Shown piece by piece: positions 1 through 64,000 of a stretch of 64,000 bases of DNA (positions within the stretch are counted from its first letter, which is position 1; every line of letters starts with the position of its first letter). The stretch is from Candidatus Cloacimonadales bacterium (GTDB lineage: Bacteria > Cloacimonadota > Cloacimonadia > Cloacimonadales > DAONDQ01). The notes under the pieces were generated by a model. That model was not told the DNA's origin. It did no database searches and saw only the letters and a program-made list of their open reading frames with translations. The stretch covers positions 352,001 to 416,000 of the forward strand of contig OY759316.1 of NCBI GenBank assembly GCA_963662275.1. The letters run 5' to 3'. A program made the position numbers and the translations under genes.

Positions 1-17
1 GTAGTTAAATGCATCAT
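1..17 (-). CDS. Possible 5' end of a gene running off the left edge (MMHLT...)
   Basis: Minus strand AGAAAGGA SD followed by ATG ATG CAT TTA ACT; only 5 full codons visible. Confidence 0.35.
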
Positions 18-234
18 AGTGATCCTTTCTTCATTCATACAGCGTTTCTAAAAACTACATTTGCTGCACTGGAGAATCGATATTAAAAGATACTCAACAA
101 TCTCTTACACGGCACTGAACCATCTCTCATATCCTGAGAGAATTTTATGTGTATCCTGAGGGAGTCTTTCATGTAGCTTGTAGGAGAAGAACAGTGAATC
201 AAACTCTCCCCTACAAGATGCAATTTTATGTCGC

Positions 235-666
235 AGTCCACAGGACGTTACTCTGTTAGCCCAGGAAGTCCTTCCTGGGTTTGAGAGGATTCACTACGGT
301 TTGAGTCCGTCAGGACGGCACTGACTTATACCGGAGCAATCAACTGATTCATAACGTGGAGTAGGATTCCGATCCTACTAAACGCGAGACTATAGATAAT
401 AAACAGTTCAATGCACAATGTTTTTCATAACCATCCACATTAATTTTAACAAAAGCTACGAGTTCAGTAGGATCGGAATCCTACTCCACGGTTCAATATG
501 AATTTCACAATTGTACCATAACTTTGTAAGCTGTTATGTTATTGGGATTGCATCCCAATGACTCTGCAGACTCCTGATGTTACATACTTCAGGAGAAAAC
601 AAGATACAATCTTATGCAATAGTCCGAAGGACGTTACTCTGCTAGCCCAGGAAGTCCTTCCTGGGT
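235..666 (+). repeat. REP-like family A (AGTCCNNAGGACGTTACTCTGYTAGCCCAGGAAGTCCTTCCTGGGT), copies 235-280 and 621-666; inverted relative at 9864-9909
   Basis: Near-identical 46-bp copies with internal CCCAGGAAG/CTTCCTGGG palindrome. Confidence 0.75.
355..490. repeat. REP-like family B inverted pair (CGTGGAGTAGGATTCCGATCCTACT)
   Basis: Perfect 25-bp inverted pair 355-379/466-490; further copies 9921-9945 and 39287-39381. Confidence 0.8.
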
Positions 667-687
667 AATGGGTATACAGTTGGGAAT

Positions 688-713
688 GTAGGGGGCCGCG
701 TCAGCAGACCCGC
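688..713 (+). repeat. REP-like family C (GTAGGGGKCCGCGTCAGCAGACCCGC)
   Basis: Near-identical copy at 40511-40536. Confidence 0.7.
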
Positions 714-1241
714 TTTGGTTCTGAGTCCGGTCGGAAGGCACAAATGAGAACAATAAACCGAGTATCATAGTTTGGGCACTGTTTTAATTAAGTATCTTTA
801 CTAATTATGGGATGAGTACAACCAATAAAATATGTACACCCAAGTGGATAAGTAACTTCTACTTTTTATTCATATGCCTTTTCAAGCATTTTTCTAACAA
901 CCGAATTGTTGGTGGGGAGATTATCTAACCTCCAATTAATGTTAAAATGAATTTCATCATAACTCCTTTTGTGTTTGAAGATGCCCTCACTATGATCTAT
1001 TGTAAATATCTATTGAACTAACCCTACATACATTATCGAAGGGTTCAAATTATAACAGGATTCTAAATTCAAATGAACATAAGTATTTTCTTTACAATAT
1101 CCTAACTGCATATTAAAAACGTATTTATACTCATTATAACTGAGCTCACAACCACAAAAGAATAGGCATTGATAGATACAGTAGAAAAAAAACTGCATAT
1201 TGCTTGACACGTTTTCATCTTTCATTTATTAGTCTCCCTAT

Positions 1242-1835
1242 ATGAATAAGAATCAAACTACTCAAACAACAACACTCAGCGAGATCGCTGAAATCCGAAT
1301 CGGATACCAGTCAAGGTCTGCCATTGAATCAGATCAGGCTGGTTCATATTACCTGGTGCAAGGGAAAGATATCCAATCCAACCTGATCATTGACTGGGAT
1401 AGCGTGGGCAGGTTCAGTCCGGGTGACAATCCATTAAAGGCTCTTATTGAAAAGGATGATATTCTGTTTTTAGCAAGGGGTAATTACAATATTGCCGTTC
1501 ACGTCAAAGATCATATACCAAAAGCTGTGGCTGGTGGTTCTTTATTTATCTTACGTTTGAAGAGTGACAGCGTACTACCAGGCTTTGTTGCCTGGTGGCT
1601 GAATTCTGATAAGATAAAAGTCCTCATGATCAATCAGCGTTCCGGTACGAGTATTCCGTTTATCAGCAAAGCCATGTTGACAGATTTGGTTATAGCGATA
1701 CCTGATTTGGCTACACAGCAAAGAATAGTCACAATTGATGCCTTGCTGAAGAAAGAAATCGAGTTGAATGCAAAGCTCATCGAAGAAAAACAGAAATTGA
1801 TCAATAACATATGTAACCAGGTTTTAAACAGTTAG
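1242..1835 (+). CDS. Half-size (single TRD) type I RM specificity-subunit-like protein
   Basis: TLSEIAEIRIG start, DILF, GTSIPFIS, IPDLATQQRIV plus C-terminal coiled coil; directly upstream of hsdM. Confidence 0.8.
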   Translation: MNKNQTTQTTTLSEIAEIRIGYQSRSAIESDQAGSYYLVQGKDIQSNLIIDWDSVGRFSPGDNPLKALIEKDDILFLARGNYNIAVHVKDHIPKAVAGGSLFILRLKSDSVLPGFVAWWLNSDKIKVLMINQRSGTSIPFISKAMLTDLVIAIPDLATQQRIVTIDALLKKEIELNAKLIEEKQKLINNICNQVLNS

Positions 1836-1843
1836 GAGTTTTT

Positions 1844-3376
1844 ATGCCAATACAAGTAACACCAGAAGAAATTAAAAAGACAGTTTGGGATGCCTGTGGA
1901 ACTTTCAGAGGTTCTGTCGATCCATCCAATTACAAGAATTATATTCTGACCATGCTGTTCATCAAATACATGAGTGACCTTTGGAAAGACAGACGAGCAG
2001 AATACGCAGATCGCTATGAAGGTGATATTGAACGTATTGAACGTGCCCTGAAGCGTGAAAGGTTTATCGTTCCTGCTGAAACCGAGTTTGACTATCTCTA
2101 TTCCAAACGAAATGAATCCAATATCGGTGAGATTATTAACACAGCTCTTCATAGCCTGGAAGATGAAAATAAGTCCAAACTGGAAAATGTCTTTGGGAAT
2201 GTGGATTTTAATAGTGAATCAGCTTTGGGTGAACCTAAAGAGAAGAACCGCAGACTTAAAAATTTGCTGGAAGATTTTTATAATCCCAAATTGGATTTCC
2301 GCATTTCGCATATCGGTAATCGTGATGTAATTGGTGATGTCTATGAATTCCTGATTGGTAAATTCGCTGCAGATGCTGGTCAGAAAGCAGGTGAGTTCTA
2401 CACTCCCCCCGAAGTTTCGGAACTGCTGGCAAGACTGGTCAATGCAAGAAAAGGTGATAAGATATGTGACCCGGCATGTGGTTCCGGTTCTTTATTGATC
2501 AAGGTAGCTCAAAGAATCGAAGGCAATAATTTCTTCCTCGCTGGACAGGAATCGAATGGCTCCACCTGGTCATTATGCCGCATGAATATGTTCCTGCATG
2601 AAATGGACAATGCCCGGATTGAATGGTGTGATACGATCAATAACCCGAAATTATTGGAAAATGATGAACTGATGAGATTTGATATCGTAGTTGCCAATCC
2701 GCCTTTCTCTTTGGAAAAGTGGGGACATGAGGAAGCTGCTCATGACAGATTCAATCGCTTCTATCGGGGTATCCCACCGAAAAGCAGGGGTGATTATGCC
2801 TTCATTTCTCACATGGTGTCTATTGCCATGGAAGGAAAAGGCAAGGTTGGTGTCATTGTTCCACACGGTGTCTTATTTCGGGGTGGAACAGAAGGCATTA
2901 TTCGCAAGAGATTCATAGAGGAAAATATACTGGAAGCAGTTATCGGTTTGCCTGAAAAGTTGTTTTATGGTACCGGCATACCTGCTGCTATCCTGCTGTT
3001 CAACAAGGGAAGAAAGCCTTGGGATAAGTCAGATTCACCTAAAGATGATCATATTCTATTTATCGATGCAAGCCGTGATTTTGATGGAACTAAGAAGCAA
3101 AACAAACTCCGAGAAGAAGATATTGAGAAGATAATCCGTACTTTCATTTCATTTGAAAAAATACCCAAATACTCACATTTGGCAACTCTCGACGAAATCA
3201 AGGAAGCAGATTATAATCTGAATATCCCTCTCTATGTGGATACCTATGAGGAAGAGGAAGAGATCGATATCAGGGAAGTACAAACCGAAATTAAGCGTAT
3301 TGAAAATGAACTGGAAACCACTAGGGAAAAAATCAACAAATATTTGAAAGAATTGGGGCTGGATAATGAACAATAA
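1844..3376 (+). CDS. hsdM: Type I RM N6-adenine methyltransferase subunit M
   Basis: GEFYTP, DPACGSG (SAM binding), VANPPF catalytic motif, HGVLFRG. Confidence 0.97.
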   Translation: MPIQVTPEEIKKTVWDACGTFRGSVDPSNYKNYILTMLFIKYMSDLWKDRRAEYADRYEGDIERIERALKRERFIVPAETEFDYLYSKRNESNIGEIINTALHSLEDENKSKLENVFGNVDFNSESALGEPKEKNRRLKNLLEDFYNPKLDFRISHIGNRDVIGDVYEFLIGKFAADAGQKAGEFYTPPEVSELLARLVNARKGDKICDPACGSGSLLIKVAQRIEGNNFFLAGQESNGSTWSLCRMNMFLHEMDNARIEWCDTINNPKLLENDELMRFDIVVANPPFSLEKWGHEEAAHDRFNRFYRGIPPKSRGDYAFISHMVSIAMEGKGKVGVIVPHGVLFRGGTEGIIRKRFIEENILEAVIGLPEKLFYGTGIPAAILLFNKGRKPWDKSDSPKDDHILFIDASRDFDGTKKQNKLREEDIEKIIRTFISFEKIPKYSHLATLDEIKEADYNLNIPLYVDTYEEEEEIDIREVQTEIKRIENELETTREKINKYLKELGLDNEQ

Positions 3377-4376
3377 TACTGTTGTCCCTAATTCCAATCT
3401 GCTGTTATTTCAAACAGAAGATGGCGCCACCAGGATTGAAGTGAAGTTCGAAGATGAGAATGTTTGGCTAAACCAAAAAGGATTGGCGGAGTTGTTTCAA
3501 ACCACACCGCAAAACATAACTCTCCACATCAGAAACATTTATACTGATAGAGAATTGCCCATTGAGGCAACTTGTAAGGAATACTTACAAGTTCAAAATG
3601 AGGGTGGCAGAAATGTAAGTCGTTCCATGTCCTATTATAATCTGGAAATGATACTGGCGATTGGCTATAGGGTTCGTTCACTGCGTGGTACACAATTCAG
3701 AAGATGGGCAACGGAACATTTGCGTGAATTCCTCGTTAAGGGTTTTGTGATGGATGATAAGCGTCTCAAGGAAGAAAGGAATCTTGGATCTGATTATTTT
3801 GAAGAGTTATTGGAACGTATCCGGGATATCAGGGCATCCGAGAAGAGATTCTATCGTAAAATTACTGATATTTACAGTCTCTCTATTGACTATGATCCCA
3901 ATTCAGAGACGGCAAAAGAGTTTTTCCAGACAGTTCAGAATAAACTGCATTGGGCTATCACAGGTCATACTGCTGCGGAACTGATAGCGGAAAGGTCGAA
4001 TGCTGAACAGCCTAATATGGGACTCACTGCTTGGAAAGAGAGTAAAATCAGGAAGAACGACGTGACTGTGGCTAAAAACTACCTGACTGAAGAAGAATTG
4101 AAAAGCCTGAATCGAATTGTCACCATGTACCTTGATTATGCAGAAGACCAGGCAGAACGGCAATCCCCTATGTATATGAAGGATTGGAAAGAAAAACTGG
4201 ATGCCTTCCTCCGTTTCAATGGTCGTGAAGTGCTGGATAATGCGGGAAAAGTCTCTGCTGAGATAGCCCATTCTCTTGCTCTTCATGAACTTGATAAATA
4301 CAAAGCCAATCGGATTCAGGAAGATAATGCCAAACCTGATCCTCAATTTGACCAAGCTGTGAAGGATCTGAAGTGA
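3366..4376 (+). CDS. RhuM-family (virulence RhuM-like) putative DNA-binding protein
   Basis: VWLNQKGLAELF, YYNLEMILAIGYRVRS, TQFRRWAT, RIRDIRASE, VQNKLHWA, AKNYL family motifs. Confidence 0.9.
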   Translation: MNNNTVVPNSNLLLFQTEDGATRIEVKFEDENVWLNQKGLAELFQTTPQNITLHIRNIYTDRELPIEATCKEYLQVQNEGGRNVSRSMSYYNLEMILAIGYRVRSLRGTQFRRWATEHLREFLVKGFVMDDKRLKEERNLGSDYFEELLERIRDIRASEKRFYRKITDIYSLSIDYDPNSETAKEFFQTVQNKLHWAITGHTAAELIAERSNAEQPNMGLTAWKESKIRKNDVTVAKNYLTEEELKSLNRIVTMYLDYAEDQAERQSPMYMKDWKEKLDAFLRFNGREVLDNAGKVSAEIAHSLALHELDKYKANRIQEDNAKPDPQFDQAVKDLK

Positions 4377-5605
4377 GCAAGGTGAATATAAATAGACCCA
4401 GTTACAAGCATACTAAAATTGGATGGATACCAGAAGAGTGGTATGTTGAAGATTTGGGACAATTTATTAAATTGTCGAGTGGTGAAACGAGACCAGCATA
4501 CTACAATGAGTATGACTTAGGTGAAGATCATTTCCCAATATATGGGGGTAATGGGATTATTGGATATACGCATTTATATAATTCTGATTCTGAAACAATA
4601 ATCATTGGAAGAGTTGGTGAAAAGTGCGGATGCGTTTATAGAGTTTCAGGTAAAGTATTTATTACGGATAATGCCCTATATATTAAACAATGGCTAAAAG
4701 AAATCAATCCTGATTTTGTAGCATTGTTTTTATTAGATTTTAATGTCTCTAGGCTTAGAAGTAAAGGTGGTCAGCCACTAGTATCACAACAACCTATTTA
4801 CAAAATTAAACTCGTTATTCCTCCATTACCAGAACAACAGAACATTGCTGCCATTATTTCGGCTTGGGATAGGGCAATAGAACAAACCACAAGATTAATT
4901 GAAGCAAAGAAAAAACAGAAAAAAGGATTGATGCAGCAGTTACTGACTGGGAAGATGAGATTTCGGCAGTTTGGGAAGCCTGTTGGTCATATTGGTGAAG
5001 TGCCGGAAGGATGGAGAAGATACCATATCATTGATATAGCGAACGAAGTAATGACCAGAAATAAAACTTCTGAGATTCTTCCCTTTTTATCATGCTCCAA
5101 ATACAAAGGATTTGTCAATTCAGATGATTATTTTAGTAAACAGACATACAGTAAAAATTCTTCAAATTATAAGGTAATTAAGAAAGGACAGTTCGGTTTC
5201 CCCACAAATCACGTTGAAGAAGGTTCAATTGGTTATTTAGAACATCAGGAAAAAGGACTTCTAAGTCCTATTTATGTAGTTTTCAAAGTTGACCATGATA
5301 AGGTCGATGGGAAGTATCTCTATTGTCTGCTGAAATCTGATCTGTTTAAACATATCTTTGGTAAAATGACAAATGCCTCTGTTAATAGGAGAGGTAGCTT
5401 AAGATGGAACGGTTTCTCCAGAATAGCAGTTTCTTTACCCAACTTACAAGAACAACAGATGATCTCAAAACTAAATAACTTACTGGATTCAGAAATTGAA
5501 ATATTGATTCATAACCTGAATCAGATGAAGAATCAGAAACAATATCTGCTAGATAAGTTGCTAACAGGTGAAATTAGAGTAAACTTCTTTGAATATAGGT
5601 TGTAG
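4373..5605 (+). CDS. hsdS: Type I RM specificity subunit S (two TRDs)
   Basis: YKHTKIGWIPEEW, PPLPEQQNIA, KKGLMQQLLTG, LPNLQEQQ, KLLTGEIRV; GTG start overlaps the rhuM stop. Confidence 0.95.
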   Translation: MSKVNINRPSYKHTKIGWIPEEWYVEDLGQFIKLSSGETRPAYYNEYDLGEDHFPIYGGNGIIGYTHLYNSDSETIIIGRVGEKCGCVYRVSGKVFITDNALYIKQWLKEINPDFVALFLLDFNVSRLRSKGGQPLVSQQPIYKIKLVIPPLPEQQNIAAIISAWDRAIEQTTRLIEAKKKQKKGLMQQLLTGKMRFRQFGKPVGHIGEVPEGWRRYHIIDIANEVMTRNKTSEILPFLSCSKYKGFVNSDDYFSKQTYSKNSSNYKVIKKGQFGFPTNHVEEGSIGYLEHQEKGLLSPIYVVFKVDHDKVDGKYLYCLLKSDLFKHIFGKMTNASVNRRGSLRWNGFSRIAVSLPNLQEQQMISKLNNLLDSEIEILIHNLNQMKNQKQYLLDKLLTGEIRVNFFEYRL

Positions 5606-5650
5606 CTACTAAAGATGAAAATATGGATTTTAAGTCAACAGTAGCAGAAT

Positions 5651-5765
5651 CAAACTCTCCCTTAATCCCTCCCTTTATCCAAAGGGAGGGAAACCAGACA
5701 GGATGCGCTTTACCCATTCCTCTCTTTGGATAAAGAGAGGTGGCACTTTAGTGTTGGAGAGTTTG
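5651..5765. repeat. REP-like family D palindromic element between hsdS and hsdR
   Basis: Terminal IR CAAACTCTCC/GGAGAGTTTG; internal hairpins CCCTCCCTTT-atcc-AAAGGGAGGG and CCTCTCTTT-ggat-AAAGAGAGG. Confidence 0.65.
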
Positions 5766-5887
5766 AAAAGCTGAATATGAACATTATATCGGTTTTGAAG
5801 TCCATTTGCCCTTGTAGTCTAATATTCAATGATAGTCAGTTTGGGCAATTGAACTCCAAAATCCTTAACTTTGATTAAGGAGCATGA

Positions 5888-8800
5888 ATGCCAAGATTAG
5901 ATGAAGATTCTGTTTCCACCGTTCCAGCTTTGTTATTACTGCAAAATATTGGTTATGAGCTATTAACAGAAGATGAGGCATTCAAGCTACGAGGTAATCG
6001 GCTGAACAATGTCATCCTGGATGGCATCCTTATCCCATGGTTGAGGGAACATAATCATATTGAGTATAAAGGTCAGAAGATTCCTTTTACGGAAGGGAAT
6101 ATTGTGAATGCAGCCAATGCCCTGAAAGAACTTCCTTTTGATGGTTTGATCCGGACGAATGAACGCATCTATGACCTTCTCTGCCTTGGGAAAAGCATGC
6201 AGCAGACAGTTAATAATGATCTGAACAGTTTTGACATCAAATACATCGATTGGGAAAATCCTGCTAACAATGTATATCACGTTACTACTCAATATGAAGT
6301 TGAACGGACTGCTTCCAATGCTACGAGAATACCGGATATCGTTCTCTTTGTGAATGGCATTCCCTTTGTCATCATCGAATGTAAATCACCCCATATAAAA
6401 GATCCGATAAAAGAGGCAATCTCACAGCATATTCGCAATCAAAAAGAGGAAGAAATACCTAAGTTATTCCTCTATTCCCAGCTTCTATTGTCACTTTCCA
6501 AGAATGAAGCGAAGTATGCTACAACAGGCACTTCGATGAAGTATTGGGCAGTTTGGAAAGAAGAGACACCGGGTTTTGAGCAGGAAGTTGCGGCAAAAAC
6601 TAATGTATCTCTTTCCGGTGCGCAATTAGATGATTTCTTTAGAAAATGCGATGTCGTGTCAGACAACCATGAAGCTTATATCAATAGGAAAACTACAGGG
6701 CAGGACAGGATTCTTTATGCTTTATGCAGACCCGAAAGATTGATGGAACTCGTCTATCGTAACATCCTGTTTGATGCAGGAGAAAAGAAGATAGCCCGTT
6801 ACCAGCAGTACTTCTGTATACAGAAAATCATGTCCCGGATTCATACGAATAACGCAGAAGGTCATCGCCAGGGTGGGGTTGTCTGGCATACCCAGGGAAG
6901 CGGTAAATCCCTCACGATGGTGATGCTGGCAAAAGCTATCGCCTTAGATAAGGAAATCGCGGAAAGCAGGATCGTGCTGGTAACTGATCGTATAGATCTG
7001 GACGACCAGATTTGGGGAACTTTTAAGGATTGCGGGAAAGAAGTTGTGAAAGCAGAAAGCGGCACCCATCTCTCCAAATTATTAACAACAAAAAAAGATA
7101 GTATCATTACTACCGTAATCAATAAATTCGACGCTGCCTTAGGGAGACATGCCGTCAGGAATGAAGACCCGAATATCTTCGTACTGGTGGATGAAGGACA
7201 TAGAAGCCAATATGGGACGATCAATGTCAGTATGAGAAGGGTCTTGCCCAATGCCTGCTATATCGGTTTTACCGGAACACCGATCATGAAAAAGGAAATG
7301 AACACTATCCAGAAGTTTGGTGGATTGATCGATACTTATACCATAGACAAAGCGGTGCAGGATAAAGCTGTTGTACCCTTGCTGTATGAAGGCAGGCATG
7401 TTTCGCAAACCCTCAATGAAGAGCCAATCGATAGCTGGTTTGAACGTATTACAACCGGATTAAGTGATTCACAGAAGACAGATTTAAAACGTAAGTTCGC
7501 AACCACAGATCAACTCAACAAAGCAGAGCAGAAAGTCATGCGGATTGCCTGGGATATTAGCGAGCATTTCAAAAAGAATTGGCAGGGAACAGGCTTTAAA
7601 GCGCAATTAGTAGCACAGGATAAAGCGACAGCACTGCTTTATAAGAGATATCTCGATGAATTTGGGATGGTCAATTCTGAAGTACTGATTTCCGGTCCTG
7701 ATGATCGTGAAGGTGAAGATGATATCTATAAGGAAAACAAAGAAGAAGTGATTCGTTTCTGGAAAGTCATGATGCAGAAGTATGGCAATGAAAAAAACTA
7801 CAATAAAATACTCATCAGTGCTTTTAAATCTTCTGATAATCCTGAAATCATCATCGTTGTCGATAAGCTACTCACAGGCTTTGATGCCCCGAGGAATACC
7901 GTTCTGTACTTAACAAGGAAACTCAAGGATCACACACTATTACAGGCGATCGCCCGTGTGAACAGGTTATTCGATGGGAAGGATTTTGGATTCATACTCG
8001 ATTATCGGGGTGTGTTGGAAAACCTGAACCAAGCATTAGACCTGTATTCTGAACTATCAGATTTTGATCAGGCTGATTTGGAGAATACCTGGATTGATAT
8101 TGAAAAGGAAATAGCGACCATCGGACAAAAGCATTCTGAGTTGTTGTCGATATTCAATGAAGTTCAGAATAAGTCTGATGAAGAGCAATATGAGCTATTG
8201 CTTGCAGATAAGCAGGTTCGAGATAATTTCTATGAAAAACTCTCTGCTTTTGCGAAAGTATTTTCCATTGCCATTGCCAGCGTCCAGTTCATGGAACATA
8301 CAGATACGAAATTAATAGATCGGTACAAATCAGATTTACTCTTCTTTATGAAACTGCGACGCTCTGTGAGCCAGAGATATGCTGATACCGTTGATTTCGG
8401 TGAGTACGAAACGAAAATCCAGAAGCTGATCAATATGTATGTAGGAACAGGAGGGTTGGTTCAAATAACCGAACAAGTGAATATCTTTGATAAAGATGCC
8501 TTTAAATTGGAAGTGGACAGTCTTCATAATGTGGGAGCCAAAGCTGACGCCATTGCGCACAGGACGGCGAAGACGATATCTGAACATTATGAAGAAGATC
8601 CTGTTTATTATAGGAAATTCTCTGAAATGCTGAAACAGGCTATTGATGAGTATCATCATCAGCGCATCCAGGACTCTGAATATCTGCAGAGAGTTCAGGG
8701 AATCATGGATAAGATCATCACCAGGAGCGGGGATAATATTCCTATCCGTCTGCAGTCAGAGGATACTGCCAAAGCATATTATGGCGTGTTGAAGGATGTA

Positions 8801-9043
8801 TTGGATAAAAATGAAAGCTCAGAAGAAAAACTAGCGGAGTTGGCAATCACGATAGATGGGATAATCAAATCTGAAAAAATCGTGAATTGGTCGCACAACA
8901 ATGACGTTCAGAATAAAATGAAAAACCGCTTGGAAGACGAGATATTCAAGTTCAGGAAGCAAAATGATTTGGTAATTACTTTCGATGAGATAGATGAAAT
9001 TATGGAACAATGTATCAAAATAGCTAAAGTAAGGATTCCATAG
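5888..9043 (+). CDS. hsdR: Type I RM restriction subunit R
   Basis: PD..ECK nuclease motif, HTQGSGKS Walker A, DEGHRSQ, GFTGTP, LLTGFD, QAIARVNR. Confidence 0.97.
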   Translation: MPRLDEDSVSTVPALLLLQNIGYELLTEDEAFKLRGNRLNNVILDGILIPWLREHNHIEYKGQKIPFTEGNIVNAANALKELPFDGLIRTNERIYDLLCLGKSMQQTVNNDLNSFDIKYIDWENPANNVYHVTTQYEVERTASNATRIPDIVLFVNGIPFVIIECKSPHIKDPIKEAISQHIRNQKEEEIPKLFLYSQLLLSLSKNEAKYATTGTSMKYWAVWKEETPGFEQEVAAKTNVSLSGAQLDDFFRKCDVVSDNHEAYINRKTTGQDRILYALCRPERLMELVYRNILFDAGEKKIARYQQYFCIQKIMSRIHTNNAEGHRQGGVVWHTQGSGKSLTMVMLAKAIALDKEIAESRIVLVTDRIDLDDQIWGTFKDCGKEVVKAESGTHLSKLLTTKKDSIITTVINKFDAALGRHAVRNEDPNIFVLVDEGHRSQYGTINVSMRRVLPNACYIGFTGTPIMKKEMNTIQKFGGLIDTYTIDKAVQDKAVVPLLYEGRHVSQTLNEEPIDSWFERITTGLSDSQKTDLKRKFATTDQLNKAEQKVMRIAWDISEHFKKNWQGTGFKAQLVAQDKATALLYKRYLDEFGMVNSEVLISGPDDREGEDDIYKENKEEVIRFWKVMMQKYGNEKNYNKILISAFKSSDNPEIIIVVDKLLTGFDAPRNTVLYLTRKLKDHTLLQAIARVNRLFDGKDFGFILDYRGVLENLNQALDLYSELSDFDQADLENTWIDIEKEIATIGQKHSELLSIFNEVQNKSDEEQYELLLADKQVRDNFYEKLSAFAKVFSIAIASVQFMEHTDTKLIDRYKSDLLFFMKLRRSVSQRYADTVDFGEYETKIQKLINMYVGTGGLVQITEQVNIFDKDAFKLEVDSLHNVGAKADAIAHRTAKTISEHYEEDPVYYRKFSEMLKQAIDEYHHQRIQDSEYLQRVQGIMDKIITRSGDNIPIRLQSEDTAKAYYGVLKDVLDKNESSEEKLAELAITIDGIIKSEKIVNWSHNNDVQNKMKNRLEDEIFKFRKQNDLVITFDEIDEIMEQCIKIAKVRIP

Positions 9044-9781
9044 ATGTCGGAAGATAGCAAAGTAATTGATGATTATCATTTGAATCTATTTTATAACGGA
9101 CAAAAGTATGATATATTCTTTTTTCTCGAGGACAACCGAAAGCGAATAACGTATAAAGTTACTCCTTCTAAACAAATTCATATTACCTGTCCAATTGGTA
9201 TTAAACAAGAAAGATTTGGTTCACTGATTGAAAAAAAGAAAAAGTGGATTGTTAAACAATTAGATTTTTTCGAAGAAATGATCATGCAACCAGTGACCAG
9301 GCAATATATTAGTGGTGAAACCTATTTATATTTAGGAAGGCAATATCGTTTAAAGGTTATCGAGGGTGAGAAATCAAGCATCAAATTGATTGGTCAATTC
9401 CTTGTGATTGAGATGAGGAATGTGCATGATCTAGAATTAGCTGAAAAGTTGATGAATAGATGGTATAAAGACCATGCAATAGAATACATTCAACGAAGAA
9501 TTGAGATACATAGTAAGTATTTTGAAGAACGTTATCCATGTAAAATTGAATATAGGTACAGGTATTTACGCAAATCATGGGGTAAATGCTCGCAAAAGGG
9601 TGTTATCGTATTTAATGTGGATCTGATTAAAGCACCGGTACATTGCATCGATTATATCATTGTACATGAATTATGCCATCTCATTTGTTGGAATCATGAT
9701 CGTAAGTTTTGGGGCTTGGTATCCAGGATATTGCCCGATTGGGAAGCACGGAAGAAGAGATTGGAGAAGGTGCAGATATAG
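9044..9781 (+). CDS. M48/YgjP (DUF45, SprT-like) zinc metallopeptidase-family protein
   Basis: YLGRQYRL, WGKCS, IDYIIVHELCHL, NHDRKFW; usual position after hsdR. Confidence 0.9.
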   Translation: MSEDSKVIDDYHLNLFYNGQKYDIFFFLEDNRKRITYKVTPSKQIHITCPIGIKQERFGSLIEKKKKWIVKQLDFFEEMIMQPVTRQYISGETYLYLGRQYRLKVIEGEKSSIKLIGQFLVIEMRNVHDLELAEKLMNRWYKDHAIEYIQRRIEIHSKYFEERYPCKIEYRYRYLRKSWGKCSQKGVIVFNVDLIKAPVHCIDYIIVHELCHLICWNHDRKFWGLVSRILPDWEARKKRLEKVQI

Positions 9782-9800
9782 TGGCGTCCTACGGACTCAC

Positions 9801-9836
9801 GAGAAGTTCGAAGTGCGAAGTTCGATGTACGAAGTA
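9801..9836 (+). repeat. Heptamer tandem repeat CGAAGT(T/G/A) with purine-rich tail (family E)
   Basis: Same motif at ~47261-47300, ~54988-55022 and 59712-59927. Confidence 0.7.
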
Positions 9837-10343
9837 GCGGAGAATAGCGAGAGCAGAACATTCACCCAGAAATGAATTTCTGGGCTAGCAGAGTTTCGTC
9901 CTTCGGACTGGATAGAAGATAGTAAGATCGGAATCTTACTCCACGAAGAGAAGATAGCAGGAAAGGTATCTTGCGCAACATGAATAGCTCCCGATGCTGC
10001 TAGATCAGAGAAAAATCAATTATTACAAACTGATACTCTAAACTGCAAGAAGTGATAGATAAATATATTACTTAATTGATATATTCGATATGAAGATAGG
10101 CATGAATTGCAAAAGATTTAAACAACCACCGATTATTAATGTTGGAAAACTTATAATTCTACATCTGCAATTTGTCCAGCGTTGTTTTTGTGGTATTATC
10201 TGCAGAAATCTTGTCACAATTTGTAGTTTGGTTTGTCACATGATAGTTCTTCTCTGAATTCGTACGTTGCAATTTTCTTCTTGACAGGTTTTACTATTTC
10301 AGAATTTATCGAATCAAATAAATAAAAAGGACGGTAAAACTTC

Positions 10344-10433
10344 ATGAAGAATATGATACTTGCTCTTCAGACCCTTACCCGTGAAGGTTTTATCCACGGA
10401 AATAGGGAAAATCCGTCCATGGACAGCGTTTGA
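10344..10433 (+). CDS. Putative 29-aa leader peptide MKNMILALQTLTREGFIHGNRENPSMDSV
   Basis: AAAAGGA SD upstream; TTGACA at 10281; followed by terminator hairpins ahead of the ABC exporter. Confidence 0.5.
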   Translation: MKNMILALQTLTREGFIHGNRENPSMDSV

Positions 10434-10453
10434 TTTAAAAAAGATAGAATTTC

Positions 10454-10496
10454 AAAGCCACGGACGGAAAAAATACAGGTTCGTGGCTTTTTTTAT
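10454..10496 (+). terminator. Intrinsic terminator (attenuator candidate)
   Basis: AAAGCCACG...CGTGGCTTT stem plus T7 tract. Confidence 0.65.
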
Positions 10497-10497
10497 T

Positions 10498-10530
10498 GAG
10501 CCGCGGATCGATGGGATACGCGGTTTTTTT
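10498..10530 (+). terminator. Second intrinsic terminator-like hairpin
   Basis: GAGCCGCG...CGCGGTTT stem plus T7 tract. Confidence 0.55.
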
Positions 10531-10557
10531 GTGGAAAAATGAAATTGGAACGAAAGA

Positions 10558-11005
10558 GACCCCCCTACCCCCCTTCTCAAGGGGGGATAAGTCAAAGCCT
10601 TCTCAAGGGGGGATAAGTCAAAGCCTTCTCAAAGGGGGATAAGTCAAAGCCTTCTCAAAGGGGGATAAGTCAAAGCCTTCTCAAAGGGGGATAAGTCAAA
10701 GCCTTCTCAAGGGGGGATAAGTCAAAGCCTTCTCAAGGGGGGATAAGTCAAAGCCTTCTCAAGGGGGGATAAGTCAAAGCCTTCTCAAGGGGGGATAAGT
10801 CAAAGCCTTCTCAAGGGGGGATAAGTCAAAGCCTTCTCAAAGGGGGATAAGTCAAAGCCTTCTCAAAGGGGGATAAGTCAAAGCCTTCTCAAAGGGGGAT
10901 AAGTCAGAAGCCTTCTCAAGGGAGGATAAGTCAAAGCCTTCTCAAGGGGTAGGGGCAATAGCTACGCTTCCTAAATCCCCCCTTGAGAAGGGGGGTAGGG
11001 GGGTC
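10558..11005. repeat. Family D REP-like inverted pair enclosing a 26-bp tandem array (14 full copies + 1 partial)
   Basis: Unit CCTTCTCAARGGGGGATAAGTCAAAG from 10572; flanks GACCCCCCTACCCCCCTTCTCAAGGGGGGAT and its reverse complement ending at 11005. Confidence 0.92.
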
Positions 11006-11039
11006 GAAACGGGATTAGAAAAAATAGGAGATTATTAAA

Positions 11040-12902
11040 ATGCAACGCTTGAAATTGTTATGGGATTTGTTAAAAGGAAGCAGGACATTATACGTGCTTG
11101 CCATTGTATCGGTTGGAATGGCAACATTATTTTCATTTATGTCACCGCTTGTTTTGCGGACGACGATAGATTCAGTATTAGGGAAAAAGGCGATTGATCT
11201 GCCTTTGTGGTTTGTCCATTTGATTCATGGAGAGGCTGGAATCAACTATGTTGCGCATAATCTGTGGGTTGCAGGTGTGCTGTTATTCATGATAGCAGGT
11301 TTCGCCAGCATATTCCAGTATTTAAAAGGCAGATGGTCTGCCCAGGCTTCAGAAAGATTTGCCAGGATATTACGAGATAGATTGTATGATCATCTTCAGC
11401 GCTTACCATTCTCCTATCATGCCAAGGCTGAAACCGGAGATTTGGTTCAACGCTGTACTTCTGATGTAGACACAATCCGCAGATTTCTCTCTATTCAATT
11501 GGTGGAAGTTGGACGTGCTATCATCATGCTAATCCTGGTAATTCCCATCATGCTGTATCTGAATGTGAAGATGACGATTATGTCTATGGCAATTATACCT
11601 GTGATATTTGCTTATGCTGTCATCTTTTTCATCAAGGTGAAAGCAGCCTTTAAAATAGCCGATGAAGCAGAAGGTGCGCTTACAACAGTATTACAGGAAG
11701 CTCTAAGTGGTATTCGTGTCGTAAGAGCATTTGCCCGCCAGAAATATGAGTTAGCCAAGTTTGAGCAGAAGAATGAAGATATGCGTAATAAGATATACTG
11801 GCTGATTCGTCTTCTTGCCTGGTACTGGTCAGTATCCGATTTCCTCTGTATGCTCCAGATAGGTATTGTATTGTTGATCGGTTCATATTATGCCATGGGC
11901 GGTGAGATTACACTGGGTACTTTAATTGTATTCATGACATATGAAGGTTCCATGCTATGGCCTATCAGGCAGATGGGACGTGTTTTGACCGATATGGGAA
12001 AAGCACTTGTATCACTGACACGTGTGAATGAGATCTTAAGTGAACCGATTGAAATTGTGGAAGGCACAACAGAGCTATCAGATGATTATCAGTTTAAGGG
12101 TGAAATTGAATTCAGAAAACTTAGTTTTGGATACTCTGATGAACATCTGATTTTGAAGGATGTGGATTTTCACGCAGAACCGGGACAGACAATTGCCATT
12201 CTCGGTGCAACGGGTTCAGGAAAATCAACGCTGGTGAATTTGATCCCGAGACTGTATGATTACCATTATGGTTCAATATTGTTGGATGGACATGAACTGA
12301 ACACTATAGACCGGAAGTTGCTGAGAAAGCAAGTCGGAATTGTATTGCAAGAACCATATCTGTATTCGAAGACATTGAAGCAGAATATCAGCCTGGCTAA
12401 TCATTTAGCAGCGGATGAGGATATATTTGAAGCAGCACGTGTGGCATCGGTTCATGATGTGATTCTTGCCTTTGAACAAGGCTATGAAACGGCAGTTGGT
12501 GAGAAAGGCGTGACGTTATCAGGTGGACAGAAGCAGCGAGTCGCCATAGCACGTGCAATTCTGCAGGATGTTTCCATCCTGATATTTGATGATTCATTAA
12601 GTGCTGTGGATACGGAAACAGATCGTCATATCCAGAATGCTCTGAAAACAAGAAAAGGGAAAGCGACTACATTCATCATCTCCCATCGATTGACGACATT
12701 ATCCCAAGCGGATAAGATTCTTGTGCTGGAAAAGGGGACAATCGTTGAATCTGGAACGCATGAGGAATTGATTGAACATGCCGGCGTATATCAAAGAATC
12801 TGGAATTTGCAGAATAATCTGGATGAAGAAATTGAATTGGGTATCCAATTAACAGAAAAGAAAGTCACTGCAGTTGCTGCTGCTGCTGATTTCGCAGTAT
12901 AA
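11040..12902 (+). CDS. ABC exporter half-transporter (TMD+NBD), subunit with degenerate Walker B
   Basis: N-terminal TM domain, GATGSGKS, LSGGQ, ILIFDDS (D in place of catalytic E), SHR. Confidence 0.95.
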   Translation: MQRLKLLWDLLKGSRTLYVLAIVSVGMATLFSFMSPLVLRTTIDSVLGKKAIDLPLWFVHLIHGEAGINYVAHNLWVAGVLLFMIAGFASIFQYLKGRWSAQASERFARILRDRLYDHLQRLPFSYHAKAETGDLVQRCTSDVDTIRRFLSIQLVEVGRAIIMLILVIPIMLYLNVKMTIMSMAIIPVIFAYAVIFFIKVKAAFKIADEAEGALTTVLQEALSGIRVVRAFARQKYELAKFEQKNEDMRNKIYWLIRLLAWYWSVSDFLCMLQIGIVLLIGSYYAMGGEITLGTLIVFMTYEGSMLWPIRQMGRVLTDMGKALVSLTRVNEILSEPIEIVEGTTELSDDYQFKGEIEFRKLSFGYSDEHLILKDVDFHAEPGQTIAILGATGSGKSTLVNLIPRLYDYHYGSILLDGHELNTIDRKLLRKQVGIVLQEPYLYSKTLKQNISLANHLAADEDIFEAARVASVHDVILAFEQGYETAVGEKGVTLSGGQKQRVAIARAILQDVSILIFDDSLSAVDTETDRHIQNALKTRKGKATTFIISHRLTTLSQADKILVLEKGTIVESGTHEELIEHAGVYQRIWNLQNNLDEEIELGIQLTEKKVTAVAAAADFAV

Positions 12903-12913
12903 GGTTTTGGAGT

Positions 12914-13010
12914 TTACATGAAAGCTAAGAGTTTGGAGTTCAGATTTCCTTCGAATCTACTACGACTTCTCAAGTAATAGGAAATTCGGACTTCAAAATC
13001 GACCTTTCAT
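12914..13010 (+). repeat. ~95-bp dispersed intergenic repeat (family H)
   Basis: Reverse complement closely matches 42914-43011; degenerate copies ~5790-5875 and ~14985-15057. Confidence 0.7.
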
Positions 13011-13162
13011 CATCGGTAGCGAAAACCCGTTTTCAATTAAGTTCAAAACCGACATTTCATGTCAAGTAGTGAAAACCTACTTTCATGAGAAATTGAGATT
13101 AAACGTTGTAGGATTCAGCAGGAACAGCGTCCTGCTCTACATAGATACTAAAGGAGAAATCC

Positions 13163-14974
13163 ATGTCTACCACTGTTTTTAAAGAAAAAGAATATTCAAA
13201 GCGCTTTGATTTATCTTTATGGGTGAAAGTACTCAAACAAACAAAGCCATACAGAAAGGAAATGATCTTTCTTTCACTCGTCATGGGAATGGTAGCAGCC
13301 GTAGATGCTCTTTTTCCACAAATGACCAAGATAGCGATCGATCATTTCGTAACGCCCAGGCACTTTAGAGGATTGTTGACCTATACCTTGCAATACTTGG
13401 GGCTTATACTAGTCCAGGTAGTGAACATCTGGCTGTTGATCGCTGTGGCGGGAAAAGTCGAGACCAGTATTAATTATACTTTAAGGAAGAAAGGATATGA
13501 GCGCTTGCAGGCACTGTCTTTCTCCTACTATGATGTAACACCAGTTGGGTGGTTGATCAGCAGGATGACATCTGATATAGGACGATTAGGTGACTTGATT
13601 GCCTGGGGTATTGTTGATTTTGCCTGGGGTGTTTTCATGATGATATTCGTGATGGGTTTCATGTTTTCGATGAACTGGAAACTGGCGCTGCTTGTCATCA
13701 GTATGATTCCTCTACTAGTTTGGGTCAGCAGCAAATTCCAAATATCCATATTAAAAAGCTATAGGGAAGTGAGAAAGACGAATTCACAGATCACCGGTTC
13801 CTTTAATGAAGGAATTATGGGAGCTAAGACAACGAAGACCTTGGTTCGTGAAGATGAGAATCTGCATGAATTTAAAAGTCTAACATCGACGATGTACCAT
13901 TCTTCGGTTAGAGCCGCAGTCCTTTCTTCCCTATACTTCCCAATTGTGCTATTGATCGGCACCCTGGGAGGCGCATTAGTCCTCTGGGTTGGCGGGTACC
14001 AGGTCGGGGCTCAAATCATCACTTATGGTACTTTGGTTGCCTTTATGGCTTATGCTAGCCAGTTCTTTGAACCGATATCCAATATGGCGAGGATATTCGC
14101 AGAAATGCAAAATGCCCAGGCAGCGGCAGAGCGTATATTTTCCATGATGGAAACCGAGCCGGATATTATGGATGGAGATGATATTATTACAGATGAATCC
14201 ATACTATCCAAACCCATGAAAGGAGAAATTGAATTCAAGAATGTCAGTTTCCAATATAAGGAAGGGGAGAAAGTACTTGAGAATTTCAATCTGCATCTGA
14301 AACCAGGTCAGAAGATTGCCTTGGTTGGTGAGACCGGCTCAGGCAAGAGCACGATTGTTAACCTGATCTGTCGTTTTTATCAACCTACTGAAGGTCAGAT
14401 ATTGATTGATGGCATAGATTATACTAAGTTACCGCTTCATTGGCTTCAATCGAAGCTGGGGTATGTATTACAGAATCCTCATCTGTTCAGTGGTAGCATT
14501 CGGGACAATATCCGTTATGGCAGGTTGGATGCTACGGATGTGGAGATCGAGCATGTATGCAGATTAGTGAATGCTCATGAGTTCATCATAGAATTTGAGA
14601 AAGGTTATGAGCATGAAGTGGGTGAAGGAGGAAACTTATTATCCACAGGGCAAAAACAGCTAATCTCATTTGCACGGGCATTATTGGCAAACCCGGCGTT
14701 ATTTATCCTTGATGAAGCCACTTCTTCTGTAGACACAGAGACGGAAGTTTTGATTCAGAAAGCCATTGATAAAGTCCTGGAAGGAAGAACGAGTTTCATT
14801 ATTGCTCATCGGTTATCGACAATACGTTCTGCAGACAGGATATTGGTAATTCAGGATGGTAAAATAATAGAAGATGGTAGTCACCAAACCTTGATACACC
14901 AGCGAGGGCATTACTATCGACTGTACACGAATCAATTCCTGGAAGAGAAGGAATTGGAAATATTGGCTTCGTAA
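13163..14974 (+). CDS. ABC exporter half-transporter (TMD+NBD), partner subunit
   Basis: GETGSGKS, degenerate signature LSTGQ, ILDEATS, AHR; asymmetric TM287/TM288-type pair. Confidence 0.95.
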   Translation: MSTTVFKEKEYSKRFDLSLWVKVLKQTKPYRKEMIFLSLVMGMVAAVDALFPQMTKIAIDHFVTPRHFRGLLTYTLQYLGLILVQVVNIWLLIAVAGKVETSINYTLRKKGYERLQALSFSYYDVTPVGWLISRMTSDIGRLGDLIAWGIVDFAWGVFMMIFVMGFMFSMNWKLALLVISMIPLLVWVSSKFQISILKSYREVRKTNSQITGSFNEGIMGAKTTKTLVREDENLHEFKSLTSTMYHSSVRAAVLSSLYFPIVLLIGTLGGALVLWVGGYQVGAQIITYGTLVAFMAYASQFFEPISNMARIFAEMQNAQAAAERIFSMMETEPDIMDGDDIITDESILSKPMKGEIEFKNVSFQYKEGEKVLENFNLHLKPGQKIALVGETGSGKSTIVNLICRFYQPTEGQILIDGIDYTKLPLHWLQSKLGYVLQNPHLFSGSIRDNIRYGRLDATDVEIEHVCRLVNAHEFIIEFEKGYEHEVGEGGNLLSTGQKQLISFARALLANPALFILDEATSSVDTETEVLIQKAIDKVLEGRTSFIIAHRLSTIRSADRILVIQDGKIIEDGSHQTLIHQRGHYYRLYTNQFLEEKELEILAS

Positions 14975-15161
14975 AGTAAACTAAAAACTTGGAGTTCAAA
15001 TCGCCTTCGCTTGCTTATGTTTGTATCGAATGTAAAGGCGATTCGGACTTTCAAGTTTTTATATCTACACTGTGAATGTCGGGCGGTAGCTCCGCTTTTA
15101 CGCGGTTATAGCATAGGACTCCGATGGCTTCGAAATACATACATACGAAAGTATGTGCTAC

Positions 15162-15191
15162 AAAAAAAAGGGCGAGTTTGCACTCGCCCTT
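15162..15191 (-). terminator. Intrinsic terminator after the 5'-nucleotidase gene
   Basis: AAGGGCGAGT-ttgc-ACTCGCCCTT stem with A8 on + strand (T8 on -). Confidence 0.75.
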
Positions 15192-15212
15192 CATATATAT
15201 AGCTTGGAATTC

Positions 15213-16889
15213 TTACTTAGGTAAGGACTCCAAGGCTTTTTTCAAATCAGGAGTAATTGAAGAACGATCATCTCTTTTCCATCTATCATCAATCTTAGTA
15301 CGGATTGGTGAATTCTTTTTAATGTAATTCACAATACCATCACGCAAGTTTGTCTGATAATTCGTGATTTGATCTTCAGGTACAGAAGTTAAAAAAGTAA
15401 GTCCAGCATTTCCCTGCATCAGGAAATCGGTTGTTGCAACTTTATACATTTTGTTTGGATCCCAAGGCTTACCATTGATGAGCAGTTTTGTGACACGATC
15501 CATATCCGGACGCTGTTTATTATAAACAACATTAGCACCGGAAACAAGCAGACCATGACGTCCTCCAGCAACACGTAATTCGATGATCTTTTTCAGGAAA
15601 GCACCGTTACACATGAAGGAAACGATTTGATTATCGAAAGGCATCACATCGAAAACCTGGCGATAAGTGACTGGTCCAACAGGAATCTGACCACGTACAC
15701 CACCAAGATTGAGGAATGCAAAATCAGCACCAACTTCTTCTCTGGTTGCATCTGTACACATATTACCGATTAGACTCTGAGCATCCACGTTTTCCTTGGA
15801 AAGGAAAACAGAGGCTTCTCCAACAACTTCATCCATTCCCTTTTCTGCTATTGCCTGCTCAGCTTTGATGTTTTTGGAAATTTCCTCATCCGGAAGAAAT
15901 TCATCATCAAACAAAGTTACAAGCACTCCTTCACGAACAGCAGGTAATTCATAACCTTCAATCTTTTTTGTCTTTGGATCGATATTCAGTGTGATGATAC
16001 CGAGGTTGCTGCCATAGGCATAACCTGTCATAACAAGTGTATGAGTGATGGGGTCTGACCAAGGTTTGGCAAAACCCTTATGCATATGTCCACCGAAGAA
16101 GATATCGATACCGGGTACTTCATGAGCTATTTCCTGTGCATCATAACCCCAGTAGCGTTCTAAGTTCTTACTCGAACCATCAGCATTATAACGGCTTTGA
16201 TAGGCAGGTTCGGGATCATAAGGAAGCCCCATATGACCAACGACAATGATCAAATCAGCACCTTCAGCTTTTACGATGGGAATATACTTATTCAAAGCTT
16301 CTTTTTCATCAGTAAATTCCAAACCTCTGATATTATCAGGAAAACTCATTTTCGCAATATCAGTTGTACACAAACCAATAACACCTATCTTTAAACCTAT
16401 TTTTTGAATAATGACATAAGGGCGTATGTATGGTGGTATTTCTTGTGTAGCTGGATTAATCAGGTTGGAACAAAGAATAGGAAATTTAGCCGTCGAGATA
16501 GCATCAATTAGTGCTTGCTCACCAGTATCATAATCATGGTTACCAAGTGCTAAAGCATCATATCCGATAGCATTGTAATAATTGATAATCGCTTTACCCT
16601 TGGTCACTGTACCGATTGGATGTCCCTGGAAGAAGTCCCCTGCATCAAGCAGCAAAGTTGCTTCTTTTGGACCTGACAAGGCACGATAATCTTTGATTAC
16701 CGTTGCGGCAGTACCGCCGCCACCCAACATAGGCGGGAAATCGGGATTGATGAATGTTGCAGGTGTACGATCAATACCACCATGTACATCATTCGTAAAA
16801 AGTATGTCCAGCTTCAGACTTTCAGCGCATAGCAATGATGATGATAGGCTGATCAGCAGAACAAGTGGCAGGAAATTTATCCATTTCAT
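15213..16889 (-). CDS. Secreted 5'-nucleotidase / UDP-sugar hydrolase (UshA-like metallophosphoesterase)
   Basis: Signal peptide; NDVHG, DAGDFFQG, GNHDYD, GHMG, GGHMH; C-terminal NLGGVR, MPFDN, TDFL. Confidence 0.93.
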   Translation of the reverse strand: MKWINFLPLVLLISLSSSLLCAESLKLDILFTNDVHGGIDRTPATFINPDFPPMLGGGGTAATVIKDYRALSGPKEATLLLDAGDFFQGHPIGTVTKGKAIINYYNAIGYDALALGNHDYDTGEQALIDAISTAKFPILCSNLINPATQEIPPYIRPYVIIQKIGLKIGVIGLCTTDIAKMSFPDNIRGLEFTDEKEALNKYIPIVKAEGADLIIVVGHMGLPYDPEPAYQSRYNADGSSKNLERYWGYDAQEIAHEVPGIDIFFGGHMHKGFAKPWSDPITHTLVMTGYAYGSNLGIITLNIDPKTKKIEGYELPAVREGVLVTLFDDEFLPDEEISKNIKAEQAIAEKGMDEVVGEASVFLSKENVDAQSLIGNMCTDATREEVGADFAFLNLGGVRGQIPVGPVTYRQVFDVMPFDNQIVSFMCNGAFLKKIIELRVAGGRHGLLVSGANVVYNKQRPDMDRVTKLLINGKPWDPNKMYKVATTDFLMQGNAGLTFLTSVPEDQITNYQTNLRDGIVNYIKKNSPIRTKIDDRWKRDDRSSITPDLKKALESLPK

Positions 16890-16935
16890 AATGTATCCTT
16901 ATTATTCAGTGCTTTTCTCATGGAAAGCTCTAACA

Positions 16936-18390
16936 TTACCAAGTGTATGTAATAGAAGCTAGAACCTTAACGAAAGTTTCACGTATAGCATCCGGATTTT
17001 CCCAACCACGATCAGCCAAGGTAATTGGATGCGATGAATTCATCCAAACCAGATAAGCTGCTGATCCCGGATTATATAGTTTATCATTGTAATAAGTATC
17101 CTGGAAAAGATCTAATGCTTCATAAGTGCGGAATGAATATGAGACGGCAAAGTCAAAATATACTTTGTTACTGATCGAATATCCTGTACCTGCACTGAAA
17201 GAAGGTGTGATGATCTTATTCGCATACACCGTGTAGTCATCTGAGATAGTCTGGAAAGTAGTTTCCGTACTAAAACCAGCACGGAGTGGGAATCTACCGG
17301 TAATACCATGTTCGATACCTACGGAATAATTGAGCACATTATGATCAAAATGTTCATCAGTTTCATACCAGTTCACTATTTCTACTTCTGCATTGAAATT
17401 CGTTCTCAGGATATTTCGAGGGGTATAACTAAGTCCCATTCTAAAGGAAGAAGGCATAGTATAGCCTTGTAAAGCTAAACTATCTTCATAAGTTTTGGCT
17501 ACTTGCACTGGAATATCGTTTTCACCATAAATATCCTTGAAACTATCAAATTTGCTCGTTACAGAAAGTTCGGATTTACTTGTGTATCTGAAACCTAAGG
17601 TGAAACGTTCTGTCCATTGACCCAACCAGCCAAACTGTAACTGACTACCATTAAAGTTCCTAGAGATACTCTTTGTATAATCCGGTAACAGATTATGACC
17701 TGGATTAGCGATGTTGGAGGTACTCGCAATAACTGTTCGGATAGCCCAATCCGACCAGCGGATCTTTGTTTCCTGTTCATTATTACCAGTCAAAGAAGCA
17801 TACTTGAAGCCAAATGACATCTTACTCATATCAGATTCAATCATATAAGCAAAATTGATACCTGTGGAATTCATCTTTCCCTTGTTCGTGATGAAGTTTT
17901 TAGCAATGATTTCCGGGTAAGTGTCATTATCGCTGTTACGATTATTACGAACTTCTTCGCGGTATTTAGAGCTAAAATCGACAATCGGCATGACTTCCAA
18001 ACCAAGTGCACAAGTACCACTTCCAAAATGCGTCGTCGTCATAACGGTACCTGCATAATCGTCAAATCCATGTGTGTTGGAAGCATATACAGCATCAGCA
18101 ATATAGTTATCAAATGAATTATAGAAAGGTAAACTGCGGGTTTCTTCCAACTGTGTTGAACCTAGAGATAATTCAGCCGCAAATTTGGCATTCAGCATCG
18201 CAGCAACAGCAGGATTGAGATTTGCATTCATGGGTCTTGCTCCAATCGTCATACCCGTATTTCCCATTGCCATGGAACGCGCATCAAAGGATAAGATTCG
18301 GTTACCGAAGGCACTGTCGGTGAGTGAATAAGAAAAAAGAGAAAAGGCTGCTAAGAGCAGGCTCAGACAGAATAAATATCTTTTATTCAT
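16936..18390 (-). CDS. Outer-membrane beta-barrel protein (FadL/PorV-like N-terminus)
   Basis: GGAGGA SD before ATG 18390; signal peptide; DARSMAMG..NPA motif; C-terminal SITYTW. Confidence 0.7.
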   Translation of the reverse strand: MNKRYLFCLSLLLAAFSLFSYSLTDSAFGNRILSFDARSMAMGNTGMTIGARPMNANLNPAVAAMLNAKFAAELSLGSTQLEETRSLPFYNSFDNYIADAVYASNTHGFDDYAGTVMTTTHFGSGTCALGLEVMPIVDFSSKYREEVRNNRNSDNDTYPEIIAKNFITNKGKMNSTGINFAYMIESDMSKMSFGFKYASLTGNNEQETKIRWSDWAIRTVIASTSNIANPGHNLLPDYTKSISRNFNGSQLQFGWLGQWTERFTLGFRYTSKSELSVTSKFDSFKDIYGENDIPVQVAKTYEDSLALQGYTMPSSFRMGLSYTPRNILRTNFNAEVEIVNWYETDEHFDHNVLNYSVGIEHGITGRFPLRAGFSTETTFQTISDDYTVYANKIITPSFSAGTGYSISNKVYFDFAVSYSFRTYEALDLFQDTYYNDKLYNPGSAAYLVWMNSSHPITLADRGWENPDAIRETFVKVLASITYTW

Positions 18391-18407
18391 GGGTCCTCCC
18401 AAATGTA

Positions 18408-21113
18408 TTAGAATTTCCAGTCAATTTGAAGTCTAATTGAGTTTTCAACACGTTCCACACGTTGGAAGTAATTATTCTGGTTGTCAGGGTAGGCTATATT
18501 ATACTGTCTGACAAACTCTTCCAGTGTTTGGTATTCTTTGTATTTATATTTAAAGCTGATAAACACGTTATGAGCTAATTGATCTTGGATCGTAAACCAG
18601 TATTTCATCCCTTTTTGACCCATGAAATCGATTTCGATATCTTCCCAGTCCCAGTGTGATATGCCATGACCGTTCCAATATAAAACGGAACCGTCAACCG
18701 ATAAATTATCGTTGAAATTGTGGGAGTAATTCACAGCCACAAAATCACCTGTCATTTGGGTTGAACCATTTGCCTGATTGTTGGCAACAGGTACAGCGGG
18801 GTATGTGATCGATAGATAGGGTGGTCCCCATACGGTGTTATAACGATATTCAAATGACATATAGTCACGTGAAGTCAAGAAAGTTGCTACGCTGGCAGTA
18901 TATTCGTCTGTTTTGGAAACAGCACGGTCTGCACTTTCATCATAGCGATTGATTTGTTTCTTATATTTTGCTCGGAAACTGATCTGATAGACTGGGCGAT
19001 AATCAAGGTCACCTTGGAAGCGAACGCTTTTGCGATGATCTGAAAGACGTTCCCAAATATCTACATAGGTCTTTCCTAGAGTGAAATAACTGTTGAAACG
19101 ATAACGCGTTTCAAAGTACAAACCTCTTTCCGCCTGGGCTTGAGCATTGTTATAAACCATATCACCAATGAGAGGATTCGTCATGGTATAATTGTATTTT
19201 TCCACAACAGTATCCGTTAATTTTTGATGTTCCGAAAAAGCTCTGCTGTAGGGATTATCGAAATTCAAATCATAATTACGATACAAGCTTAAAAGATACA
19301 AATTATCGAATTGAGTGTATGAACTCAGAACAACAGCTTTTGGATCATCTCCCAGTATGGTATCTTTTCCATTCACTGATAATTCAGCATATTCACCCTG
19401 GAAAGAAGTGTTCTTGATAACGCTCATCCAGTCAAAACCTACTACACGACGATAATCCCGATCGTAATTGCCATTCTTAGTACTATATAAATTACTGAGT
19501 TCCGAATCAGGAGTCTTCCAGTATTTATAGTTATAAGAATCACGAATCAGGAGTTGCTTCAAATCAGCATCTTTCGGGATTACAAAATCAGTGTTATCAT
19601 ATACGGAAGTATAAGTGGTAAAACCGAAATTCGTTCCAACAAAAGGACTGAGAGTAAGATGTCCACCAGTGACAGTTTCGGTCAGGAAATTTTCACGTGG
19701 TGCAAGATTGATATATGGAACAGCCCAAGGATATACATTCGGATAGGTAGTATGATCAATGACAGAAAGCTCATGATCAAAATAATTCTCAGCTTCGGTT
19801 AATTCATCATTATCAAAACCGTGTGTTGAAGTGACATAGCTTAAAACCTGGTAAGTTCCATCATCATTTTTCAAAGGATGCGAGTGATGAGTTCCATCAG
19901 CCCACACTGAATCAGCCATATAAACGATAGCATCTTTTTTATCACGTGAGTAGAAGAAAGATGCATCCATCCAAGTTTTCCGTAATTCCAAGGCGAGTCC
20001 CTTCATCGAATATTCCTGGGTACGTGATAAATCAGGGGTGATACCAAGAATACGTTTCGTAAATCCATAACCGGTATTACGTGATGTATAATAGTCTGTA
20101 TTATCTAAAATCAGACCTTCTCCATAAGTAACACGGTAATTACCGAAATATTGTTTGATCCCAGTGGCTCCAAAAAAATCAACTGTGTTCTCATAACCAG
20201 CATAGAATTTTCCATTATCCAGTAATTCCTGTCCACCTGTTTTGAAGATGTCTTCATTCCCTGATGGTGAGTCATAGAGGATACCTGCTTTGATATTGTT
20301 GCCATAACGAATTCTGACCTTATTCAAAACAGATGGAGCATAACTATCCATGTGTAAAAATCCCCAATAGCTGTTATTCTTATGGTTAATAGCAGCGACA
20401 ACAGCATCCGGTAGGGGAGTGCTAGAAGCGACCATACCATATGTTGGACGTAAAATCGCCTGTTTGTACATAGCCATAGGGTCATCTTCCAATGGAGTGC
20501 TCTGGTATTTGAGTTGATAATCCACGAAAATTCTGTCTTTGATGGGTGGTTCTTTGTAATACACATAGTTTTTCATATTCGAATACCCATAAAATGAAAG
20601 ACCCGGAGAATTCTTTAAATCTCTTTGATCAATCAGAGTATCACCCTGTGCGCGACGCTTCATAACGGCATACGCATCAACAGGAGAGACATTGGGCAAA
20701 CTCAGGTAGTCGTTAAAGAACATACCATTTGCATTTTGAGGGGTCATTAAAAAATCTTCCCAAACATCAGACATACCTTCTTGCGATCCTTCGTTTGCAT
20801 CCATCCGCTGTAAGAGATAACCGATTTGTGCTCTGCGTATTACAGAATCATCAGTTTCCACATAATGTGTTAGGATGATCAAAGGGCGAAGTTTTTCTAA
20901 TGTAGGTTGATCAACAGAAGATACCTTACGTAAATCGTAGATGTCTTCGAAATAGGCAACGTATTGCCTGTAATCATAAATATCCTTGGCTTGTTGTTCT
21001 GTTATTGGTAGAGTTCTTAACTCTGCAAAAGTCGCTGAATTCAAATCAACTTTTACTGCAAATAACGGAATCGCTAACATGCACAAGAAAAGGAATAGGA
21101 ATTTTTTCATCAT
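18408..21113 (-). CDS. Secreted helix-hairpin-helix (ComEA-like) domain protein fused to a predicted OM beta-barrel
   Basis: Signal peptide; KVDLNSATFAELRTLP..AKDIYDYR..F..IYDL HhH and a second HhH (SLPNVSP..DLKNSPGL); amphipathic strands; C-terminal RLQIDWKF. Confidence 0.8.
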   Translation of the reverse strand: MMKKFLFLFLCMLAIPLFAVKVDLNSATFAELRTLPITEQQAKDIYDYRQYVAYFEDIYDLRKVSSVDQPTLEKLRPLIILTHYVETDDSVIRRAQIGYLLQRMDANEGSQEGMSDVWEDFLMTPQNANGMFFNDYLSLPNVSPVDAYAVMKRRAQGDTLIDQRDLKNSPGLSFYGYSNMKNYVYYKEPPIKDRIFVDYQLKYQSTPLEDDPMAMYKQAILRPTYGMVASSTPLPDAVVAAINHKNNSYWGFLHMDSYAPSVLNKVRIRYGNNIKAGILYDSPSGNEDIFKTGGQELLDNGKFYAGYENTVDFFGATGIKQYFGNYRVTYGEGLILDNTDYYTSRNTGYGFTKRILGITPDLSRTQEYSMKGLALELRKTWMDASFFYSRDKKDAIVYMADSVWADGTHHSHPLKNDDGTYQVLSYVTSTHGFDNDELTEAENYFDHELSVIDHTTYPNVYPWAVPYINLAPRENFLTETVTGGHLTLSPFVGTNFGFTTYTSVYDNTDFVIPKDADLKQLLIRDSYNYKYWKTPDSELSNLYSTKNGNYDRDYRRVVGFDWMSVIKNTSFQGEYAELSVNGKDTILGDDPKAVVLSSYTQFDNLYLLSLYRNYDLNFDNPYSRAFSEHQKLTDTVVEKYNYTMTNPLIGDMVYNNAQAQAERGLYFETRYRFNSYFTLGKTYVDIWERLSDHRKSVRFQGDLDYRPVYQISFRAKYKKQINRYDESADRAVSKTDEYTASVATFLTSRDYMSFEYRYNTVWGPPYLSITYPAVPVANNQANGSTQMTGDFVAVNYSHNFNDNLSVDGSVLYWNGHGISHWDWEDIEIDFMGQKGMKYWFTIQDQLAHNVFISFKYKYKEYQTLEEFVRQYNIAYPDNQNNYFQRVERVENSIRLQIDWKF

Positions 21114-21277
21114 CGTGATTCCTTTTTTTAGTAGTTCTCTCAAGTTGCACAAACAAACTTGCCCTTCTTTTATTGTAAAGCTTTTTATCTCTAAACTTCA
21201 TCAAATTATTTACTTGCCAAGAAACGGATGAATTTTGCATACATATTAGTACTTCAAATAAGCATAGAGAGGAAATT

Positions 21278-22924
21278 ATGATTAATGAGAACTTTGTCCC
21301 TTATTTGGAAAATGCATTTAAAGAATTCTGGGATTTACCGGCATTTACGGATTATGGTAAAGAGACATACACTTATGCTGAAGCTGCCCGTAAAGTGAGT
21401 TGGCTTCACAAAGCTTATGCCCAAGCAGGTTTGCAGAAAGGAGACAAAATTACTTTGTCAGGGAAAAACAGTCGGAATTGGGCAATCGTATATTTGGCAA
21501 CTGTTACTTATGGTGCTGTAGTTGTACCAATCCTGGCAAATTTCAGCCCGGAAGATATCCAGCATATTATGAATCATTCTGAATCAAAATTCGCTTTTTT
21601 AGCGAAAGAAATTTATGATAGTATTGATGAAACAACACTACTCCACATGGATTGTATAGTAAATCTGAACGATATGACGATACTTTATAATACGAAGAGT
21701 AGTATATCCTCAGAAAAATTGTACAAATTACACCAGGAATCTCAACAGTCAATTCGAAGTAGAGAAGACTTTCGCTTGATTTGTAAGACAGACAATAGCG
21801 ATTTAGCTGCTATTATCTATACCTCCGGAACGACAGGCTTTTCAAAAGGAGTCATGCTACCACATAATTCACTCATGGCAAATGTGATTGTTGCACGAGA
21901 AAATCTCCTTTTCGAAGTCAATGCAAAAGTGATCTCTTTTCTACCATTAGCTCATGCTTATGCTTGTTCATTCGATCTTCTCTATCCGTTTACTCGGGGT
22001 AACCATATCCATTTCATGGACAAAACACCATCCCCTAAGGTTCTATTGCAAGCGATGCAGGAAATTCAACCTTATGTAGTATTAGCTGTTCCTTTAATTT
22101 TAGAAAAAATATACAAAAAGACCATTCTTCCAGTATTGGAAAAAGGAACTATCAAATTTGCTCGAAACATACCAGTTTTGAAGGATGTGCTGAGGAAAAA
22201 ATTCCATGATAAGCTGATCACTGCCTTTGGTGGAAAACTAAGGGAATTTGTAGTTGGTGGCGCTGCACTAAATCCGGAAGTAGAAAATTTCCTCAAGGAT
22301 ATCAAGTTTCCTTTTACAATTGGGTATGGAATGACCGAATGCGGTCCCCTTATTTCTTATGAGAGATGGCATTTACATCGTTTATATTCATCGGGGAAAG
22401 TAGTTGAATTTTTGAAAGTAACGATTGATTCACCTGATCCAGTCAATATTCCTGGTGAAATTCTGATTGCCGGTGAGCAAGTTATGTATGGATATTTTAA
22501 GAATTCTGAGGCAACTAAGGAAGTCCTGGATGATAATAAACGCCTTCATACTGGTGATATTGGTACACTTGATACCGATAATTTTGTCTATATTAAGGGA
22601 AGATCTAAAAATATGATTCTTGGTCCTTCTGGGGAAAACATCTATCCAGAAGAAATTGAACAGAAGATGAATAATCTTCCTTATATTGCTGAAACATTAG
22701 TTGTTCATCGATCAGGGAAACTGGTGGCTTTAGTCTATCCTGATTATGAACTGCTTGATCAAGATAAAATGCACGAAGCTGAGATTGTGAAATTGATGGA
22801 AGAAAACCGGAAGAAAGTGAATTTTTCTGTTTCTGATTTCGCCAAAATCAACCAAATCAACATAGTCTCTGAACCGTTTCAAAAAACACCTACCCAGAAA
22901 ATTAAAAGATATCTCTATCACTAA
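21278..22924 (+). CDS. Long-chain fatty acid--CoA ligase (AMP-binding)
   Basis: IYTSGTTGFSKG, GYGMTE, HTGDIG, GRSKN, PTQKIKR. Confidence 0.93.
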   Translation: MINENFVPYLENAFKEFWDLPAFTDYGKETYTYAEAARKVSWLHKAYAQAGLQKGDKITLSGKNSRNWAIVYLATVTYGAVVVPILANFSPEDIQHIMNHSESKFAFLAKEIYDSIDETTLLHMDCIVNLNDMTILYNTKSSISSEKLYKLHQESQQSIRSREDFRLICKTDNSDLAAIIYTSGTTGFSKGVMLPHNSLMANVIVARENLLFEVNAKVISFLPLAHAYACSFDLLYPFTRGNHIHFMDKTPSPKVLLQAMQEIQPYVVLAVPLILEKIYKKTILPVLEKGTIKFARNIPVLKDVLRKKFHDKLITAFGGKLREFVVGGAALNPEVENFLKDIKFPFTIGYGMTECGPLISYERWHLHRLYSSGKVVEFLKVTIDSPDPVNIPGEILIAGEQVMYGYFKNSEATKEVLDDNKRLHTGDIGTLDTDNFVYIKGRSKNMILGPSGENIYPEEIEQKMNNLPYIAETLVVHRSGKLVALVYPDYELLDQDKMHEAEIVKLMEENRKKVNFSVSDFAKINQINIVSEPFQKTPTQKIKRYLYH

Positions 22925-22945
22925 GATATTCTTTACGGAGGATTT

Positions 22946-23488
22946 ATGTTCATGAAAAAGGTATTAACTTTTTGCGCTCTTGTAATTACCATCTCTTTAT
23001 GTGCAACCGAACCAATAAAAGGTTCAGTTGGTCTTGGATTAGGTATTCCTTATGGATTTATGGGTATGAATATGGATTATTATCTGAATCAATATGCTGC
23101 TCTCACTGCAGGTGTTGGATCGACTAATATTGCCGGAATTGGATTCAGTGTCGGTACTAAATATTATTTTGTAGATGATACAAAGAGTTTTCGTCCAAGA
23201 CTGACAGCCATGGCTGGAATTAATGGTGCATTGAAAAAAGAGATATTTGATAATGAAGTCACTGGTTCAAGCGAAGATTTAATCAAAGAAACTTTTCCAG
23301 GAGTATCGTTAGGTTTGGGAGCTTTAATAACTTGGGGTGAAAATAAACAGCAAGGGCTTGATTTTGATGTTTTTTATATCTGTTCAAGTGGTATCTATGA
23401 TAGAATATCAAATCTTAGAGACCATGGTTATGATATAAAAAAACCTGGGAGAATTAGCATTTCCTTTGGATATAGATATCAGTTTTAA
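22946..23488 (+). CDS. Small secreted protein, probable outer-membrane beta-barrel
   Basis: Signal peptide; Gly-rich amphipathic strands; C-terminal SFGYRYQF. Confidence 0.65.
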   Translation: MFMKKVLTFCALVITISLCATEPIKGSVGLGLGIPYGFMGMNMDYYLNQYAALTAGVGSTNIAGIGFSVGTKYYFVDDTKSFRPRLTAMAGINGALKKEIFDNEVTGSSEDLIKETFPGVSLGLGALITWGENKQQGLDFDVFYICSSGIYDRISNLRDHGYDIKKPGRISISFGYRYQF

Positions 23489-24564
23489 GGACTGGATTTT
23501 TTCCTTAAATCTTCTCTATCCAGATAATTTGGATCACTAAGAATAATCGATAGGGAACGGGTTGATCGAAATTCCTTGAGAATAATATTCAAAGCTGAAG
23601 TTATGGGTACGGCAATGATCATACCTATAGGACCCCAAATCCAAGCCCAAAATACCAGGGAAATGATGATAATGATTGGTGATAGATTGAGGCTATCACC
23701 AAGTATCTTTGGTTCAGCTAAGCTACCAATTAAAGTATGGCCAATGGTCAGGGCACTCGCTATAGCTAGGACATGCCAATTCATTCCATACTGGAGCAGA
23801 GCGATTAGTGTTGGTAATATAATTGCAATGCCAGGTCCAACTGTCGGAATAAATACTAATACGATAGTTAGAAAACCCATTACTAGTGGAAAATCAATTC
23901 CTAAAAGCAACATTAAAAATGTTTCCAGAAGACCTGCTGCGAGGCAGATCAATGTTTTATTTACAATGTAGCGAATGACCTGATTTTCGATTTTAAACAA
24001 CATTCTATGTGTCGTTTCACTATCTTGACGACTTACCATTTGGTATATTCTTTCTGCAAATCGATTATGATCTGCAACAATGAAGATGACAAAAAAGAGC
24101 ATGAGTGTGATATACATGATTAGGTTAAAGGCATTTTTCATGAAAGCCCTGAATAGATCATTCACTGATCCTTGGGTTAACCACTTCAGGTAACTGAGTT
24201 GCGGATGCATATAGTTGCGGATCTCAGCGCTCGATATTCCTAATGTATTACCCAGGCTGATAGCCATATCCATGATTCTGGTTTCATAATTTGGGATTTG
24301 CTGCACTAGATTATTAAATCCCTCATAGATCATAAAAATTACGAGACTTATCATAGTTAAAAGTATTATAGTTACAATCAAGGTTATTAGGGCATTTGGC
24401 ACTCTTTTATCACGTAGGAAACGTGCCAAAGGTGCAATTAAAAAAGTAAATAGCACAGCAAAGAATAAAGGAATAAATATCTCTTTGAGTGTTTTTAAAC
24501 AGATTACCAACACTGCAAGGGAAATGAACATGAGACAATTCCTGATCCAATGTGAGTCTTTCAT
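23485..24564 (-). CDS. AI-2E family transporter
   Basis: Multi-TM; FIPTVG, EPKILGDSLNLSP, WIWGPIGMIIAVP. Confidence 0.9.
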   Translation of the reverse strand: MKDSHWIRNCLMFISLAVLVICLKTLKEIFIPLFFAVLFTFLIAPLARFLRDKRVPNALITLIVTIILLTMISLVIFMIYEGFNNLVQQIPNYETRIMDMAISLGNTLGISSAEIRNYMHPQLSYLKWLTQGSVNDLFRAFMKNAFNLIMYITLMLFFVIFIVADHNRFAERIYQMVSRQDSETTHRMLFKIENQVIRYIVNKTLICLAAGLLETFLMLLLGIDFPLVMGFLTIVLVFIPTVGPGIAIILPTLIALLQYGMNWHVLAIASALTIGHTLIGSLAEPKILGDSLNLSPIIIIISLVFWAWIWGPIGMIIAVPITSALNIILKEFRSTRSLSIILSDPNYLDREDLRKKSSP

Positions 24565-24609
24565 CGTAAATCCTCTTTTTCTGAATTCCTTGCCTGTTTA
24601 AAATTCCCC

Positions 24610-26133
24610 TTAAAACACAAGATGATCTATATCAAATAAATGATCAATGATGTCTGTTGGCAAGATAGCGGGTGTACCTTTATATTTTGCCAGGTTTTCT
24701 GCTGTTTTGCCCAATATCCATGCGGCTGCCGGAGCTGCCTTGTGTATCGGTAGATGTTGACTGATAAAGGAAGTTACAATACCTGCCAGAACATCACCAC
24801 TTCCACCGGTAGCAAGACCATCATTACCGGTGATCATGAAATCCATATGCTCCATATCAGCATAGATAGTTGTTGAAGATTTTAGCAGAACATGCGTACC
24901 CCAAGTATTAACAAATTTTGCCAGATGACCAATCACATCACGTTCGAGTTCTTCGATAGAAAGACCTACTAAACGGGAAAATTCACCTATGTGCGGAGTT
25001 AGAAGTATCGGTCTTCCCTTGAGCTTGAACAACAAGGAGGAATCAGAAGCTAAGGCATTTAATCCATCGGCATCTATAATCATGGGTTTCGACCAGTATT
25101 TCAGTAAATACTCAGCGAGTTCCTGGATATTTTGCCCTTTACCAATACCTGGTCCAACAAGTAAAACATCAAAAGGTTCGAGTTTTTCTAAGAGTTGATC
25201 ATGTTCATATTTACCCTCTTCGTCTTGTGGTATTGTCTGGGACATAAGTTCCATGACTTTTCCGGCAAAGATATTTTCCATTCCTTGTGGATAAAACAGC
25301 GTTACTAAACCAGCTCCAGCCCTTAAACAAGCTTTTGATGACATCAAGGCAGCACCTGAAAATCCTGGAGAACCGGCGATCACAGCAATTCTACCGTAAG
25401 AACCTTTATGATTTAATCGGTTACGAATTGGAAAAGAGACTGTATCTTCTGTAACTAGATTCGCTGATTTCACGTTTTTGTAAAACTTTTCAGGGATACC
25501 AATATCAATGACTTTTGTGGTTCCGCATCGCATCATCCCTGCATTAAGTAAATGCCCGTATTTCAAAGCTGCAAGAGTTAACGTGTAATGAGCTTGAATA
25601 CATAATCGGGAATTTCCGGTAAAACCATTCAGACCGGTTGGCATATCTATGGAAACAACTAATTTAGCTTCAGAATTAATGTCTTTTACTACTTGCGAAA
25701 TGAAGGCGTCTAATTCACCTTTAAATCCAGTTCCAAAAATGGCATCAATGACCAGGGCGTAGCGTTCAAGATTGACTTTATTTTCTTTCCAACTTTCAAG
25801 GTCAGAAGATTCGGATATAGGAATCTCCAGTTTTCTACAAAGAGCATAATTATTTTGCGTTTCTTCAGACATCTGTCCAGGGTTACCTATCATGATGATT
25901 TGAACAGGATAATTCCAATGAGCAAGCCATCTTGCGATCACCAATCCATCACCGCCGTTATTACCGGAACCACAGATACACAAAACATTAGCAGGTTCAG
26001 GAAGGATTTCTCTTCTTAAGAATTCTGCGCAGCCTAAACCGGCATTTTCCATCAGGATACGTGATGGGATACCTAATTCCTCAATTGTACGTTGATCTAA
26101 TTGTTTCATTGTTTCGGGAGCGACGATTTTCAC
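24610..26133 (-). CDS. nnr: Bifunctional NAD(P)H-hydrate epimerase/dehydratase (YjeF)
   Basis: LMENAG, GNNGGDG, DAIFGTG, HKGSYG, DADGLN, TPHIGE, GGSGDVLAG. Confidence 0.95.
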   Translation of the reverse strand: MKIVAPETMKQLDQRTIEELGIPSRILMENAGLGCAEFLRREILPEPANVLCICGSGNNGGDGLVIARWLAHWNYPVQIIMIGNPGQMSEETQNNYALCRKLEIPISESSDLESWKENKVNLERYALVIDAIFGTGFKGELDAFISQVVKDINSEAKLVVSIDMPTGLNGFTGNSRLCIQAHYTLTLAALKYGHLLNAGMMRCGTTKVIDIGIPEKFYKNVKSANLVTEDTVSFPIRNRLNHKGSYGRIAVIAGSPGFSGAALMSSKACLRAGAGLVTLFYPQGMENIFAGKVMELMSQTIPQDEEGKYEHDQLLEKLEPFDVLLVGPGIGKGQNIQELAEYLLKYWSKPMIIDADGLNALASDSSLLFKLKGRPILLTPHIGEFSRLVGLSIEELERDVIGHLAKFVNTWGTHVLLKSSTTIYADMEHMDFMITGNDGLATGGSGDVLAGIVTSFISQHLPIHKAAPAAAWILGKTAENLAKYKGTPAILPTDIIDHLFDIDHLVF

Positions 26134-27620
26134 GGTTCCTCCTTCAAAGTAAATTCAAATGTCGTACCTTCACCTATTGTACTTTCAACAACACGAATCT
26201 TTCCGTGGTGATAATCTTCAATAATTCTTTTTGCTAAACTTAAGCCCAAACCCCAACCGCGACTCTTGGTAGTCACTCCGGGTTCAAATATCTTATGGAA
26301 CATTGATTTTGGCATTCCCTTACCTTCATCCTTGATCTGCACAGTGATAATCTGATTCCTGTAAGTTGCCGTGATAATAATATTTCCGCCTTTCTGAGTC
26401 ATGGCATCGATGCAATTTTTGATGATATTCTCCAAAGTCCATTTGATTAGATCCGGCTCGATTTTAACAATATTTTCCTGGATCTTGGAGATGTAATGAA
26501 TTTGAATCTTGGAACCTAAATGAGGTAAACGCTCGTCAAAATAGGATACTGTTTCCTCGATTAACAAGTTGAGGTTGTAAGGTACGAGTTGAATCGAAGA
26601 CCCAACTTTTCCAAAACGAAAAGCTATGTTCTTGAGATGATCAACATCCGCTGACATATGATCCAGTAATGTACTGGTCTCAGGGAAATTATTCGTACCA
26701 GAAAGCTTCATCTTCAGGAAATCAATCCAGCCAACCAGCGAAGTGATGGGTGTACCGAACTGATGAGCTGTTTCTTTTGCCAAGCTCACCCATAAGGCAT
26801 CTTTTTCGGTTTTCTTCAAAAGCAATAGACCATATACACCAAAAGTGATAAAAGCAATCACCAGGAGAAGTTCAATAATTGTCATATACCTGATTTGCTG
26901 TAATGACTTGGAGGCTGTAAAATACACAAAACCGAGGTTATCTTCCTGGCTCTGTAAAGGGATTTCATACATCCCCATTTCCTTGATATTCAGCAATTGT
27001 CTTTGAAGTTTTGATAGTTGAGAATAAGTGAGATTTTCTTCAATTCCAATATTTCGCCAGTATAATGGGATTCGGTTCATATCTGTAACAATGATGGGAT
27101 AATCGATCTGCTTAATAAAATCCTGGAATGTAACAGGCTGTTGATAATACACATAATTGATAATTTTACCTTTGTATTTCACAGGTATCTCACTCATCAT
27201 ATGAATAAAATGGAATAACTTCCGCTGTTGCTGAAAATTCAAATCATCAAAACGGATATTCTCGTCGATATTTACATTTTTCCAATAAGTTGGTTTCCGT
27301 TTATTGTCAGTTAGGATGACAGGATACGTGATCTTCTGAATAAATTCATCCCGGATATATCCGGCGATTTTAATTTCATAATTATCTTCAGGGACAAAAG
27401 TAAGGTAAGTAGCAAAAAGTTCAGGGACCAGAGTTGAATTAATTTCAGCATTTTTCAAATAGCTGTCAGTATAGGCAATATATTTTGCAAAGATTTTCGG
27501 AACTAATTGAGCATCATTTTTGGCATTCTGAATCAGAACATTTGTATAAATAATGAATACTCCCATGAGCATAAGAGAACCTAAAATAAAATACAAACGA
27601 ATCAGATCATTTCGATTCAT
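26130..27620 (-). CDS. Membrane sensor histidine kinase
   Basis: Two TM helices; H-box ETAHQFGTP; KNCIDA, DEGKG, GWGLGL. Confidence 0.93.
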   Translation of the reverse strand: MNRNDLIRLYFILGSLMLMGVFIIYTNVLIQNAKNDAQLVPKIFAKYIAYTDSYLKNAEINSTLVPELFATYLTFVPEDNYEIKIAGYIRDEFIQKITYPVILTDNKRKPTYWKNVNIDENIRFDDLNFQQQRKLFHFIHMMSEIPVKYKGKIINYVYYQQPVTFQDFIKQIDYPIIVTDMNRIPLYWRNIGIEENLTYSQLSKLQRQLLNIKEMGMYEIPLQSQEDNLGFVYFTASKSLQQIRYMTIIELLLVIAFITFGVYGLLLLKKTEKDALWVSLAKETAHQFGTPITSLVGWIDFLKMKLSGTNNFPETSTLLDHMSADVDHLKNIAFRFGKVGSSIQLVPYNLNLLIEETVSYFDERLPHLGSKIQIHYISKIQENIVKIEPDLIKWTLENIIKNCIDAMTQKGGNIIITATYRNQIITVQIKDEGKGMPKSMFHKIFEPGVTTKSRGWGLGLSLAKRIIEDYHHGKIRVVESTIGEGTTFEFTLKEEP

Positions 27621-28386
27621 ACTTTTTTACCTGGTTCCAAATCTCATCCATTTGATCAAGAGTGGAATCATAGATATTTTCCCCTTGCTTTGAATAATGC
27701 TCTTCTATACTCTTAAATCTGCGTTCAAATTTCCTGGTGGTTTGGTTGATAGCACTTTCTGCATCGATATGAAGCTTTCGTGACAAATTAACAAGAGTGA
27801 AGAGCATATCACCAATTTCCTCACTAATATGTTCCTGGTTATTTTCATCTAATGCTTCTAATAATTCATTTCTTTCTTCATCTAATTTCTCCAGGACAGG
27901 GTGAATATCCTGCCAGTCAAAGCCTGTCGAAGCAGCCTTTTCCTGGGTTCGCTGAGCTTTGATCAATCCTGGCATGGATTGAGGAATTCCATCCAAAACG
28001 GATGTACGATGATGTCTCTTCTCATGATGTTTAATCTTTTCCCAGTTTTGTTTTACAGTGTCTGCATCTGAAATACTCTCATTTCCAAAAATATGGGGAT
28101 GCCTGCGGACTAGTTTTTGATTAATTCCCTGGAGAACTTCATCCATAGAAAAAGCATTATTTTCCTGTGCCAGACGAACCTGCATAACAATATGAAGCAA
28201 CAAATCTCCCAATTCTTCACATAGGGAGTGATAATCATCTGTTTCAATGACTTCTACAGCTTCATAAAGTTCTTCGATCATGTTCGGGATCAAAGAACGG
28301 GAAGTCTGCTTCAAATCCCAGGGACAACCATTTTCCGGATCCCTGAGAATGGCTACGATTTCTATTAATCGATCAAATTCGTTCAT
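27607..28386 (-). CDS. mazG: Nucleoside triphosphate pyrophosphohydrolase
   Basis: GCPWDLKQT, EELGDLL, KLVRRHPHIF, GFDW, EEIGDMLF. Confidence 0.96.
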   Translation of the reverse strand: MNEFDRLIEIVAILRDPENGCPWDLKQTSRSLIPNMIEELYEAVEVIETDDYHSLCEELGDLLLHIVMQVRLAQENNAFSMDEVLQGINQKLVRRHPHIFGNESISDADTVKQNWEKIKHHEKRHHRTSVLDGIPQSMPGLIKAQRTQEKAASTGFDWQDIHPVLEKLDEERNELLEALDENNQEHISEEIGDMLFTLVNLSRKLHIDAESAINQTTRKFERRFKSIEEHYSKQGENIYDSTLDQMDEIWNQVKKYESK

Positions 28387-28598
28387 AAATTATTCCTTTC
28401 TCTATCCTATAAAACATACATGAAAATTAAAAAAAAACAGGCAAGGGAAATTTAGAGCATTGATTTAGAAATTTACAGACCTGTGGGAATATCCCAATTA
28501 TTTTGTTTGAAAAGAGGGTAGATGAACATTGCTGGATAAATTCTTGGGTCTATCTCAAAATATATCTTAAATAACCGTGCAAGGAAGGTGCAAATAAA

Positions 28599-28651
28599 AT
28601 CATGTAGGGATCATCTAGGGATCATCTAGGGATCATCTAGGGATCATCTAG
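28599..28651 (+). repeat. 11-bp tandem repeat TAGGGATCATC x4 plus partials
   Basis: Units start at 28605, 28616, 28627, 28638. Confidence 0.85.
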
Positions 28652-28872
28652 ACTTTGATAGTTTATCCTTGATTTATGATTGCTTTTTGTATATTTTCTC
28701 TTTTCTTGGTTTTATAGGAAGGAAGAAAGACAGGGAAATCTCTATCAGTATAGTAGGTATTTACCTTAGATTTATCTAAGCTTATAACAGAGATTTAAGT
28801 GTTTCTTAAAGCATGATAAATATGAGCATACTAAAAAATATCATAAATGATTCACATATGCAAGGAAAATCA

Positions 28873-28902
28873 TTGACATAATAAAAACAGGAATTGTATT
28901 AT
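28873..28902 (+). promoter_or_regulatory. Sigma70-like promoter candidate for the C10 peptidase gene
   Basis: TTGACA-18 bp-TATTAT. Confidence 0.5.
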
Positions 28903-29153
28903 GACTCTTACCTTTTTGGCAATTAGGGGAAACGATAGAGAGGCAATTAGATTGTAAAATCTGATTTCCTAAACAAGGAATCGTAAGTTATTTTTTTAGT
29001 TCACTTAGGTGGAAGGAGTGATTAGCTCAGATGATTCGTATTGATTTCAGATGCGTTTCTTTCCAAATAAAGGATAAACAGATATCTGGAAAGAGTGATA
29101 GATTAACCAAAAACAAAGTAACCTATTTAAAAACCATTTAACAAGGAGACAGG

Positions 29154-32100
29154 ATGAAAAAAAGTGTATTATTCGTATTCGTTATGTTGCTTCTTACTTG
29201 TTTAACCTGGGCAAAACCAATTTCTTTAAACCAGGCAAAACAGGTTGCAAACAACATCATGATGGAACGGGGGAGTTTCATCAAATCAACAATTACAGAT
29301 AACATTGTAGAAAGAGACAACACGGGACAACCTCTGATTTATATTTTCAACTTCAAGCCAGCAAGCTTTGTCATGGTTTCTGCTGAAGATAATGTTGTTC
29401 CATTACTAGGTTTTTGTTTGGACCAAACCTATAGTAATAGCAATCATCCAATTCAATTTGATGATATGATGGCTAGTTTTCGTGGTCAGATCCAATACGC
29501 TCGTTTACACAGACTTAACTCAACTACCGAGATTAATAATGATTGGGCGCGGTTGAGTGTATCCACGAATAATTTTATACCGAACCATAATCGTGACCGT
29601 GATGTAACTCCTATCCTTCAATCGACTTGGGGACAGGAAAGTTATTATAATGCCTATACACCTTCTGGGACTCCTGTTGGTTGTGTGGCTGTTGCTATGG
29701 GTCAGATTATGAAACGCTGGAGTTTCCCAACAACCGGTACTGGTTCTAACAGCTATTCATGTCCACCTTATGGAACCCTATCAGCAGATTTTAGTACCTC
29801 AACTTATGCCTGGTCAACCATGCCCAATGCGCTTAGTTCTGCTAATCCAGACGTTGCAGGTCTTCTTTCTGATCTGGGAATTTCTGTAAATATGGATTAT
29901 GCTCCCGGTGCATCAGGTGCAACAGATGCAGCTGCTGCAAGTGCACTAGTTGATCATTTCAGTTATAAGAGTACTTTATCTGTAGTTAATAAGAATGGTT
30001 ATCCGGGTGGTGATGTAGCTTGGACAAATCTGATGCGTGCCGAAATTGATGCAGGTCGCCCCATGTATTATGCAGGTTATGGTATCAACAATGGTGAGTA
30101 TGAAGGTCATGCTTTCAATCTAGATGGCTACACAATCTCTGGTAATCTCTTTCATTTCAACTGGGGCTGGTATGGATATTATAACGGATATTTCACGTTG
30201 ACAAGTTTAAACCCCGGTGGTTCAGTATTTAATGATGACTGTTCTGCTATTATTGGGATTCAGCCAACTGCTGCTGCCGGCGGAACCCTATCCGAAGCGT
30301 TTAACGGTGTCACAGCACCCGCCATGCCAACCGGATGGATTGTTACTCCTGCATCAACATGGGTAACTGCTACGGCTGGGACTCTTGAAGGAACGAACTC
30401 GGCTTATTATACAGCGGTAGGAACTGCTTTTTCAGGAAAAAGACTAGTCACTCCCAAACTAACAGTAGTTGCCGGCAACACGATTAGTTTTTATGCAAAA
30501 CGAGGCTCTACAACAGGGGTTACTATCAAAGTAAAATGGTCTTCAGACGCAATCAGCTATAGTGATTTTTCCACACCTATATCACAAAGCTTGACAGGTA
30601 CTGCGACCACATATTCATTCCCGATTGGTACTTATAAGACAGGTGATTACTATGTTGCATTTGAAACCTACACCACTAATTCTACAGGAACCAGGCAAAT
30701 CTACCTGGATAGTGTTGTAGGTCCGGCACTTTGGATCAATTCATCTCCTGTTATCACCCTGAATACATCCACCTGGAATGCAGGGAATGTTGCCTCGGGT
30801 TCAGTTGGGTCATCAGGAGATATTTTTACTATTACCAATACAGGTTTAGCTAGTTTGACAATTACTTCTGCTGTTATCTCAGGTCCCAGCGCAGTAAAGT
30901 TCAACACTAACTTTAATACAGGCACCGTCCTCCAGTATAATCAATCGTATTCTTTCGGTTTTAATTATGAACCAACGATATATACGTCTGATACAGACAC
31001 TCTAACAATTGTGACAAATGGGGGAACGAAGAAAATCGTTTTAACCGGTACTTGCCAGTACAACATCATTAGTGATGGGTTCGAGTCTTATACAGACTTT
31101 GCCTTATCATTTCCACCTTGGACTTGTACTGATGTGGATTTGAAGACTACATATGGTATGAATGGTGTCAGTTGGGCAAATGCATATGCTGCCCAAGCAT
31201 TCATTATTTTTAATCCTTCGACAACCGTTCCACCTTTAGCAGGAGAAGTTAATGCCCCGCATGGTGGTGCAAAAATGGCTTGTAGCTTTGCCTCAGTACC
31301 TGGAAGTCCGGCGACTGCAAATAATGATTACTTGATTACTCAATTATTATCATTATCTGGATCAGGCTCAGCAACAGTGAATTTTTGGGCAAAATCTTAT
31401 GATCCTGACTATCTGGAAACATTCAAAGTTAAGTATTCGACAAGCTCTAATGCAGTTGGCAGTTTTTCAAATACACTGGCAACTGTGACATCTGTACCTA
31501 ATGCCTGGACTTTCTATACCTATACATTAACAGCAGTACAAGCAGCAGCATGTAAATATATTGCCATTAACAATATCGGATTGGACAAATACATTCTGAT
31601 GATTGATGACTTCTACATTCATGATGCTACTACACCTCCTGCACCACCGAGTTTCGGCAATGTAGAAGGATTTGTTTATGCCTACGGGACAACAACTCCG
31701 ATTCCAAATGCCTTGGTCACAGTTGGTGTGAAGACTGCTACGACCAATGCAAGCGGTTATTACAAAGTCAATAATTTGATTGTGGGTACCTATACAATGA
31801 CCTGCTCTGCACCAGGGACATTCTATTTTAGTACAACTCAAGCTTCTGTTGCGATCACGAGTGGTGCAACAACAGAACAAGCATTTGGACTGAAATGGTC
31901 AACCATCGCAGCAAATCCTACTACACTGACACAGACATTGAATCCGTTTGCGACTGCTGATCAGACTCTGACAATTACAAATCCTACAGGTACGGATAGT
32001 TTGAGATATGCTATTATTTGGCAGACTGCTTCGAGAAACAGTCATACACCGAATTTAGTCTCAAACGGTTTGAAAAAGCAAGTGGTTGACATCGAAGGCA

Positions 32101-34241
32101 CGAATTCAGCTCGTATCAACTTTCCTCATGCAGCAAGTACAGTAAATGATCGTAGTGCAGGCTGGGCAGATTATTCTGCTGGACTTGAACCCACATCAAT
32201 TACTTGGGCTGGACCTGAGCGTGGTGTATATTATAGTCTGAATGATTGGGGTCTTTTCTCCAATGGTGTGACTTTAACACAACTGCGTCATACTTTCTAT
32301 GAGGATTCAGATCATCTTTGGGGAGCAGATTCAACCTTTACTTTCAAAATTTACGATGCTGCAGGTACAACGGTATTATTTACTTCACCTTCACTATCGG
32401 CATTGAAATATCCCCTTGTCACAACTTATACACTTCCAACACCGATGACGTTTACTTCTGATTTCATCGTTGTTGTTCGACCGATAGGCGCTACTACAGC
32501 CGGATATCCGCTTTCAGTATTTTCAGATAATTCATCAGGATATTCGTATGTCAATTCTGGTGTATATCCTGCAACAAGCTGGGGAGCATTGGATGGTGAA
32601 TTCCTTCAAGGTGCTTACATTGCTGGAGATGAATGGGGAAGCTTATCCTCCTATTCAGGCGTTGTTGCACCGGGCGGATCAAAAAGTATAACAGTTCATT
32701 TTGATTCTGCGAACTTGAATGGAGTTACAAAAACTGCGAATGCAGTATTTGTGAATAATTCCAATTACATCAAACCTCGTGGTGATGATTTCCTCGTACC
32801 ATTGACTCTAAATGTGAATTCGGTTGTTCTACATTATGGTACATATAAAGGAAATGTGCTGAAATCAGGAACGACAACTCCAATCCCAAATGCCACTGTT
32901 ACAATCTGGGGTTTATCCGATGTAACAGATGTAAACGGATATTTTGAAATTCCCAATATTCTTGTAGGTACTTATAGTGCCACATGTACAGCACCCACTG
33001 ATAGTTATTACTACGATGAGACAGTTACCGGGGTTGTTATCAATGCAGAAGCATCAACCACCCAGAATATTTATCTGACTAAAGCTGAACTGATTGTTAG
33101 TCCATCATCGTTCTCTGTATCCGTAGCGGGTGGTGCTTTAACTGACCGTACATTAACAATCAGCAATACCAATGGTACGCATAACCTTCTATATGCGATC
33201 GACTTATGGGATACTTCAGCACGCTCGGAATCTCCTACGCTAAAAACGAAGGCTCCCGTAGTTGATATGAGTCATTCTGAGTTGTTACCGGCAGATGTGC
33301 AAGTTCACAATACACATGGACGTTCTTATGGCTGGTATGGATATACCAATACTGATGATTCCGACATTTATACATGGTCAGGTACAGAACGTGCCACCAA
33401 GTTTGTGTTACATGATCTTGGATTGCTGAAACCTGTTAAACTTCAAGTACTATCCTCATTCTTCTATAATCCGAGTGCAACACCATGGACAGATGCAACT
33501 TTCCATTTCGTGGTTTATGCTGCGGATGGTACGACTGTTCTATATACATCTCCTGCCATTGAAGCTACCAGCCTATCTGAGGTTCAAGATTCTCTTGCAA
33601 CTCCTCTCGAGATTAATGGAGACTTCTATCTTGCTGTCGTACCATCTGGTACGAGCGATAGTTCCCCATTCAACTTGGGAACAGATCTTTACTCCGGGAA
33701 TTCTTACTATAAGTCTTCCGGCGTTTGGACTCTTTCAACATCAGAATATCTGAACTTTGTCAAAGCGGAAGGTGCAGGTTGGTTATCAGTATCAAACAGC
33801 AACGGTACGGTTCTCCCGAATGGTACCACTGATTTAAGCCTGTACTTTGATGCCACAGGCTTGGAGAATACTAGTCGAACCTGTACTATTAAGATTTACA
33901 ACAACGCAGAAGATGTTCGTGATGTACCCGTTACATTTACAATAACCGGTGGTGAAATCAGTGGACCAACCGGTCTTACCGTTTCCACGATAAATAATCA
34001 TCCTGTGATTTCATGGGATACACTCAGCGGTGCTACCTCATATAATGTTTACGGTTCAGATGATCCGTATTCAACTGATTGGGGTACTCCTCTCGTTTCA
34101 CATACAACTTCCAGAAGCTATGTAGATACATCTGGGGCACTGTACCATTTCTACAAAGTTACGGCAATAGTTGGAGCAAAAAGTAATGTCGAAACGAATA
34201 TCGGTACAACAGCGAGTAAGCCGGTAAAAGTCAAAAAATAA
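29154..34241 (+). CDS. Secreted C10 (streptopain-like) cysteine peptidase with cleaved-adhesin-like, Ig-like and carboxypeptidase-regulatory-like domains
   Basis: Signal peptide; prodomain; WGQ..GCVAVAMGQIM (catalytic Cys), GHAFNLDGY, FHFNWGW; duplicated ~385-aa module starting GTTTPIPNA. Confidence 0.92.
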   Translation: MKKSVLFVFVMLLLTCLTWAKPISLNQAKQVANNIMMERGSFIKSTITDNIVERDNTGQPLIYIFNFKPASFVMVSAEDNVVPLLGFCLDQTYSNSNHPIQFDDMMASFRGQIQYARLHRLNSTTEINNDWARLSVSTNNFIPNHNRDRDVTPILQSTWGQESYYNAYTPSGTPVGCVAVAMGQIMKRWSFPTTGTGSNSYSCPPYGTLSADFSTSTYAWSTMPNALSSANPDVAGLLSDLGISVNMDYAPGASGATDAAAASALVDHFSYKSTLSVVNKNGYPGGDVAWTNLMRAEIDAGRPMYYAGYGINNGEYEGHAFNLDGYTISGNLFHFNWGWYGYYNGYFTLTSLNPGGSVFNDDCSAIIGIQPTAAAGGTLSEAFNGVTAPAMPTGWIVTPASTWVTATAGTLEGTNSAYYTAVGTAFSGKRLVTPKLTVVAGNTISFYAKRGSTTGVTIKVKWSSDAISYSDFSTPISQSLTGTATTYSFPIGTYKTGDYYVAFETYTTNSTGTRQIYLDSVVGPALWINSSPVITLNTSTWNAGNVASGSVGSSGDIFTITNTGLASLTITSAVISGPSAVKFNTNFNTGTVLQYNQSYSFGFNYEPTIYTSDTDTLTIVTNGGTKKIVLTGTCQYNIISDGFESYTDFALSFPPWTCTDVDLKTTYGMNGVSWANAYAAQAFIIFNPSTTVPPLAGEVNAPHGGAKMACSFASVPGSPATANNDYLITQLLSLSGSGSATVNFWAKSYDPDYLETFKVKYSTSSNAVGSFSNTLATVTSVPNAWTFYTYTLTAVQAAACKYIAINNIGLDKYILMIDDFYIHDATTPPAPPSFGNVEGFVYAYGTTTPIPNALVTVGVKTATTNASGYYKVNNLIVGTYTMTCSAPGTFYFSTTQASVAITSGATTEQAFGLKWSTIAANPTTLTQTLNPFATADQTLTITNPTGTDSLRYAIIWQTASRNSHTPNLVSNGLKKQVVDIEGTNSARINFPHAASTVNDRSAGWADYSAGLEPTSITWAGPERGVYYSLNDWGLFSNGVTLTQLRHTFYEDSDHLWGADSTFTFKIYDAAGTTVLFTSPSLSALKYPLVTTYTLPTPMTFTSDFIVVVRPIGATTAGYPLSVFSDNSSGYSYVNSGVYPATSWGALDGEFLQGAYIAGDEWGSLSSYSGVVAPGGSKSITVHFDSANLNGVTKTANAVFVNNSNYIKPRGDDFLVPLTLNVNSVVLHYGTYKGNVLKSGTTTPIPNATVTIWGLSDVTDVNGYFEIPNILVGTYSATCTAPTDSYYYDETVTGVVINAEASTTQNIYLTKAELIVSPSSFSVSVAGGALTDRTLTISNTNGTHNLLYAIDLWDTSARSESPTLKTKAPVVDMSHSELLPADVQVHNTHGRSYGWYGYTNTDDSDIYTWSGTERATKFVLHDLGLLKPVKLQVLSSFFYNPSATPWTDATFHFVVYAADGTTVLYTSPAIEATSLSEVQDSLATPLEINGDFYLAVVPSGTSDSSPFNLGTDLYSGNSYYKSSGVWTLSTSEYLNFVKAEGAGWLSVSNSNGTVLPNGTTDLSLYFDATGLENTSRTCTIKIYNNAEDVRDVPVTFTITGGEISGPTGLTVSTINNHPVISWDTLSGATSYNVYGSDDPYSTDWGTPLVSHTTSRSYVDTSGALYHFYKVTAIVGAKSNVETNIGTTASKPVKVKK

Positions 34242-34283
34242 CTGAATTAACCGGATTAATTCTGGTACAAGTATAACAATAAT

Positions 34284-34311
34284 GGCGTCCTGGAAACAGG
34301 ACGCCTATTTT
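34284..34311 (+). terminator. Intrinsic terminator
   Basis: GGCGTCCTG-gaaa-CAGGACGCC followed by TATTTT. Confidence 0.75.
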
Positions 34312-34348
34312 ATTGTAGAGAATAACGCCGATCATGCTAAATCCTAAT

Positions 34349-34647
34349 GCAGGGATAGACCCATGTGTCTATCCTTCAGTACTCATCCATTATTTGGATA
34401 GACACATGGGTCTATCCCTACGAGTCAGTTGTACTACATACTTCAGGATGTATAATCCTTTAGGATTTTAGCAAGAACAGTGTCTTGCTTAGCAACATTG
34501 ATTTAATGAATTCGAAAAGAAAGCAACTTTAAGCTTTACAAAATATCTTTCTTTGGAGATAGTCGAGACAGTAGGGATAGACCTGTGTGTCTATCCTATG
34601 ATATGAGATAGTTGCCTACCTGGATAGACACATGGATCTATCCCCAC
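34349..34647. repeat. Two REP-like inverted pairs, family G (GTAGGGATAGACCCATGTGTCTATCC)
   Basis: Copies 34349-34374/34396-34421 and 34571-34596/34622-34647, each followed by an AGCAAGA..TCTTGCT hairpin. Confidence 0.8.
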
Positions 34648-34746
34648 ATATTTAGAACACGAATGGTGTATGGGTCAATACTATAAGCAAGAATAGCGTC
34701 TTGCTTTACAATGATTATTTAAGAATGATAAAGGATAAATGTACGC

Positions 34747-36465
34747 ATGGAGAAGAAATGGATTGTAGAAGATTCGCAGTCTGTGAATCATACAGAATTC
34801 AAGCAAGAAATTATTCAGCATTTTAAATGCCCTGATCTGATTGCAGATTTATTAATCAGAAAGAACTTACAATCTATTGAGGAAATTGAATTATTCTTTC
34901 ATCCACAGATTGAACAAATGCACGATCCCTTCCTTTTCCACGATATGGATAAGGCAATTGACCGTATTCTCAAAGCAATAGAGCAACAGGAAAAGATTAC
35001 GATTTATGGCGATTATGATGTTGATGGAACAACTGCGACATCTCTGTTATATTTAGGTTTAAAGAGGCTTCATGCTATCATTGATTATTATATTCCGCAT
35101 AGGATGATCGATGGATATGGTATTTCCCTGAATGGTATGAATCAGCTTTGGGAAGAGAAAACAACTCTTGTGATCAGTGTAGATTGCGGTATTAATGCCT
35201 TGGAAGAAATTGATGCCATGAACAGGATGGGTATGGATATCATTATCACGGATCATCATAATCCCAAGGAAATCCTGCCTAACGCATACGCCATCATCAA
35301 TCCGAAGGTTAAAGATTGTGGTTATCCATTTCCACATCTTGCAGGTGTTGGTGTTGCCTATAAATTATTAATGGCTTTGTATCAGCGATTGGGGATTGAT
35401 TTTGTGGAAAACATACATAAATATCTTGATCTTGTCGCTCTTGGGACTATTGCTGATATCGTTCCACTGGTAGGGGAAAACCGTGTCTTTGCCAGTATTG
35501 GCTTACAGCACCTGATCCATAAGAAGAACTTAGGGTTGAACGCTCTAGTCAATATCTCAAACCTGAATCAGAAAGAGTTGGATGCGACAGATATAGTTTT
35601 TGGTCTTGCTCCCCGTATCAATGCTGCTGGACGCATGGAAAGCGCTGCACTTGCAGTTGAACTGATGATCTCTGTGGATGAAAACAGGAGTGCGGAGCTT
35701 GCCGAAGGTATCGAGCGTCAAAATTCTCTTCGTCAGCAGGAAGATCAGAAAACCTTCTTTCAAGCTTGTGAAATCATCGATAAAAAGTATAAAAATTTGA
35801 ATGAAGCTTTCTGTATGATCGTTTCTTCAGATGGGTGGCATCCCGGTGTTATTGGCATTGTTGCTTCCAAATTAGTCGAGAAGTATTACCGACCTGTGAT
35901 CATGATCTCTTTCAAAGATGGCATTGGTAGTGGCTCTGGGAGAAGTATTGCTGACTTTGATCTTTTCGGGGCTCTGACATTTGTGGAGCATAATCTTCAT
36001 AGTTTTGGCGGACACAAATATGCTGTGGGTCTTACAATTTATGAAGAATACCTGGATAAGTTCGAAAATGAACTGAATCGCTATGTGAAACAACATCTCA
36101 GTTTAATTCAAATGCTTCCACCTATGAAGATCGATAAGGAAATTGAAATATATGATATTAATGAAGATCTGATCTCATGGATCACCAAATTTGCTCCCTT
36201 TGGTCCAGAAAACGCAAGACCGATATTGGTAACTAACCAAGTTGTTATCTCGAATTATCCTTATAATGTCGGGAGAAATCATCTCAAATTAAAGGTTATG
36301 AAGGACGGTGTAAGCTTGGATATGATCGGTTACAATTTGGGTGACTTCCTTCCTTTATTGCGGAAGAATGCTGTCATTGATATTGCCTATACTCTCGAAA
36401 TGAATACGTTCCAAAATAAAAGAACGATCCAGGGTAAGTTGCGTGACATACATCTTCGCAAGTAA
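34747..36465 (+). CDS. recJ: Single-stranded-DNA-specific exonuclease
   Basis: GDYDVDG, VDCG, TDHH, GTIAD, PRINAAGR, GGHKYAVG, PFGPEN. Confidence 0.97.
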   Translation: MEKKWIVEDSQSVNHTEFKQEIIQHFKCPDLIADLLIRKNLQSIEEIELFFHPQIEQMHDPFLFHDMDKAIDRILKAIEQQEKITIYGDYDVDGTTATSLLYLGLKRLHAIIDYYIPHRMIDGYGISLNGMNQLWEEKTTLVISVDCGINALEEIDAMNRMGMDIIITDHHNPKEILPNAYAIINPKVKDCGYPFPHLAGVGVAYKLLMALYQRLGIDFVENIHKYLDLVALGTIADIVPLVGENRVFASIGLQHLIHKKNLGLNALVNISNLNQKELDATDIVFGLAPRINAAGRMESAALAVELMISVDENRSAELAEGIERQNSLRQQEDQKTFFQACEIIDKKYKNLNEAFCMIVSSDGWHPGVIGIVASKLVEKYYRPVIMISFKDGIGSGSGRSIADFDLFGALTFVEHNLHSFGGHKYAVGLTIYEEYLDKFENELNRYVKQHLSLIQMLPPMKIDKEIEIYDINEDLISWITKFAPFGPENARPILVTNQVVISNYPYNVGRNHLKLKVMKDGVSLDMIGYNLGDFLPLLRKNAVIDIAYTLEMNTFQNKRTIQGKLRDIHLRK

Positions 36466-36498
36466 ATGCTCTATATCTATAAACAAGGGAGTACAAGT

Positions 36499-37320
36499 AT
36501 GTTGAAGATATTTATCTTCTTATCAGCAACACTTTTGTTACTTGGCTGTGCCATGAATATACAAACTGTCAGTCCTTCAGCAACCGGTTTGAAAAGGGTT
36601 GATGTTGTTGAGACACCTTTTGAAATAGCCAAAGTCCAGTATAATGCCAATCGCAATACATATTATATTTGGGAAAAGAACTCCCCGAACATCCATATTT
36701 TCAGTAACGGAAGTGAAATCAATCTTGTAGGGGGACTTGGTTTTGCAAAAGAGAATTTTCAAAGATTATCTGATATCGGAATCGGAGTGGATGGTTCCTT
36801 GTATGCTTTAGATCAGCTTTTACGTAAACTGAAGAAGTTCGATCCAGTTGGTAAATGGCTTCTCGATTATGATGTCTCTTGGACACAAGAGCCGACTAAA
36901 TTTGCACTCGACCAATCAAACCAGATAATTCTATTCGATGATATTCAAAAAGAATTCATTTTTTCATCTGATTTAAGACCTGAAGATACCTTTACTTTCG
37001 GGAAATTCCAAGTGACGGATGTGAAGCAGATCACAATCGAAAACAATGGTATCGTTGTTTTTGAACCCGGTTCCGAACAAACTTCTTTCTTCTCAGTGCT
37101 TGGAGAGTACAAGGTAAGCCGGCAAGGGCAGATAATCTCTGATACTAGAGGAAATTTGTATAGATTGGATGCAAATTTTATTACAATCATCCCTTCTAAC
37201 CAGACTGCTGCAGCTTCTGTTCAACCCTATGTTTCTATCTATATTGCTGACCCCTATATACTGACAACAACAGAACATCAAGTACAGAGATGGTTAATAA
37301 ACTATGCCACAAAACCGTAG
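36499..37320 (+). CDS. Lipoprotein with NHL/beta-propeller-like segment
   Basis: GGGAG SD before ATG 36499; lipobox LLLGC; FQRLSDIGIGVDGSLYALD..KKFD..G. Confidence 0.7.
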   Translation: MLKIFIFLSATLLLLGCAMNIQTVSPSATGLKRVDVVETPFEIAKVQYNANRNTYYIWEKNSPNIHIFSNGSEINLVGGLGFAKENFQRLSDIGIGVDGSLYALDQLLRKLKKFDPVGKWLLDYDVSWTQEPTKFALDQSNQIILFDDIQKEFIFSSDLRPEDTFTFGKFQVTDVKQITIENNGIVVFEPGSEQTSFFSVLGEYKVSRQGQIISDTRGNLYRLDANFITIIPSNQTAAASVQPYVSIYIADPYILTTTEHQVQRWLINYATKP

Positions 37321-38836
37321 ATTATCGATGTATTTTCCTGTTTTTCTAAGTGCTTTATTATTGGGATTAAGCAGATTATTCCCTTCAACTTCCTTTTTTG
37401 CGATTCTAGCTTTCGTTCCGCTTTTTCGCTTCTTTGATAAACAATCCTATTCCTGGAAACAACTGCTGAATGCCAGTGCTATCTTTTCTATCACATATAC
37501 CGCTGTAGCTCTGCATTGGATAGCTCTTGTTACTGGACCAGGTGTTCTGGGTATGATGCTGCTTTTCACATTATATTTTTTCATTTTATTCTGGGTCATT
37601 CATTTCATTTGGAACCGATTATTATTCTTCAGGCTCTATGGTTTTCTTTTTGCCTGGCTTAGCTTTGAATTCATTTCAACCATGGGGGAACTTCGATTTC
37701 CCTGGTTCAATGTCGGGTATGCGTTTTCTGATTTCCTTTTACAAATTCAAGTTGCAGACATTGGTGGTATATATCTGATTTCTCTTATCGTCATTCTGAT
37801 CAATATATGCCTGTATCAACTTTCTTTAAAGAAATGGAAATACACATATGTATTAATTGCCGTTCTTGTGATTTGGATTGGTTATGGAATATACCGTGTC
37901 ACGACAATTCGTTTGCAAAAACAGCCCGATCGCATTGTTCTCATGCAGCCAAGTATTCCCCAAACCGAAAAATGGGAACCGCAACTACTGATCAATATCA
38001 TCAAATCTTATGAATCATTGACTATTCAAGCTGGTAAGAATGGAGTAAAACTTGTCATTTGGCCTGAAGCAGCAGTGCCTGATTACCTCTTGCATTCACC
38101 CGTGCTCTTGGATATCATCAAACAACTTTCAGGAAAACTGAACCTGGAAATTTTTACAGGTTTTCCTGATGCTTTAATTGCCCCAGAGAATTATCCTTCG
38201 AATTATTTGTATTACAATTCAGCAACGATGATTCATCCTGATGGAAGAATTGATGAACCTTACAGAAAGAACATTCTTGTCCCTGTTGGGGAAAGAATGC
38301 CTTTACTAAACATCTTTCCTATCCTTTGGAAAGTTCAATTTGGTCAGGCAAACTGGGAGTATGGGTCATCTTATACGTATTTTTCTTCACAAGGTCACAC
38401 TTTTTCACCGATGATCTGTTTTGAAATTGCCTTCCCGGAATTCATATCTCACATGGCAGATCATCCGGTTGACTACATTGTGAACATCACAAACGACGCT
38501 TGGTTCTATCATTCCAGGGGTACGTACCAACATGCTGCGATGGGAAAAATCAGGGCTGTGGAAATTAGAAAACAAATATACCGATGTGCCAATACAGGTA
38601 TTTCAATGGCTATCGATCCGCTTGGAAGGACACTGGAACAAACCCAACTATTTGCAATTGAGAATCTTGAAATTCCTCTTTTTATTACAAAATGTTCATC
38701 TGCGTATGTAAAATGGGGTTGGAAAACACCGTATATTTATTTAATACTTACTTTATTCCTATTTTTACTTGCCAGATTCAAACGTTCCTGCAAGGTATGT
38801 CAATTAATAGAAAAACGCTTGCAGCAAAAAGGGTAA
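37304..38836 (+). CDS. lnt: Apolipoprotein N-acyltransferase
   Basis: FPW, QPSIPQ..KW, IWPEAA, K..LVPVGE, ICFE, TNDAWF, RAVE, ANTGIS. Confidence 0.96.
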   Translation: MPQNRRLSMYFPVFLSALLLGLSRLFPSTSFFAILAFVPLFRFFDKQSYSWKQLLNASAIFSITYTAVALHWIALVTGPGVLGMMLLFTLYFFILFWVIHFIWNRLLFFRLYGFLFAWLSFEFISTMGELRFPWFNVGYAFSDFLLQIQVADIGGIYLISLIVILINICLYQLSLKKWKYTYVLIAVLVIWIGYGIYRVTTIRLQKQPDRIVLMQPSIPQTEKWEPQLLINIIKSYESLTIQAGKNGVKLVIWPEAAVPDYLLHSPVLLDIIKQLSGKLNLEIFTGFPDALIAPENYPSNYLYYNSATMIHPDGRIDEPYRKNILVPVGERMPLLNIFPILWKVQFGQANWEYGSSYTYFSSQGHTFSPMICFEIAFPEFISHMADHPVDYIVNITNDAWFYHSRGTYQHAAMGKIRAVEIRKQIYRCANTGISMAIDPLGRTLEQTQLFAIENLEIPLFITKCSSAYVKWGWKTPYIYLILTLFLFLLARFKRSCKVCQLIEKRLQQKG

Positions 38837-38842
38837 AGCGGA

Positions 38843-39295
38843 ATGAATGAAGTAACAAAAAAATATTATTACACTATTGGTGAAGTCAGTCGGATATTGG
38901 ATCTGAAACAATATGTAATCCGGTATTGGGAGACTGAATTTACACAACTGCACCCCAAAAAAGATCATGGCAGGAATAGAAAATATTCTGAAGAGAATAT
39001 TGATCTCTTAAGAACGATCAAAGATATGCTGTATAATCAGAAATATACGATTGATGGTGCGAGGCAGAAATTGAGCAGGCAAAACAAAACTAAAAAATTT
39101 GAACAACTTGAATTTGAATTCCAACGTGATGAAACACCTATGTTGGAAGAAATTGCTGAACCTGCTAATGTAGATACAATATTGATTACATTTCGCCAGA
39201 GACTCCATGAGTTTTCGAAGGAAATTCAGAATTTTAAGGAAAGATGGAACGTAAAGCAGGACTCCGTTCCTGCTAAATCTAAAAAAGTGGAGTAG
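38843..39295 (+). CDS. MerR-family transcriptional regulator
   Basis: YYTIGEVS..VIRYWETEF..P.K..GRNRKY..YTIDGA. Confidence 0.9.
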   Translation: MNEVTKKYYYTIGEVSRILDLKQYVIRYWETEFTQLHPKKDHGRNRKYSEENIDLLRTIKDMLYNQKYTIDGARQKLSRQNKTKKFEQLEFEFQRDETPMLEEIAEPANVDTILITFRQRLHEFSKEIQNFKERWNVKQDSVPAKSKKVE

Positions 39296-39381
39296 GATTC
39301 CGATCCTACTAAATGCGAGGCTAAAATGACCTTGTTATTTTCGATACTCATTCTTCAGTAGGATCGGAATCCTACTCAACG
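39287..39381. repeat. REP-like family B inverted pair; supplies the MerR stop codon
   Basis: GTGGAGTAGGATTCCGATCCTACT matches 356-379; its TAG is the MerR stop. Confidence 0.8.
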
Positions 39382-39388
39382 AAATAAA

Positions 39389-40504
39389 ATGAAAAAAATC
39401 AAACTTATCTACTGGCAGGCACTTGCAGTATTAATTGCATTCACATGCTTTTCACTGACTTGTCAGGCACAAGGAAAGAAAATGGTAGAACCAGCAAAAA
39501 CTCAAAACACTTCCCTCGTTTATTTTACTAAGGAAATTACTGCAAAAGGGCTGCTGAAAGTTGCTGAACCAATGGATTCATTGATTCATGGTAAAGTAGC
39601 TATGAAAGTTCATTTCGGTGAAGAAGGTAACAAAAATTACATACCTGCTGATTCTTTGAAGCTTCTTGCCCAAAAACACAAAGTTACTTTCGTTGAAACT
39701 AATGTCCTTTATGGCGGGAAACGGGGACATACTGAGTCCCATATCCAGCTTGCCAAAGATCATGGCTTTTCCTATGCACCGATTGATATCCTGGACTCTG
39801 AAGGAGAACTGGAAATACCTTTTGATGGAAAACACTACAAAGCTGTTTATACCGGTTCTCACATCAATAATTATGACACATTCATCGTTGTTTCTCATTT
39901 CAAAGGACATATGGCTTCCGGTTTTGGGGGAGCTATCAAGAACATCTCCATGGGAATGGCAAGTTATCGTGGAAAGTTAGCTCTTCATGCCAATACTCAA
40001 CCTAAATATGATCCTGCCAAATGTACTAAATGCGGAACATGCGTTAAGACTTGTCCGAAAAAAGCCATTACCATCAATCCTCTTCACGTGGATAAGAAGT
40101 TGTGTATTGCCTGTGGTAAATGCATCCAGGTATGTCCGGCTCATGCATTCAGGATTCCCTGGGAAGATGTTCCTGCTCCGGTATTCCTGGAAAGATTAGT
40201 TGAATACGCAAAAGCAATTACTGAAGGTAGAAATATAGTCTATATTAATGTACTCGCTTCGATTTCACCGGATTGCGATTGTTTTGGAAAAGCTCGTCCA
40301 CCATTTATGCATGATATCGGTATTTTAGCTTCCACTGATATAGTAGCCCTGGAACAGGCAAGTCTTGATATGGTTAATGAACACTATGGCAGTAAAGATG
40401 CTTTTCTCAAGGAAGCTGGTAATTCTGGTGACCACCAGGTGGAATATGCGGAACAGCTTGGTATGGGAACAACAAAATATAAAATCGTGGATTTAGATAA
40501 ATAA
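39389..40504 (+). CDS. DUF362 domain 2x[4Fe-4S] protein
   Basis: KVHFGE, SHFKGH, GGAIKN, two CxxCxxCxxxCP, SPDCDC, DIGILAS. Confidence 0.9.
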   Translation: MKKIKLIYWQALAVLIAFTCFSLTCQAQGKKMVEPAKTQNTSLVYFTKEITAKGLLKVAEPMDSLIHGKVAMKVHFGEEGNKNYIPADSLKLLAQKHKVTFVETNVLYGGKRGHTESHIQLAKDHGFSYAPIDILDSEGELEIPFDGKHYKAVYTGSHINNYDTFIVVSHFKGHMASGFGGAIKNISMGMASYRGKLALHANTQPKYDPAKCTKCGTCVKTCPKKAITINPLHVDKKLCIACGKCIQVCPAHAFRIPWEDVPAPVFLERLVEYAKAITEGRNIVYINVLASISPDCDCFGKARPPFMHDIGILASTDIVALEQASLDMVNEHYGSKDAFLKEAGNSGDHQVEYAEQLGMGTTKYKIVDLDK

Positions 40505-40510
40505 AGTTAT

Positions 40511-40618
40511 GTAGGGGTCCGCGTCAGCAGACCCGCTCCGTTGTATTTGTTCTGGAATTAAGTATCAATTAAATAAAAGTGGTGATGAAAGAACGGGTCT
40601 GCTGCTGCAAACCCCTAC
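40511..40618. repeat. REP-like family C inverted pair
   Basis: GTAGGGGTCCGCGTCAGCAGACCCG and degenerate inverse CGGGTCTGCTG..CCCCTAC. Confidence 0.7.
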
Positions 40619-40623
40619 AATAT

Positions 40624-40655
40624 AAAAAAGGGTTCGGCAGATGAATACCGAACCC
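40624..40655 (-). terminator. Intrinsic terminator for the DUF2089/DUF4097 operon
   Basis: GGGTTCGG...CCGAACCC stem with A6 on + strand. Confidence 0.65.
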
Positions 40656-40687
40656 GGAGGATTCCGAAGCGATCTTTTTCTATCTAT

Positions 40688-41977
40688 CTATTTGGATTGC
40701 ATGGCTTTCAGAAGGATAGCAGCTTCATCAGCGGTAATCTTTCCATTTTCCAGCAATTCAAGGATTTTTAGTTTGCTTTTGTTTTCTTCATTTTCCAGTG
40801 GTTCAGGTGGTTCAGGGGGTTCGAAATCAGGATTAACAGCTCTTTGGATCTTATCTCCCATACGCTGAATTTTATCGGTCACTCTTTCTATATCCAGTTT
40901 TCTTTCAATATCAGGAACATTGATTTTCTTTACCACTTTCCCCAAAGCCACAGAAACTGACTGCGAAATCTGATTTGCCAGGTTAGTAGCAAAAGTAGTG
41001 ATGTGTGTAATGCTTTCATCGAAGTCATTAGGAACACCGCTAAACTCAACCCGAAATTCCTTTTCTCCGGTATTTTCTTCCTTGATCTTGATCATACCGG
41101 TTTCCGATCTCACATTTAAGGTGATACCACCCTCTCCTTCCTTCATGTGAACACGCTTACAACAATCTTCCTGCTCATTTTCCAGTACTTGACATGTCTC
41201 TGATAATTGAAGCACGATCGCTCCTACTTCATTTTCTGCGGTGATATCATAATCACTTCCCGAGGCTAGCGATACCCGAATCGCTCCGTGTTCTGTTTCA
41301 ACATTGTATGTACCTGAGATTTCCTTCTGGATATCAATCTTCACAGGACCGTTTTCACCCCTGATCGACACTTCATTGAAAACGTTTTCCCTTGTTGTAA
41401 CAGGACCATTTTCGATTTCGATTTCCATCGTTGCACCAGTCGAACCAGATACTTTAACAGGTCCATTTTCCATGTGTATTGTGATATTTCCTGAATAATC
41501 AGCTATATCAATCGGTCCGTTTTCTGCTTCTGCATCTAATGTGCCCTGACAGTTTTTTACTCGTATAGGTCCATTCTCTGTCCGGAGTGTTATGATTTGA
41601 GTCAAATCCTCAGCACTTAAAGAACCGTTCTCACTTTCTGCAACAAGTGGGCAGTTTTTCGGTATTTCGATGATGAAGTGAAAATTCCTGTTCCAACCTC
41701 TTTCCATATAGGGTTCCAATTCTTCTTCATCAATTTCAATTGTGACGTTAGCTGTCTTTTGCCCTGAGACATCGAAAATATCTTTTAGTAATTCTTGTTT
41801 GTCTGCAATGTTCTTGATTTTTTCTATTTGATCCTGATTGGTCAAACTGATTTCGACACTCATCATGATCTCATTTGTCTCACTGGGGCGAATTGTTAAG
41901 GGTGAATTTTCAATCTGAATTGTGATCGTGGCTCCTTCCTGGATATCTATACCACGGGTTAGTTTCGTGTTTTCCAT
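40688..41977 (-). CDS. DUF4097 beta-strand-repeat protein with C-terminal SHOCT-like helix
   Basis: Repeated ENGPI/V motifs; KILELLENGKITADEAAILL; AAGGAG SD before ATG 41977. Confidence 0.85.
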   Translation of the reverse strand: MENTKLTRGIDIQEGATITIQIENSPLTIRPSETNEIMMSVEISLTNQDQIEKIKNIADKQELLKDIFDVSGQKTANVTIEIDEEELEPYMERGWNRNFHFIIEIPKNCPLVAESENGSLSAEDLTQIITLRTENGPIRVKNCQGTLDAEAENGPIDIADYSGNITIHMENGPVKVSGSTGATMEIEIENGPVTTRENVFNEVSIRGENGPVKIDIQKEISGTYNVETEHGAIRVSLASGSDYDITAENEVGAIVLQLSETCQVLENEQEDCCKRVHMKEGEGGITLNVRSETGMIKIKEENTGEKEFRVEFSGVPNDFDESITHITTFATNLANQISQSVSVALGKVVKKINVPDIERKLDIERVTDKIQRMGDKIQRAVNPDFEPPEPPEPLENEENKSKLKILELLENGKITADEAAILLKAMQSK

Positions 41978-41987
41978 GGTCTCTCCT

Positions 41988-42170
41988 TTAATACCATTTT
42001 GTTGTTTTGATTGATACGTCTGGTTTGGGTTTGATTTCTTTCTGAACATCCTGTTGCTGTTTAGGTTCATCCTTTGTGGCCGGCAGAGGATGTGGCTGTT
42101 CAGTATTTGCTTTATAGTTGATCTGGTTTGTTTGTTTATTATATATTTCTGCTCTTATGACTGGGTTCAT
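41988..42170 (-). CDS. Small hypothetical protein (60 aa)
   Basis: ATGA overlap with the upstream stop; fills the gap within the operon. Confidence 0.5.
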   Translation of the reverse strand: MNPVIRAEIYNKQTNQINYKANTEQPHPLPATKDEPKQQQDVQKEIKPKPDVSIKTTKWY

Positions 42171-42541
42171 TCCTTATTCCTCCTGCTTTGCATTTCTTTG
42201 ATGACTTCTTCCACAGAAAGATTACCCCGATCAATTTCTTCCAACAAATCGAGATATTTATAGTTCTGTTTTTCCTGGGGAGCGATGATTTCAATGATGT
42301 CAGCCAAACGACTCTTCACAGTCGGATAAGAAATATTAAGACGTTTTTCCATTTCTTTAATATTTCCTTGACTAATTAAGAAGGTTTTGATAAATTCTAA
42401 TTGAATGTCACTCAAGCCGGCAAAAATATCAATGGCAAAGCGTCCGCGAATAGTTGTATGGCATTGAGTGCAAAGATACTCACGAATTTCGAGGTTTTGT
42501 GAACAGACGGGGCAGGAAATTAAGCTTGCTTTCTTCTTCAT
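42167..42541 (-). CDS. DUF2089 family protein (Zn ribbon + HTH + SHOCT-like)
   Basis: CPVC..CTQC..TIRGRF, GNIKEMEKRLNISYPTVKSRL; GGAGGA SD. Confidence 0.9.
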   Translation of the reverse strand: MKKKASLISCPVCSQNLEIREYLCTQCHTTIRGRFAIDIFAGLSDIQLEFIKTFLISQGNIKEMEKRLNISYPTVKSRLADIIEIIAPQEKQNYKYLDLLEEIDRGNLSVEEVIKEMQSRRNKE

Positions 42542-42578
42542 TTTCAATTCCTCCTAGTGGGACTTAACATAATCAAGG

Positions 42579-42609
42579 TTCACATTAATAATGTTAATGT
42601 GAATGTCAA
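42579..42609 (-). promoter_or_regulatory. Promoter with overlapping palindromic operator candidate
   Basis: Minus-strand TTGACA (42609-42604) abutting the perfect IR TTCACATTAA-N5-TTAATGTGAA. Confidence 0.6.
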
Positions 42610-42913
42610 GATAATTAATAAGATTATTGAATATGTTAAGATAAGTGCTGATAAAATCTGACAAAAAAGACCCTGGTGTTACCTCTGAACATCTTGAAAT
42701 ACAATTGAAGTGCTGACTATCATTTTTCTACCCATGCTCTATCCATACGCTACCAGTTGGACGAAAGTGAGATTTACATGAAAATTGAATTTGATTTGAG
42801 AGGAATAGGGATTTCTGTTTCCGGGTGAAACATATATCTCAGTATTCTTCTGAGTTGAATTGTTCCTGCATTCTTTGATGACCTAACTGAAAAAATGTCT
42901 CTAGCTACTGACA

Positions 42914-43011
42914 ATGAAAATATCGATTTTGAAGTCCAAATTTCCATTTATCTGGGTATTTATATAAGATGCGAAGGAAATTAGAACTCCAAACTCTTGG
43001 CTTTCATATAA
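42914..43011 (-). repeat. Family H dispersed repeat copy
   Basis: Reverse complement of 12914-13010. Confidence 0.7.
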
Positions 43012-43025
43012 AACCCATTTGACAA

Positions 43026-43055
43026 GTAGAGACGCGCAATTTGCACGTCTCTACA
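43026..43055. repeat. GTAG-type REP-like palindrome / possible terminator
   Basis: GTAGAGACGCGCAA/TTGCACGTCTCTAC. Confidence 0.55.
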
Positions 43056-43064
43056 TCTATTAAA

Positions 43065-44210
43065 TTAGAATTCCTTCAAAAGGTTTGCAGCTACAATACT
43101 ACGTTGAATCTGGTTGGTTCCTTCATAGATTTGCAGTATCTTGGCATCACGCATCATCTTCTCGACAGGATATTCCTTCATATAGCCATAACCACCGAGT
43201 ATTTGCACAGCATCAGTTGTGACACGCATGGCAACATCAGAAGCGAAATACTTACACATCGCAGATTCCTTGGAGTAGTTCTTTGCTCCTCCATCAATCA
43301 TACGGGCAGTTTGCATTACTAAGGCACGTGCAGCTTCTATATCTGTCGCCATATCTGCTAACATGAATTGCACTGCCTGGAAGGAGGAAATTGGTTTGCC
43401 GAACTGCTGACGTTCCTTGGAATATTTGGCAGCACATTCAAATGCACCACGTGCTACTCCAACTGCCTGTGCTCCTACCATAGGACGTGATTTATCGAAT
43501 ACTTTCATGGCAAGGATGAAGCCCATACCTTCTTTCATGAGGATATTTTCTGCAGGAATGCGACAATTGTCGAAAATCAATTCACGTGTTGCATTGGCGC
43601 GAATTCCCATTTTGTTTTCTTTTTTTCCAAAAGAGAAACCGGGAGTCCCTTTTTCCACGATGAAACAGGAAGCGCCACGGGCACCACGAGTCTTATCTGT
43701 CATAGCAAAGATTGTATATATTTCAGCTTCTCCACCGTTGGATATCCACTGCTTTGTTCCATTCAACACATAAAAATCACCGTCACGGGTTGCAGTTGTT
43801 TCAATAGCCCCGGCATCTGAACCGGCATTGGCTTCAGTTAGACCGAAGGCAGCCAACTTTGAACCGGAAGCAATTTGAGGTAAATACTTCTGTTTCTGTT
43901 CTTCAGTTCCACCCAATATAATAGGATACATACCCAGACCGGTTACACCAAAGGCAAGTGAAATACCCATATCAACACGGCATAATTCTTCTGTGACAAT
44001 TGCCAGATCCATCACTTTACCACTGATTCCGCCGTATTCTTCAGGTACAAGCACAGCAAACAGATCGGATTGAGCCATGATTTTGACAATATCCCAAGGG
44101 AAAATGGCTTCTTCATCATATTTTTCGGTAAGTGGTCTGATCTTTTCTTCTGCTATACGTCGGGCAATTTCTTTCATCTCTAATTGGTCTTCGGTTAAAA
44201 AATACTCCAT
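43065..44210 (-). CDS. Acyl-CoA dehydrogenase (short-chain/butyryl-CoA type)
   Basis: FGLTEANAGSDA, NGTKQWISNG, KMGIRA, RQQFGK, GGYGY, IYEGTNQIQR; GGAGG SD before ATG 44210. Confidence 0.95.
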   Translation of the reverse strand: MEYFLTEDQLEMKEIARRIAEEKIRPLTEKYDEEAIFPWDIVKIMAQSDLFAVLVPEEYGGISGKVMDLAIVTEELCRVDMGISLAFGVTGLGMYPIILGGTEEQKQKYLPQIASGSKLAAFGLTEANAGSDAGAIETTATRDGDFYVLNGTKQWISNGGEAEIYTIFAMTDKTRGARGASCFIVEKGTPGFSFGKKENKMGIRANATRELIFDNCRIPAENILMKEGMGFILAMKVFDKSRPMVGAQAVGVARGAFECAAKYSKERQQFGKPISSFQAVQFMLADMATDIEAARALVMQTARMIDGGAKNYSKESAMCKYFASDVAMRVTTDAVQILGGYGYMKEYPVEKMMRDAKILQIYEGTNQIQRSIVAANLLKEF

Positions 44211-44503
44211 ATTATCCTCCAAACTGAATTTGCTTCACAATCCAGTGTACATCAGTATTAAGCAATGATGGTTTACATTTTGGATAAAGGAGGGAATGTC
44301 AAGGGGATTCTATTCCCAGGGGATCCTTCAATTATAATGTTTGAGGTTTTCTTATCTTCATATCTTTGATCCAAAAGCTTTAACTGTTAGGGAAAAAAGA
44401 GATAAAAATAAGATGAAAGCGATTTTTACTTCATGTTTCCCCTTCTCCCCTTCCGTCCTTTTGCCTCACTGGCACCTGACACCTGAGACCTGTAACCTTC
44501 TAC

Positions 44504-45733
44504 TTAATCATTATACAAAGCTGAGATTCTTTGAATTCTATCGATATTATCGGTAAAGATTTCGATTAATTCCGGGTCAAAAGCAGAACCGGAACATCTT
44601 TCCAATTCATCCATCACCTGTGCCTGATCCCAAGCTTCCTTATAAACGCGGGGACGGGAAAGTGCATCATAAACATCTGCAATTTTGACTATGCGTCCCC
44701 ATATGGAAATCTCTTCACCTTTGAGTCCAGTACCCATTTTGTGGTTTGTATGTGAATCAAGGTCTTTCTCTAAACTGTAATGTCCCGGGTAACCGGTTCC
44801 ATCCCAGCTTTCGTGGTGTCTTAACGCTATTTCAGCCGCCATGATTTCCAATTCGGAGGAGCTTTCCTTAAATAACTGAAATCCCAGGAGAGCATGCTGC
44901 TTGATGATATCGTATTCTTCAGGAGTCAATTTCCCCGGTTTTTTAAGAATATGATCCGGAACTGCAACTTTTCCAACATCATGCAGCATAGATGCAACAC
45001 GTAACATATCTTTCCGGATATCGATTTCAGATTCCGGGATTTTATTTTTACGTGCCCATACTTCATATAATTCAGCAGAATAAGCGCCAACTCTATTCAC
45101 GTGAGGACCGGTTTCCAGCGGGTCACGTAATTCAGCCATACTAATCATTCTCAATATAATTGTTCGAGTTAGTTCTGCTTTTTCTAGAGCAACTGCAGCG
45201 TTGTTTGCTAAATGTTCAAAGAAGGGTATCTCTTTATTTTTAAAAGGAACGACATTACCATCCTTGTCCTTGGCATTGATTAGTTGCAGGACACCAACAA
45301 TACGACTCGTTCCTGTTTTCAAAGGGATACTCAACATGGATTTCGTTTTATAACCAGCCATTACATCCACAATTTTACCAAATTGATATGAGGATTTTGG
45401 TGATATTTTATAAACATCAGGAATATTGAGGATTTCACCTGTTTCTGCAACGTAACCGGAGATTTTTAAGCGATCTATAGGAAATGACATTGTTGAGTAG
45501 ATGAGCTTTTGTCCATCGGGTAACTTACTTTGTTTAGTATCATTCTGTGAATATCGGAGATGAAGCATACCTTTCTGGCATTTATAGATTGTACCTGCGT
45601 CAGCAGATGCAAAACGTCTCGCTTCTGTTAATATCCTTTCAAGTAGGAAGTCTTCGTCGGTTACTTCTGTCATTAATTTACCTAAGCGAATGATTTCTTC
45701 TAACTTATCTCTCGTGTTCATATACTGCACCAC
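44504..45733 (-). CDS. GAF + HD-GYP cyclic-dinucleotide phosphodiesterase
   Basis: GAF (GYVAETGEILNIPDVY..TKSMLSIPL..GVLQLIN); ETGPH, LHDVGK, HHESWDGTGYP, ADVYDAL..R.YK. Confidence 0.93.
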   Translation of the reverse strand: MVQYMNTRDKLEEIIRLGKLMTEVTDEDFLLERILTEARRFASADAGTIYKCQKGMLHLRYSQNDTKQSKLPDGQKLIYSTMSFPIDRLKISGYVAETGEILNIPDVYKISPKSSYQFGKIVDVMAGYKTKSMLSIPLKTGTSRIVGVLQLINAKDKDGNVVPFKNKEIPFFEHLANNAAVALEKAELTRTIILRMISMAELRDPLETGPHVNRVGAYSAELYEVWARKNKIPESEIDIRKDMLRVASMLHDVGKVAVPDHILKKPGKLTPEEYDIIKQHALLGFQLFKESSSELEIMAAEIALRHHESWDGTGYPGHYSLEKDLDSHTNHKMGTGLKGEEISIWGRIVKIADVYDALSRPRVYKEAWDQAQVMDELERCSGSAFDPELIEIFTDNIDRIQRISALYND

Positions 45734-46864
45734 CTATTTAGTATTCATTGTAGGAATAGCGAAATTTTCATTTTTCTTATGTGTATTTTTCCAAATATCT
45801 ACTTTTTGTTTTTGTTCAGTGATTTGTTCTGGTGTTAGAGTTTTTTCCAAATCGTCTGCCATTGGAACGTATTGCTTCATGTCTTCGAAGGAACTATAAT
45901 TTGCTGCTAATGTCATCCAGTAATAGGCATCAGGAATACTTTTTACCAAGCCATTACCCTGGGAAGCTAGAACTGCCAGGCTATAGAAAGCACGAACATT
46001 ATTTTGTTCAGATGCTTTCTTTAACCATGTCACTGCTTCAGTGAAGTTCTGTTCCACTCCTGAACCTTGTCCATAAAGAATACCCAAGGCACTTTCACTA
46101 TCAGCATTTCCCTGCTCTGCTGACTTGCGATACCATAGGGCTGCCTCCGCATAATCAACATCGACCCCGGCACCTTGCGCATAGTAATTACCGACGATTG
46201 ATTGCGCTATCGCACTACCTTTATCGGCTGCTATTTTAAATTGGTTTAAAGCTAATGAATAATCTTGTTTGACTCCCCTGCCTTCCTGGTAAAGAACACC
46301 GAGTTGTATGATCGCTTCTATTTGTCCTTGCTCAGCAGCTTTACTGTACCAGGTGACAGCTATGGCTTCGTCTTTTTCTACTCCCTGCCCTTTTTCATAA
46401 CAGTAACCCAAGTTATATTTTGCTAAGGAATTTTCCATATTTGCACTTTTACGAAAGAGTTTTACGGCTTTTTCAGGATCCTTTGTTACACCTAGACCAT
46501 TCAAATAACAAACTCCCAGCAATCCAGATGCTTCAGGTATATTATTATCAGATGATTTTGTCAGCCATTCTGTTGCCGTTGTGTAATCCTGTGCAATACC
46601 TTCGCCAACGTAATACATGTAACCCAAATTATATTGGGCAGAAGGATGGTTCTTCTTTGCAGCTTCTATAAACCAGTAATATGCTTCCTTCATATTTTTA
46701 ATTGCTCCAAGTGATCCTTCAGCATATCGGGTTCCTAAAACATATGCTGCTTCAGCAGAACCGTTTTCAGCAGAATTCCGAAGATCATCAATACTGTCTA
46801 TTGCAGATATTTGAGTGATAAAGCTGATAATAACAATATAAAATATGATGGCAATGAGTTTCAT
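45734..46864 (-). CDS. Secreted Sel1-like repeat protein
   Basis: Signal peptide; about eight AQYNLG.MY..GEG...D...A..W..KAA repeats. Confidence 0.93.
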   Translation of the reverse strand: MKLIAIIFYIVIISFITQISAIDSIDDLRNSAENGSAEAAYVLGTRYAEGSLGAIKNMKEAYYWFIEAAKKNHPSAQYNLGYMYYVGEGIAQDYTTATEWLTKSSDNNIPEASGLLGVCYLNGLGVTKDPEKAVKLFRKSANMENSLAKYNLGYCYEKGQGVEKDEAIAVTWYSKAAEQGQIEAIIQLGVLYQEGRGVKQDYSLALNQFKIAADKGSAIAQSIVGNYYAQGAGVDVDYAEAALWYRKSAEQGNADSESALGILYGQGSGVEQNFTEAVTWLKKASEQNNVRAFYSLAVLASQGNGLVKSIPDAYYWMTLAANYSSFEDMKQYVPMADDLEKTLTPEQITEQKQKVDIWKNTHKKNENFAIPTMNTK

Positions 46865-46887
46865 TAATACTCCTTATAATGACGTTA

Positions 46888-46916
46888 ATAATAGGAATGG
46901 GTAATCTTAATGTCAA
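46888..46916 (-). promoter_or_regulatory. Sigma70-like promoter for the Sel1 + HD-GYP operon
   Basis: Minus strand TTGACA-17 bp-TATTAT, about 25 bp upstream of the AAGGAG-preceded ATG. Confidence 0.65.
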
Positions 46917-47219
46917 ATGTTTTTATAATATAGCCTGAAATAGTCCAGTTTTAAAAGAAGTGATTGTATCATGTTATATCTTGAAGAATGTTACTTTAGG
47001 AATTCTCTTCCAGAGGTATTGGGTTCCAAACCCAACAAAAAAAATTGAGAATTACAAAATAATCGGTTTTTGTGGGAAACGTCCGGATAGTATATGCAGA
47101 AGGGAACAGCGTATAGCGTACAGCGAACAGGGCGGAAAGGGAGCGGAAGGAAAATTCGGAGAGGAAGAGGAAGGAATTCACAGAAAATAGCGTGAGAAAT
47201 CTCTTAGGATGTGGGGGAT

Positions 47220-47310
47220 TTGTGAGCGGATCCTGAGGGAATCCTGAGGGAGTCCTGAGAGAAGTGCGAAGTTCGAACTTCGAAGTGCGAAGTACAGAGA
47301 AGAGAAGGGG
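47220..47310 (+). repeat. 11-bp repeat (RTCCTGAGRGA x3) abutting a family E heptamer run
   Basis: TCCTGAG at 47231, 47242, 47253; same motif at 132 and 154. Confidence 0.65.
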
Positions 47311-47523
47311 GAATTTAAGATTAATCTCTTTTCACTTTCGATTAGACTATAAAAAAGCCATTTGAAAAGAGATAGCTGTTTGAAAACAGCGTTCCATGAT
47401 TTTATAAAAACTCTTGACATAATAATGATTCAATTTCAACATTTAATAAAATAATAATAAATATCCATATTCAGAATCTTCCTTTTCTAGTATTAAAAAA
47501 TTCATAGTTAGAGAGTAGGCAAA

Positions 47524-49320
47524 ATGAATAATGAAATAACTCAGAATCAATTAAGCAGCGAAGAAATTCGAAATTCCCTGGAAAATATGGAGATCGAAAA
47601 AGCAAAGCTCGAATCAGCGTTGGTACCATTGTTAATCATGCTAACGGACTTGAAGAATTCCACAGTGTATTTTGATCGATTAGGAGATATTGCAGCAAAA
47701 TCTGTTATTTTTGCGCATAACCAGTTACTATTTCCTATTATTGAACAACATCACGGCATTATCGTAAAGACTACCGGAGATGGTATATTAGCATCCTTCG
47801 AAAGTGCTGCAGACGGTGTTGCTGCAAGTATTCAAATGCAGAAAGCTCTCAAAGAATTCAACAAGAGAAGAGAACCGGAATCAATCATGGAAATCAGGAT
47901 AGGTTTACATTATGGTAGGACTTTGGTTTTTGAGAAGGATGTTTTTGGAGATTCCATTAATACTGCTGCCCGTATTGAAGCCTTGGCAGACAGTGGACAG
48001 ATATTTCTTTCTAAAGCAGTTGTGGATGCAGCGCAATTAACTGAAGAATCGCTTTGTTTCATTGGGCATGTCTTACTGAAAGGCAAGCTTGTACCTGTGA
48101 GGATCTACGGATTAGTATGGGAAACAATGAATCCTGACCTTCTTTCAAGCTATGAAGAAAAGAAACGTACATTTGAGAAATTAAAATATGATAAGAACCA
48201 GCCTCAGATTAAAATAGAAGGTAATATTGCTTTGAAGGAAGATGAAACAGTACACATAGAATCTAAAAATAACCCATTCCTATATCGTTCTGCAATAACA
48301 CAACCTGCCTATTTCTATGGTAGGGATACTTTAATTCATAAAATATTCTCACGCCTGACCGCTCAACGTCCACAGTCGATATCGCTATACGGTGAAAGAA
48401 GAATTGGCAAATCCTCGCTTCTCTGGCAGATACAAAGCTTGAAATTACGTAAGCAATTTGTCCCTGACATTGAGAAGTATATCTTCATCTACATGGACAT
48501 CCAGTCCATGCGTTCAGCGACTATTGAGCACTTTATAGAGCATTTATTTAATGCAGTAAAAGACTCTTTCAGGGGTCAAATTCAATTTGAATTGCCCTGT
48601 GATTATCATGGTTTTACCTCTTTAGTAAGCGAATTGACAAAGGCAGATATCAAGATTATCGTTTTGTTTGATGAGTTCGACCTGATTACCCTCAATCATA
48701 ACTTCACAGAAGAATTCTATTCCTGGCTGCGTTCGATTGCCAGTCAATATCCGGTCGCATTCGTCACATCATCCTTTTCTCAATTACAGAATTTATGCGC
48801 TACCAAGAAAATATCAGATTCCCCTTTCTTCAATATCTTTACAGCTTTCCAAGTGAGTCCATTTACCCGGTTGGAAGCGGAAACTATGATCAAAGGCTTG
48901 CTGGAAATATCTCAAAGCGGTTATGATTTTTCTTCCTGGTATGATGAAATATGCAGACAGGCAGGATTACTGCCGTTCTTTATCCAGATATACTGTGCTA
49001 ATTTGTACGATTTATTTCCATCAAATCCAACTCTATCCGATGTAGCAGAAGCCTATTTTGAAGAAGCCAGGGAACACTTTGATCATATTATCCGTAATCT
49101 GACGAAAGAAGAAGCACAATGCATTGATTGCTTAATTTCAGGTAAGAAAATCGGGAAGAACCTGGTTCCTTCCTATCAGAATCTGTTGCGTAAGGGCTAT
49201 CTAATCGAAACTGAAGGTAAAGTAACCTCTTTTTCGAATCGGTTTGCCACCTATTTCACACAGCAAGCCACGAAGAATTCGAACCAGTCCATTTGGAGAC
49301 GTTTATGGAACAAATCCTGA
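47524..49320 (+). CDS. Class III adenylate cyclase fused to a STAND-like P-loop ATPase
   Basis: LTDLKNST, KTTGDG, RIGLHYG, DVFGDSINTAAR (cyclase); NPF..FYGR, GERRIGKSS, VLFDEFD, SPFFNIF (ATPase). Confidence 0.92.
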   Translation: MNNEITQNQLSSEEIRNSLENMEIEKAKLESALVPLLIMLTDLKNSTVYFDRLGDIAAKSVIFAHNQLLFPIIEQHHGIIVKTTGDGILASFESAADGVAASIQMQKALKEFNKRREPESIMEIRIGLHYGRTLVFEKDVFGDSINTAARIEALADSGQIFLSKAVVDAAQLTEESLCFIGHVLLKGKLVPVRIYGLVWETMNPDLLSSYEEKKRTFEKLKYDKNQPQIKIEGNIALKEDETVHIESKNNPFLYRSAITQPAYFYGRDTLIHKIFSRLTAQRPQSISLYGERRIGKSSLLWQIQSLKLRKQFVPDIEKYIFIYMDIQSMRSATIEHFIEHLFNAVKDSFRGQIQFELPCDYHGFTSLVSELTKADIKIIVLFDEFDLITLNHNFTEEFYSWLRSIASQYPVAFVTSSFSQLQNLCATKKISDSPFFNIFTAFQVSPFTRLEAETMIKGLLEISQSGYDFSSWYDEICRQAGLLPFFIQIYCANLYDLFPSNPTLSDVAEAYFEEAREHFDHIIRNLTKEEAQCIDCLISGKKIGKNLVPSYQNLLRKGYLIETEGKVTSFSNRFATYFTQQATKNSNQSIWRRLWNKS

Positions 49321-50279
49321 TTGATCGCCCACAATACACATCGCGCATATATTCACGGTTATTTGCTTCACGCCCCCAATCCATATCGATTATTGGTGAT
49401 TGGCAATTGGGTAAGTCATCTATATTGCAGCTTTTATCTGATGAAAGCTCATGCAATCAATACCAGTTTAATCATATGAATCCCATCTTTATCCTCTTTG
49501 ATTTAAAAGAATCAAAAGCAGATTGGCAGACATTCCTTTCATCCATATATGCCAAGTTAGCTCAATATTCAAATACGAAGCAGGATGTTACTCAAGTAGA
49601 TTCAGATATCTACCAGGCTTTACAAAAATTAGTGGTAGAATTACAGGAAAAGTATGCAATCTGCCTGTTGATCGATAATTTTGAATTACTGACCCAGAAT
49701 CCTGAAACACCCTTAGAATTCTTTTCCTATCTGCGATCCCTGGCAAATACCTACCGGCTTGCCTACATTACAACATCCAGAGCCTCACTGCAATCGCTAT
49801 GCGTAAGTTCAGATATCTGTGAATCGCCATTTTTTAACATCTTCACAAATCTGGAATTAAAGAATTTATCGGTGGACGAAGGAAAAACACTGTTAAATGC
49901 ATACAATATTACGGATAAAACGGAACTTGCCTTTGAAATAACCGGTGGGCATACTGGTCTATTCATGAAATGGATATTGTGGTTTGTTCATAACCAGGAT
50001 GTAGGGCATGATCAAATACAATCACAATTCTTTGACTCGGTTGAGTGGTATTGCCAGGAATGGTTTGCTCAATTCAGTCCTGATTACCAGGAAGTATTAA
50101 CGAAACTCGCCAAGCAGGAGAAAATCCCCTCTGATAAGCAGTATCTGATGGAATCACTGAAACGTAAAGGCTATCTTACTATTGCGAATACTATTTCTGC
50201 AAGGGCATTTTATAATTATCTGTTGCAGCAGGAATCAAAGCCTAAAGCTGGATTGTTCGCCAGGCTGTTTAAAAAGTAG
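49305..50279 (+). CDS. Stand-alone STAND-like P-loop ATPase with degenerate Walker B
   Basis: GGAG SD before ATG 49305; GDWQLGKSS, LLIDNFE, LRSLA, SPFFNIF; paralogous to the upstream ATPase domain. Confidence 0.85.
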   Translation: MEQILIDRPQYTSRIYSRLFASRPQSISIIGDWQLGKSSILQLLSDESSCNQYQFNHMNPIFILFDLKESKADWQTFLSSIYAKLAQYSNTKQDVTQVDSDIYQALQKLVVELQEKYAICLLIDNFELLTQNPETPLEFFSYLRSLANTYRLAYITTSRASLQSLCVSSDICESPFFNIFTNLELKNLSVDEGKTLLNAYNITDKTELAFEITGGHTGLFMKWILWFVHNQDVGHDQIQSQFFDSVEWYCQEWFAQFSPDYQEVLTKLAKQEKIPSDKQYLMESLKRKGYLTIANTISARAFYNYLLQQESKPKAGLFARLFKK

Positions 50280-50318
50280 GTATAAGAATTTAAGATTTAA
50301 GATGTAAGATTGGCAGAG

Positions 50319-50540
50319 CAGTCCGGTACGGACGATAGATAATAACGCTCGGATTTCAATCCGGCGAGAGATGACTCAAAGTGACAACCAGTCCGGTACG
50401 GACGATAGATAATAACGCTCGGATTTCAATCCGGCGAGAGATGACACGGAGATCATCTGTCGTCCCGATGGGACTTAGACCTTCTTCTTATATCCTGCAC
50501 CGGATTGAAATCCGGTGTTAATATGTTTCTTCCCTACGGG
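50319..50540. repeat. REP-like cluster: 57-bp perfect direct repeat x2 plus inverted partners
   Basis: 50319-50375 = 50389-50445; inverse pieces TGTCGTCCCGATGGGACT and CACCGGATTGAAATCCGGTG. Confidence 0.8.
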
Positions 50541-50571
50541 AATACGAAACTACGAAATCTCAGGAGAGTGT

Positions 50572-53500
50572 ATGAGTTATAACCAGATACCCCAGAATCC
50601 TTATATCGTTGGAAATCCCATCCAATCGAGCAGTATGTTTTATGGACGGAATGAAGACTTCCTCTATATCAAGGATAAGCTTCAAAAAGAAGCACGGGGT
50701 CTGATTATTACACTCGCTGGGGAAAGACGAAGCGGGAAGACATCCATCCTGTTCCAAATCCTGAATGGCAGGCTGGGTGAAGGGTATCTTCCCTTCTTTG
50801 TCGATATGCAGGCAATGGCTGCAGTGGAATCAGATGCCCAATTTCTCAGTCGTTTGGATAACGTAATACGAACTCAATTAACTATCCAGGTTTCCGAGCA
50901 GGATTATCAAGGCAATAAATGGTCAGCTTTCGAAAATTTCCTCCATTCAATTAAAGAAGCATATACAGAGAAGAAAATCATATTCCTCCTGGATGAGTAT
51001 GAAATCATCGAAAACAAAATTGATAAACAAATGATTACAACAGAAATGATCACTTTCTTTGCCAATCTGATGGAAAATCATAACATCTTTTTCCTGTTTA
51101 CCGGTTCTAACAAATTGGAAGACCGCAATGCCACATATTGGAAAACACTCTTCAGTAAATCACAATATCGAAAGATCACTTTCCTTCAAAAAAAGGACTG
51201 TCTTGATTTAATAACAAAGCCTGTTGAAAACTATGTGATCTATACTCCTGATCAATTGGATAATATCTGGCGTCTCACAGCAGGACAGCCATTCTATACT
51301 CAGATCTTCTGCCAGAATATGGTGGATAGGCTGCAATTGGAACAGCATAATGAAGTGCTGGACAATGACATCGATGCTGTCATTAAAGATATTGTAGATA
51401 ATCCCATGCCCCAGATGATCTATTTCTGGCAGGAATTGGATGCTAAACATAAACTGACATTATCCATTTTAGCAGAAGTAATCAATACTAAAGATGACTG
51501 GGTAGACTGTGATGATCTAATGAAATGCCTGAAAAACCAAAAGATCGATATCAATATCCATGCTTCAGATTTTCATACTGCCATGGAAGAACTCTATCAT
51601 AATGATATCTTAACCAAGAAAGGCAAACAATACCAATTCCGTGTCGATATCTTTCGCTTCTGGATCAAGCAGGAACAGAATGTCTGGAAACTGCTGAGTG
51701 AGATAAAAATTGATAAAGAAAAGAGACCAGTACATCGTTTAACTCTTTCTATTGGTTTTGTTCTTATGGTACTTTTGATTATAGGTGGTTTATTCAGAAT
51801 TTATATAGTACTGAAACCTACATCTGAATTTGGTATGAGCAAAAATCGTGAAGCAATAAATTTGTATAAGCAAGCGCAGGATAGATTTGCAGAAAACGAC
51901 ACAAGCTTTGCTCTTCAAAACGTAAATCGTGCATTGGCAGCAGATTCCTCTTTTTTCATGGCAAAAATACTCAAAGCAGATATTCTGAAAGCACAGAATA
52001 ATCTTCCAGAAGCTCTTAAAGTATATCAGAATGCAGAAAACCAATATTATTATAGTACCGATGTCGGGGAAAAAATCAGTTCTATTCCAATTTCTTTCAA
52101 AACTGATGATAAGCTAGCTCAATGGAGAACGACAGATACAGAGGATTATTTTATCTATGATATGCTTTATATTTCTCATGTACTTTCAAATGACATGATT
52201 AAAGCAAATAAAAATCATAATCTTTATATTTATAGCTTAAGAAAGAATAAGTGGTTTTCTTTTCAGAATTCTGTATGTTTAATGACTGATAAGAAGGCTA
52301 TTTTCTTTTATAATATCCAAAATCAAGCTCTTTGTAAATTCGATGTTAACCGAGGGAAAACAATATGGAAAACGAAATTAACAGGTTTATTACAGAACTC
52401 ACTTATACCTGATATATCTGAAACAAAACATTGTAAGTATTTGATACTAAGAGAAAGGAAGCAGCTTTTTCTTTTTAATCAGGATACGGGAAAACTTGTC
52501 ATTCGTAAAGTCTATCCAAATAATATACAGAACGTCTTTTTCCTATCCAAGGATAACCGACTTTGGGTTGTCTTTGACCAAATGCATCAAATCCTCAGCT
52601 TACCAGACTTGTCTTTTATCACCCAAAAGACTATTCCAAATATGGATGTTTCTTTTGAGAAGGTCAATAATACAATCATTAGCTCTAATGATTCCAACAA
52701 TCACAGAACAGAGCTATTAGAGTATAAAGAACAGAATGGAAAGTTAAATCGAATTACAAATATCTTTGCATTCAACAATGAAAGTGGAAATGGAACTATG
52801 TTAAGTAAAAAGCTGCTCTATGTTTTAAATAATAATAAACCGCAGGTTTTTAATTTACAAACCAAACAGCTATATTCAATGTCCAATTTGAGCCGTTATC
52901 AAATTCTAAGCATGTATTCTAATCAGTATGAGATTGGAAATTATGACGACAGAATATTTTTCTTTACAGAAAAAGACTTATTGATCTATAATTTAAAAAG
53001 TCATAAAGTGCAAGAAGTTATTGCTCTTAATAAACTGACAGATTCTACCACTTCTTCCATTCCTACAGACATAGAATTTGATAAATATCGAAAACGTATT
53101 ATTTGTCTCTATTCGGATAAAACAGAATCAAATAATGTACAAAGCCAAGTAATATCCATTGTGGACATAAAGAAGAAGAGTATCATATACAGTAATCGTT
53201 TGGACATTAATACCCCAATATCATTCATTCAAAAAAATATGTACTCTTTTATACAATATGACGTTCTTGCTTACGCGAATCTCATTTGGAATGAAATTAA
53301 CTTCGTTTTAATGAATCCTGATAATTATCAAGTATCTTTTGTTGCGAAACTTGATATGATGCTGATATATAAAAATAAACTATTTATCATGAAAAACAGA
53401 GATGTGCTCTGTCTCAATACATTCCCTCGCCAAGATAATAAATACCTTCAAAAAATACAGGAAAATATCATTCTGTTGAGTTTCCAATTAAAACAGCCAA

Positions 53501-54990
53501 AAAACGTAATTGAAAGCTTTGATAAATTGATCAAATATGCTAAAACAGTCAACGATGTGAATGTCCTAAGGACTATAATTAATACTGTTCAAATATTCAA
53601 ACCTGAGATGCTAGGATATTATGTAACAAAATGTGTAAATCTTTCAAACGACCTTAACTCTCTTAAACCAGATATTAATTATTCAATGCAGCTAATTCCT
53701 TCAGCACGATTTAAGGATAAATTACTACCACATAATAGCTATGATGAACTGGAAAAATTGAATGATGAATTGGTTGCTCGAGTAGATGAAAATTCTGTTT
53801 TTAGAATAAATAATAACCAACCAGATCTTCTATATCAGGAAACAAATACTAACAACATCTACGTTGCGAGTGGAATATCATCGTATATTCAGAATACGGA
53901 ACCACCTAAATTGAACATAGTGGACAGGCAAAATCATGTTTTTACACATAATTTACCCTTTCCAAAGCAGATGAGAGCTGCAATCAACTGGTATGATGAA
54001 AACAATATAGTATATATAACCCAGGAACAATTTGGAGACGGCTTTAATTATGAAATGAGGCCAATGGATATCTATACAGGTAATAAATCTATCATTTGGC
54101 AGAAATGGAGTAGCAGTCTTCATCTAATAGGCATGATTCAAAGAGAGAATAAAGTTGGTCTCATGTACTCTGATAGTCTTGCTAAAGTCTATTATGTCAA
54201 AACACCTCAAAGCAAATTAATCATTCCCGATTTTTCCCAAATTCTGTCTGTTAATAGTAAAGACATTGAAAATTCAGATCAGATAATGATGAATGAATTT
54301 CCTAAATCAGTAATCACATATATCTCAAGTGGTAAAAATACTTCTGTGACACTCAGTAAGGATGAACTGTCTTCTGCGCAATTCATGAATTTGACAAAAC
54401 AATATATCCAATGGTTTGATGTGAGAAATTCAGTTTTTGAACCTATCATTGAACTCGATAAACCATGTAGTATTAGTCATAATGAAATTGAGATTTATGA
54501 TTCAATGATAGACGATAAATATATTATTCAAAGGGGAAAAGATGTAGAAAATAACGCTTTCTTTAATATAGCTTTCAATTGTTTAACAGGAGCTGTTTCA
54601 GATTACCAAGTCCTACCTGCATCAAATGATCGTAGCTCAATTACATATAAAAATTACTCGTTAATGGAAAGCAGTCTCAATATAGGGATGGTAAATATTA
54701 AACTATATAAACAAACTGCGAATGGTAAATTAGCGCTACTTTGGGAAAAACAGATACCGTATGACTTTGGATATCTTTATAATATTCAATCTGGTATTTG
54801 TACTTTAATATGTAATCTTTCTACTAATAATATATCGAACCGCCATCTTGTTTATCTCTCTGAAACAGACGGTCATATCATCAAATCATTCCCTATTTTG
54901 AATGATATGCAGTATTTTTCATTCACAAACCAACCTCCTATCCTCTTTCATAAGAAACTTGGGTTTTATGAATTACCAGCAGTCAAGTGA
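50572..54990 (+). CDS. STAND-like ATPase + TM helix + TPR-like + predicted beta-propeller region
   Basis: AGGAG SD; NPYIVGNP..FYGR, GERRSGKTS, FLLDEYE, TAGQPFY; TM LTLSIGFVLMVLLIIGGLF; TPR-like helices; PQQ/WD-like blades (FDVNRGKTIWK, FNQDTGKLV, LSETDGHIIK). Confidence 0.85.
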   Translation: MSYNQIPQNPYIVGNPIQSSSMFYGRNEDFLYIKDKLQKEARGLIITLAGERRSGKTSILFQILNGRLGEGYLPFFVDMQAMAAVESDAQFLSRLDNVIRTQLTIQVSEQDYQGNKWSAFENFLHSIKEAYTEKKIIFLLDEYEIIENKIDKQMITTEMITFFANLMENHNIFFLFTGSNKLEDRNATYWKTLFSKSQYRKITFLQKKDCLDLITKPVENYVIYTPDQLDNIWRLTAGQPFYTQIFCQNMVDRLQLEQHNEVLDNDIDAVIKDIVDNPMPQMIYFWQELDAKHKLTLSILAEVINTKDDWVDCDDLMKCLKNQKIDINIHASDFHTAMEELYHNDILTKKGKQYQFRVDIFRFWIKQEQNVWKLLSEIKIDKEKRPVHRLTLSIGFVLMVLLIIGGLFRIYIVLKPTSEFGMSKNREAINLYKQAQDRFAENDTSFALQNVNRALAADSSFFMAKILKADILKAQNNLPEALKVYQNAENQYYYSTDVGEKISSIPISFKTDDKLAQWRTTDTEDYFIYDMLYISHVLSNDMIKANKNHNLYIYSLRKNKWFSFQNSVCLMTDKKAIFFYNIQNQALCKFDVNRGKTIWKTKLTGLLQNSLIPDISETKHCKYLILRERKQLFLFNQDTGKLVIRKVYPNNIQNVFFLSKDNRLWVVFDQMHQILSLPDLSFITQKTIPNMDVSFEKVNNTIISSNDSNNHRTELLEYKEQNGKLNRITNIFAFNNESGNGTMLSKKLLYVLNNNKPQVFNLQTKQLYSMSNLSRYQILSMYSNQYEIGNYDDRIFFFTEKDLLIYNLKSHKVQEVIALNKLTDSTTSSIPTDIEFDKYRKRIICLYSDKTESNNVQSQVISIVDIKKKSIIYSNRLDINTPISFIQKNMYSFIQYDVLAYANLIWNEINFVLMNPDNYQVSFVAKLDMMLIYKNKLFIMKNRDVLCLNTFPRQDNKYLQKIQENIILLSFQLKQPKNVIESFDKLIKYAKTVNDVNVLRTIINTVQIFKPEMLGYYVTKCVNLSNDLNSLKPDINYSMQLIPSARFKDKLLPHNSYDELEKLNDELVARVDENSVFRINNNQPDLLYQETNTNNIYVASGISSYIQNTEPPKLNIVDRQNHVFTHNLPFPKQMRAAINWYDENNIVYITQEQFGDGFNYEMRPMDIYTGNKSIIWQKWSSSLHLIGMIQRENKVGLMYSDSLAKVYYVKTPQSKLIIPDFSQILSVNSKDIENSDQIMMNEFPKSVITYISSGKNTSVTLSKDELSSAQFMNLTKQYIQWFDVRNSVFEPIIELDKPCSISHNEIEIYDSMIDDKYIIQRGKDVENNAFFNIAFNCLTGAVSDYQVLPASNDRSSITYKNYSLMESSLNIGMVNIKLYKQTANGKLALLWEKQIPYDFGYLYNIQSGICTLICNLSTNNISNRHLVYLSETDGHIIKSFPILNDMQYFSFTNQPPILFHKKLGFYELPAVK

Positions 54991-55115
54991 AGTACGAAGT
55001 TCGAAGTGCGAAGTACGAAGTTGCAGAACAAGAAGAAGGGAAGATTGATTGAATAGAGCACGTAGTGTGAAAGATAATAGCCTAGCGTAAGCTATGGGTA
55101 ATCATAGGAGAATGT

Positions 55116-57119
55116 ATGAGTTATAATCAGATACCTCAGAATCCTTATATCGTGGGAAATCCCATCCAATCGAGTTCAATGTTTTATGGTCGGAATGAAG
55201 ACTTCCTCTATATCAAGGATAAGCTTCAAAAAGAAGCACGGGGACTGATTATTACACTTGCAGGAGAAAGACGAAGCGGGAAGACATCCATCCTCTTCCA
55301 AATCCTGAACGGCAGGCTGGGTGAAGAGTATCTTCCATTCTTTGTGGACATGCAGGCAATGGCAGCAGTGGAATCGGATGCCCAGTTTCTCAGCCGTTTG
55401 GATAATGTGATCAGAACTCAGTTGACAATCCCTGTTGCAGAACAGGATTACCAAGGTAATAAATGGTCTGCATTCGAAAACTTCCTCAATTCTGTGAAAG
55501 AAGCATATCCGGGGAAGAAAATCATATTCCTCTTAGATGAGTATGAAATCATTGAAAATAAAATAGATAAACAAATGATTACGGCAGAAATGATCACTTT
55601 CTTCGCTAATCTCATGGAAAATCATAACATCTTTTTTCTTTTCACTGGTTCGACAAAGCTTGAAGATCGCAATGCATCTTATTGGAAAACACTCTTCAGT
55701 AAATCACAATATCGAAAGATCACTTTTCTCAAGAAACAGGATTGTATCGATTTGATCACTAAGCCTGTTGAGAATTTCGTTATCTATACTCCTGATCAAT
55801 TGGAGAATATCTGGCGTCTGACTGCCGGTCAGCCATTCTACACACAGATATTCTGTCAGAATATGGTGGATAGACTGCAATTGGAACAGCGTAATGAAGT
55901 ACTTGAAGAAGATATTGATGCTGTCATTACCGATATTGTTGACAATCCTATGCCCCAGATGATCTATTTCTGGCAGGAACTGGATGCCAAACATAAACTT
56001 ACACTTTCCCTCCTGGCAGAAATCAATACGACGAAAGATAAATGGGCTGATTGTGATGATTTATTAAAATGTCTGAAAAACCAGAAGATAGATATCAACA
56101 TTCACGCATCGGATTTCCATACTGCTTTTGAAGAGCTTTATCATAATGACATTCTATCAAAAAAAGGCAAACAGTACCAATTCCGTGTCGATATCTTCCG
56201 CTTCTGGATCAAACAGGAACAGAATGTCTGGAAACTACTCAAGGAAGTGAATCTTGATAAAGAAGCCAAACCTACACGGAATAACATCCTGGCAGTGAGT
56301 ATTGTTGGGCTCTTGGTAGTGATTTGTGCTGGTGTGCTTTTTTATGCGTTGAAGCCAAAACCAGCAACAATCCAGAGTTCCAAACCCACACAAAATACTA
56401 AAATCGAGGAAATATATGTGGATGGAGGTACGTTCACTATGGGTGACACAGCAGGTGGTGGAATTGAGGATGAAAAACCTACGCATCAAGTGAAGCTATC
56501 CTCTTTTTATATAGGGAAATACGAAGTTACCCAGGAGCAGTGGCAGGATGTCATGAACTATAATCCTTCCGTTTTCAGAGGTGAAAGCCTTCCGGTTGAG
56601 GCGATAAGCTGGTACGACTGCATTGAATTCTGCAACAAACTAAGCCTGCAGAAAAGATTAATGCCTTGTTATAGCGGAGATCGAAACAATATAACGTGCA
56701 ATTGGACTGCCAATGGTTACAGGCTTCTCACGGAAGCAGAATGGGAATATGCTGCCAAAGGTGGTAAAAAGAGCAAGGGTTACAAATATTCAGGCGATAA
56801 CGAACCGCAAAGTGTGGCTTGGTACGCTGCAAATTCCAGCAGCAGGACACACCAGGTTGGTCAAAAACGAGCAAACGAACTGGGATTATCTGATATGAGC
56901 GGTAATGTCTGGGAATGGTGCTGGGATAGGTTTAAAGCAGATTATTATAGCCTGAGTCCTATATCAAATCCGAGGGGACCAGAAGAAAAATCGTACCGGC
57001 TGCTGCGCGGTGGCTCCTGGTTCTTCAATGAATACGGTTGTCGTGTTTCTACCCGTAATTATCTTAACGAAGGAGACAGGCGAGATAACATCGGATTTCG
57101 ATTATGCAGAAGGAAATGA
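55116..57119 (+). CDS. STAND-like ATPase + TM helix + FGE-sulfatase (C-type-lectin-fold) domain
   Basis: N-terminal ~383 aa nearly identical to the previous gene; TM ILAVSIVGLLVVICAGVLF; GGTFTMG, KYEVT, RLLTEAEWEYAA, DMSGNVWEWC, RGGSW, GFRL. Confidence 0.92.
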   Translation: MSYNQIPQNPYIVGNPIQSSSMFYGRNEDFLYIKDKLQKEARGLIITLAGERRSGKTSILFQILNGRLGEEYLPFFVDMQAMAAVESDAQFLSRLDNVIRTQLTIPVAEQDYQGNKWSAFENFLNSVKEAYPGKKIIFLLDEYEIIENKIDKQMITAEMITFFANLMENHNIFFLFTGSTKLEDRNASYWKTLFSKSQYRKITFLKKQDCIDLITKPVENFVIYTPDQLENIWRLTAGQPFYTQIFCQNMVDRLQLEQRNEVLEEDIDAVITDIVDNPMPQMIYFWQELDAKHKLTLSLLAEINTTKDKWADCDDLLKCLKNQKIDINIHASDFHTAFEELYHNDILSKKGKQYQFRVDIFRFWIKQEQNVWKLLKEVNLDKEAKPTRNNILAVSIVGLLVVICAGVLFYALKPKPATIQSSKPTQNTKIEEIYVDGGTFTMGDTAGGGIEDEKPTHQVKLSSFYIGKYEVTQEQWQDVMNYNPSVFRGESLPVEAISWYDCIEFCNKLSLQKRLMPCYSGDRNNITCNWTANGYRLLTEAEWEYAAKGGKKSKGYKYSGDNEPQSVAWYAANSSSRTHQVGQKRANELGLSDMSGNVWEWCWDRFKADYYSLSPISNPRGPEEKSYRLLRGGSWFFNEYGCRVSTRNYLNEGDRRDNIGFRLCRRK

Positions 57120-57220
57120 AGAGCAGAAATTACGAATTACGAATTATGAATTGAAGAGTATAGGGGCAATACAAATTACAGAGAAAATACACACATATAG
57201 AACATACGGCTCTTAATTGA

Positions 57221-57286
57221 TTACCGAGGGACGACCAAGGGATGACCGAGAGATGACCGAGACTAAACCGAGACTGCTCTCGGTAA
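57221..57286. repeat. 11-bp period repeat (ACCRAG.....) x5 bounded by IR TTACCGAG/CTCGGTAA
   Basis: Units at 57223, 57234, 57245, 57256, 57267. Confidence 0.7.
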
Positions 57287-57386
57287 TGGCAGGCTGATGG
57301 TTGGTTTAGGTTTCAATTATAATTGGCTATTCATTTAGGTAGAACAATAGAATTAAGAATTGCGGATAGGCTTGCTGATGCTTGAA

Positions 57387-57657
57387 ACGGAACGCCTCAC
57401 CCCGTGAGGTGGCAAAAGGCACCCCGTGCGTTTTCTACTTTTTGCAGAGAACATGGGAGAGAAGGGAAGAAGGACTTGCAGAATGGAAGATGGAAGATTG
57501 TGCAGAGAAGAGCAGAGAATTTATTTCCGTAAATCCATACGAAGAATCTAACTATCCGCTTAGACTTTGCTTAGGGCAAGCCAATACCACTCGTTAATTG
57601 ACGGGGGTTAAAACGCACGGGGTGCGTTTTGCCACCTCACGGGGTGAGGCGTTCCGT
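57387..57657. repeat. MITE/REPIN-like element with 48-bp terminal inverted repeats
   Basis: 57387-57434 vs 57610-57657 match at 47/48; 175-bp interior. Confidence 0.8.
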
Positions 57658-57689
57658 CTGCAACTTTTAACTTTTAATTTTTAATTCTC

Positions 57690-60600
57690 CTAAGGCAGAT
57701 CCCTTTCCGCAGTGATTTTATAGAAATGTATGGGTCTGAGTCTTTCTTCTACGTAAGTAGGTGTTTCCGTGGTCATGACTAAATTGGGGAAAGTGCCATT
57801 CGGGTCTGTATCTACATAAATACGGAAACGTGAAACGGGCAGAGGATATGTCCAATTCAATTCAACTTTTTGCGTTTCGGTGTTGAAGCTGACGGTTGGG
57901 GTTGGTACGGGTGGCAGGGCATTCCAAATGACCTGTGATGGTCCGAAGGCATTATTCGTTTCAATTGCTTCCGCAACGCTTGCATTTTCATCGACAAAGG
58001 CATAGGAAGTCCAGGTTCCAGCCACATCAGAGCTGACCAGGACGAAAGTGACGGTTGCACTAGCCCAGGCATCGAGGGAGTTGATAGTCATATATTGATT
58101 TCCCACAGTTCCTGTGGTAGGGGCGGATGCCCTTGTATAATACAAATCCACACGTATAGGTGTGCCGACTCCCACAGCGCTATTGTTCATGATAGTCACA
58201 TCCACAGTATTCGCATCACAGACATAGAGATTATTGCTGTTATAGAACATACTCACGATCTTCAAATCAGGAAGCGGTCCATTCCAATTGATCAGGTTAT
58301 TGGGATCGCTCTCATAAGAAGCACCAGAGAAAGCTCCTGAAGCGCCGCTCATATTGATCAGTCCCTGGTTTGCTGCTTTGGTGACATTCTTGGCATTGCT
58401 GCCTGCATTGGTGGGGAATGAGGCATAAGGAATGGTGATCGTTGCATTGTTTTCTATTTTCAGCAAAGTACCGCCTGCTACACCATTTTGGAATGTACAA
58501 TAAGAGAAAGGATGAAGAGGATCCAGTATCGAACCGTTCATCAGGTAAACACCATTGGCAGTCATGTATTCAAAAGTGGCATATTCAGCACTTAAAGTGG
58601 CACCGCTTGCCAAGTAGAATAAGTAATTCCCTGTGGATTGATGCGTTATTTTTGCCAAATGCCCGGATGCTCCGATCACTTCCAGGTAACCACCTGTATT
58701 GACTGTCAGTGTCTTCGTATTTGCCACCTCAAGCCAGGCATCGGAATCAAGGCTTATTTTACCTGTGCTGTTAATGGTCACGTTGCCGGTTGTGCGGAAG
58801 TATTTATGATTCATAAGGAGTGTTCCTGAATTGATGGTCATGGTTCCGGTCATCGCTACGACCATAGGATATTGCATCAGCACAGTTGTCGCAGCGGTCT
58901 TTTCTATTGTGAGATTATAAATATAACTGGTACGGCAATCATAGAAAAAGTTCTGGCTGTTCCCGCCCTTGAGTTTGATCGTATTTAGCCTGCTGCCATT
59001 CCAAATGCCATTGACGCTCAAGTATACATCCCCTGAGAATTCATGAATATATCCTGTGGTTGAATCATACCATTCACCACGTGTAAGGGTCAGGTTACCT
59101 AATACTTTACAGAATTTGGTTGGGATGAATCTCCCTGCAGTTTTATTGACGATCAGGTTATAAGCATTTATCACTGATGCTGAGTTGGTGATAGTCTGAT
59201 CTGCTGCACCGTTGAAGGTCAAGGTGGAGGTTCCGGGATTGAATCCCTGGGTTTCATTATAAACTCCGTTTGAATCAGTCCAGTTACCTCCGACAGAGAT
59301 ATTCAAGCCCATATCGGTATTGGCATTCAAGCCTGCACCTGAGGATATGACCAAATTGCCTGTCACAGCAAGTGTGGAGTTGTCATTCATCTCGAATGTG
59401 CCATCTGTAATCGTAAGGTTACCACCAACAGTACAGGTCTGTCCTGCAGCTAGTTCAAAGGCATCTGTACTGGCGTTTGTATTATTCAGCACGAGATTAT
59501 TGAAGGTTTCAGAGGTCAGCAATCCAGTATCCACTGAATTGCCAGCAAAGGTAACGGTGTTACTAATTTCGAAGAAGCCACTCGTACCAACCGTATTCGT
59601 CCAATTGCCATAAACCGTAATCGCATAGCTGGATTGCAGGATACCGCTATAGATCTGCATATCTCCCCGAATTGTAATCGCTGATGTCTGAAGCGCAGTG
59701 TAGCCACGGGTCGAAGTTCGAAGTGCGAAGTCCGAAGTTCGAAGTGAAGAAGGAAGAGAAGAATCAGAGGAATTGCGAAGTTCGAAGTCCGAAGTTCGAA
59801 GTGAAGAAGGAAGAGAAGAATCATAGGAAGTTCGAAGTTCGAAGTTCGAAGTTCGAAGTGAAGAAGGAAGAGAAGAATCATAGGAATTGCGAAGTTCGAA
59901 GTCCGAAGTGCGAAGTGAAGAAGGAAGGTTTACCCCCCTGCCCCCCTCATCAAGGGGGGGTATTGGGTCAGCAGACCCATCCCCGGAACGGGCACCTTTG
60001 TTTATGCGGAGGGTGTAGAATGAACTGCCGGCTGCCATATCAAGTACACCGTCTGTAGTACCGGTCATTTCGATTGTACCACCGGCAGGAACGAAATTGG
60101 TTCTGTAGCAGTAAATATCTCCCACAACACTGATCACACCCCCGGAGATATCCGAATTGAAAGTATAGCTATTAAGAGGCAGTTTGATACCCCAGGATTT
60201 AAAATTGAGTTGTCCGCTGTCCATCAGGATGGAAGCATTTGCCAAATAGGCAAATTCATAGGCTTTGCTGCCTCCATAGATGTTGATGATACCGTTTTGA
60301 GTGATATACAGATTACCGTTGAGATCACACCAACTGCCTGTATCCTGGTGCAGTTCGATGGTTCCATTTGTTGCATAGTATTTTCCATAAATTCCAGCAT
60401 CCACCAGGTCATTCACGATAATTATACCTAATCCTGTTGCTCTCAATGTTCCGCCTCCATCGTAGGAAGCAATTGTGGAAGTAAGTCCGTAATGCTGTTC
60501 TACAGTGGCTGTGGAGCTATTGTTATTTAGCAAATTGATAGTCATGTTATCCTGGAAATAGACGATATTGGAAACAAAGAGTGTATTCCCAACTGTGCAG

Positions 60601-63600
60601 GTATGCATGAACTGCAATTCATTGCCTGTATGGCTATCCGTGACATTATAGAAAGTCGTGGCACCCGAGATCGTCTGTACACCGCCAGCCTGGTTGAATA
60701 TCACGGTTCCTGTACCGGGTATGAAGCGATTCTCGGAATTCGGATTATACCAATTCCCGCCTAAACTGATGGTATTGCTGTTGGAAGCCAGTTTCCCGGA
60801 ATTGATGTAAAGCTGTCCTTTCACAGTAATCGGGCTTAACAAGTTAAGAGCTACTAGTCGATATTTATTGATTTGCAGATTGAAAATATAGTTACCGTTG
60901 TTGCAGGTCAGGGAATTCTCTGTTCTGCCTATCATTTGCAGTTCCCCTGAAGTCATTTGAAAGGCATTGAGTGCCGTAGCTGTGAAATTTCCACCTACTT
61001 TTAGAAAACCGTCTCCATAAGAACGGGTTTCATGGGCATCCATGATCACATTGCGATATGTGATCTGCAAGATACCCGCTGACATCTGGATTCCTCCATT
61101 GAGCACTGTGTCAGAGCCTTCCAGATAAGCAGGGGCATCCTGGATGAAGGAACCGCCATCGATTTGCAGTAGGGAAGAGCTGGAAGGATAGAAACTGCCA
61201 AGCACGGTACAAGTGCCCGTTCCCACGCTGAGTGTTCCATCTAATGTCAGGTCGGATGTGAGATACAGGTAACCGCCGGTTCCAAGGGTGAGATTTGCTG
61301 TTGCAGGAACGGTCAGAGCATTGATAACACGGGCAGGCTTTCCTGCCAGATCGAGCGTATTATTCGGGTCAATGGTCAAAGAACCCAACACTAAAAGAGA
61401 ATCGGTACTGGCAGGAAGTACATGGAAATAGGGAGTTTCCTGCGTACCTTTGATTGCCAGGTTGCCGAAATGAGCATATAAACTGGAATTTAGAATGGTA
61501 CCACCATAATCAGCCCTCAGGTTCACTTGTGTATTCTCCAGTTGTACGATACAACCGGTTTGAAATTCCCAATTGCCGTAACAATTGATCGTTCCGTTTG
61601 CTCCAGCCATACCTGAAGTAGATGTCCAGATAAAGTCATTGTATGTTGTGAGAGTCCCATGATATTGCATATTCAGTTGACCGGCTATTTGAATACTGTT
61701 CAAAACAGTAACTGTGAAAGTATAAGGCTCAAATTTGCCTGCAGTTAGATGGAAATAGCCATGTATATTCACATCCGAAGCAGCTTGCACTACATATAGA
61801 GATCTTTGGTTTGGAAGCGTGGTGTTCTGACCTTCAGCACGACTGGCAGATTTTGCAATGACAAGATTGTTCAGATAACTCCCTGGAACAATGGAAAGCT
61901 CTGCTTGTTGAGATCCGATCATCTCGATGATTCCGCCTGTAGGCTGGAAATCAGCACGATTACATACGAATTTACCTGCAGTTAGGATCATTCCACCTGT
62001 GATATTAGCCGTAAATAAGTGAGTGTTCGTAATAACAATACCTTTATCCACGAACTCAAAGAGACCGTTGCTCATTGTTAAAGATGCATTGTCATCCTGT
62101 GCCCAATTGCTGTCCGAGTTACCGCCATGCACCATAAACGAACCGTTATCAATCGTGATATTCGCATTCATGGCAATTTGAGCAGCACCGTCCTGGGTAT
62201 AATTGATTACCCCATTTGTCATATAAATGGTTCCAAAGATGCCATTATCGACCAGGTCATGGACGATGAAAGTTCCGCCATAAACACGATATTCGCCCGA
62301 CATCCAGTCATAATAATTACAGGATGTAGTCGTATTGACAGGAAATTGCAGATAGCCACCGCTTTTGTTTAAAATGATCTTGTTGAAGGTTTCACCAAAG
62401 ACAGCCTGGAGCTTTGATCCTGTGAATTCTACAACTCCGTTGCCTTCGCTATAACCACTGGTGCCTATGTTGTTATACCAGTTTCCTTCAATTTTCATAG
62501 GATAACCGTAAGCTACCACAACTCCAGCAGTGATAGTAAAATTTCCTTTGACCCAGAGAGGTCTTCTCAAATTCACAAGGGCGCTGCTCACACTTTTCAG
62601 AATCGTTAGGTCATTAAAATAGCTTGCAGTATCATATTCATAAATATCAGTCGTCGTACTGCCCTCAATATTAACCACGCCATTAGAGAAGTAACAATGT
62701 CCACCTTCCAGATTTATGTAACCGCCACGAAAATGGATGGTACCATAATACAGATAATTAAATGTACTCCCGGCAGTGTTGGAGAAAAGACCGATAATAT
62801 AGAGTTCATTCGTAGAGGATGCGCTGAAATTAACGGCAGCAGGAGCGGTTTTATTGATCTTCAGGTTTCCAAGAGTCTGTCCGGAATTGACGTTTATGGA
62901 TGAATCTAAGGTACCGTTGAATTCCAGGGTGGAATTGGTTAGATTCACAGCGCTTCCGCGATTGAATGTCAAATCTCCCTGGATGTTTATCTTGGAACCC
63001 GTTGTAATGGTCGGCGTGGTTGCATAACTGTAAAAAGTAACGTCACCGTTCACATTCATTACACTGGCTGCATTCGTCAGATTCAGTTCTCCGGCAGTCG
63101 TAAAGTCATTGAGTACATTCAAAGTACCGGCATAGATAGATATCTTTGCACCGACAAAAACATGAAGATCCAAGCAGGAAATGGTTGATGTAATGGCGGG
63201 ATAGTTGCTTAGTCCACCTGGTATTTCCACAACATCTGAAGCTGTTGGTATACCATTCTTCCAATTTAAAGAAACGTTCCAGGAAATACCGTTACTACCT
63301 GTCCAAATCTTGGGCAAGGTACCACCATACTGGAAGGAGATATCATCTCCCGCTGTTCCGATATTGGAAATTTGCAGACCTCCGTCCACCATGCCTTCAG
63401 ATAGGAAACCATACGGGAAGGTGTTTGAATTGATCCCGGTCCTGCCTTCCTGTAAACAATAGTTAGCACTGTTGATGATGCCATCCACGGTTGGATAACC
63501 CTGGGGACGATACACATAGATCTCGTCTTCACCATCTGCATTCCCGTCATGATTGGTATTCACGCGATAGACGATGAGTCCTGTGCCCGGGACGTTGATG

Positions 63601-64000
63601 TCAAACCTACCGGTTTTCTTACGATATTCCAAAACATAGAATTCATCTGGATTATTGGACATCACACGATAGGCAGCCGATCTTGAAGTTGTTCTCGGTA
63701 CTAGGGAATAGGTACCTGGAGAAAATAACAATTCAGGCATAGCTGTCCAATGTCCGTACTTATAATCTAAATATTCCAAATGATACTGGGGTGTACTTAA
63801 ATCATTACACATCAGATCCCAGTATCCCACTGAATTGATCCCAGTGCTCTCATAATGATACAGATCCGGATAGCTGAAAGTATGACTCATTTCATGGCAA
63901 AGAACACCCAGGTGCAGCCCATCTTCAAGAACCAGGTTGAAATCATTGATTCCCTTGCCGTTGATACTTGCATTAGCCATTGATAACGTCCAGCGGTGAG
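57690..64000 (-). CDS. Giant M6 (immune inhibitor A-like) metalloprotease with long beta-rich repeats and CARDB-like domain; 5' end outside the window
   Basis: Frame open to the edge (HRWTLS before the annotated Met); HEMSHTFSYPDLY, GYWDLM, EFYVLEYR, GLIVYR; PDLKIV..VDE...VAE..ETNN. Confidence 0.9.
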   Translation of the reverse strand, partial: HRWTLSMANASINGKGINDFNLVLEDGLHLGVLCHEMSHTFSYPDLYHYESTGINSVGYWDLMCNDLSTPQYHLEYLDYKYGHWTAMPELLFSPGTYSLVPRTTSRSAAYRVMSNNPDEFYVLEYRKKTGRFDINVPGTGLIVYRVNTNHDGNADGEDEIYVYRPQGYPTVDGIINSANYCLQEGRTGINSNTFPYGFLSEGMVDGGLQISNIGTAGDDISFQYGGTLPKIWTGSNGISWNVSLNWKNGIPTASDVVEIPGGLSNYPAITSTISCLDLHVFVGAKISIYAGTLNVLNDFTTAGELNLTNAASVMNVNGDVTFYSYATTPTITTGSKINIQGDLTFNRGSAVNLTNSTLEFNGTLDSSINVNSGQTLGNLKINKTAPAAVNFSASSTNELYIIGLFSNTAGSTFNYLYYGTIHFRGGYINLEGGHCYFSNGVVNIEGSTTTDIYEYDTASYFNDLTILKSVSSALVNLRRPLWVKGNFTITAGVVVAYGYPMKIEGNWYNNIGTSGYSEGNGVVEFTGSKLQAVFGETFNKIILNKSGGYLQFPVNTTTSCNYYDWMSGEYRVYGGTFIVHDLVDNGIFGTIYMTNGVINYTQDGAAQIAMNANITIDNGSFMVHGGNSDSNWAQDDNASLTMSNGLFEFVDKGIVITNTHLFTANITGGMILTAGKFVCNRADFQPTGGIIEMIGSQQAELSIVPGSYLNNLVIAKSASRAEGQNTTLPNQRSLYVVQAASDVNIHGYFHLTAGKFEPYTFTVTVLNSIQIAGQLNMQYHGTLTTYNDFIWTSTSGMAGANGTINCYGNWEFQTGCIVQLENTQVNLRADYGGTILNSSLYAHFGNLAIKGTQETPYFHVLPASTDSLLVLGSLTIDPNNTLDLAGKPARVINALTVPATANLTLGTGGYLYLTSDLTLDGTLSVGTGTCTVLGSFYPSSSSLLQIDGGSFIQDAPAYLEGSDTVLNGGIQMSAGILQITYRNVIMDAHETRSYGDGFLKVGGNFTATALNAFQMTSGELQMIGRTENSLTCNNGNYIFNLQINKYRLVALNLLSPITVKGQLYINSGKLASNSNTISLGGNWYNPNSENRFIPGTGTVIFNQAGGVQTISGATTFYNVTDSHTGNELQFMHTCTVGNTLFVSNIVYFQDNMTINLLNNNSSTATVEQHYGLTSTIASYDGGGTLRATGLGIIIVNDLVDAGIYGKYYATNGTIELHQDTGSWCDLNGNLYITQNGIINIYGGSKAYEFAYLANASILMDSGQLNFKSWGIKLPLNSYTFNSDISGGVISVVGDIYCYRTNFVPAGGTIEMTGTTDGVLDMAAGSSFYTLRINKGARSGDGSADPIPPLDEGGRGVNLPSSLRTSDFELRNSYDSSLPSSLRTSNFELRTSYDSSLPSSLRTSDFELRNSSDSSLPSSLRTSDFALRTSTRGYTALQTSAITIRGDMQIYSGILQSSYAITVYGNWTNTVGTSGFFEISNTVTFAGNSVDTGLLTSETFNNLVLNNTNASTDAFELAAGQTCTVGGNLTITDGTFEMNDNSTLAVTGNLVISSGAGLNANTDMGLNISVGGNWTDSNGVYNETQGFNPGTSTLTFNGAADQTITNSASVINAYNLIVNKTAGRFIPTKFCKVLGNLTLTRGEWYDSTTGYIHEFSGDVYLSVNGIWNGSRLNTIKLKGGNSQNFFYDCRTSYIYNLTIEKTAATTVLMQYPMVVAMTGTMTINSGTLLMNHKYFRTTGNVTINSTGKISLDSDAWLEVANTKTLTVNTGGYLEVIGASGHLAKITHQSTGNYLFYLASGATLSAEYATFEYMTANGVYLMNGSILDPLHPFSYCTFQNGVAGGTLLKIENNATITIPYASFPTNAGSNAKNVTKAANQGLINMSGASGAFSGASYESDPNNLINWNGPLPDLKIVSMFYNSNNLYVCDANTVDVTIMNNSAVGVGTPIRVDLYYTRASAPTTGTVGNQYMTINSLDAWASATVTFVLVSSDVAGTWTSYAFVDENASVAEAIETNNAFGPSQVIWNALPPVPTPTVSFNTETQKVELNWTYPLPVSRFRIYVDTDPNGTFPNLVMTTETPTYVEERLRPIHFYKITAERDLP
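59712..59978. repeat. In-frame repeat insert: 57-bp unit x~3.7 plus family D and family C REP fragments
   Basis: GAAGTGAAGAAGGAAG at 59741, 59798, 59855, 59912; encodes LPSSLRTS(D/N)FELR(N/T)S(Y/S)DSS. Confidence 0.9.

Follow-up and report, generated by a model that had tools for sequence, protein, structure and literature searches.

Class III cyclases and Ser/Thr kinases are joined to STAND/MalT-like ATPases in mycobacterial proteins, namely the Rv0386-type proteins (cyclase-ATPase-TPR-HTH) and PknK. They are soluble and detect their signals via C-terminal repeats of their own, and they are not known to pair with a membrane ATPase; their regulation by nucleotide-dependent assembly is presumed.

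A two-gene nSTAND2 operon, whose products are predicted to form a hetero-multimer, was described by Kaur, Burroughs, Iyer and Aravind (eLife 2021, PMC8195603). In the portion of this source considered here, adjacent genes each encode an MNS-like STAND NTPase, with one paralogue degenerate. The source-data rows considered list a cytoplasmic STAND+wHTH protein followed by nSTAND2+wHTH+TPR+HEPN or GT4 in proteobacteria. The considered portion of the source data contains no membrane receptor partner and no periplasmic sensor, and 'PEGA' occurs 0 times. One row, Calditrichaeota RMG61681.1, represents a locus of the type analysed below.

We analysed a stretch of 64,000 nt (the window) from Candidatus Cloacimonadales bacterium (assembly GCA_963662275.1, contig OY759316.1, positions 352,001-416,000 of the forward strand). 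The cluster under study occupies window positions 47524..57119 on the + strand (Table 1). All four genes are real open frames in one shared orientation, and the frames, Pfam matches and motifs confirm the claim of an earlier note that each encodes a STAND-like P-loop ATPase. Proteins similar to genes 1 and 2 (nSTAND2) are called N-type, and membrane ATPase_2 proteins similar to genes 3 and 4 are called A-type. We consider it fairly likely that the cluster is a split receptor-enzyme system of the membrane, in which paired STAND modules provide the coupling. The basis is entirely computed and consists of domain architectures and topology, co-occurrence, one natural fusion and an interface prediction. 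The receptor-adaptor-cyclase scheme of the earlier note is supported, with the qualifications that the conserved core is a pair of genes and that the usual output is a Ser/Thr kinase.

Table 1. Features of the cluster (nt, window positions; aa, residues of the product).
Feature	Position	Strand	Description or evidence
Gene 1	47524..49320	+	598 aa; class III adenylate cyclase + N-type nSTAND2 NTPase
Gene 1 N-type nSTAND2 module	aa about 248-598	+	motif alignment, Pfam
Gene 2	49293..50279	+	328 aa if read from TTG 49293, with ATG 49305 as another possible start; N-type nSTAND2 only
Gene 2/gene 3 spacer element region	50319..50518	+	57-nt direct repeats + terminator-like hairpin
Exact 57-nt direct repeats	50319-50375 and 50389-50445	+	part of dispersed genome repeat
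Terminator-like hairpin, 9 pairs	50497-50518	+	hairpin scan; such scans at background level
Duplicated module	50556..51750, shared with 55100-56300	+	from the ribosome-binding site up to the membrane helix
Gene 3	50572..54990	+	1472 aa from ATG 50572; A-type ATPase, membrane helix, 1058-aa ectodomain
Gene 3 A-type ATPase_2/STAND module	aa 1-385	+	Pfam PF01637
Gene 3 membrane helix	aa 396-414, nt 51757-51813	+	hydrophobic segment
Gene 4	55116..57119	+	667 aa; A-type ATPase, membrane helix, FGE-sulfatase domain
Gene 4 A-type ATPase module	aa 1-385	+	Pfam, structure model
Gene 4 membrane helix	aa 391-409, nt 56286-56342	+	hydrophobic segment
Gene 4 FGE-sulfatase PF03781	aa 431-664, nt 56406-57107	+	174.6 bits, cut-off 23.3

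The P-loop NTPase cores contain both Walker A (GERRIGKSS in gene 1, GDWQLGKSS in gene 2, and GERRSGKTS) and Walker B (DEFD, DNFE, DEYE). An hhGRE-type motif upstream of the P-loop is a defining mark of STAND proteins. Gene 1 carries it as FYGR, whereas gene 2 lacks it; 26 A-type sequences have the motif MFFGRExDF with invariant F23, G25 and R26. The A-type model contains the NTPase core, helical lid and winged helix, as in Cdc6/ORC, Apaf-1/CED-4 and NLRs. The fold evidence comes from the gene 4 model for the A-type and, as the sole source, from a profile match to 2fna for the N-type.

Residues 38-188 of gene 1 (nt 47635-48087) match the Pfam family Guanylate_cyc (PF00211, 47.1 bits, cut-off 21.9), and the cyclase part aligns with the Ma1120 cyclase (4wp3, E 1.1e-22). 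The positions D42, K82, D86, D139, N146 and R150, which we take from class III motifs to be the metal, adenine and transition-state sites, are invariant across 20 homologues. The catalytic set is intact, with the metal Asp, Lys/Asp and Asn/Arg residues of a class III adenylate cyclase all present under this assignment of roles, and the cyclase with complete catalytic residues proposed earlier is borne out. Residues 280-529 match nSTAND2 (PF20702, 107.1 bits, cut-off 24), and the module carries NPFLYR..FYGR, Walker B in the context VLFDEFD, and DSPFFNIF. The protein ends in a basic amphipathic tail (SIWRRLWNKS); a scan for hydrophobic segments found none. It would be the soluble output, predicted to act as a class III adenylate cyclase of the homodimer type. 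Among 41 relatives, a gene 1 of full length turned up in a single one, G000. The genome that contains the window has 11 cyclase-domain and 3 cNMP-binding matches, and thus a cAMP network exists in it.

Read from its TTG, gene 2 shares 28 nt with gene 1; with the alternative ATG as start, the overlap is 16 nt. It contains nSTAND2 only (61.8 bits), is 34% identical to the gene 1 NTPase, and is indeed the bare overlapping paralogue described previously. Genes 1 and 2 both pass the 24-bit cut-off of PF20702, and no match to this family was found in genes 3 and 4. Of the STAND motifs listed earlier, gene 2 has only a part: Walker A is intact, whereas NP..FYGR is absent, as is an NPY motif, and Walker B is DNFE, not DEF. 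In the alignment, Walker B contains DN or DD in all 12 short paralogues and DE in all seven long ones. The tail (GLFARLFKK) is again basic and amphipathic. Gene 2 probably binds ATP without hydrolysing it and would serve as an adaptor or regulator.

Genes 3 and 4 match ATPase_2 (PF01637; 44.8 and 48 bits, cut-off 33.2), and each has one hydrophobic segment directly C-terminal to the ATPase. The ATPases are 86% identical over 416 aligned residues and 90% identical over the 395-residue module, with dS 0.95, dN 0.062 and dN/dS 0.066 over 392 codons, a likeness that the earlier note does not mention. The gene 3 start was previously placed at GTG 50515. The ATG in Table 1 is most likely the start, because the homology with gene 4 begins at a common AGGAGA ribosome-binding site. 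The gene 4 ATPase model (aa 1-395; pLDDT 90, pTM 0.84) has as its best Foldseek matches Cdc6 (1fnn, 1.8e-11), ORC2, 2fna, 2qen, the wheat resistosome, NRC3 and CED-4.

The order of ATPase and single membrane helix in both genes, and the FGE domain of gene 4, agree with the earlier description. The label 'TPR/beta-propeller' for gene 3 is only moderately supported, since the TPR_16 match is weak (E 0.0096) and the remaining evidence is a model of mean pLDDT 64 and its fold matches. The model contains four N-terminal helices and then two long all-beta regions, and the closest folds are multi-propeller proteins. With moderate support, the ectodomain may thus combine helices of TPR type with two regions that are rich in beta structure and resemble propellers. 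Its G+C content is low, about 30%. Gene 3 is 35% identical overall to its orthologue in locus L097, with the ATPase conserved much better. Fast evolution of ectodomains, as in gene 3, occurs in conflict systems too.

In 61 of 61 distinct relatives with the layout of genes 3 and 4, exactly one hydrophobic segment follows the ATPase and none precedes it; relatives with a C-terminal ATPase have one or two such segments before it in 42 of 52 cases. This pattern, together with extracytoplasmic-type modules, places the variable domains outside and not in the cytoplasm, as the earlier note had assumed. The partners in 27 A-type proteins are PEGA (11), Reg_prop+CarboxypepD_reg (5), Peripla_BP_6 (2), TPR (2), Kelch (1) and none found (6). 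Another 36 proteins have PEGA (12), Reg_prop (7), FGE, PD40 and RHS (one each), one N+A fusion and one Pkinase+FHA+TIR combination, and no domain was found in 12. Domains such as PEGA, Reg_prop, Peripla_BP_6 and Kelch are typical envelope, extracytoplasmic or sensor modules.

The same counts bear on the possibility that the membrane ATPases are anchors or scaffolds which tether the kinase or cyclase to the envelope, e.g. via PEGA or FGE lectin-like domains, while the ATPases respond to a cue inside the cell, for instance nucleotide charge, and no signal passes through the membrane. PEGA is the commonest partner, and to our knowledge it has no established role in ligand sensing; the A-type proteins lacking a recognisable ectodomain (6/27 and 12/36) also suit a tether. 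The basic tails of genes 1 and 2, which presumably resemble the membrane-targeting helix of MinD, could bind the membrane unaided, and in many loci a separate secreted protein is encoded between the A and N genes and could be the true binding component. However, Peripla_BP_6/ANF_receptor and Reg_prop+Y_Y_Y, the sensor modules of known receptors, occur among the partners, and unrelated ectodomains on conserved ATPases in one locus are easier to understand as two inputs. That the membrane ATPases are anchors or scaffolds and not ligand receptors is rather unlikely.

The outputs of 32 long N-type proteins are Pkinase in 31 (three of them also with a cyclase) and a cyclase alone in one. One N-type relative (L099) bears a caspase and has caspase+FGE neighbours. 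The usual output is therefore a Ser/Thr kinase, sometimes a cyclase and once a caspase.

Seeding with gene 1 gave 80 loci, 62 of them with both types; seeding with gene 4 gave 77, of which 58 have both. The types were also found together in 38 of the 56 gene-4-seeded loci new to the gene-1-seeded set, and in 27 of the 34 among these 56 that are flanked by 3 kb or more on each side. The surveyed loci span more than ten phyla. The A/N pairs are co-oriented in all 101 cases and at most 150 nt apart in 49. In 18 N-seeded loci one type is missing (the A-type in 17); for nine of the 18, the A-type lies on another contig of the assembly, as assigned by record names. In one class the A-type occurs in 29 of 61 genomes and the N-type in 28, that is, in 28 of the 29 A-positive and in none of the 32 A-negative genomes, although this match overstates the number of independent events because kin are not independent. 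In three single-contig genomes of this class the A and N genes are about 0.86-1.4 Mb apart. Roughly half of its genomes have a single-copy system of uniform architecture (about 1300-1460 aa). In the class containing the genome of locus L020, only 2 of 61 genomes have the A-type. The distribution is patchy, a pattern that also suits mobile defence genes. Thus the genes do recur together, as the earlier note had demanded, and share a profile even when unlinked. The conserved core elsewhere is the A-type + N-type pair and not four genes. Two A-type genes occur in the present window and in L099 (where one is only 381 aa), and in none of the other surveyed loci.

The spacer between genes 2 and 3 is 292 nt long, and its 57-nt repeat has 36 other matches in the genome. 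Given the hairpin in this spacer, genes 1-2 and genes 3-4 may belong to separate transcripts; promoter and terminator scans are at background level. The spacer and these scans would suit four unrelated neighbours with a common ATPase fold and no joint function. However, this explanation is extremely improbable, being contradicted by the co-occurrence, co-orientation, phyletic profile, natural fusion and predicted interface.

The natural fusion P0125 (751 aa) contains a complete N module and a complete A module. When aa 1-390 of gene 4 are modelled together with aa 240-598 of gene 1, ipSAE is 0.64, the best control having 0.00; 116 of 157 solved complexes attain this mark, as do 2 of 215 mismatched pairs. 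Contact agreement between runs is at least 82%, and the partner pLDDT is at least 81. The A-side interface has 40 residues, of which 16 are invariant or almost invariant, compared to 62 of 390 overall (hypergeometric p 8e-5); on the N-side the enrichment is not significant (14/46 vs 77/359, p 0.08). The two chains are distantly related paralogues (24% identity), and the high score may therefore reflect a likeness to AAA+/STAND oligomers of solved structure. The fusion and the complex model fit the suggestion that the ATPases of genes 3 and 4 co-oligomerise with those of genes 1 and 2, the binding prediction for genes 1 and 4 being that of a heterodimer only.

How such a split receptor-enzyme system would sense a ligand, in which direction it would signal, how induced proximity would activate the enzyme and what gene 2 would do is inferred as follows. 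Genes 3 and 4 would encode single-pass proteins with a cytoplasmic STAND-type (ATPase_2, MNS-like) nucleotide switch and differing outward domains. Ligand binding by the ectodomain would shift the nucleotide state of the receptor ATPase, which would then combine with those of genes 1 and 2 into a mixed assembly of ATPase modules. The cyclase domains would thereby be gathered into active dimers at the membrane, raising cAMP. One output would be fed by two receptors, their ATPase modules being held nearly identical by selection. In most other phyla an equivalent receptor/partner pair would drive a Ser/Thr kinase instead.

Another possibility is an anti-invader system, in which membrane STANDs would sense phage contact or envelope damage and the nSTAND2 partner would set off cAMP, phosphorylation or proteolysis, with growth halt or death. 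The module of genes 1 and 2 bears the Pfam name nSTAND2, and the source paper of this name, in the portion considered, predicts a mobile two-gene counter-invader operon with two STAND NTPases (PMC8195603). FGE domains are described as STAND sensors of defence proteins. The caspase protein of L099 with its neighbours, the protein P0259 (Pkinase, FHA, TIR and A-type ATPase), the patchy distribution and the fast-evolving ectodomain of gene 3 with low G+C point in the same direction. However, the variable domains face outward and are of the environmental-sensor type (Peripla_BP_6, Reg_prop/Y_Y_Y, PEGA), the output is a signalling enzyme in 32 of 32 long N-types, and the cluster has no cNMP-binding or membrane-disrupting effector. 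PADLOC yields only weak generic matches for the four genes (best 28 bits), and for 58 of the 62 proteins that flank the genes in 11 loci it yields none at 1e-8. Moreover, in roughly half of one class the system is single-copy and uniform, with both genes retained about 1 Mb apart. Overall, a defence function appears unlikely.

The FGE domain of gene 4 has no acting diversity-generating retroelement, as no template repeat with a reverse transcriptase was found at its 3' end; this too speaks against a defence role. Elsewhere in the genome, matches to 56700-57119 have 65-94% identity, and all of them leave out the last 160 nt or so of that query. The longest ones, about 230 nt, have 65-77% identity and are of paralogue type. 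Among 18 reverse-transcriptase matches in the genome, 17 belong to multi-copy sets of 412-465 aa, which we read as group II intron type.

A Pycsar/CBASS-type organisation, with a cyclase beside a nucleotide-activated effector, is not seen in the cluster: Pfam finds no cNMP-binding, TIR, membrane-disrupting or nuclease partner, and the PADLOC match to PycC is weak (at most 28 bits). As in the operon of Kaur et al. (PMC8195603), two adjacent STAND NTPase genes are predicted to hetero-multimerise. However, in the considered portion of that source the effector-bearing partner is inactive, whereas here the enzyme-bearing gene 1 keeps Walker A and Walker B, and it is the bare gene 2 whose Walker B has changed. 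Pfam detects neither HEPN nor GT4 in the cluster. As far as this portion extends, the A/N pairing across many phyla is undescribed as a signalling system. It is unnamed, as the earlier note had it, but one related locus had already appeared in a source-data row in 2021.

The nearest solved relatives are the archaeal ATPase_2 proteins SSO1545 (2fna) and PAB2304 (2qen). The N-type profile matches 2fna (E 1.2e-5), and the A-type model matches 2qen (TM 0.54/0.59) and 2fna. Unlike the present proteins, they are stand-alone and soluble, without a membrane helix, ectodomain or enzyme fusion. Compared to the Rv0386-type proteins and PknK, sensing and output are here on separate chains, joined by paralogous ATPase modules. 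This is analogous to plant sensor/helper NLRs (the NRC network), where sensor and executor STANDs are distinct, several sensors share a helper and oligomerisation brings about activation; the fold of the A-type model also resembles NRC3 and the wheat resistosome chain. However, there is no sequence kinship beyond the STAND fold, and the plant pairs are cytosolic immune executors (channels), whereas the present sensors cross the membrane and have a cyclase or kinase as their helper. An ectodomain, one helix and a dimerisation-dependent enzyme are shared with receptor guanylyl/adenylyl cyclases and PASTA kinases, and the sensor modules Reg_prop, Y_Y_Y and Peripla_BP_6 with hybrid two-component sensors. 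In these receptor enzymes and hybrid sensors a single chain is coupled via a coiled-coil, HAMP or DHp, whereas in the present system the coupling would use two P-loop NTPase switches on two chains.

The four-gene cluster at 47524-57119 belongs to a large, essentially undescribed family, in which paired STAND modules connect a membrane protein that faces outward with a kinase or a cyclase. As the earlier note had read from the sequence, the cluster consists of four open reading frames on one strand. Gene 1 encodes a class III cyclase (Guanylate_cyc, residues 38-188, 47.1 bits at a Pfam cut-off of 21.9) fused to an nSTAND2 NTPase (residues 280-529, 107 bits, cut-off 24). The nearest solved match of the cyclase part is the Ma1120 cyclase (E 1.1e-22). 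Positions D42, K82, D86, D139, N146 and R150, which we take to be the two metal aspartates, the Lys/Asp adenine pair and the Asn/Arg transition-state pair of the class III motifs, are invariant in an alignment of 20 homologues; together with the Pfam match this confirms the cyclase and its catalytic residues as described in the note. Since the catalytic set is invariant and the assignment is to class III, the domain looks like an active adenylate cyclase of the homodimer type. Gene 2 is the bare paralogue that the note recognised: it encodes nSTAND2 only, its start overlaps the end of gene 1, and its product is 34% identical to the gene 1 NTPase.

In the following, nSTAND2 (PF20702) modules of the gene 1/2 type are called N-type, and the ATPase_2/STAND modules of genes 3 and 4 are called A-type. 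In an alignment of 12 short and seven long N-type modules, Walker B has the form hhhhD-N/D in all 12 short modules versus D-E in all seven long ones. The NPY..FxGR motif is absent from the short modules, and Walker A GK[ST] is retained in all 19. The altered Walker B and the retained Walker A suggest that the gene 2 protein binds ATP and hydrolyses it poorly, which would fit an adaptor, a cap or a timer in a mixed assembly. The gene 1 and gene 2 products, and those of several relatives, have basic amphipathic C-terminal tails (SIWRRLWNKS, GLFARLFKK), presumably similar to the MinD membrane-targeting helix.

Coordinates of features in the window and in the surveyed homologous loci (L-numbers)
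Sequence	Feature	Coordinates	Strand	Remarks
Window	Gene 1, class III cyclase + nSTAND2 NTPase	47524-49320	+	598 aa
Window	Gene 2, nSTAND2 alone	49293-50279	+	328 aa, Pfam 61.8 bits
Window	GAF + HD/HD_5 protein	44504-45733	-	divergent, upstream of cyclase gene
Window	Sel1-repeat protein	45734-46864	-	divergent, upstream of cyclase gene
Window	Giant surface-type Peptidase_C10 protein	29154-34241	+	1695 aa, I69 inhibitor prodomain, CarboxypepD_reg domains
Window	Giant surface-type protein, CARDB domain	57690-63980	-	2096 aa, convergent with gene 4
Window	Dispersed repeat	50319-50445		
Window	Dispersed repeat	47258-47293, 54986-55021		
Window	Dispersed repeat	57387-57657		
L017	Secreted gap gene	7971-8900		
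L018	Secreted gap gene	7980-8873		
L028	Secreted gap gene	8064-8993		
L029	Secreted gap gene	7710-9011		
L041	Secreted gap gene	6562-7287		
L045	Separate cyclase-domain gene after kinase-nSTAND2 gene	11050-12870		KSB1, 607 aa
L099	Caspase variant	1120-13266		Bacteroidales

Genes 3 and 4 both encode ATPase_2 (PF01637, above the Pfam cut-off), with one hydrophobic segment immediately C-terminal of the ATPase. The most likely start of gene 3 is the ATG at 50572, because identity to gene 4 begins at a common AGGAGA site just upstream. From the ribosome-binding site to the membrane helix the two genes share 86% of 416 aligned residues, or 90% when the 395-residue module is taken alone; past the helix they are unrelated. 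For the module pair dS is 0.95, dN 0.062 and dN/dS 0.066 (392 codons). The copies are not young, and selection has kept both cytoplasmic modules, which bear different outside domains, almost constant. The high-confidence model of the gene 4 module (pLDDT 90, pTM 0.84) is similar in fold to Cdc6/ORC, to 2fna and 2qen (archaeal ATPase_2 proteins), to chains of plant resistosomes and to CED-4; the module is predicted to be STAND-like, its NTPase core being joined by a helical lid and a winged helix. The gene 1 module is its distant paralogue (24% identity, E 6e-15).

After the hydrophobic segment, gene 4 encodes an FGE-sulfatase domain (Pfam, 174.6 bits), and gene 3 encodes 1058 residues with a weak Pfam match to TPR alone. 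For this gene 3 ectodomain a language-model look-up returned TPR and PQQ-type propellers (score 0.91), which is a lead only. An AlphaFold model of modest quality (mean pLDDT 64, five-sequence alignment) begins at the N-terminal end with four helices predicted confidently, followed by two long all-beta regions with a helical stretch between them; its top fold matches, at low TM-scores, are multi-propeller proteins, e.g. EMC1 and DDB1. A word-based search for homologues of the ectodomain returned the gene 3 protein alone. The G+C content of this region (window positions 52000-55000) is about 30-32%, as against about 38-46% in the surroundings, and the ectodomain diverges much faster than the ATPase. 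A diversity-generating retroelement acting on the gene 4 FGE domain was ruled out, as all matches were of the paralogue type and the reverse transcriptases are multi-copy. The window's own genome (G000) has 18 reverse-transcriptase matches, of which 17 fall into multi-copy sets of near-identical members (412-465 aa) and were interpreted as being of group II intron type. It also has many paralogous FGE-sulfatase domains, with DNA 65-77% identical to that of gene 4.

Each gene block is flanked by dispersed repeats. Two exact direct repeats of 57 nt lie in the spacer of genes 2 and 3, and the 221 nt around them have 36 other matches in the genome. A GAAGTGCGAAGTTCGAAG-type motif upstream of gene 1 is found again just past gene 3 (86% identity), and gene 4 is followed by a 48-nt inverted repeat whose arms are 98% complementary and 175 nt apart. 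At the repeat sites the depth of contigs increases several-fold, and contigs end there. The stretch is present unchanged in DNA contigs from runs of two studies, which break at the intergenic repeats. One short contig, seen in three runs, joins 47287, just upstream of gene 1, to 57388, just downstream of gene 4, and omits 10100 nt, with 27 letters on its shorter side. A related strain with an "empty site" might account for it, or simply a further copy of the flanking repeats, short-sided joints of this kind being often repeat-derived. Promoter and terminator scans of the cluster stayed at shuffle level. The divergent GAF-HD protein may act as a phosphodiesterase that responds to cyclic nucleotides; its gene does not accompany the system in the homologous locus L097, and a search of a same-genus genome (G001) produced no close match (best 29% identity).

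Co-occurrence of the genes in other genomes had been set beforehand as a test of the model. A locus scan with the gene 1 protein gave a single weak locus, and an alignment of gene 1 homologues was required; it retrieved 80 loci, whose ORFs were searched with parts of the four genes. A-type (E < 1e-30) and N-type modules were both present in 62 of these. The A-type is missing from 17 of the 18 incomplete loci and the N-type from one (L092); several are cut by contig ends, and for nine an A-type was located elsewhere in the same assembly, on a different contig, to judge from the record names. A reverse survey seeded with A-type modules yielded 77 new locus ids, 58 with an N-type module. Among the 56 loci unshared with the first set the N-type was present in 38, and among the 34 unshared loci with at least 3 kb of flank on each side, in 27. 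All 101 A/N pairs of both surveys are on the same strand, with the N-type downstream in 94 and a gap of at most 150 nt in 49. The loci come from more than ten phyla, the record titles naming Spirochaetota, Calditrichia, Acidobacteriota/Blastocatellia, Latescibacterota, Eisenbacteria, Glassbacteria, Gemmatimonadales, KSB1, Krumholzibacteriota, Fibrobacteraceae, Desulfobacterales, Bacteroidales, Cytophagia, Actinomycetota, "Clostridia" and Cloacimonadota. The closest two loci (71% and 69% identity), from Cloacimonadota assemblies, have the order of the window, cyclase-nSTAND2, short nSTAND2 and an A-type protein of 1478-1489 aa; no second receptor was found in them. The second receptor is an unusual trait of the window locus.

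A phyletic profile was compiled for the class of locus L077, from which 61 genomes were sampled. The A-type profile matches 29 of them and the N-type profile 28; all 28 genomes with the N-type are among the 29 with the A-type, and the 32 genomes that lack the A-type lack the N-type as well, although these genomes are kin and independent events are therefore fewer than the counts suggest. In three single-contig genomes of this class the two modules are about 0.86-1.4 Mb apart and both are retained. The system is single-copy and of uniform architecture in about half of the class. Elsewhere the distribution is patchy: the A-type occurs in two of 61 genomes from the class to which L020 belongs, a search of 41 relatives with full-length gene 1 found it in G000 alone, and G000 itself has this cluster and no further copy. 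Among 1.84 billion representative proteins the A-type profile has 14754 matches up to E 0.001, 8378 up to 1e-10 and 3374 (representative clusters) up to 1e-30; thus, the receptor-type module is not rare.

The A-type proteins carry diverse further domains. In 27 proteins from the surveyed loci these are PEGA (11), Reg_prop with CarboxypepD_reg (5), Peripla_BP_6/ANF_receptor (2), TPR (2) and Kelch (1), six having no recognisable domain. In 36 proteins from the best 150 representatives they are PEGA (12), Reg_prop (7, four of them with Y_Y_Y) and, once each, FGE-sulfatase (the gene 4 architecture again), PD40 and RHS; 12 have nothing further. The remaining two are P0125 (751 aa), a whole N module fused to a whole A module (N-type profile probability 100 over residues 2-361, then NPYIVGNPI) with no membrane helix, and P0259 (1214 aa), which combines Pkinase, FHA and TIR_2 with the A-type module. 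The ATPase may be at the N-terminal or the C-terminal end. All 61 distinct proteins with an N-terminal ATPase have no hydrophobic segment before it and one after it. In the 52 proteins with a C-terminal ATPase it is preceded by two segments in 26, one in 16, none in two and three to ten in eight; where there are two, they are a signal or anchor plus a membrane helix. These counts place the variable part outside the cytoplasm in nearly all cases. Topology, too, had been set beforehand as a test, and the model of the earlier note, with membrane receptor-ATPases co-oligomerising with a cyclase-ATPase and its helper, agrees with both the co-occurrence and the topology.

The cyclase of that model is present in gene 1, but the usual N-type partner is a kinase, as 31 of 32 long N-type proteins carry a Ser/Thr kinase, at either end; three have kinase and cyclase, and one has a cyclase alone. 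Cyclase-bearing N-type proteins occur in 16 of the 80 loci of the first survey. A short gene-2-like nSTAND2-only gene precedes the cyclase-bearing gene in 11 of these 16, and such short genes are also found in a few cyclase-free loci. In L045 a kinase-nSTAND2 gene is followed by a separate gene for a 607-aa cyclase-domain protein (PADLOC PycC models, E 9e-14), which suggests that kinase and cyclase outputs can be divided between two genes. L099 has the order nSTAND2+caspase, 381-aa ectodomain-free A-type ATPase, gene-2-like protein and 763-aa A-type protein, then a caspase+FGE-sulfatase gene on the opposite strand and another caspase gene. In many phyla a secreted protein of a lineage-specific family is encoded between the A-type and N-type genes (coordinates for some loci in the table; relatives have it too): about 300 aa in loci titled Spirochaet-, about 433 aa in Calditrichia, about 310 aa in L028, L045, L135 and L169, and a ThuA-like protein of about 241 aa in Glassbacteria (L041, L048), with look-alike genes by length and N-terminus in Gemmatimonadales (L044, L079). 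The window has no such gene.

Direct contact of the two modules is predicted by a complex model of gene 4 (residues 1-390) with gene 1 (residues 240-598). Its ipSAE is 0.64 versus 0.00 for the best of three controls, a mark reached by 116 of 157 solved complexes and two of 215 mismatched pairs, this calibration being only rough since our own alignments were used for the complex. Three runs share at least 82% of contacts, with partner pLDDT of at least 81. As solved AAA+/STAND oligomers exist, the score may reflect likeness to them and not this particular pair. The predicted interface is formed by family signatures, NPYIVGNP, RR ahead of the P-loop, D78/Q80 and DNPxPQM on the A side and the RPQS helix and DSPFFNIF on the N side. 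Invariant or nearly invariant residues make up 16 of 40 interface positions on the A side, compared with 62 of the 390 positions of the whole module (p 8e-5); for the N side the enrichment is not significant (14 of 46 against 77 of 359, p 0.08).

Ordinary signalling is the probable role of the cluster. The variable domains are outward-facing modules of sensor type, kinases and cyclases serve as outputs, and no dedicated nucleotide-activated effector was found in the cluster. G000 has 11 cyclase-domain and three cNMP-binding matches, and hence a cAMP network to feed. The cytoplasmic STAND NTPase switch of a receptor would recruit a separate kinase or cyclase through the paralogous STAND module of the latter. 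That this constitutes a large undescribed class of bacterial transmembrane signalling with exchangeable receptors, as the two receptors of the window locus suggest, we propose tentatively, at slightly less than even chances. Ligand, signalling direction and activation of the cluster are what we infer. An anchor or scaffold variant of the arrangement seems quite improbable.

Another possibility, a rather unlikely one, is a role in defence or conflict. The name nSTAND2 originates in work on predicted counter-invader systems (Kaur et al. 2021, PMC8195603), and FGE domains are described as sensors of such systems. Relatives include the caspase (L099) and TIR (P0259) variants, and the patchy distribution and the G+C-poor, rapidly diverging gene 3 ectodomain could be read in the same way. 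However, besides the outward sensor-type domains, the kinase and cyclase outputs and the lack of a dedicated effector, the uniform single-copy state in the L077 class argues against defence. PADLOC gave no more than weak, generic matches for genes 1-4, and 58 of 62 flanking proteins from 11 loci had no match at 1e-8; the other four are generic as well (UvrD-like helicase, trypsin-like protease, cyclase, caspase).

The known roles of STAND NTPases are those of cytosolic switches, in immunity, in cell death and in transcription. In the present family, a STAND module lies directly beneath a membrane helix with an outside-facing sensor domain and is paired with a STAND module on a signalling enzyme. 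If the signalling reading is true, it provides a function for thousands of proteins annotated as "AAA ATPase", "PEGA domain protein" or "protein kinase", a route of extracellular input to many orphan bacterial Ser/Thr kinases and cyclases, and a simple bacterial model of sensor/helper NLR-like pairing, for which the window's two-receptor locus is a natural test case of receptor exchange. Its logic would differ from that of histidine kinases, one-chain receptor kinases and chemoreceptors, and the class would be a membrane-spanning counterpart of sensor/helper NLR pairs. Mycobacteria have single-chain cyclase-STAND and kinase-STAND proteins; these, like the sensor/helper NLR pairs, are functional analogues of the cluster with no kinship at the family level.

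A full-text literature search found no account of a receptor/partner STAND pair. "Transmembrane STAND ATPases" are mentioned once, in passing, as sensors fused to proteases, in a 2025 preprint. The closest published system is a "mobile two-gene operon" that encodes a pair of nSTAND2-type STAND NTPases (Kaur et al. 2021, PMC8195603); our comparison covers about 30 of the 104 nSTAND2 mentions in file 6 of that paper, and further rows may bear on priority. One row (RMG61681.1, Calditrichaeota) corresponds to the Calditrichia loci of our surveys in the secreted gap gene, the gene-2-like protein and the kinase-cyclase protein; this row does not include the receptor ATPase encoded upstream. In the source data covered, the two-gene operon, from proteobacteria, encodes a cytoplasmic STAND+wHTH protein followed by nSTAND2+wHTH+TPR+HEPN. 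There the effector is on the inactive paralogue, whereas the window cluster has the reverse arrangement.

Follow-up and report, generated by a model that had tools for sequence, protein, structure and literature searches.

Among described systems, the nSTAND2 two-gene operons (Pfam PF20702) come closest to the locus studied here. In the accessible portion of their description (Kaur, Burroughs, Iyer, Aravind, eLife 2021, PMC8195603), a hetero-oligomer of both proteins is proposed, with the eroded copy bearing variable effectors, mostly GT4 or HEPN. The same portion covers STAND NTPases with an FGE (FGS) sensor, in which the FGE/C-type-lectin-like domain is taken as the ligand-binding part; in the described systems of this kind, and of variable proteins of diversity-generating retroelements (DGR), FGE lies inside the cell, and a reverse transcriptase encoded close by often diversifies it. 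The iSTAND ternary systems (Kaur et al., eLife 2020, PMC7159879), as far as the available excerpt goes, have vWA-MoxR and an inactive STAND as their basis, and in them a membrane segment precedes PEGA, OmpA, PASTA or Sel1 domains.

The window analysed here, a stretch of 64,000 nucleotides from a Candidatus Cloacimonadales bacterium, contains the following features (positions are those of the window).

47524..49320, + strand: cyclase-nSTAND2 protein, 598 aa (Pfam PF00211, E 2.7e-12; PF20702, E 1.3e-30)
49293..50279, + strand: short nSTAND2 protein, 328 aa, without effector domain (Pfam PF20702, E 8.4e-17)
50280..50571, + strand: spacer between the short nSTAND2 gene and gene 3, 292 bases (57-base direct repeat, hairpin)
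50572..51720, + strand: gene 3 cytoplasmic STAND module, residues 1-383 (Pfam ATPase_2, AlphaFold2, Foldseek, hhalign)
51757..51813, + strand: gene 3 single membrane helix, core residues 396-414 (hydrophobicity)
51829..54990, + strand: gene 3 ectodomain, 1053 aa, stop codon included (AlphaFold2 model, Foldseek)
54991..55115, + strand: spacer between genes 3 and 4 (short dispersed repeats, ribosome-binding site)
55116..56264, + strand: gene 4 cytoplasmic STAND module, residues 1-383, copy of that of gene 3 (alignment, Pfam, tree)
56286..56342, + strand: gene 4 single membrane helix, core residues 391-409 (hydrophobicity)
56406..57119, + strand: gene 4 ectodomain, FGE-sulfatase/C-type-lectin-like, residues 431-664, stop codon included (Pfam PF03781, E 3.8e-51)

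As in the operons of PMC8195603, two adjacent nSTAND2 genes are present (47524-49320 and 49293-50279), one with an altered nucleotide motif, and the receptor module is a homologue of the nSTAND2 NTPase. In contrast to those operons as the accessible portion presents them, the altered copy here is bare and keeps its Walker A, the effector (a cyclase; a kinase in relatives) lies on the intact copy, and there is an extra third STAND, membrane-anchored and with an outside domain. No description of such a third, membrane-anchored component was found in that portion or in the other literature searched. Gene 4 resembles the STAND-FGE systems, so far as the available text describes them, in combining a STAND NTPase and an FGE/C-type-lectin-like domain in one protein, and the closest solved relative of its FGE domain is the DGR variable protein TvpA of Treponema denticola (variable protein 1, PDB 2y3c, E 4.8e-46); however, its membrane helix is predicted to place FGE outside the cytoplasm, and no template repeat was found. 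The receptor family shares with the iSTAND systems, on the excerpt of PMC7159879, a membrane segment followed by PEGA-type envelope-facing domains in an NTPase-centred multi-gene setting, but the cluster here is without a vWA or MoxR gene by Pfam and its STAND module motifs are intact. The archaeal ATPase_2 (PF01637) proteins PABY2304 and SSO1545, together with Orc1/Cdc6, have a three-part fold (NTPase, helical lid, winged helix) in common with the module, yet they are soluble and only 13-16% identical to it in sequence, whereas the receptors here have a membrane helix. We regard it as fairly probable that genes 3 and 4 encode single-pass receptors in a multi-STAND system with the upstream cyclase-nSTAND2 and short nSTAND2 proteins, gene 4 being derived from gene 3.

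Upstream nSTAND2 genes and spacers

The 598-aa protein consists of a class III nucleotide cyclase domain (residues 38-188) and an nSTAND2 NTPase (residues 280-529) with intact Walker A (GERRIGKS) and Walker B (DEFD) motifs, and is predicted to be the output and hub subunit. In the short nSTAND2 protein Walker A is intact and Walker B reads D-N in place of D-E, so that this protein probably binds ATP without hydrolysing it. Walker B is DN or DD in 11/11 aligned short nSTAND2 proteins, and DE in 7/7 effector-linked nSTAND2 proteins and in both receptor modules (2/2).

The 292-base spacer harbors two copies of the 57-base direct repeat (about 50319-50375 and 50389-50445), a unit with about 15 copies across the genome, and a terminator-like hairpin at 50497-50518. 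Contig depth is raised over the spacer, and the equivalent gap in relatives is only 9-12 bases. Lying between the nSTAND2 genes and gene 3, spacer and hairpin weaken the case for one transcript. In the spacer between genes 3 and 4, positions 54991-55050 have 72 partial matches across the genome. A ribosome-binding site (AGGAGA..TGTATG) precedes gene 4 and likewise gene 3, and gene 4 is followed by a 570-base spacer and then by a large gene on the opposite strand.

Fold and family of the module

With its Cdc6/ORC- and CED-4-like fold, composed of NTPase domain, helical domain and winged helix, the module belongs to the STAND-type NTPases (Pfam ATPase_2) and is a relative of nSTAND2. The modules of genes 3 and 4 score 44.9 and 48.0 bits against Pfam ATPase_2 (cut-off 33.2), and both receptor proteins miss the Pfam nSTAND2 threshold; hhalign detected homology to the upstream cyclase protein in its nSTAND2 part (333 columns, 99.4%, E 2.8e-21). 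An AlphaFold2 model (pLDDT 89.5), built on the gene 4 module (92% identical to that of gene 3) with alignment A2, matched Cdc6/ORC, PABY2304 (2qen; TM 0.57/0.62, E 3e-10), SSO1545 (2fna) and the CED-4 and NRC4 STAND oligomers in Foldseek. A profile search with the module against solved chains gave no match at E < 0.37.

Gene 3 as the ancestral receptor

The gene 3 helix is the sole 19-residue hydrophobic window of at least 1.6 in the protein, and the basic flank DKEKRPVHR on its N-terminal side marks the cytoplasmic side. In the AlphaFold2 model (pLDDT 68.6), the ectodomain appears to run from TPR-like helices through a beta-propeller-like region and a helical region to a second beta-propeller-like region; it resembles the multi-propeller proteins EMC1 and DDB1 in Foldseek (E ~1e-13, TM-scores only ~0.15) and matched no Pfam family at its cut-off. 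Only five matches at E <= 1e-10, its own protein included, were recovered among 1.84 billion representative proteins. The ectodomain is fast-evolving, with 24-36% identity to orthologues compared with 69-80% for the module.

The sequence-only reading had described gene 3 as AT-richer and the FGE part of gene 4 as GC-richer downstream of the module, and the measured values agree: GC is 38.3% and 38.9% in the modules of genes 3 and 4, whereas the ectodomain of gene 3, at 31.1%, falls within the lowest 0.3% of equally sized genome windows and the FGE part, at 45.0%, within the top 5%. At third codon positions (GC3), the modules reach 0.42-0.43, the FGE part 0.43 and the gene 3 ectodomain 0.28; as FGE equals the modules, the gene 3 ectodomain alone differs at silent sites. 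A foreign origin of this AT-rich ectodomain was considered and rejected because orthologues show the same GC3 step (module/ectodomain 0.58/0.47 and 0.80/0.67, against 0.43/0.28 here), and its GC3 lies at the 7.6th percentile of the genome's long ORFs. Architecture is shared with the orthologues, whose ectodomains are homologous to that of gene 3 and collinear with it (E 1e-72), contrary to the idea of an ectodomain cassette swapped into gene 3. By sequence comparison, gene 3 is the ancestral form, the receptor of a conserved three-gene operon.

Duplication of the module and origin of gene 4

The two modules (50572-51720 and 55116-56264) align without gaps over 383 residues each, and the roughly 32 amino acid differences counted by hand in the sequence-only reading are exactly 32/383. 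The identity of about 92% given there holds for protein (91.6%) but not for DNA, in which 165 of 1149 bases differ (85.6% identity), 126 of them at third codon positions. With dS at 0.95, dN at 0.049 and dN/dS at 0.05 (Nei-Gojobori), purifying selection, which had been proposed for the module, is required, since silent divergence is near saturation and the protein is still 92% identical; the duplication is thus not recent. Both modules are 80.2% identical to the nearest orthologue (P0122) and their tree branches are short and similar (0.067 and 0.043), so there is no decay of either copy. Both retain the two Walker motifs, A and B, and the GR motif before the P-loop intact.

Similarity between the genes starts about 20 bases ahead of each ATG. 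High identity does end at DKE (residue 383), where an abrupt stop of similarity had been noted; however, alignment continues through the stretch coding for the membrane helix, at a level that 0 of 2000 codon shuffles attained, and 'LKP' is retained directly after the helix in both proteins. The duplication thus probably extended to around residue 416, and what stops at DKE is the strong constraint alone.

In the tree, the gene 4 module is sister to that of gene 3 (support 98/96) within the long-form clade. Its helix, the only hydrophobic helix of the protein, has basic residues on its N-terminal side and is succeeded by LKPK and then by a short linker that reaches about residue 433; a genome DNA search with the stretch from 56265 gave no other match before query base 151. 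The FGE domain, predicted to be a ligand binder and not an enzyme, is closest to paralogues in the same genome (59-68% identity, compared with 37-42% to FGE of other module-family members), which has its own large, expanded FGE family. Comparison of these sequences indicates that gene 4 copies gene 3 in part and is specific to this lineage, having formed by tandem duplication of module and membrane helix, and that the FGE domain joined to it was taken from the genome's own expanded family. The earlier idea of a domain swap thus survives for gene 4 only, where a module copied from gene 3 meets an FGE domain of local type.

Relatives and gene neighborhoods

The sequence-only reading had envisaged a polymorphic receptor family with further paralogues bearing other C-termini. 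A genome search with the module returned just two copies, these two, so on that reading's own terms there is no polymorphic family in this genome. Its expectation of other C-termini is borne out family-wide and across phyla, where many alternative extracellular domains occur: the 58 complete relatives comprise 33 with PEGA, 5 with FGE, 3 with Reg_prop/Y_Y_Y, 15 in which Pfam recognises the ATPase alone, and 2 that stand alone or are short. Stand-alone modules of ~381 aa stop exactly at the module boundary. Within the phylum, the module is present in 3/232 genomes, and it is absent from a same-genus genome that is 99% complete.

Two further loci of Cloacimonadota (L004 and L005) have the same order of cyclase-nSTAND2, short nSTAND2 and a receptor of ~1480 aa. 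Across related loci, an nSTAND2 gene was found in 43/82, on the same strand in all but one, counts that include near-duplicates (e.g., L062/L069, L025/L026, L005/L019/L020) and hence are not independent. The neighbor was present in 15/15 loci with at least 2.5 kb on both sides and in 28/67 shorter loci, and the 39/82 loci without a partner are most plausibly explained by short contigs. In the 15 well-flanked loci, the neighboring nSTAND2 gene bears a kinase or cyclase. All 30 scanned partner proteins match PF20702 (30/30): 19 carry a protein kinase domain (2 of them also a cyclase and 1, L084, also a caspase), 5 have a cyclase alone, and 6 have no further domain. In L021 and L035, two module genes with different C-termini lie beside one kinase-nSTAND2 gene. 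In distant loci, genes for outer-membrane barrels, a TonB-dependent receptor or secreted PEGA proteins lie between receptor and nSTAND2, suggesting envelope or nutrient sensing.

Alternative explanations

Several other accounts of the two genes were weighed. That one gene was collapsed or chimerised during assembly into two copies with different tails is highly improbable: short-read graph contigs do break within the shared part (496-base pieces at 50670-51165 and 55214-55709), but the genome forms one contig of 4.38 Mb, 165 sites distinguish the copies, and in runs X1 and X2 from two studies (one of which may be the source sample of the genome assembly) a 4068-base contig (51153-55220) and a 1720-base contig (55697-57416) run from each module into its own tail with zero differences. 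These contigs bridge both module/ectodomain junctions and rule out the chimera that had been raised as a concern. Gene conversion between the copies, in tandem and 4.5 kb apart, could instead of selection for a shared partner have kept the modules alike. The first 90 codons hold 18/85 silent differences compared with 87/249 in the rest of the module (p 0.02) and 1 residue change compared with 31 (p 0.002), and the longest identical run is 17 codons. The run is not significant in a permutation test (p 0.09), however, and most of the module, with window dS between 0.96 and above 2, is close to silent saturation and has thus not been homogenised; moreover, the N-terminal 90 residues are the most conserved part of the module family-wide, so constraint alone can explain the residue pattern. 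The deficit of silent changes in those 90 codons allows for a degree of gene conversion; as the main cause it is improbable. An actively polymorphic locus, in which a constant module repeatedly receives foreign ectodomain cassettes and the AT-rich part of gene 3 is a recent acquisition, would fit the sharp drop in similarity and change of composition past residue 383, the varied C-termini and boundary-length stand-alone forms of the family, and the dispersed repeats beside both genes. We consider it quite improbable, given only two module copies in the genome, no silent cassettes after the genes, and a duplication that dates back to dS ~0.95. A recently acquired cassette in gene 3 is largely refuted by the collinear ectodomains of orthologues and by their like drop in GC3 at quite different genomic GC.

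An alternative that is unlikely, yet has several observations in its favor, is a role in conflict with phages or competitors, in which the receptors would sense invaders at the envelope, the cyclase messenger would trigger a defence or suicide effector encoded elsewhere, and the ectodomain would be in an arms race. Both nSTAND2 two-gene operons and STAND-FGE fusions are read as counter-invader systems in the accessible portion of PMC8195603. The sporadic distribution of the module, the far lower orthologue identity of the ectodomain than of the module, the caspase domain on one partner, weak PADLOC matches of the cyclase domain to Pycsar cyclases (E 2.8e-07), and the likeness of the gene 4 FGE to a DGR variable protein point the same way. 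Against this, neither the cluster here nor L004 or L005 contains an effector of toxin, nuclease or pore type, the outputs, kinases and cyclases, are those usual for ordinary signaling, the envelope genes of distant loci suggest a sensing role, and P0001 and P0002 are without a PADLOC match. A DGR template repeat for gene 4 was looked for and not found; the reverse transcriptase examined is a multi-copy element that shares ~95% identity across 2.1 kb with ten or more other copies, and reads as group II intron-like.

Predicted complex and proposed signaling

For the favored reading of two receptors in a multi-STAND system, the module was modeled in complex with the cyclase protein (residues 245-598), and the prediction scored 0.65, compared with 0.00 for the best of 3 controls; a mark of 0.65 is reached by 116/157 solved complexes and 2/215 mismatched pairs, counts that hold only roughly owing to the custom alignments. 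At least 88% of contacts agree between runs, with partner pLDDT of at least 82. Residues invariant in alignment A2 are enriched in the predicted interface (17/45, compared with 52/338 others; odds ratio 3.3, p 0.0007). The model supports docking of the module on the cyclase-nSTAND2 partner. Of the 32 differences between genes 3 and 4, one falls in the interface (1/32), a depletion that is not significant (p 0.15). The score of 0.65 may mirror likeness to solved AAA+/STAND oligomers.

In the proposed mechanism, a ligand or envelope cue at the ectodomain would switch the cytoplasmic module, which would then assemble with the nSTAND2 partner(s) via the invariant surface motifs of the family, and this assembly would activate the cyclase or, in most relatives, a Ser/Thr kinase. 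The modules may still be 92% identical because both must dock on the same partner. Both receptors, whose outside domains are unrelated, probably signal through one common cyclase partner encoded just upstream, and, if both dock on it, the locus would combine two sensors with one hub.

Extent and divergence of the duplicated module

Genes 3 and 4 follow two overlapping genes for nSTAND2 proteins on one strand:

47524-49320, same strand as gene 3, protein of 598 aa joining a class III nucleotide cyclase domain to an nSTAND2 NTPase (PF20702, 107.1 bits)
49293-50279, same strand as gene 3, 328-aa bare nSTAND2 protein (PF20702, 61.8 bits)
50572-54990, same strand as gene 4, gene 3, receptor of 1472 aa (P0001)
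55116-57119, same strand as gene 3, gene 4, receptor of 667 aa (P0002)

The first 1149 bases of the two receptor genes (50572-51720 and 55116-56264) align without gaps, with 165 base differences (85.6% DNA identity), 126 of which fall at third codon positions, and the encoded modules differ at 32 of 383 residues (91.6% identity). The sequence-only reading had counted these 32 differences exactly, and its identity of about 92% holds for the protein, not for the DNA. The Nei-Gojobori estimates were 0.95 for dS and 0.049 for dN (dN/dS 0.05). A signal in the first 90 codons of the copies (p 0.02) leaves room for some gene conversion there, but conversion cannot yield 92% protein identity at near-saturated silent divergence. 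The similarity begins about 20 bases 5' of each ATG, at a common ribosome-binding site, and high identity stops abruptly at ..DKE, as had been noticed by eye. In the 100 bases past this point, which encode the membrane helix, the alignment of the two genes beats 2000 of 2000 codon shuffles, and LKP directly follows the helix in both genes and in the orthologue proteins; because of this DNA similarity and the LKP common to both, the duplicated piece probably extended to about residue 416.

An assembly chimera was ruled out by contigs bridging module and tail of each gene. One contig runs from inside the gene 3 module through the entire tail into gene 4, and a second from inside the gene 4 module to beyond the gene 4 stop. 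Both match without differences in two runs, each from its own study (although one run may represent the genome's source sample), demonstrating that the duplicated arrangement is genuine. Contig joints at 50540-54989 in runs X4 and X5 would omit exactly gene 3, and joints at 55019-57474 in all four runs would omit exactly gene 4; these were not taken for deletion variants, since their sides are only 20-30 bases long and lie inside dispersed repeats. Contig cover in X5 was patchy.

The spacers around the two genes (50280-50571, 54991-55115, and 57120-57690) are full of short dispersed repeats. Among them are a direct repeat with a 57-base unit, present at about 50319-50375 and again at about 50389-50445 and in about 15 copies across the genome; ACGAAGT-like runs immediately 3' of the stop codons; and a 272-base element (57389-57660) with ends formed by inverted repeats of about 45 bases, 85 partial matches genome-wide and raised contig depth. 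Such repeats may have mediated the rearrangement of genes 3 and 4. Converging on gene 4 is a very large minus-strand ORF (57690-63998, at least 2102 aa, running off the window end) with a weak M6 peptidase match at its N-terminal side and a CARDB domain near its C-terminus.

The module as a STAND-class NTPase

Both modules carry a Walker A (AGERRSGKTS) and a Walker B (IIFLLDEYE) motif, searched for as GxxxxGK[ST] and hhhhDE, respectively, and invariant in the family alignment of the module. A GR motif precedes the P-loop (MFYGRNEDF, residues 22-30), with M22, F23, G25, R26, and F30 likewise invariant; STAND NTPases reportedly share a conserved hhGR[ED] motif at this place. The AlphaFold2 model (pLDDT 89.5) comprises an NTPase domain, a helical domain, and a winged helix. 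As a sequence search of solved structures with the module profile returned nothing below E 0.37, a fold search was needed, and the best Foldseek matches were Cdc6/ORC, the archaeal ATPases 2qen and 2fna, and the STAND oligomers CED-4 and NRC4, with the matches to Cdc6/ORC, CED-4, and the NRC4 and G10 resistosomes spanning about 390 columns. Moreover, Pfam ATPase_2 (PF01637, curated cut-off 33.2 bits) matched residues 23-241 of both proteins (44.9 bits for gene 3, 48.0 bits for gene 4). By Walker motifs, GR motif, and domain order alike, the module is a STAND-class P-loop NTPase.

The module shares homology with the nSTAND2 portion of the cyclase protein (hhalign 99.4%, E 2.8e-21, 333 columns), giving four related NTPase modules in the cluster. 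Neither P0001 nor P0002 matched nSTAND2 itself (PF20702, cut-off 24 bits) at E <= 0.01, and because the receptors fall below this Pfam threshold the module was treated as a sister clade of nSTAND2 and not as a member. PADLOC matched neither receptor and gave only weak cyclase and STAND matches for the partner proteins, and NCBIfam returned nothing above any cut-off.

Membrane helix and ectodomains

Each receptor contains exactly one hydrophobic helix, just past the module, and because basic residues lie on its N-terminal side, the predicted topology places the module inside and the tail outside. The last 1053 residues of gene 3 reached the cut-off of no Pfam family. Their model (pLDDT 68.6) shows TPR-like helices, a beta-rich region, a helical region, and a second beta-rich region, and Foldseek matched multi-propeller proteins (E about 1e-13, TM-scores about 0.15), suggesting with moderate confidence that the ectodomain contains two beta-propellers.

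The tail of gene 4 holds an FGE-sulfatase domain (PF03781, residues 431-664, 174.6 bits, E 3.8e-51; cut-off 23.3 bits), for which the nearest solved structure is that of TvpA, a variable protein of Treponema denticola (2y3c, E 4.8e-46), with true formylglycine-generating enzymes far behind (E about 1e-21). The formylglycine-generating enzyme has an active-site cysteine pair, C-x4-C; in a single pairwise HMMER alignment, the first Cys of the Streptomyces enzyme (..LCHDSYC..) pairs with a Phe of gene 4 (..FFNEYGC..), and in TvpA-type relatives the same position is likewise Phe.

Diversification of this domain by a diversity-generating retroelement (DGR) was considered and rejected, as no template-like repeat for the last 420 bases of gene 4 was found in a non-exhaustive genome search and the reverse transcriptase examined reads as group II intron-like. 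Full-length matches to these 420 bases all lie in paralogous FGE coding sequence, at no more than 77% identity. The paralogue matches cover only the first ~235 bases, and because their DNA similarity stops ~185 bases before the end of gene 4, there is a hint that the C-terminal part is variable. The genome holds 18 RVT_1 matches (e.g., at genome positions 724408, 735338, and 2211519), 17 of them in equal-score groups with frames of 444-465 aa. The element examined is 2.1 kb long and about 95% identical to at least ten others, and this multi-copy element resembles a proliferating family of group II introns. The remaining match is an 896-aa frame at genome position 3093771.

Alternative ectodomains and nSTAND2 partners across the family

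Relatives of the module at E <= 0.001 amounted to 680 and 278 proteins in two length ranges, from many uncultured lineages including KSB1, Calditrichota, Poribacteria, Spirochaetales, Acidobacteriota, and others. Among 58 complete module proteins from related loci, PEGA was present in 33, FGE in five, and Reg_prop/Y_Y_Y propellers N-terminal to the module in three; 15 had no recognised second domain (three long forms, 11 of about 616-841 aa, and that of locus L060), and two were stand-alone or short. The stand-alone modules (about 381 aa) stop exactly where the similarity of genes 3 and 4 ends. Given these varied second domains and a stand-alone form ending at the same boundary, the comparison indicates that, across the family, domains have indeed been shuffled around a constant module, as the sequence-only reading had supposed. 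The domain order is reversed in loci L022, L023, L024, L025, L036, and L060, in which Reg_prop/Y_Y_Y propellers and TPR repeats precede a C-terminal module.

With a profile built from the partners, an nSTAND2 gene was detected in 43 of 82 related loci (some of them near-duplicates), on the same strand except in one case. It was present in all 15 loci with at least 2.5 kb on both sides and in 28 of the 67 shorter ones. All 30 partner proteins scanned matched PF20702; a protein kinase domain was found in 19 (two also with a cyclase, one also with a caspase), a cyclase only in five, and nothing further in six. In L021 and L035, two module genes with different C-termini and modules 58% identical stand by one kinase-nSTAND2 gene, indicating from gene order that a layout of two sensors with one partner is recurrent; of the examples seen, the pair in the window is the youngest. 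In several distant loci, receptor and nSTAND2 are separated by a gene whose product is an outer-membrane barrel, a secreted PEGA protein, or a TonB-dependent receptor, which suggests that the system acts at the cell envelope. These intervening genes are L062:12293-13609, L027:4573-5880, L067:4843-7080, and L065:11906-12637, the barrel being of the Phenol_MetA_deg family, and the window contains no counterpart of them.

In the window, the two nSTAND2 genes overlap by 28 bases. The short protein has D-N instead of D-E at Walker B, an intact Walker A, and no effector domain, whereas the cyclase domain sits on the nSTAND2 copy with intact motifs. The same division was seen more widely: DN or DD occupied Walker B in 11 of 11 short nSTAND2 proteins aligned, and DE in seven of seven effector-linked ones as well as in both receptor modules. 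Just upstream of the cluster, on the minus strand, are genes for a GAF and HD/HD-GYP-type protein (44504-45733), whose GAF domain could read a cyclic nucleotide, and for a Sel1-repeat protein (45734-46864). Both are absent from the neighbourhoods of the Cloacimonadota orthologue loci L004 and L005, and the GAF-HD protein was rejected on this ground as a conserved cNMP reader for the cyclase.

Origin of the two receptor genes

The genome (4.38 Mb, one contig) contains no module copy beyond genes 3 and 4; a search of 40 genomes from the order detected none (E <= 1e-10), and three of 232 genomes of the phylum, the present one included, carry it. In L004 and L005 the gene order of the window recurs, with the cyclase-nSTAND2 protein, the short nSTAND2 protein, and then a receptor (1478-1489 aa), and the DNA around these loci contains no FGE-bearing second receptor. 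The gene 3 ectodomain is collinear with the orthologue ectodomains (E 1e-72, 23% identity) and occurred in only five proteins, its own included, in an exhaustive search of 1.84 billion representative proteins. In the maximum-likelihood tree, the gene 4 module is sister to that of gene 3 (98/96) within the long-form clade, and both modules are 80.2% identical to the nearest orthologue. The nesting in the tree, together with the orthologue comparison, indicates that gene 3 is the ancestral receptor and gene 4 a later partial copy.

The FGE domain of gene 4 is 59-68% identical to FGE domains of its own genome (82 matching stretches) versus only 37-42% to those of other module-family members, indicating on sequence grounds that the fusion of module and FGE was made locally and independently. 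The 82 stretches, a massive expansion of FGE-sulfatase domains, lie in about 45 open frames (e.g., genome 2908065-2917562), and one frame of 3333 aa holds >10 FGE repeats. Taken alone, a duplication in tandem that includes a single domain swap is ordinary.

The sequence-only reading had gone further, proposing a polymorphic receptor family built by swapping ectodomain cassettes, and was half right: the conserved module and the family-level shuffling stood, whereas a polymorphic family in this genome, with further paralogues bearing other C-termini, and a swapped-in gene 3 cassette did not. No plus-strand ORF of at least 80 aa that could be a silent C-terminal cassette follows gene 4 (57120-57690), and the downstream array of alternative C-terminal cassettes that defines a polymorphic-cassette locus is absent. 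The composition step on which that proposal had drawn is present, the gene 3 ectodomain (GC 31.1%) lying in the lowest 0.3% of genome windows of equal size and the FGE part of gene 4 being GC-richer, albeit only at codon positions 1 and 2, with GC3 equal to that of the module. As a sign of a foreign cassette, however, the step failed. From module to ectodomain, GC3 falls from 0.43 to 0.28 in gene 3, from 0.58 to 0.47 in L004, and from 0.80 to 0.67 in L005, although the genomic GC of the latter two differs greatly from that of the present genome, and a GC3 of 0.28 is at the 7.6th percentile of the genome's long ORFs. Since the orthologues show the same kind of step, a foreign origin of the AT-rich ectodomain was rejected, and because the step is conserved among them, a sharp change of composition within a gene need not signal foreign DNA.

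Predicted docking of the module

Modelled together, the module and residues 245-598 of the cyclase protein gave a predicted complex with a score of 0.65, compared with 0.00 for the best of three controls; 116 of 157 solved complexes and two of 215 mismatched pairs reached that mark, and likeness to solved AAA+ oligomers may contribute to the score. The runs share at least 88% of contacts, with a partner pLDDT of at least 82. To the interface the module contributes its most conserved motifs (residues 8-16, NPYIVGNP; 245-256; 276-287, NPMPQMIYFW; and 367-376), and invariant residues of the family alignment make up 17 of 45 interface positions versus 52 of 338 elsewhere (p 0.0007). Only one of the 32 paralogue differences lies inside it, which is not significant (p 0.15). 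The model supports binding of the module to the cyclase-nSTAND2 partner, and a common docking partner would account for the strong conservation of both modules.

A putative transmembrane STAND receptor system

STAND NTPases such as NLRs, Avs, and MalT are familiar as soluble sensors inside the cell, and bacterial transmembrane signalling has been described mostly for histidine kinases, chemoreceptors, receptor Ser/Thr kinases, and anti-sigma systems. We tentatively propose, at slightly less than an even chance, that genes 3 and 4 belong to an undescribed class of bacterial transmembrane receptors, in which an outside sensor (PEGA, lectin-like FGE, beta-propellers, or others) would act by way of a single membrane helix on a STAND NTPase, and this NTPase would nucleate a hetero-oligomer with 'helper' nSTAND2 proteins bearing a Ser/Thr kinase or a nucleotide cyclase. 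More generally, the two genes probably encode two membrane receptors of a multi-STAND signalling system with, in this genome, a nucleotide cyclase as output. Sequence comparison documents the anatomy, the homologies, how gene 4 arose, and the conserved partnership of the genes, whereas we infer the hetero-oligomer, the direction of signalling, and a common docking partner as the reason for the conservation of both modules. The proposed receptor resembles sensor/helper NLR pairs, of which it would be a membrane-spanning analogue.

The system may serve either ordinary envelope sensing or conflict and defence. Its sporadic distribution, fast-changing ectodomains, and TvpA-like lectin domain would suit defence, but the outputs are kinases and cyclases, the neighbours in distant loci encode envelope proteins, and the cluster contains no toxic effector, all of which favour signalling. 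As far as the parts of the article covered here go, the nearest description comes from Kaur et al. 2021 (PMC8195603), whose nSTAND2 two-gene operon has a copy with eroded NTP binding that carries a variable effector, GT4 or HEPN. Two adjacent nSTAND2 genes, one with an altered motif, are common to both, whereas here the intact copy bears the effector, this effector is a cyclase or kinase, and a third, membrane-anchored STAND receptor is present as well. A search of openly accessible article texts found no account of a membrane-anchored STAND with a kinase- or cyclase-nSTAND2, and the cluster appears to be an undescribed variant of nSTAND2 systems.

If the proposed receptor class is real, STAND oligomerisation driven by an outside domain and read out by a kinase or cyclase would be a further route for signals across the membrane, and such receptors would occur in many uncultured phyla. 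The duplicated pair offers a clean handle that makes the idea testable, with modules differing at only 32 residues and ectodomains that are unrelated; for this last reason, swapping or deleting one receptor should alter which stimulus drives the single measurable output (cNMP). The genome would thus represent a natural experiment, in which two unrelated ectodomains have long kept one docking surface for a single helper.
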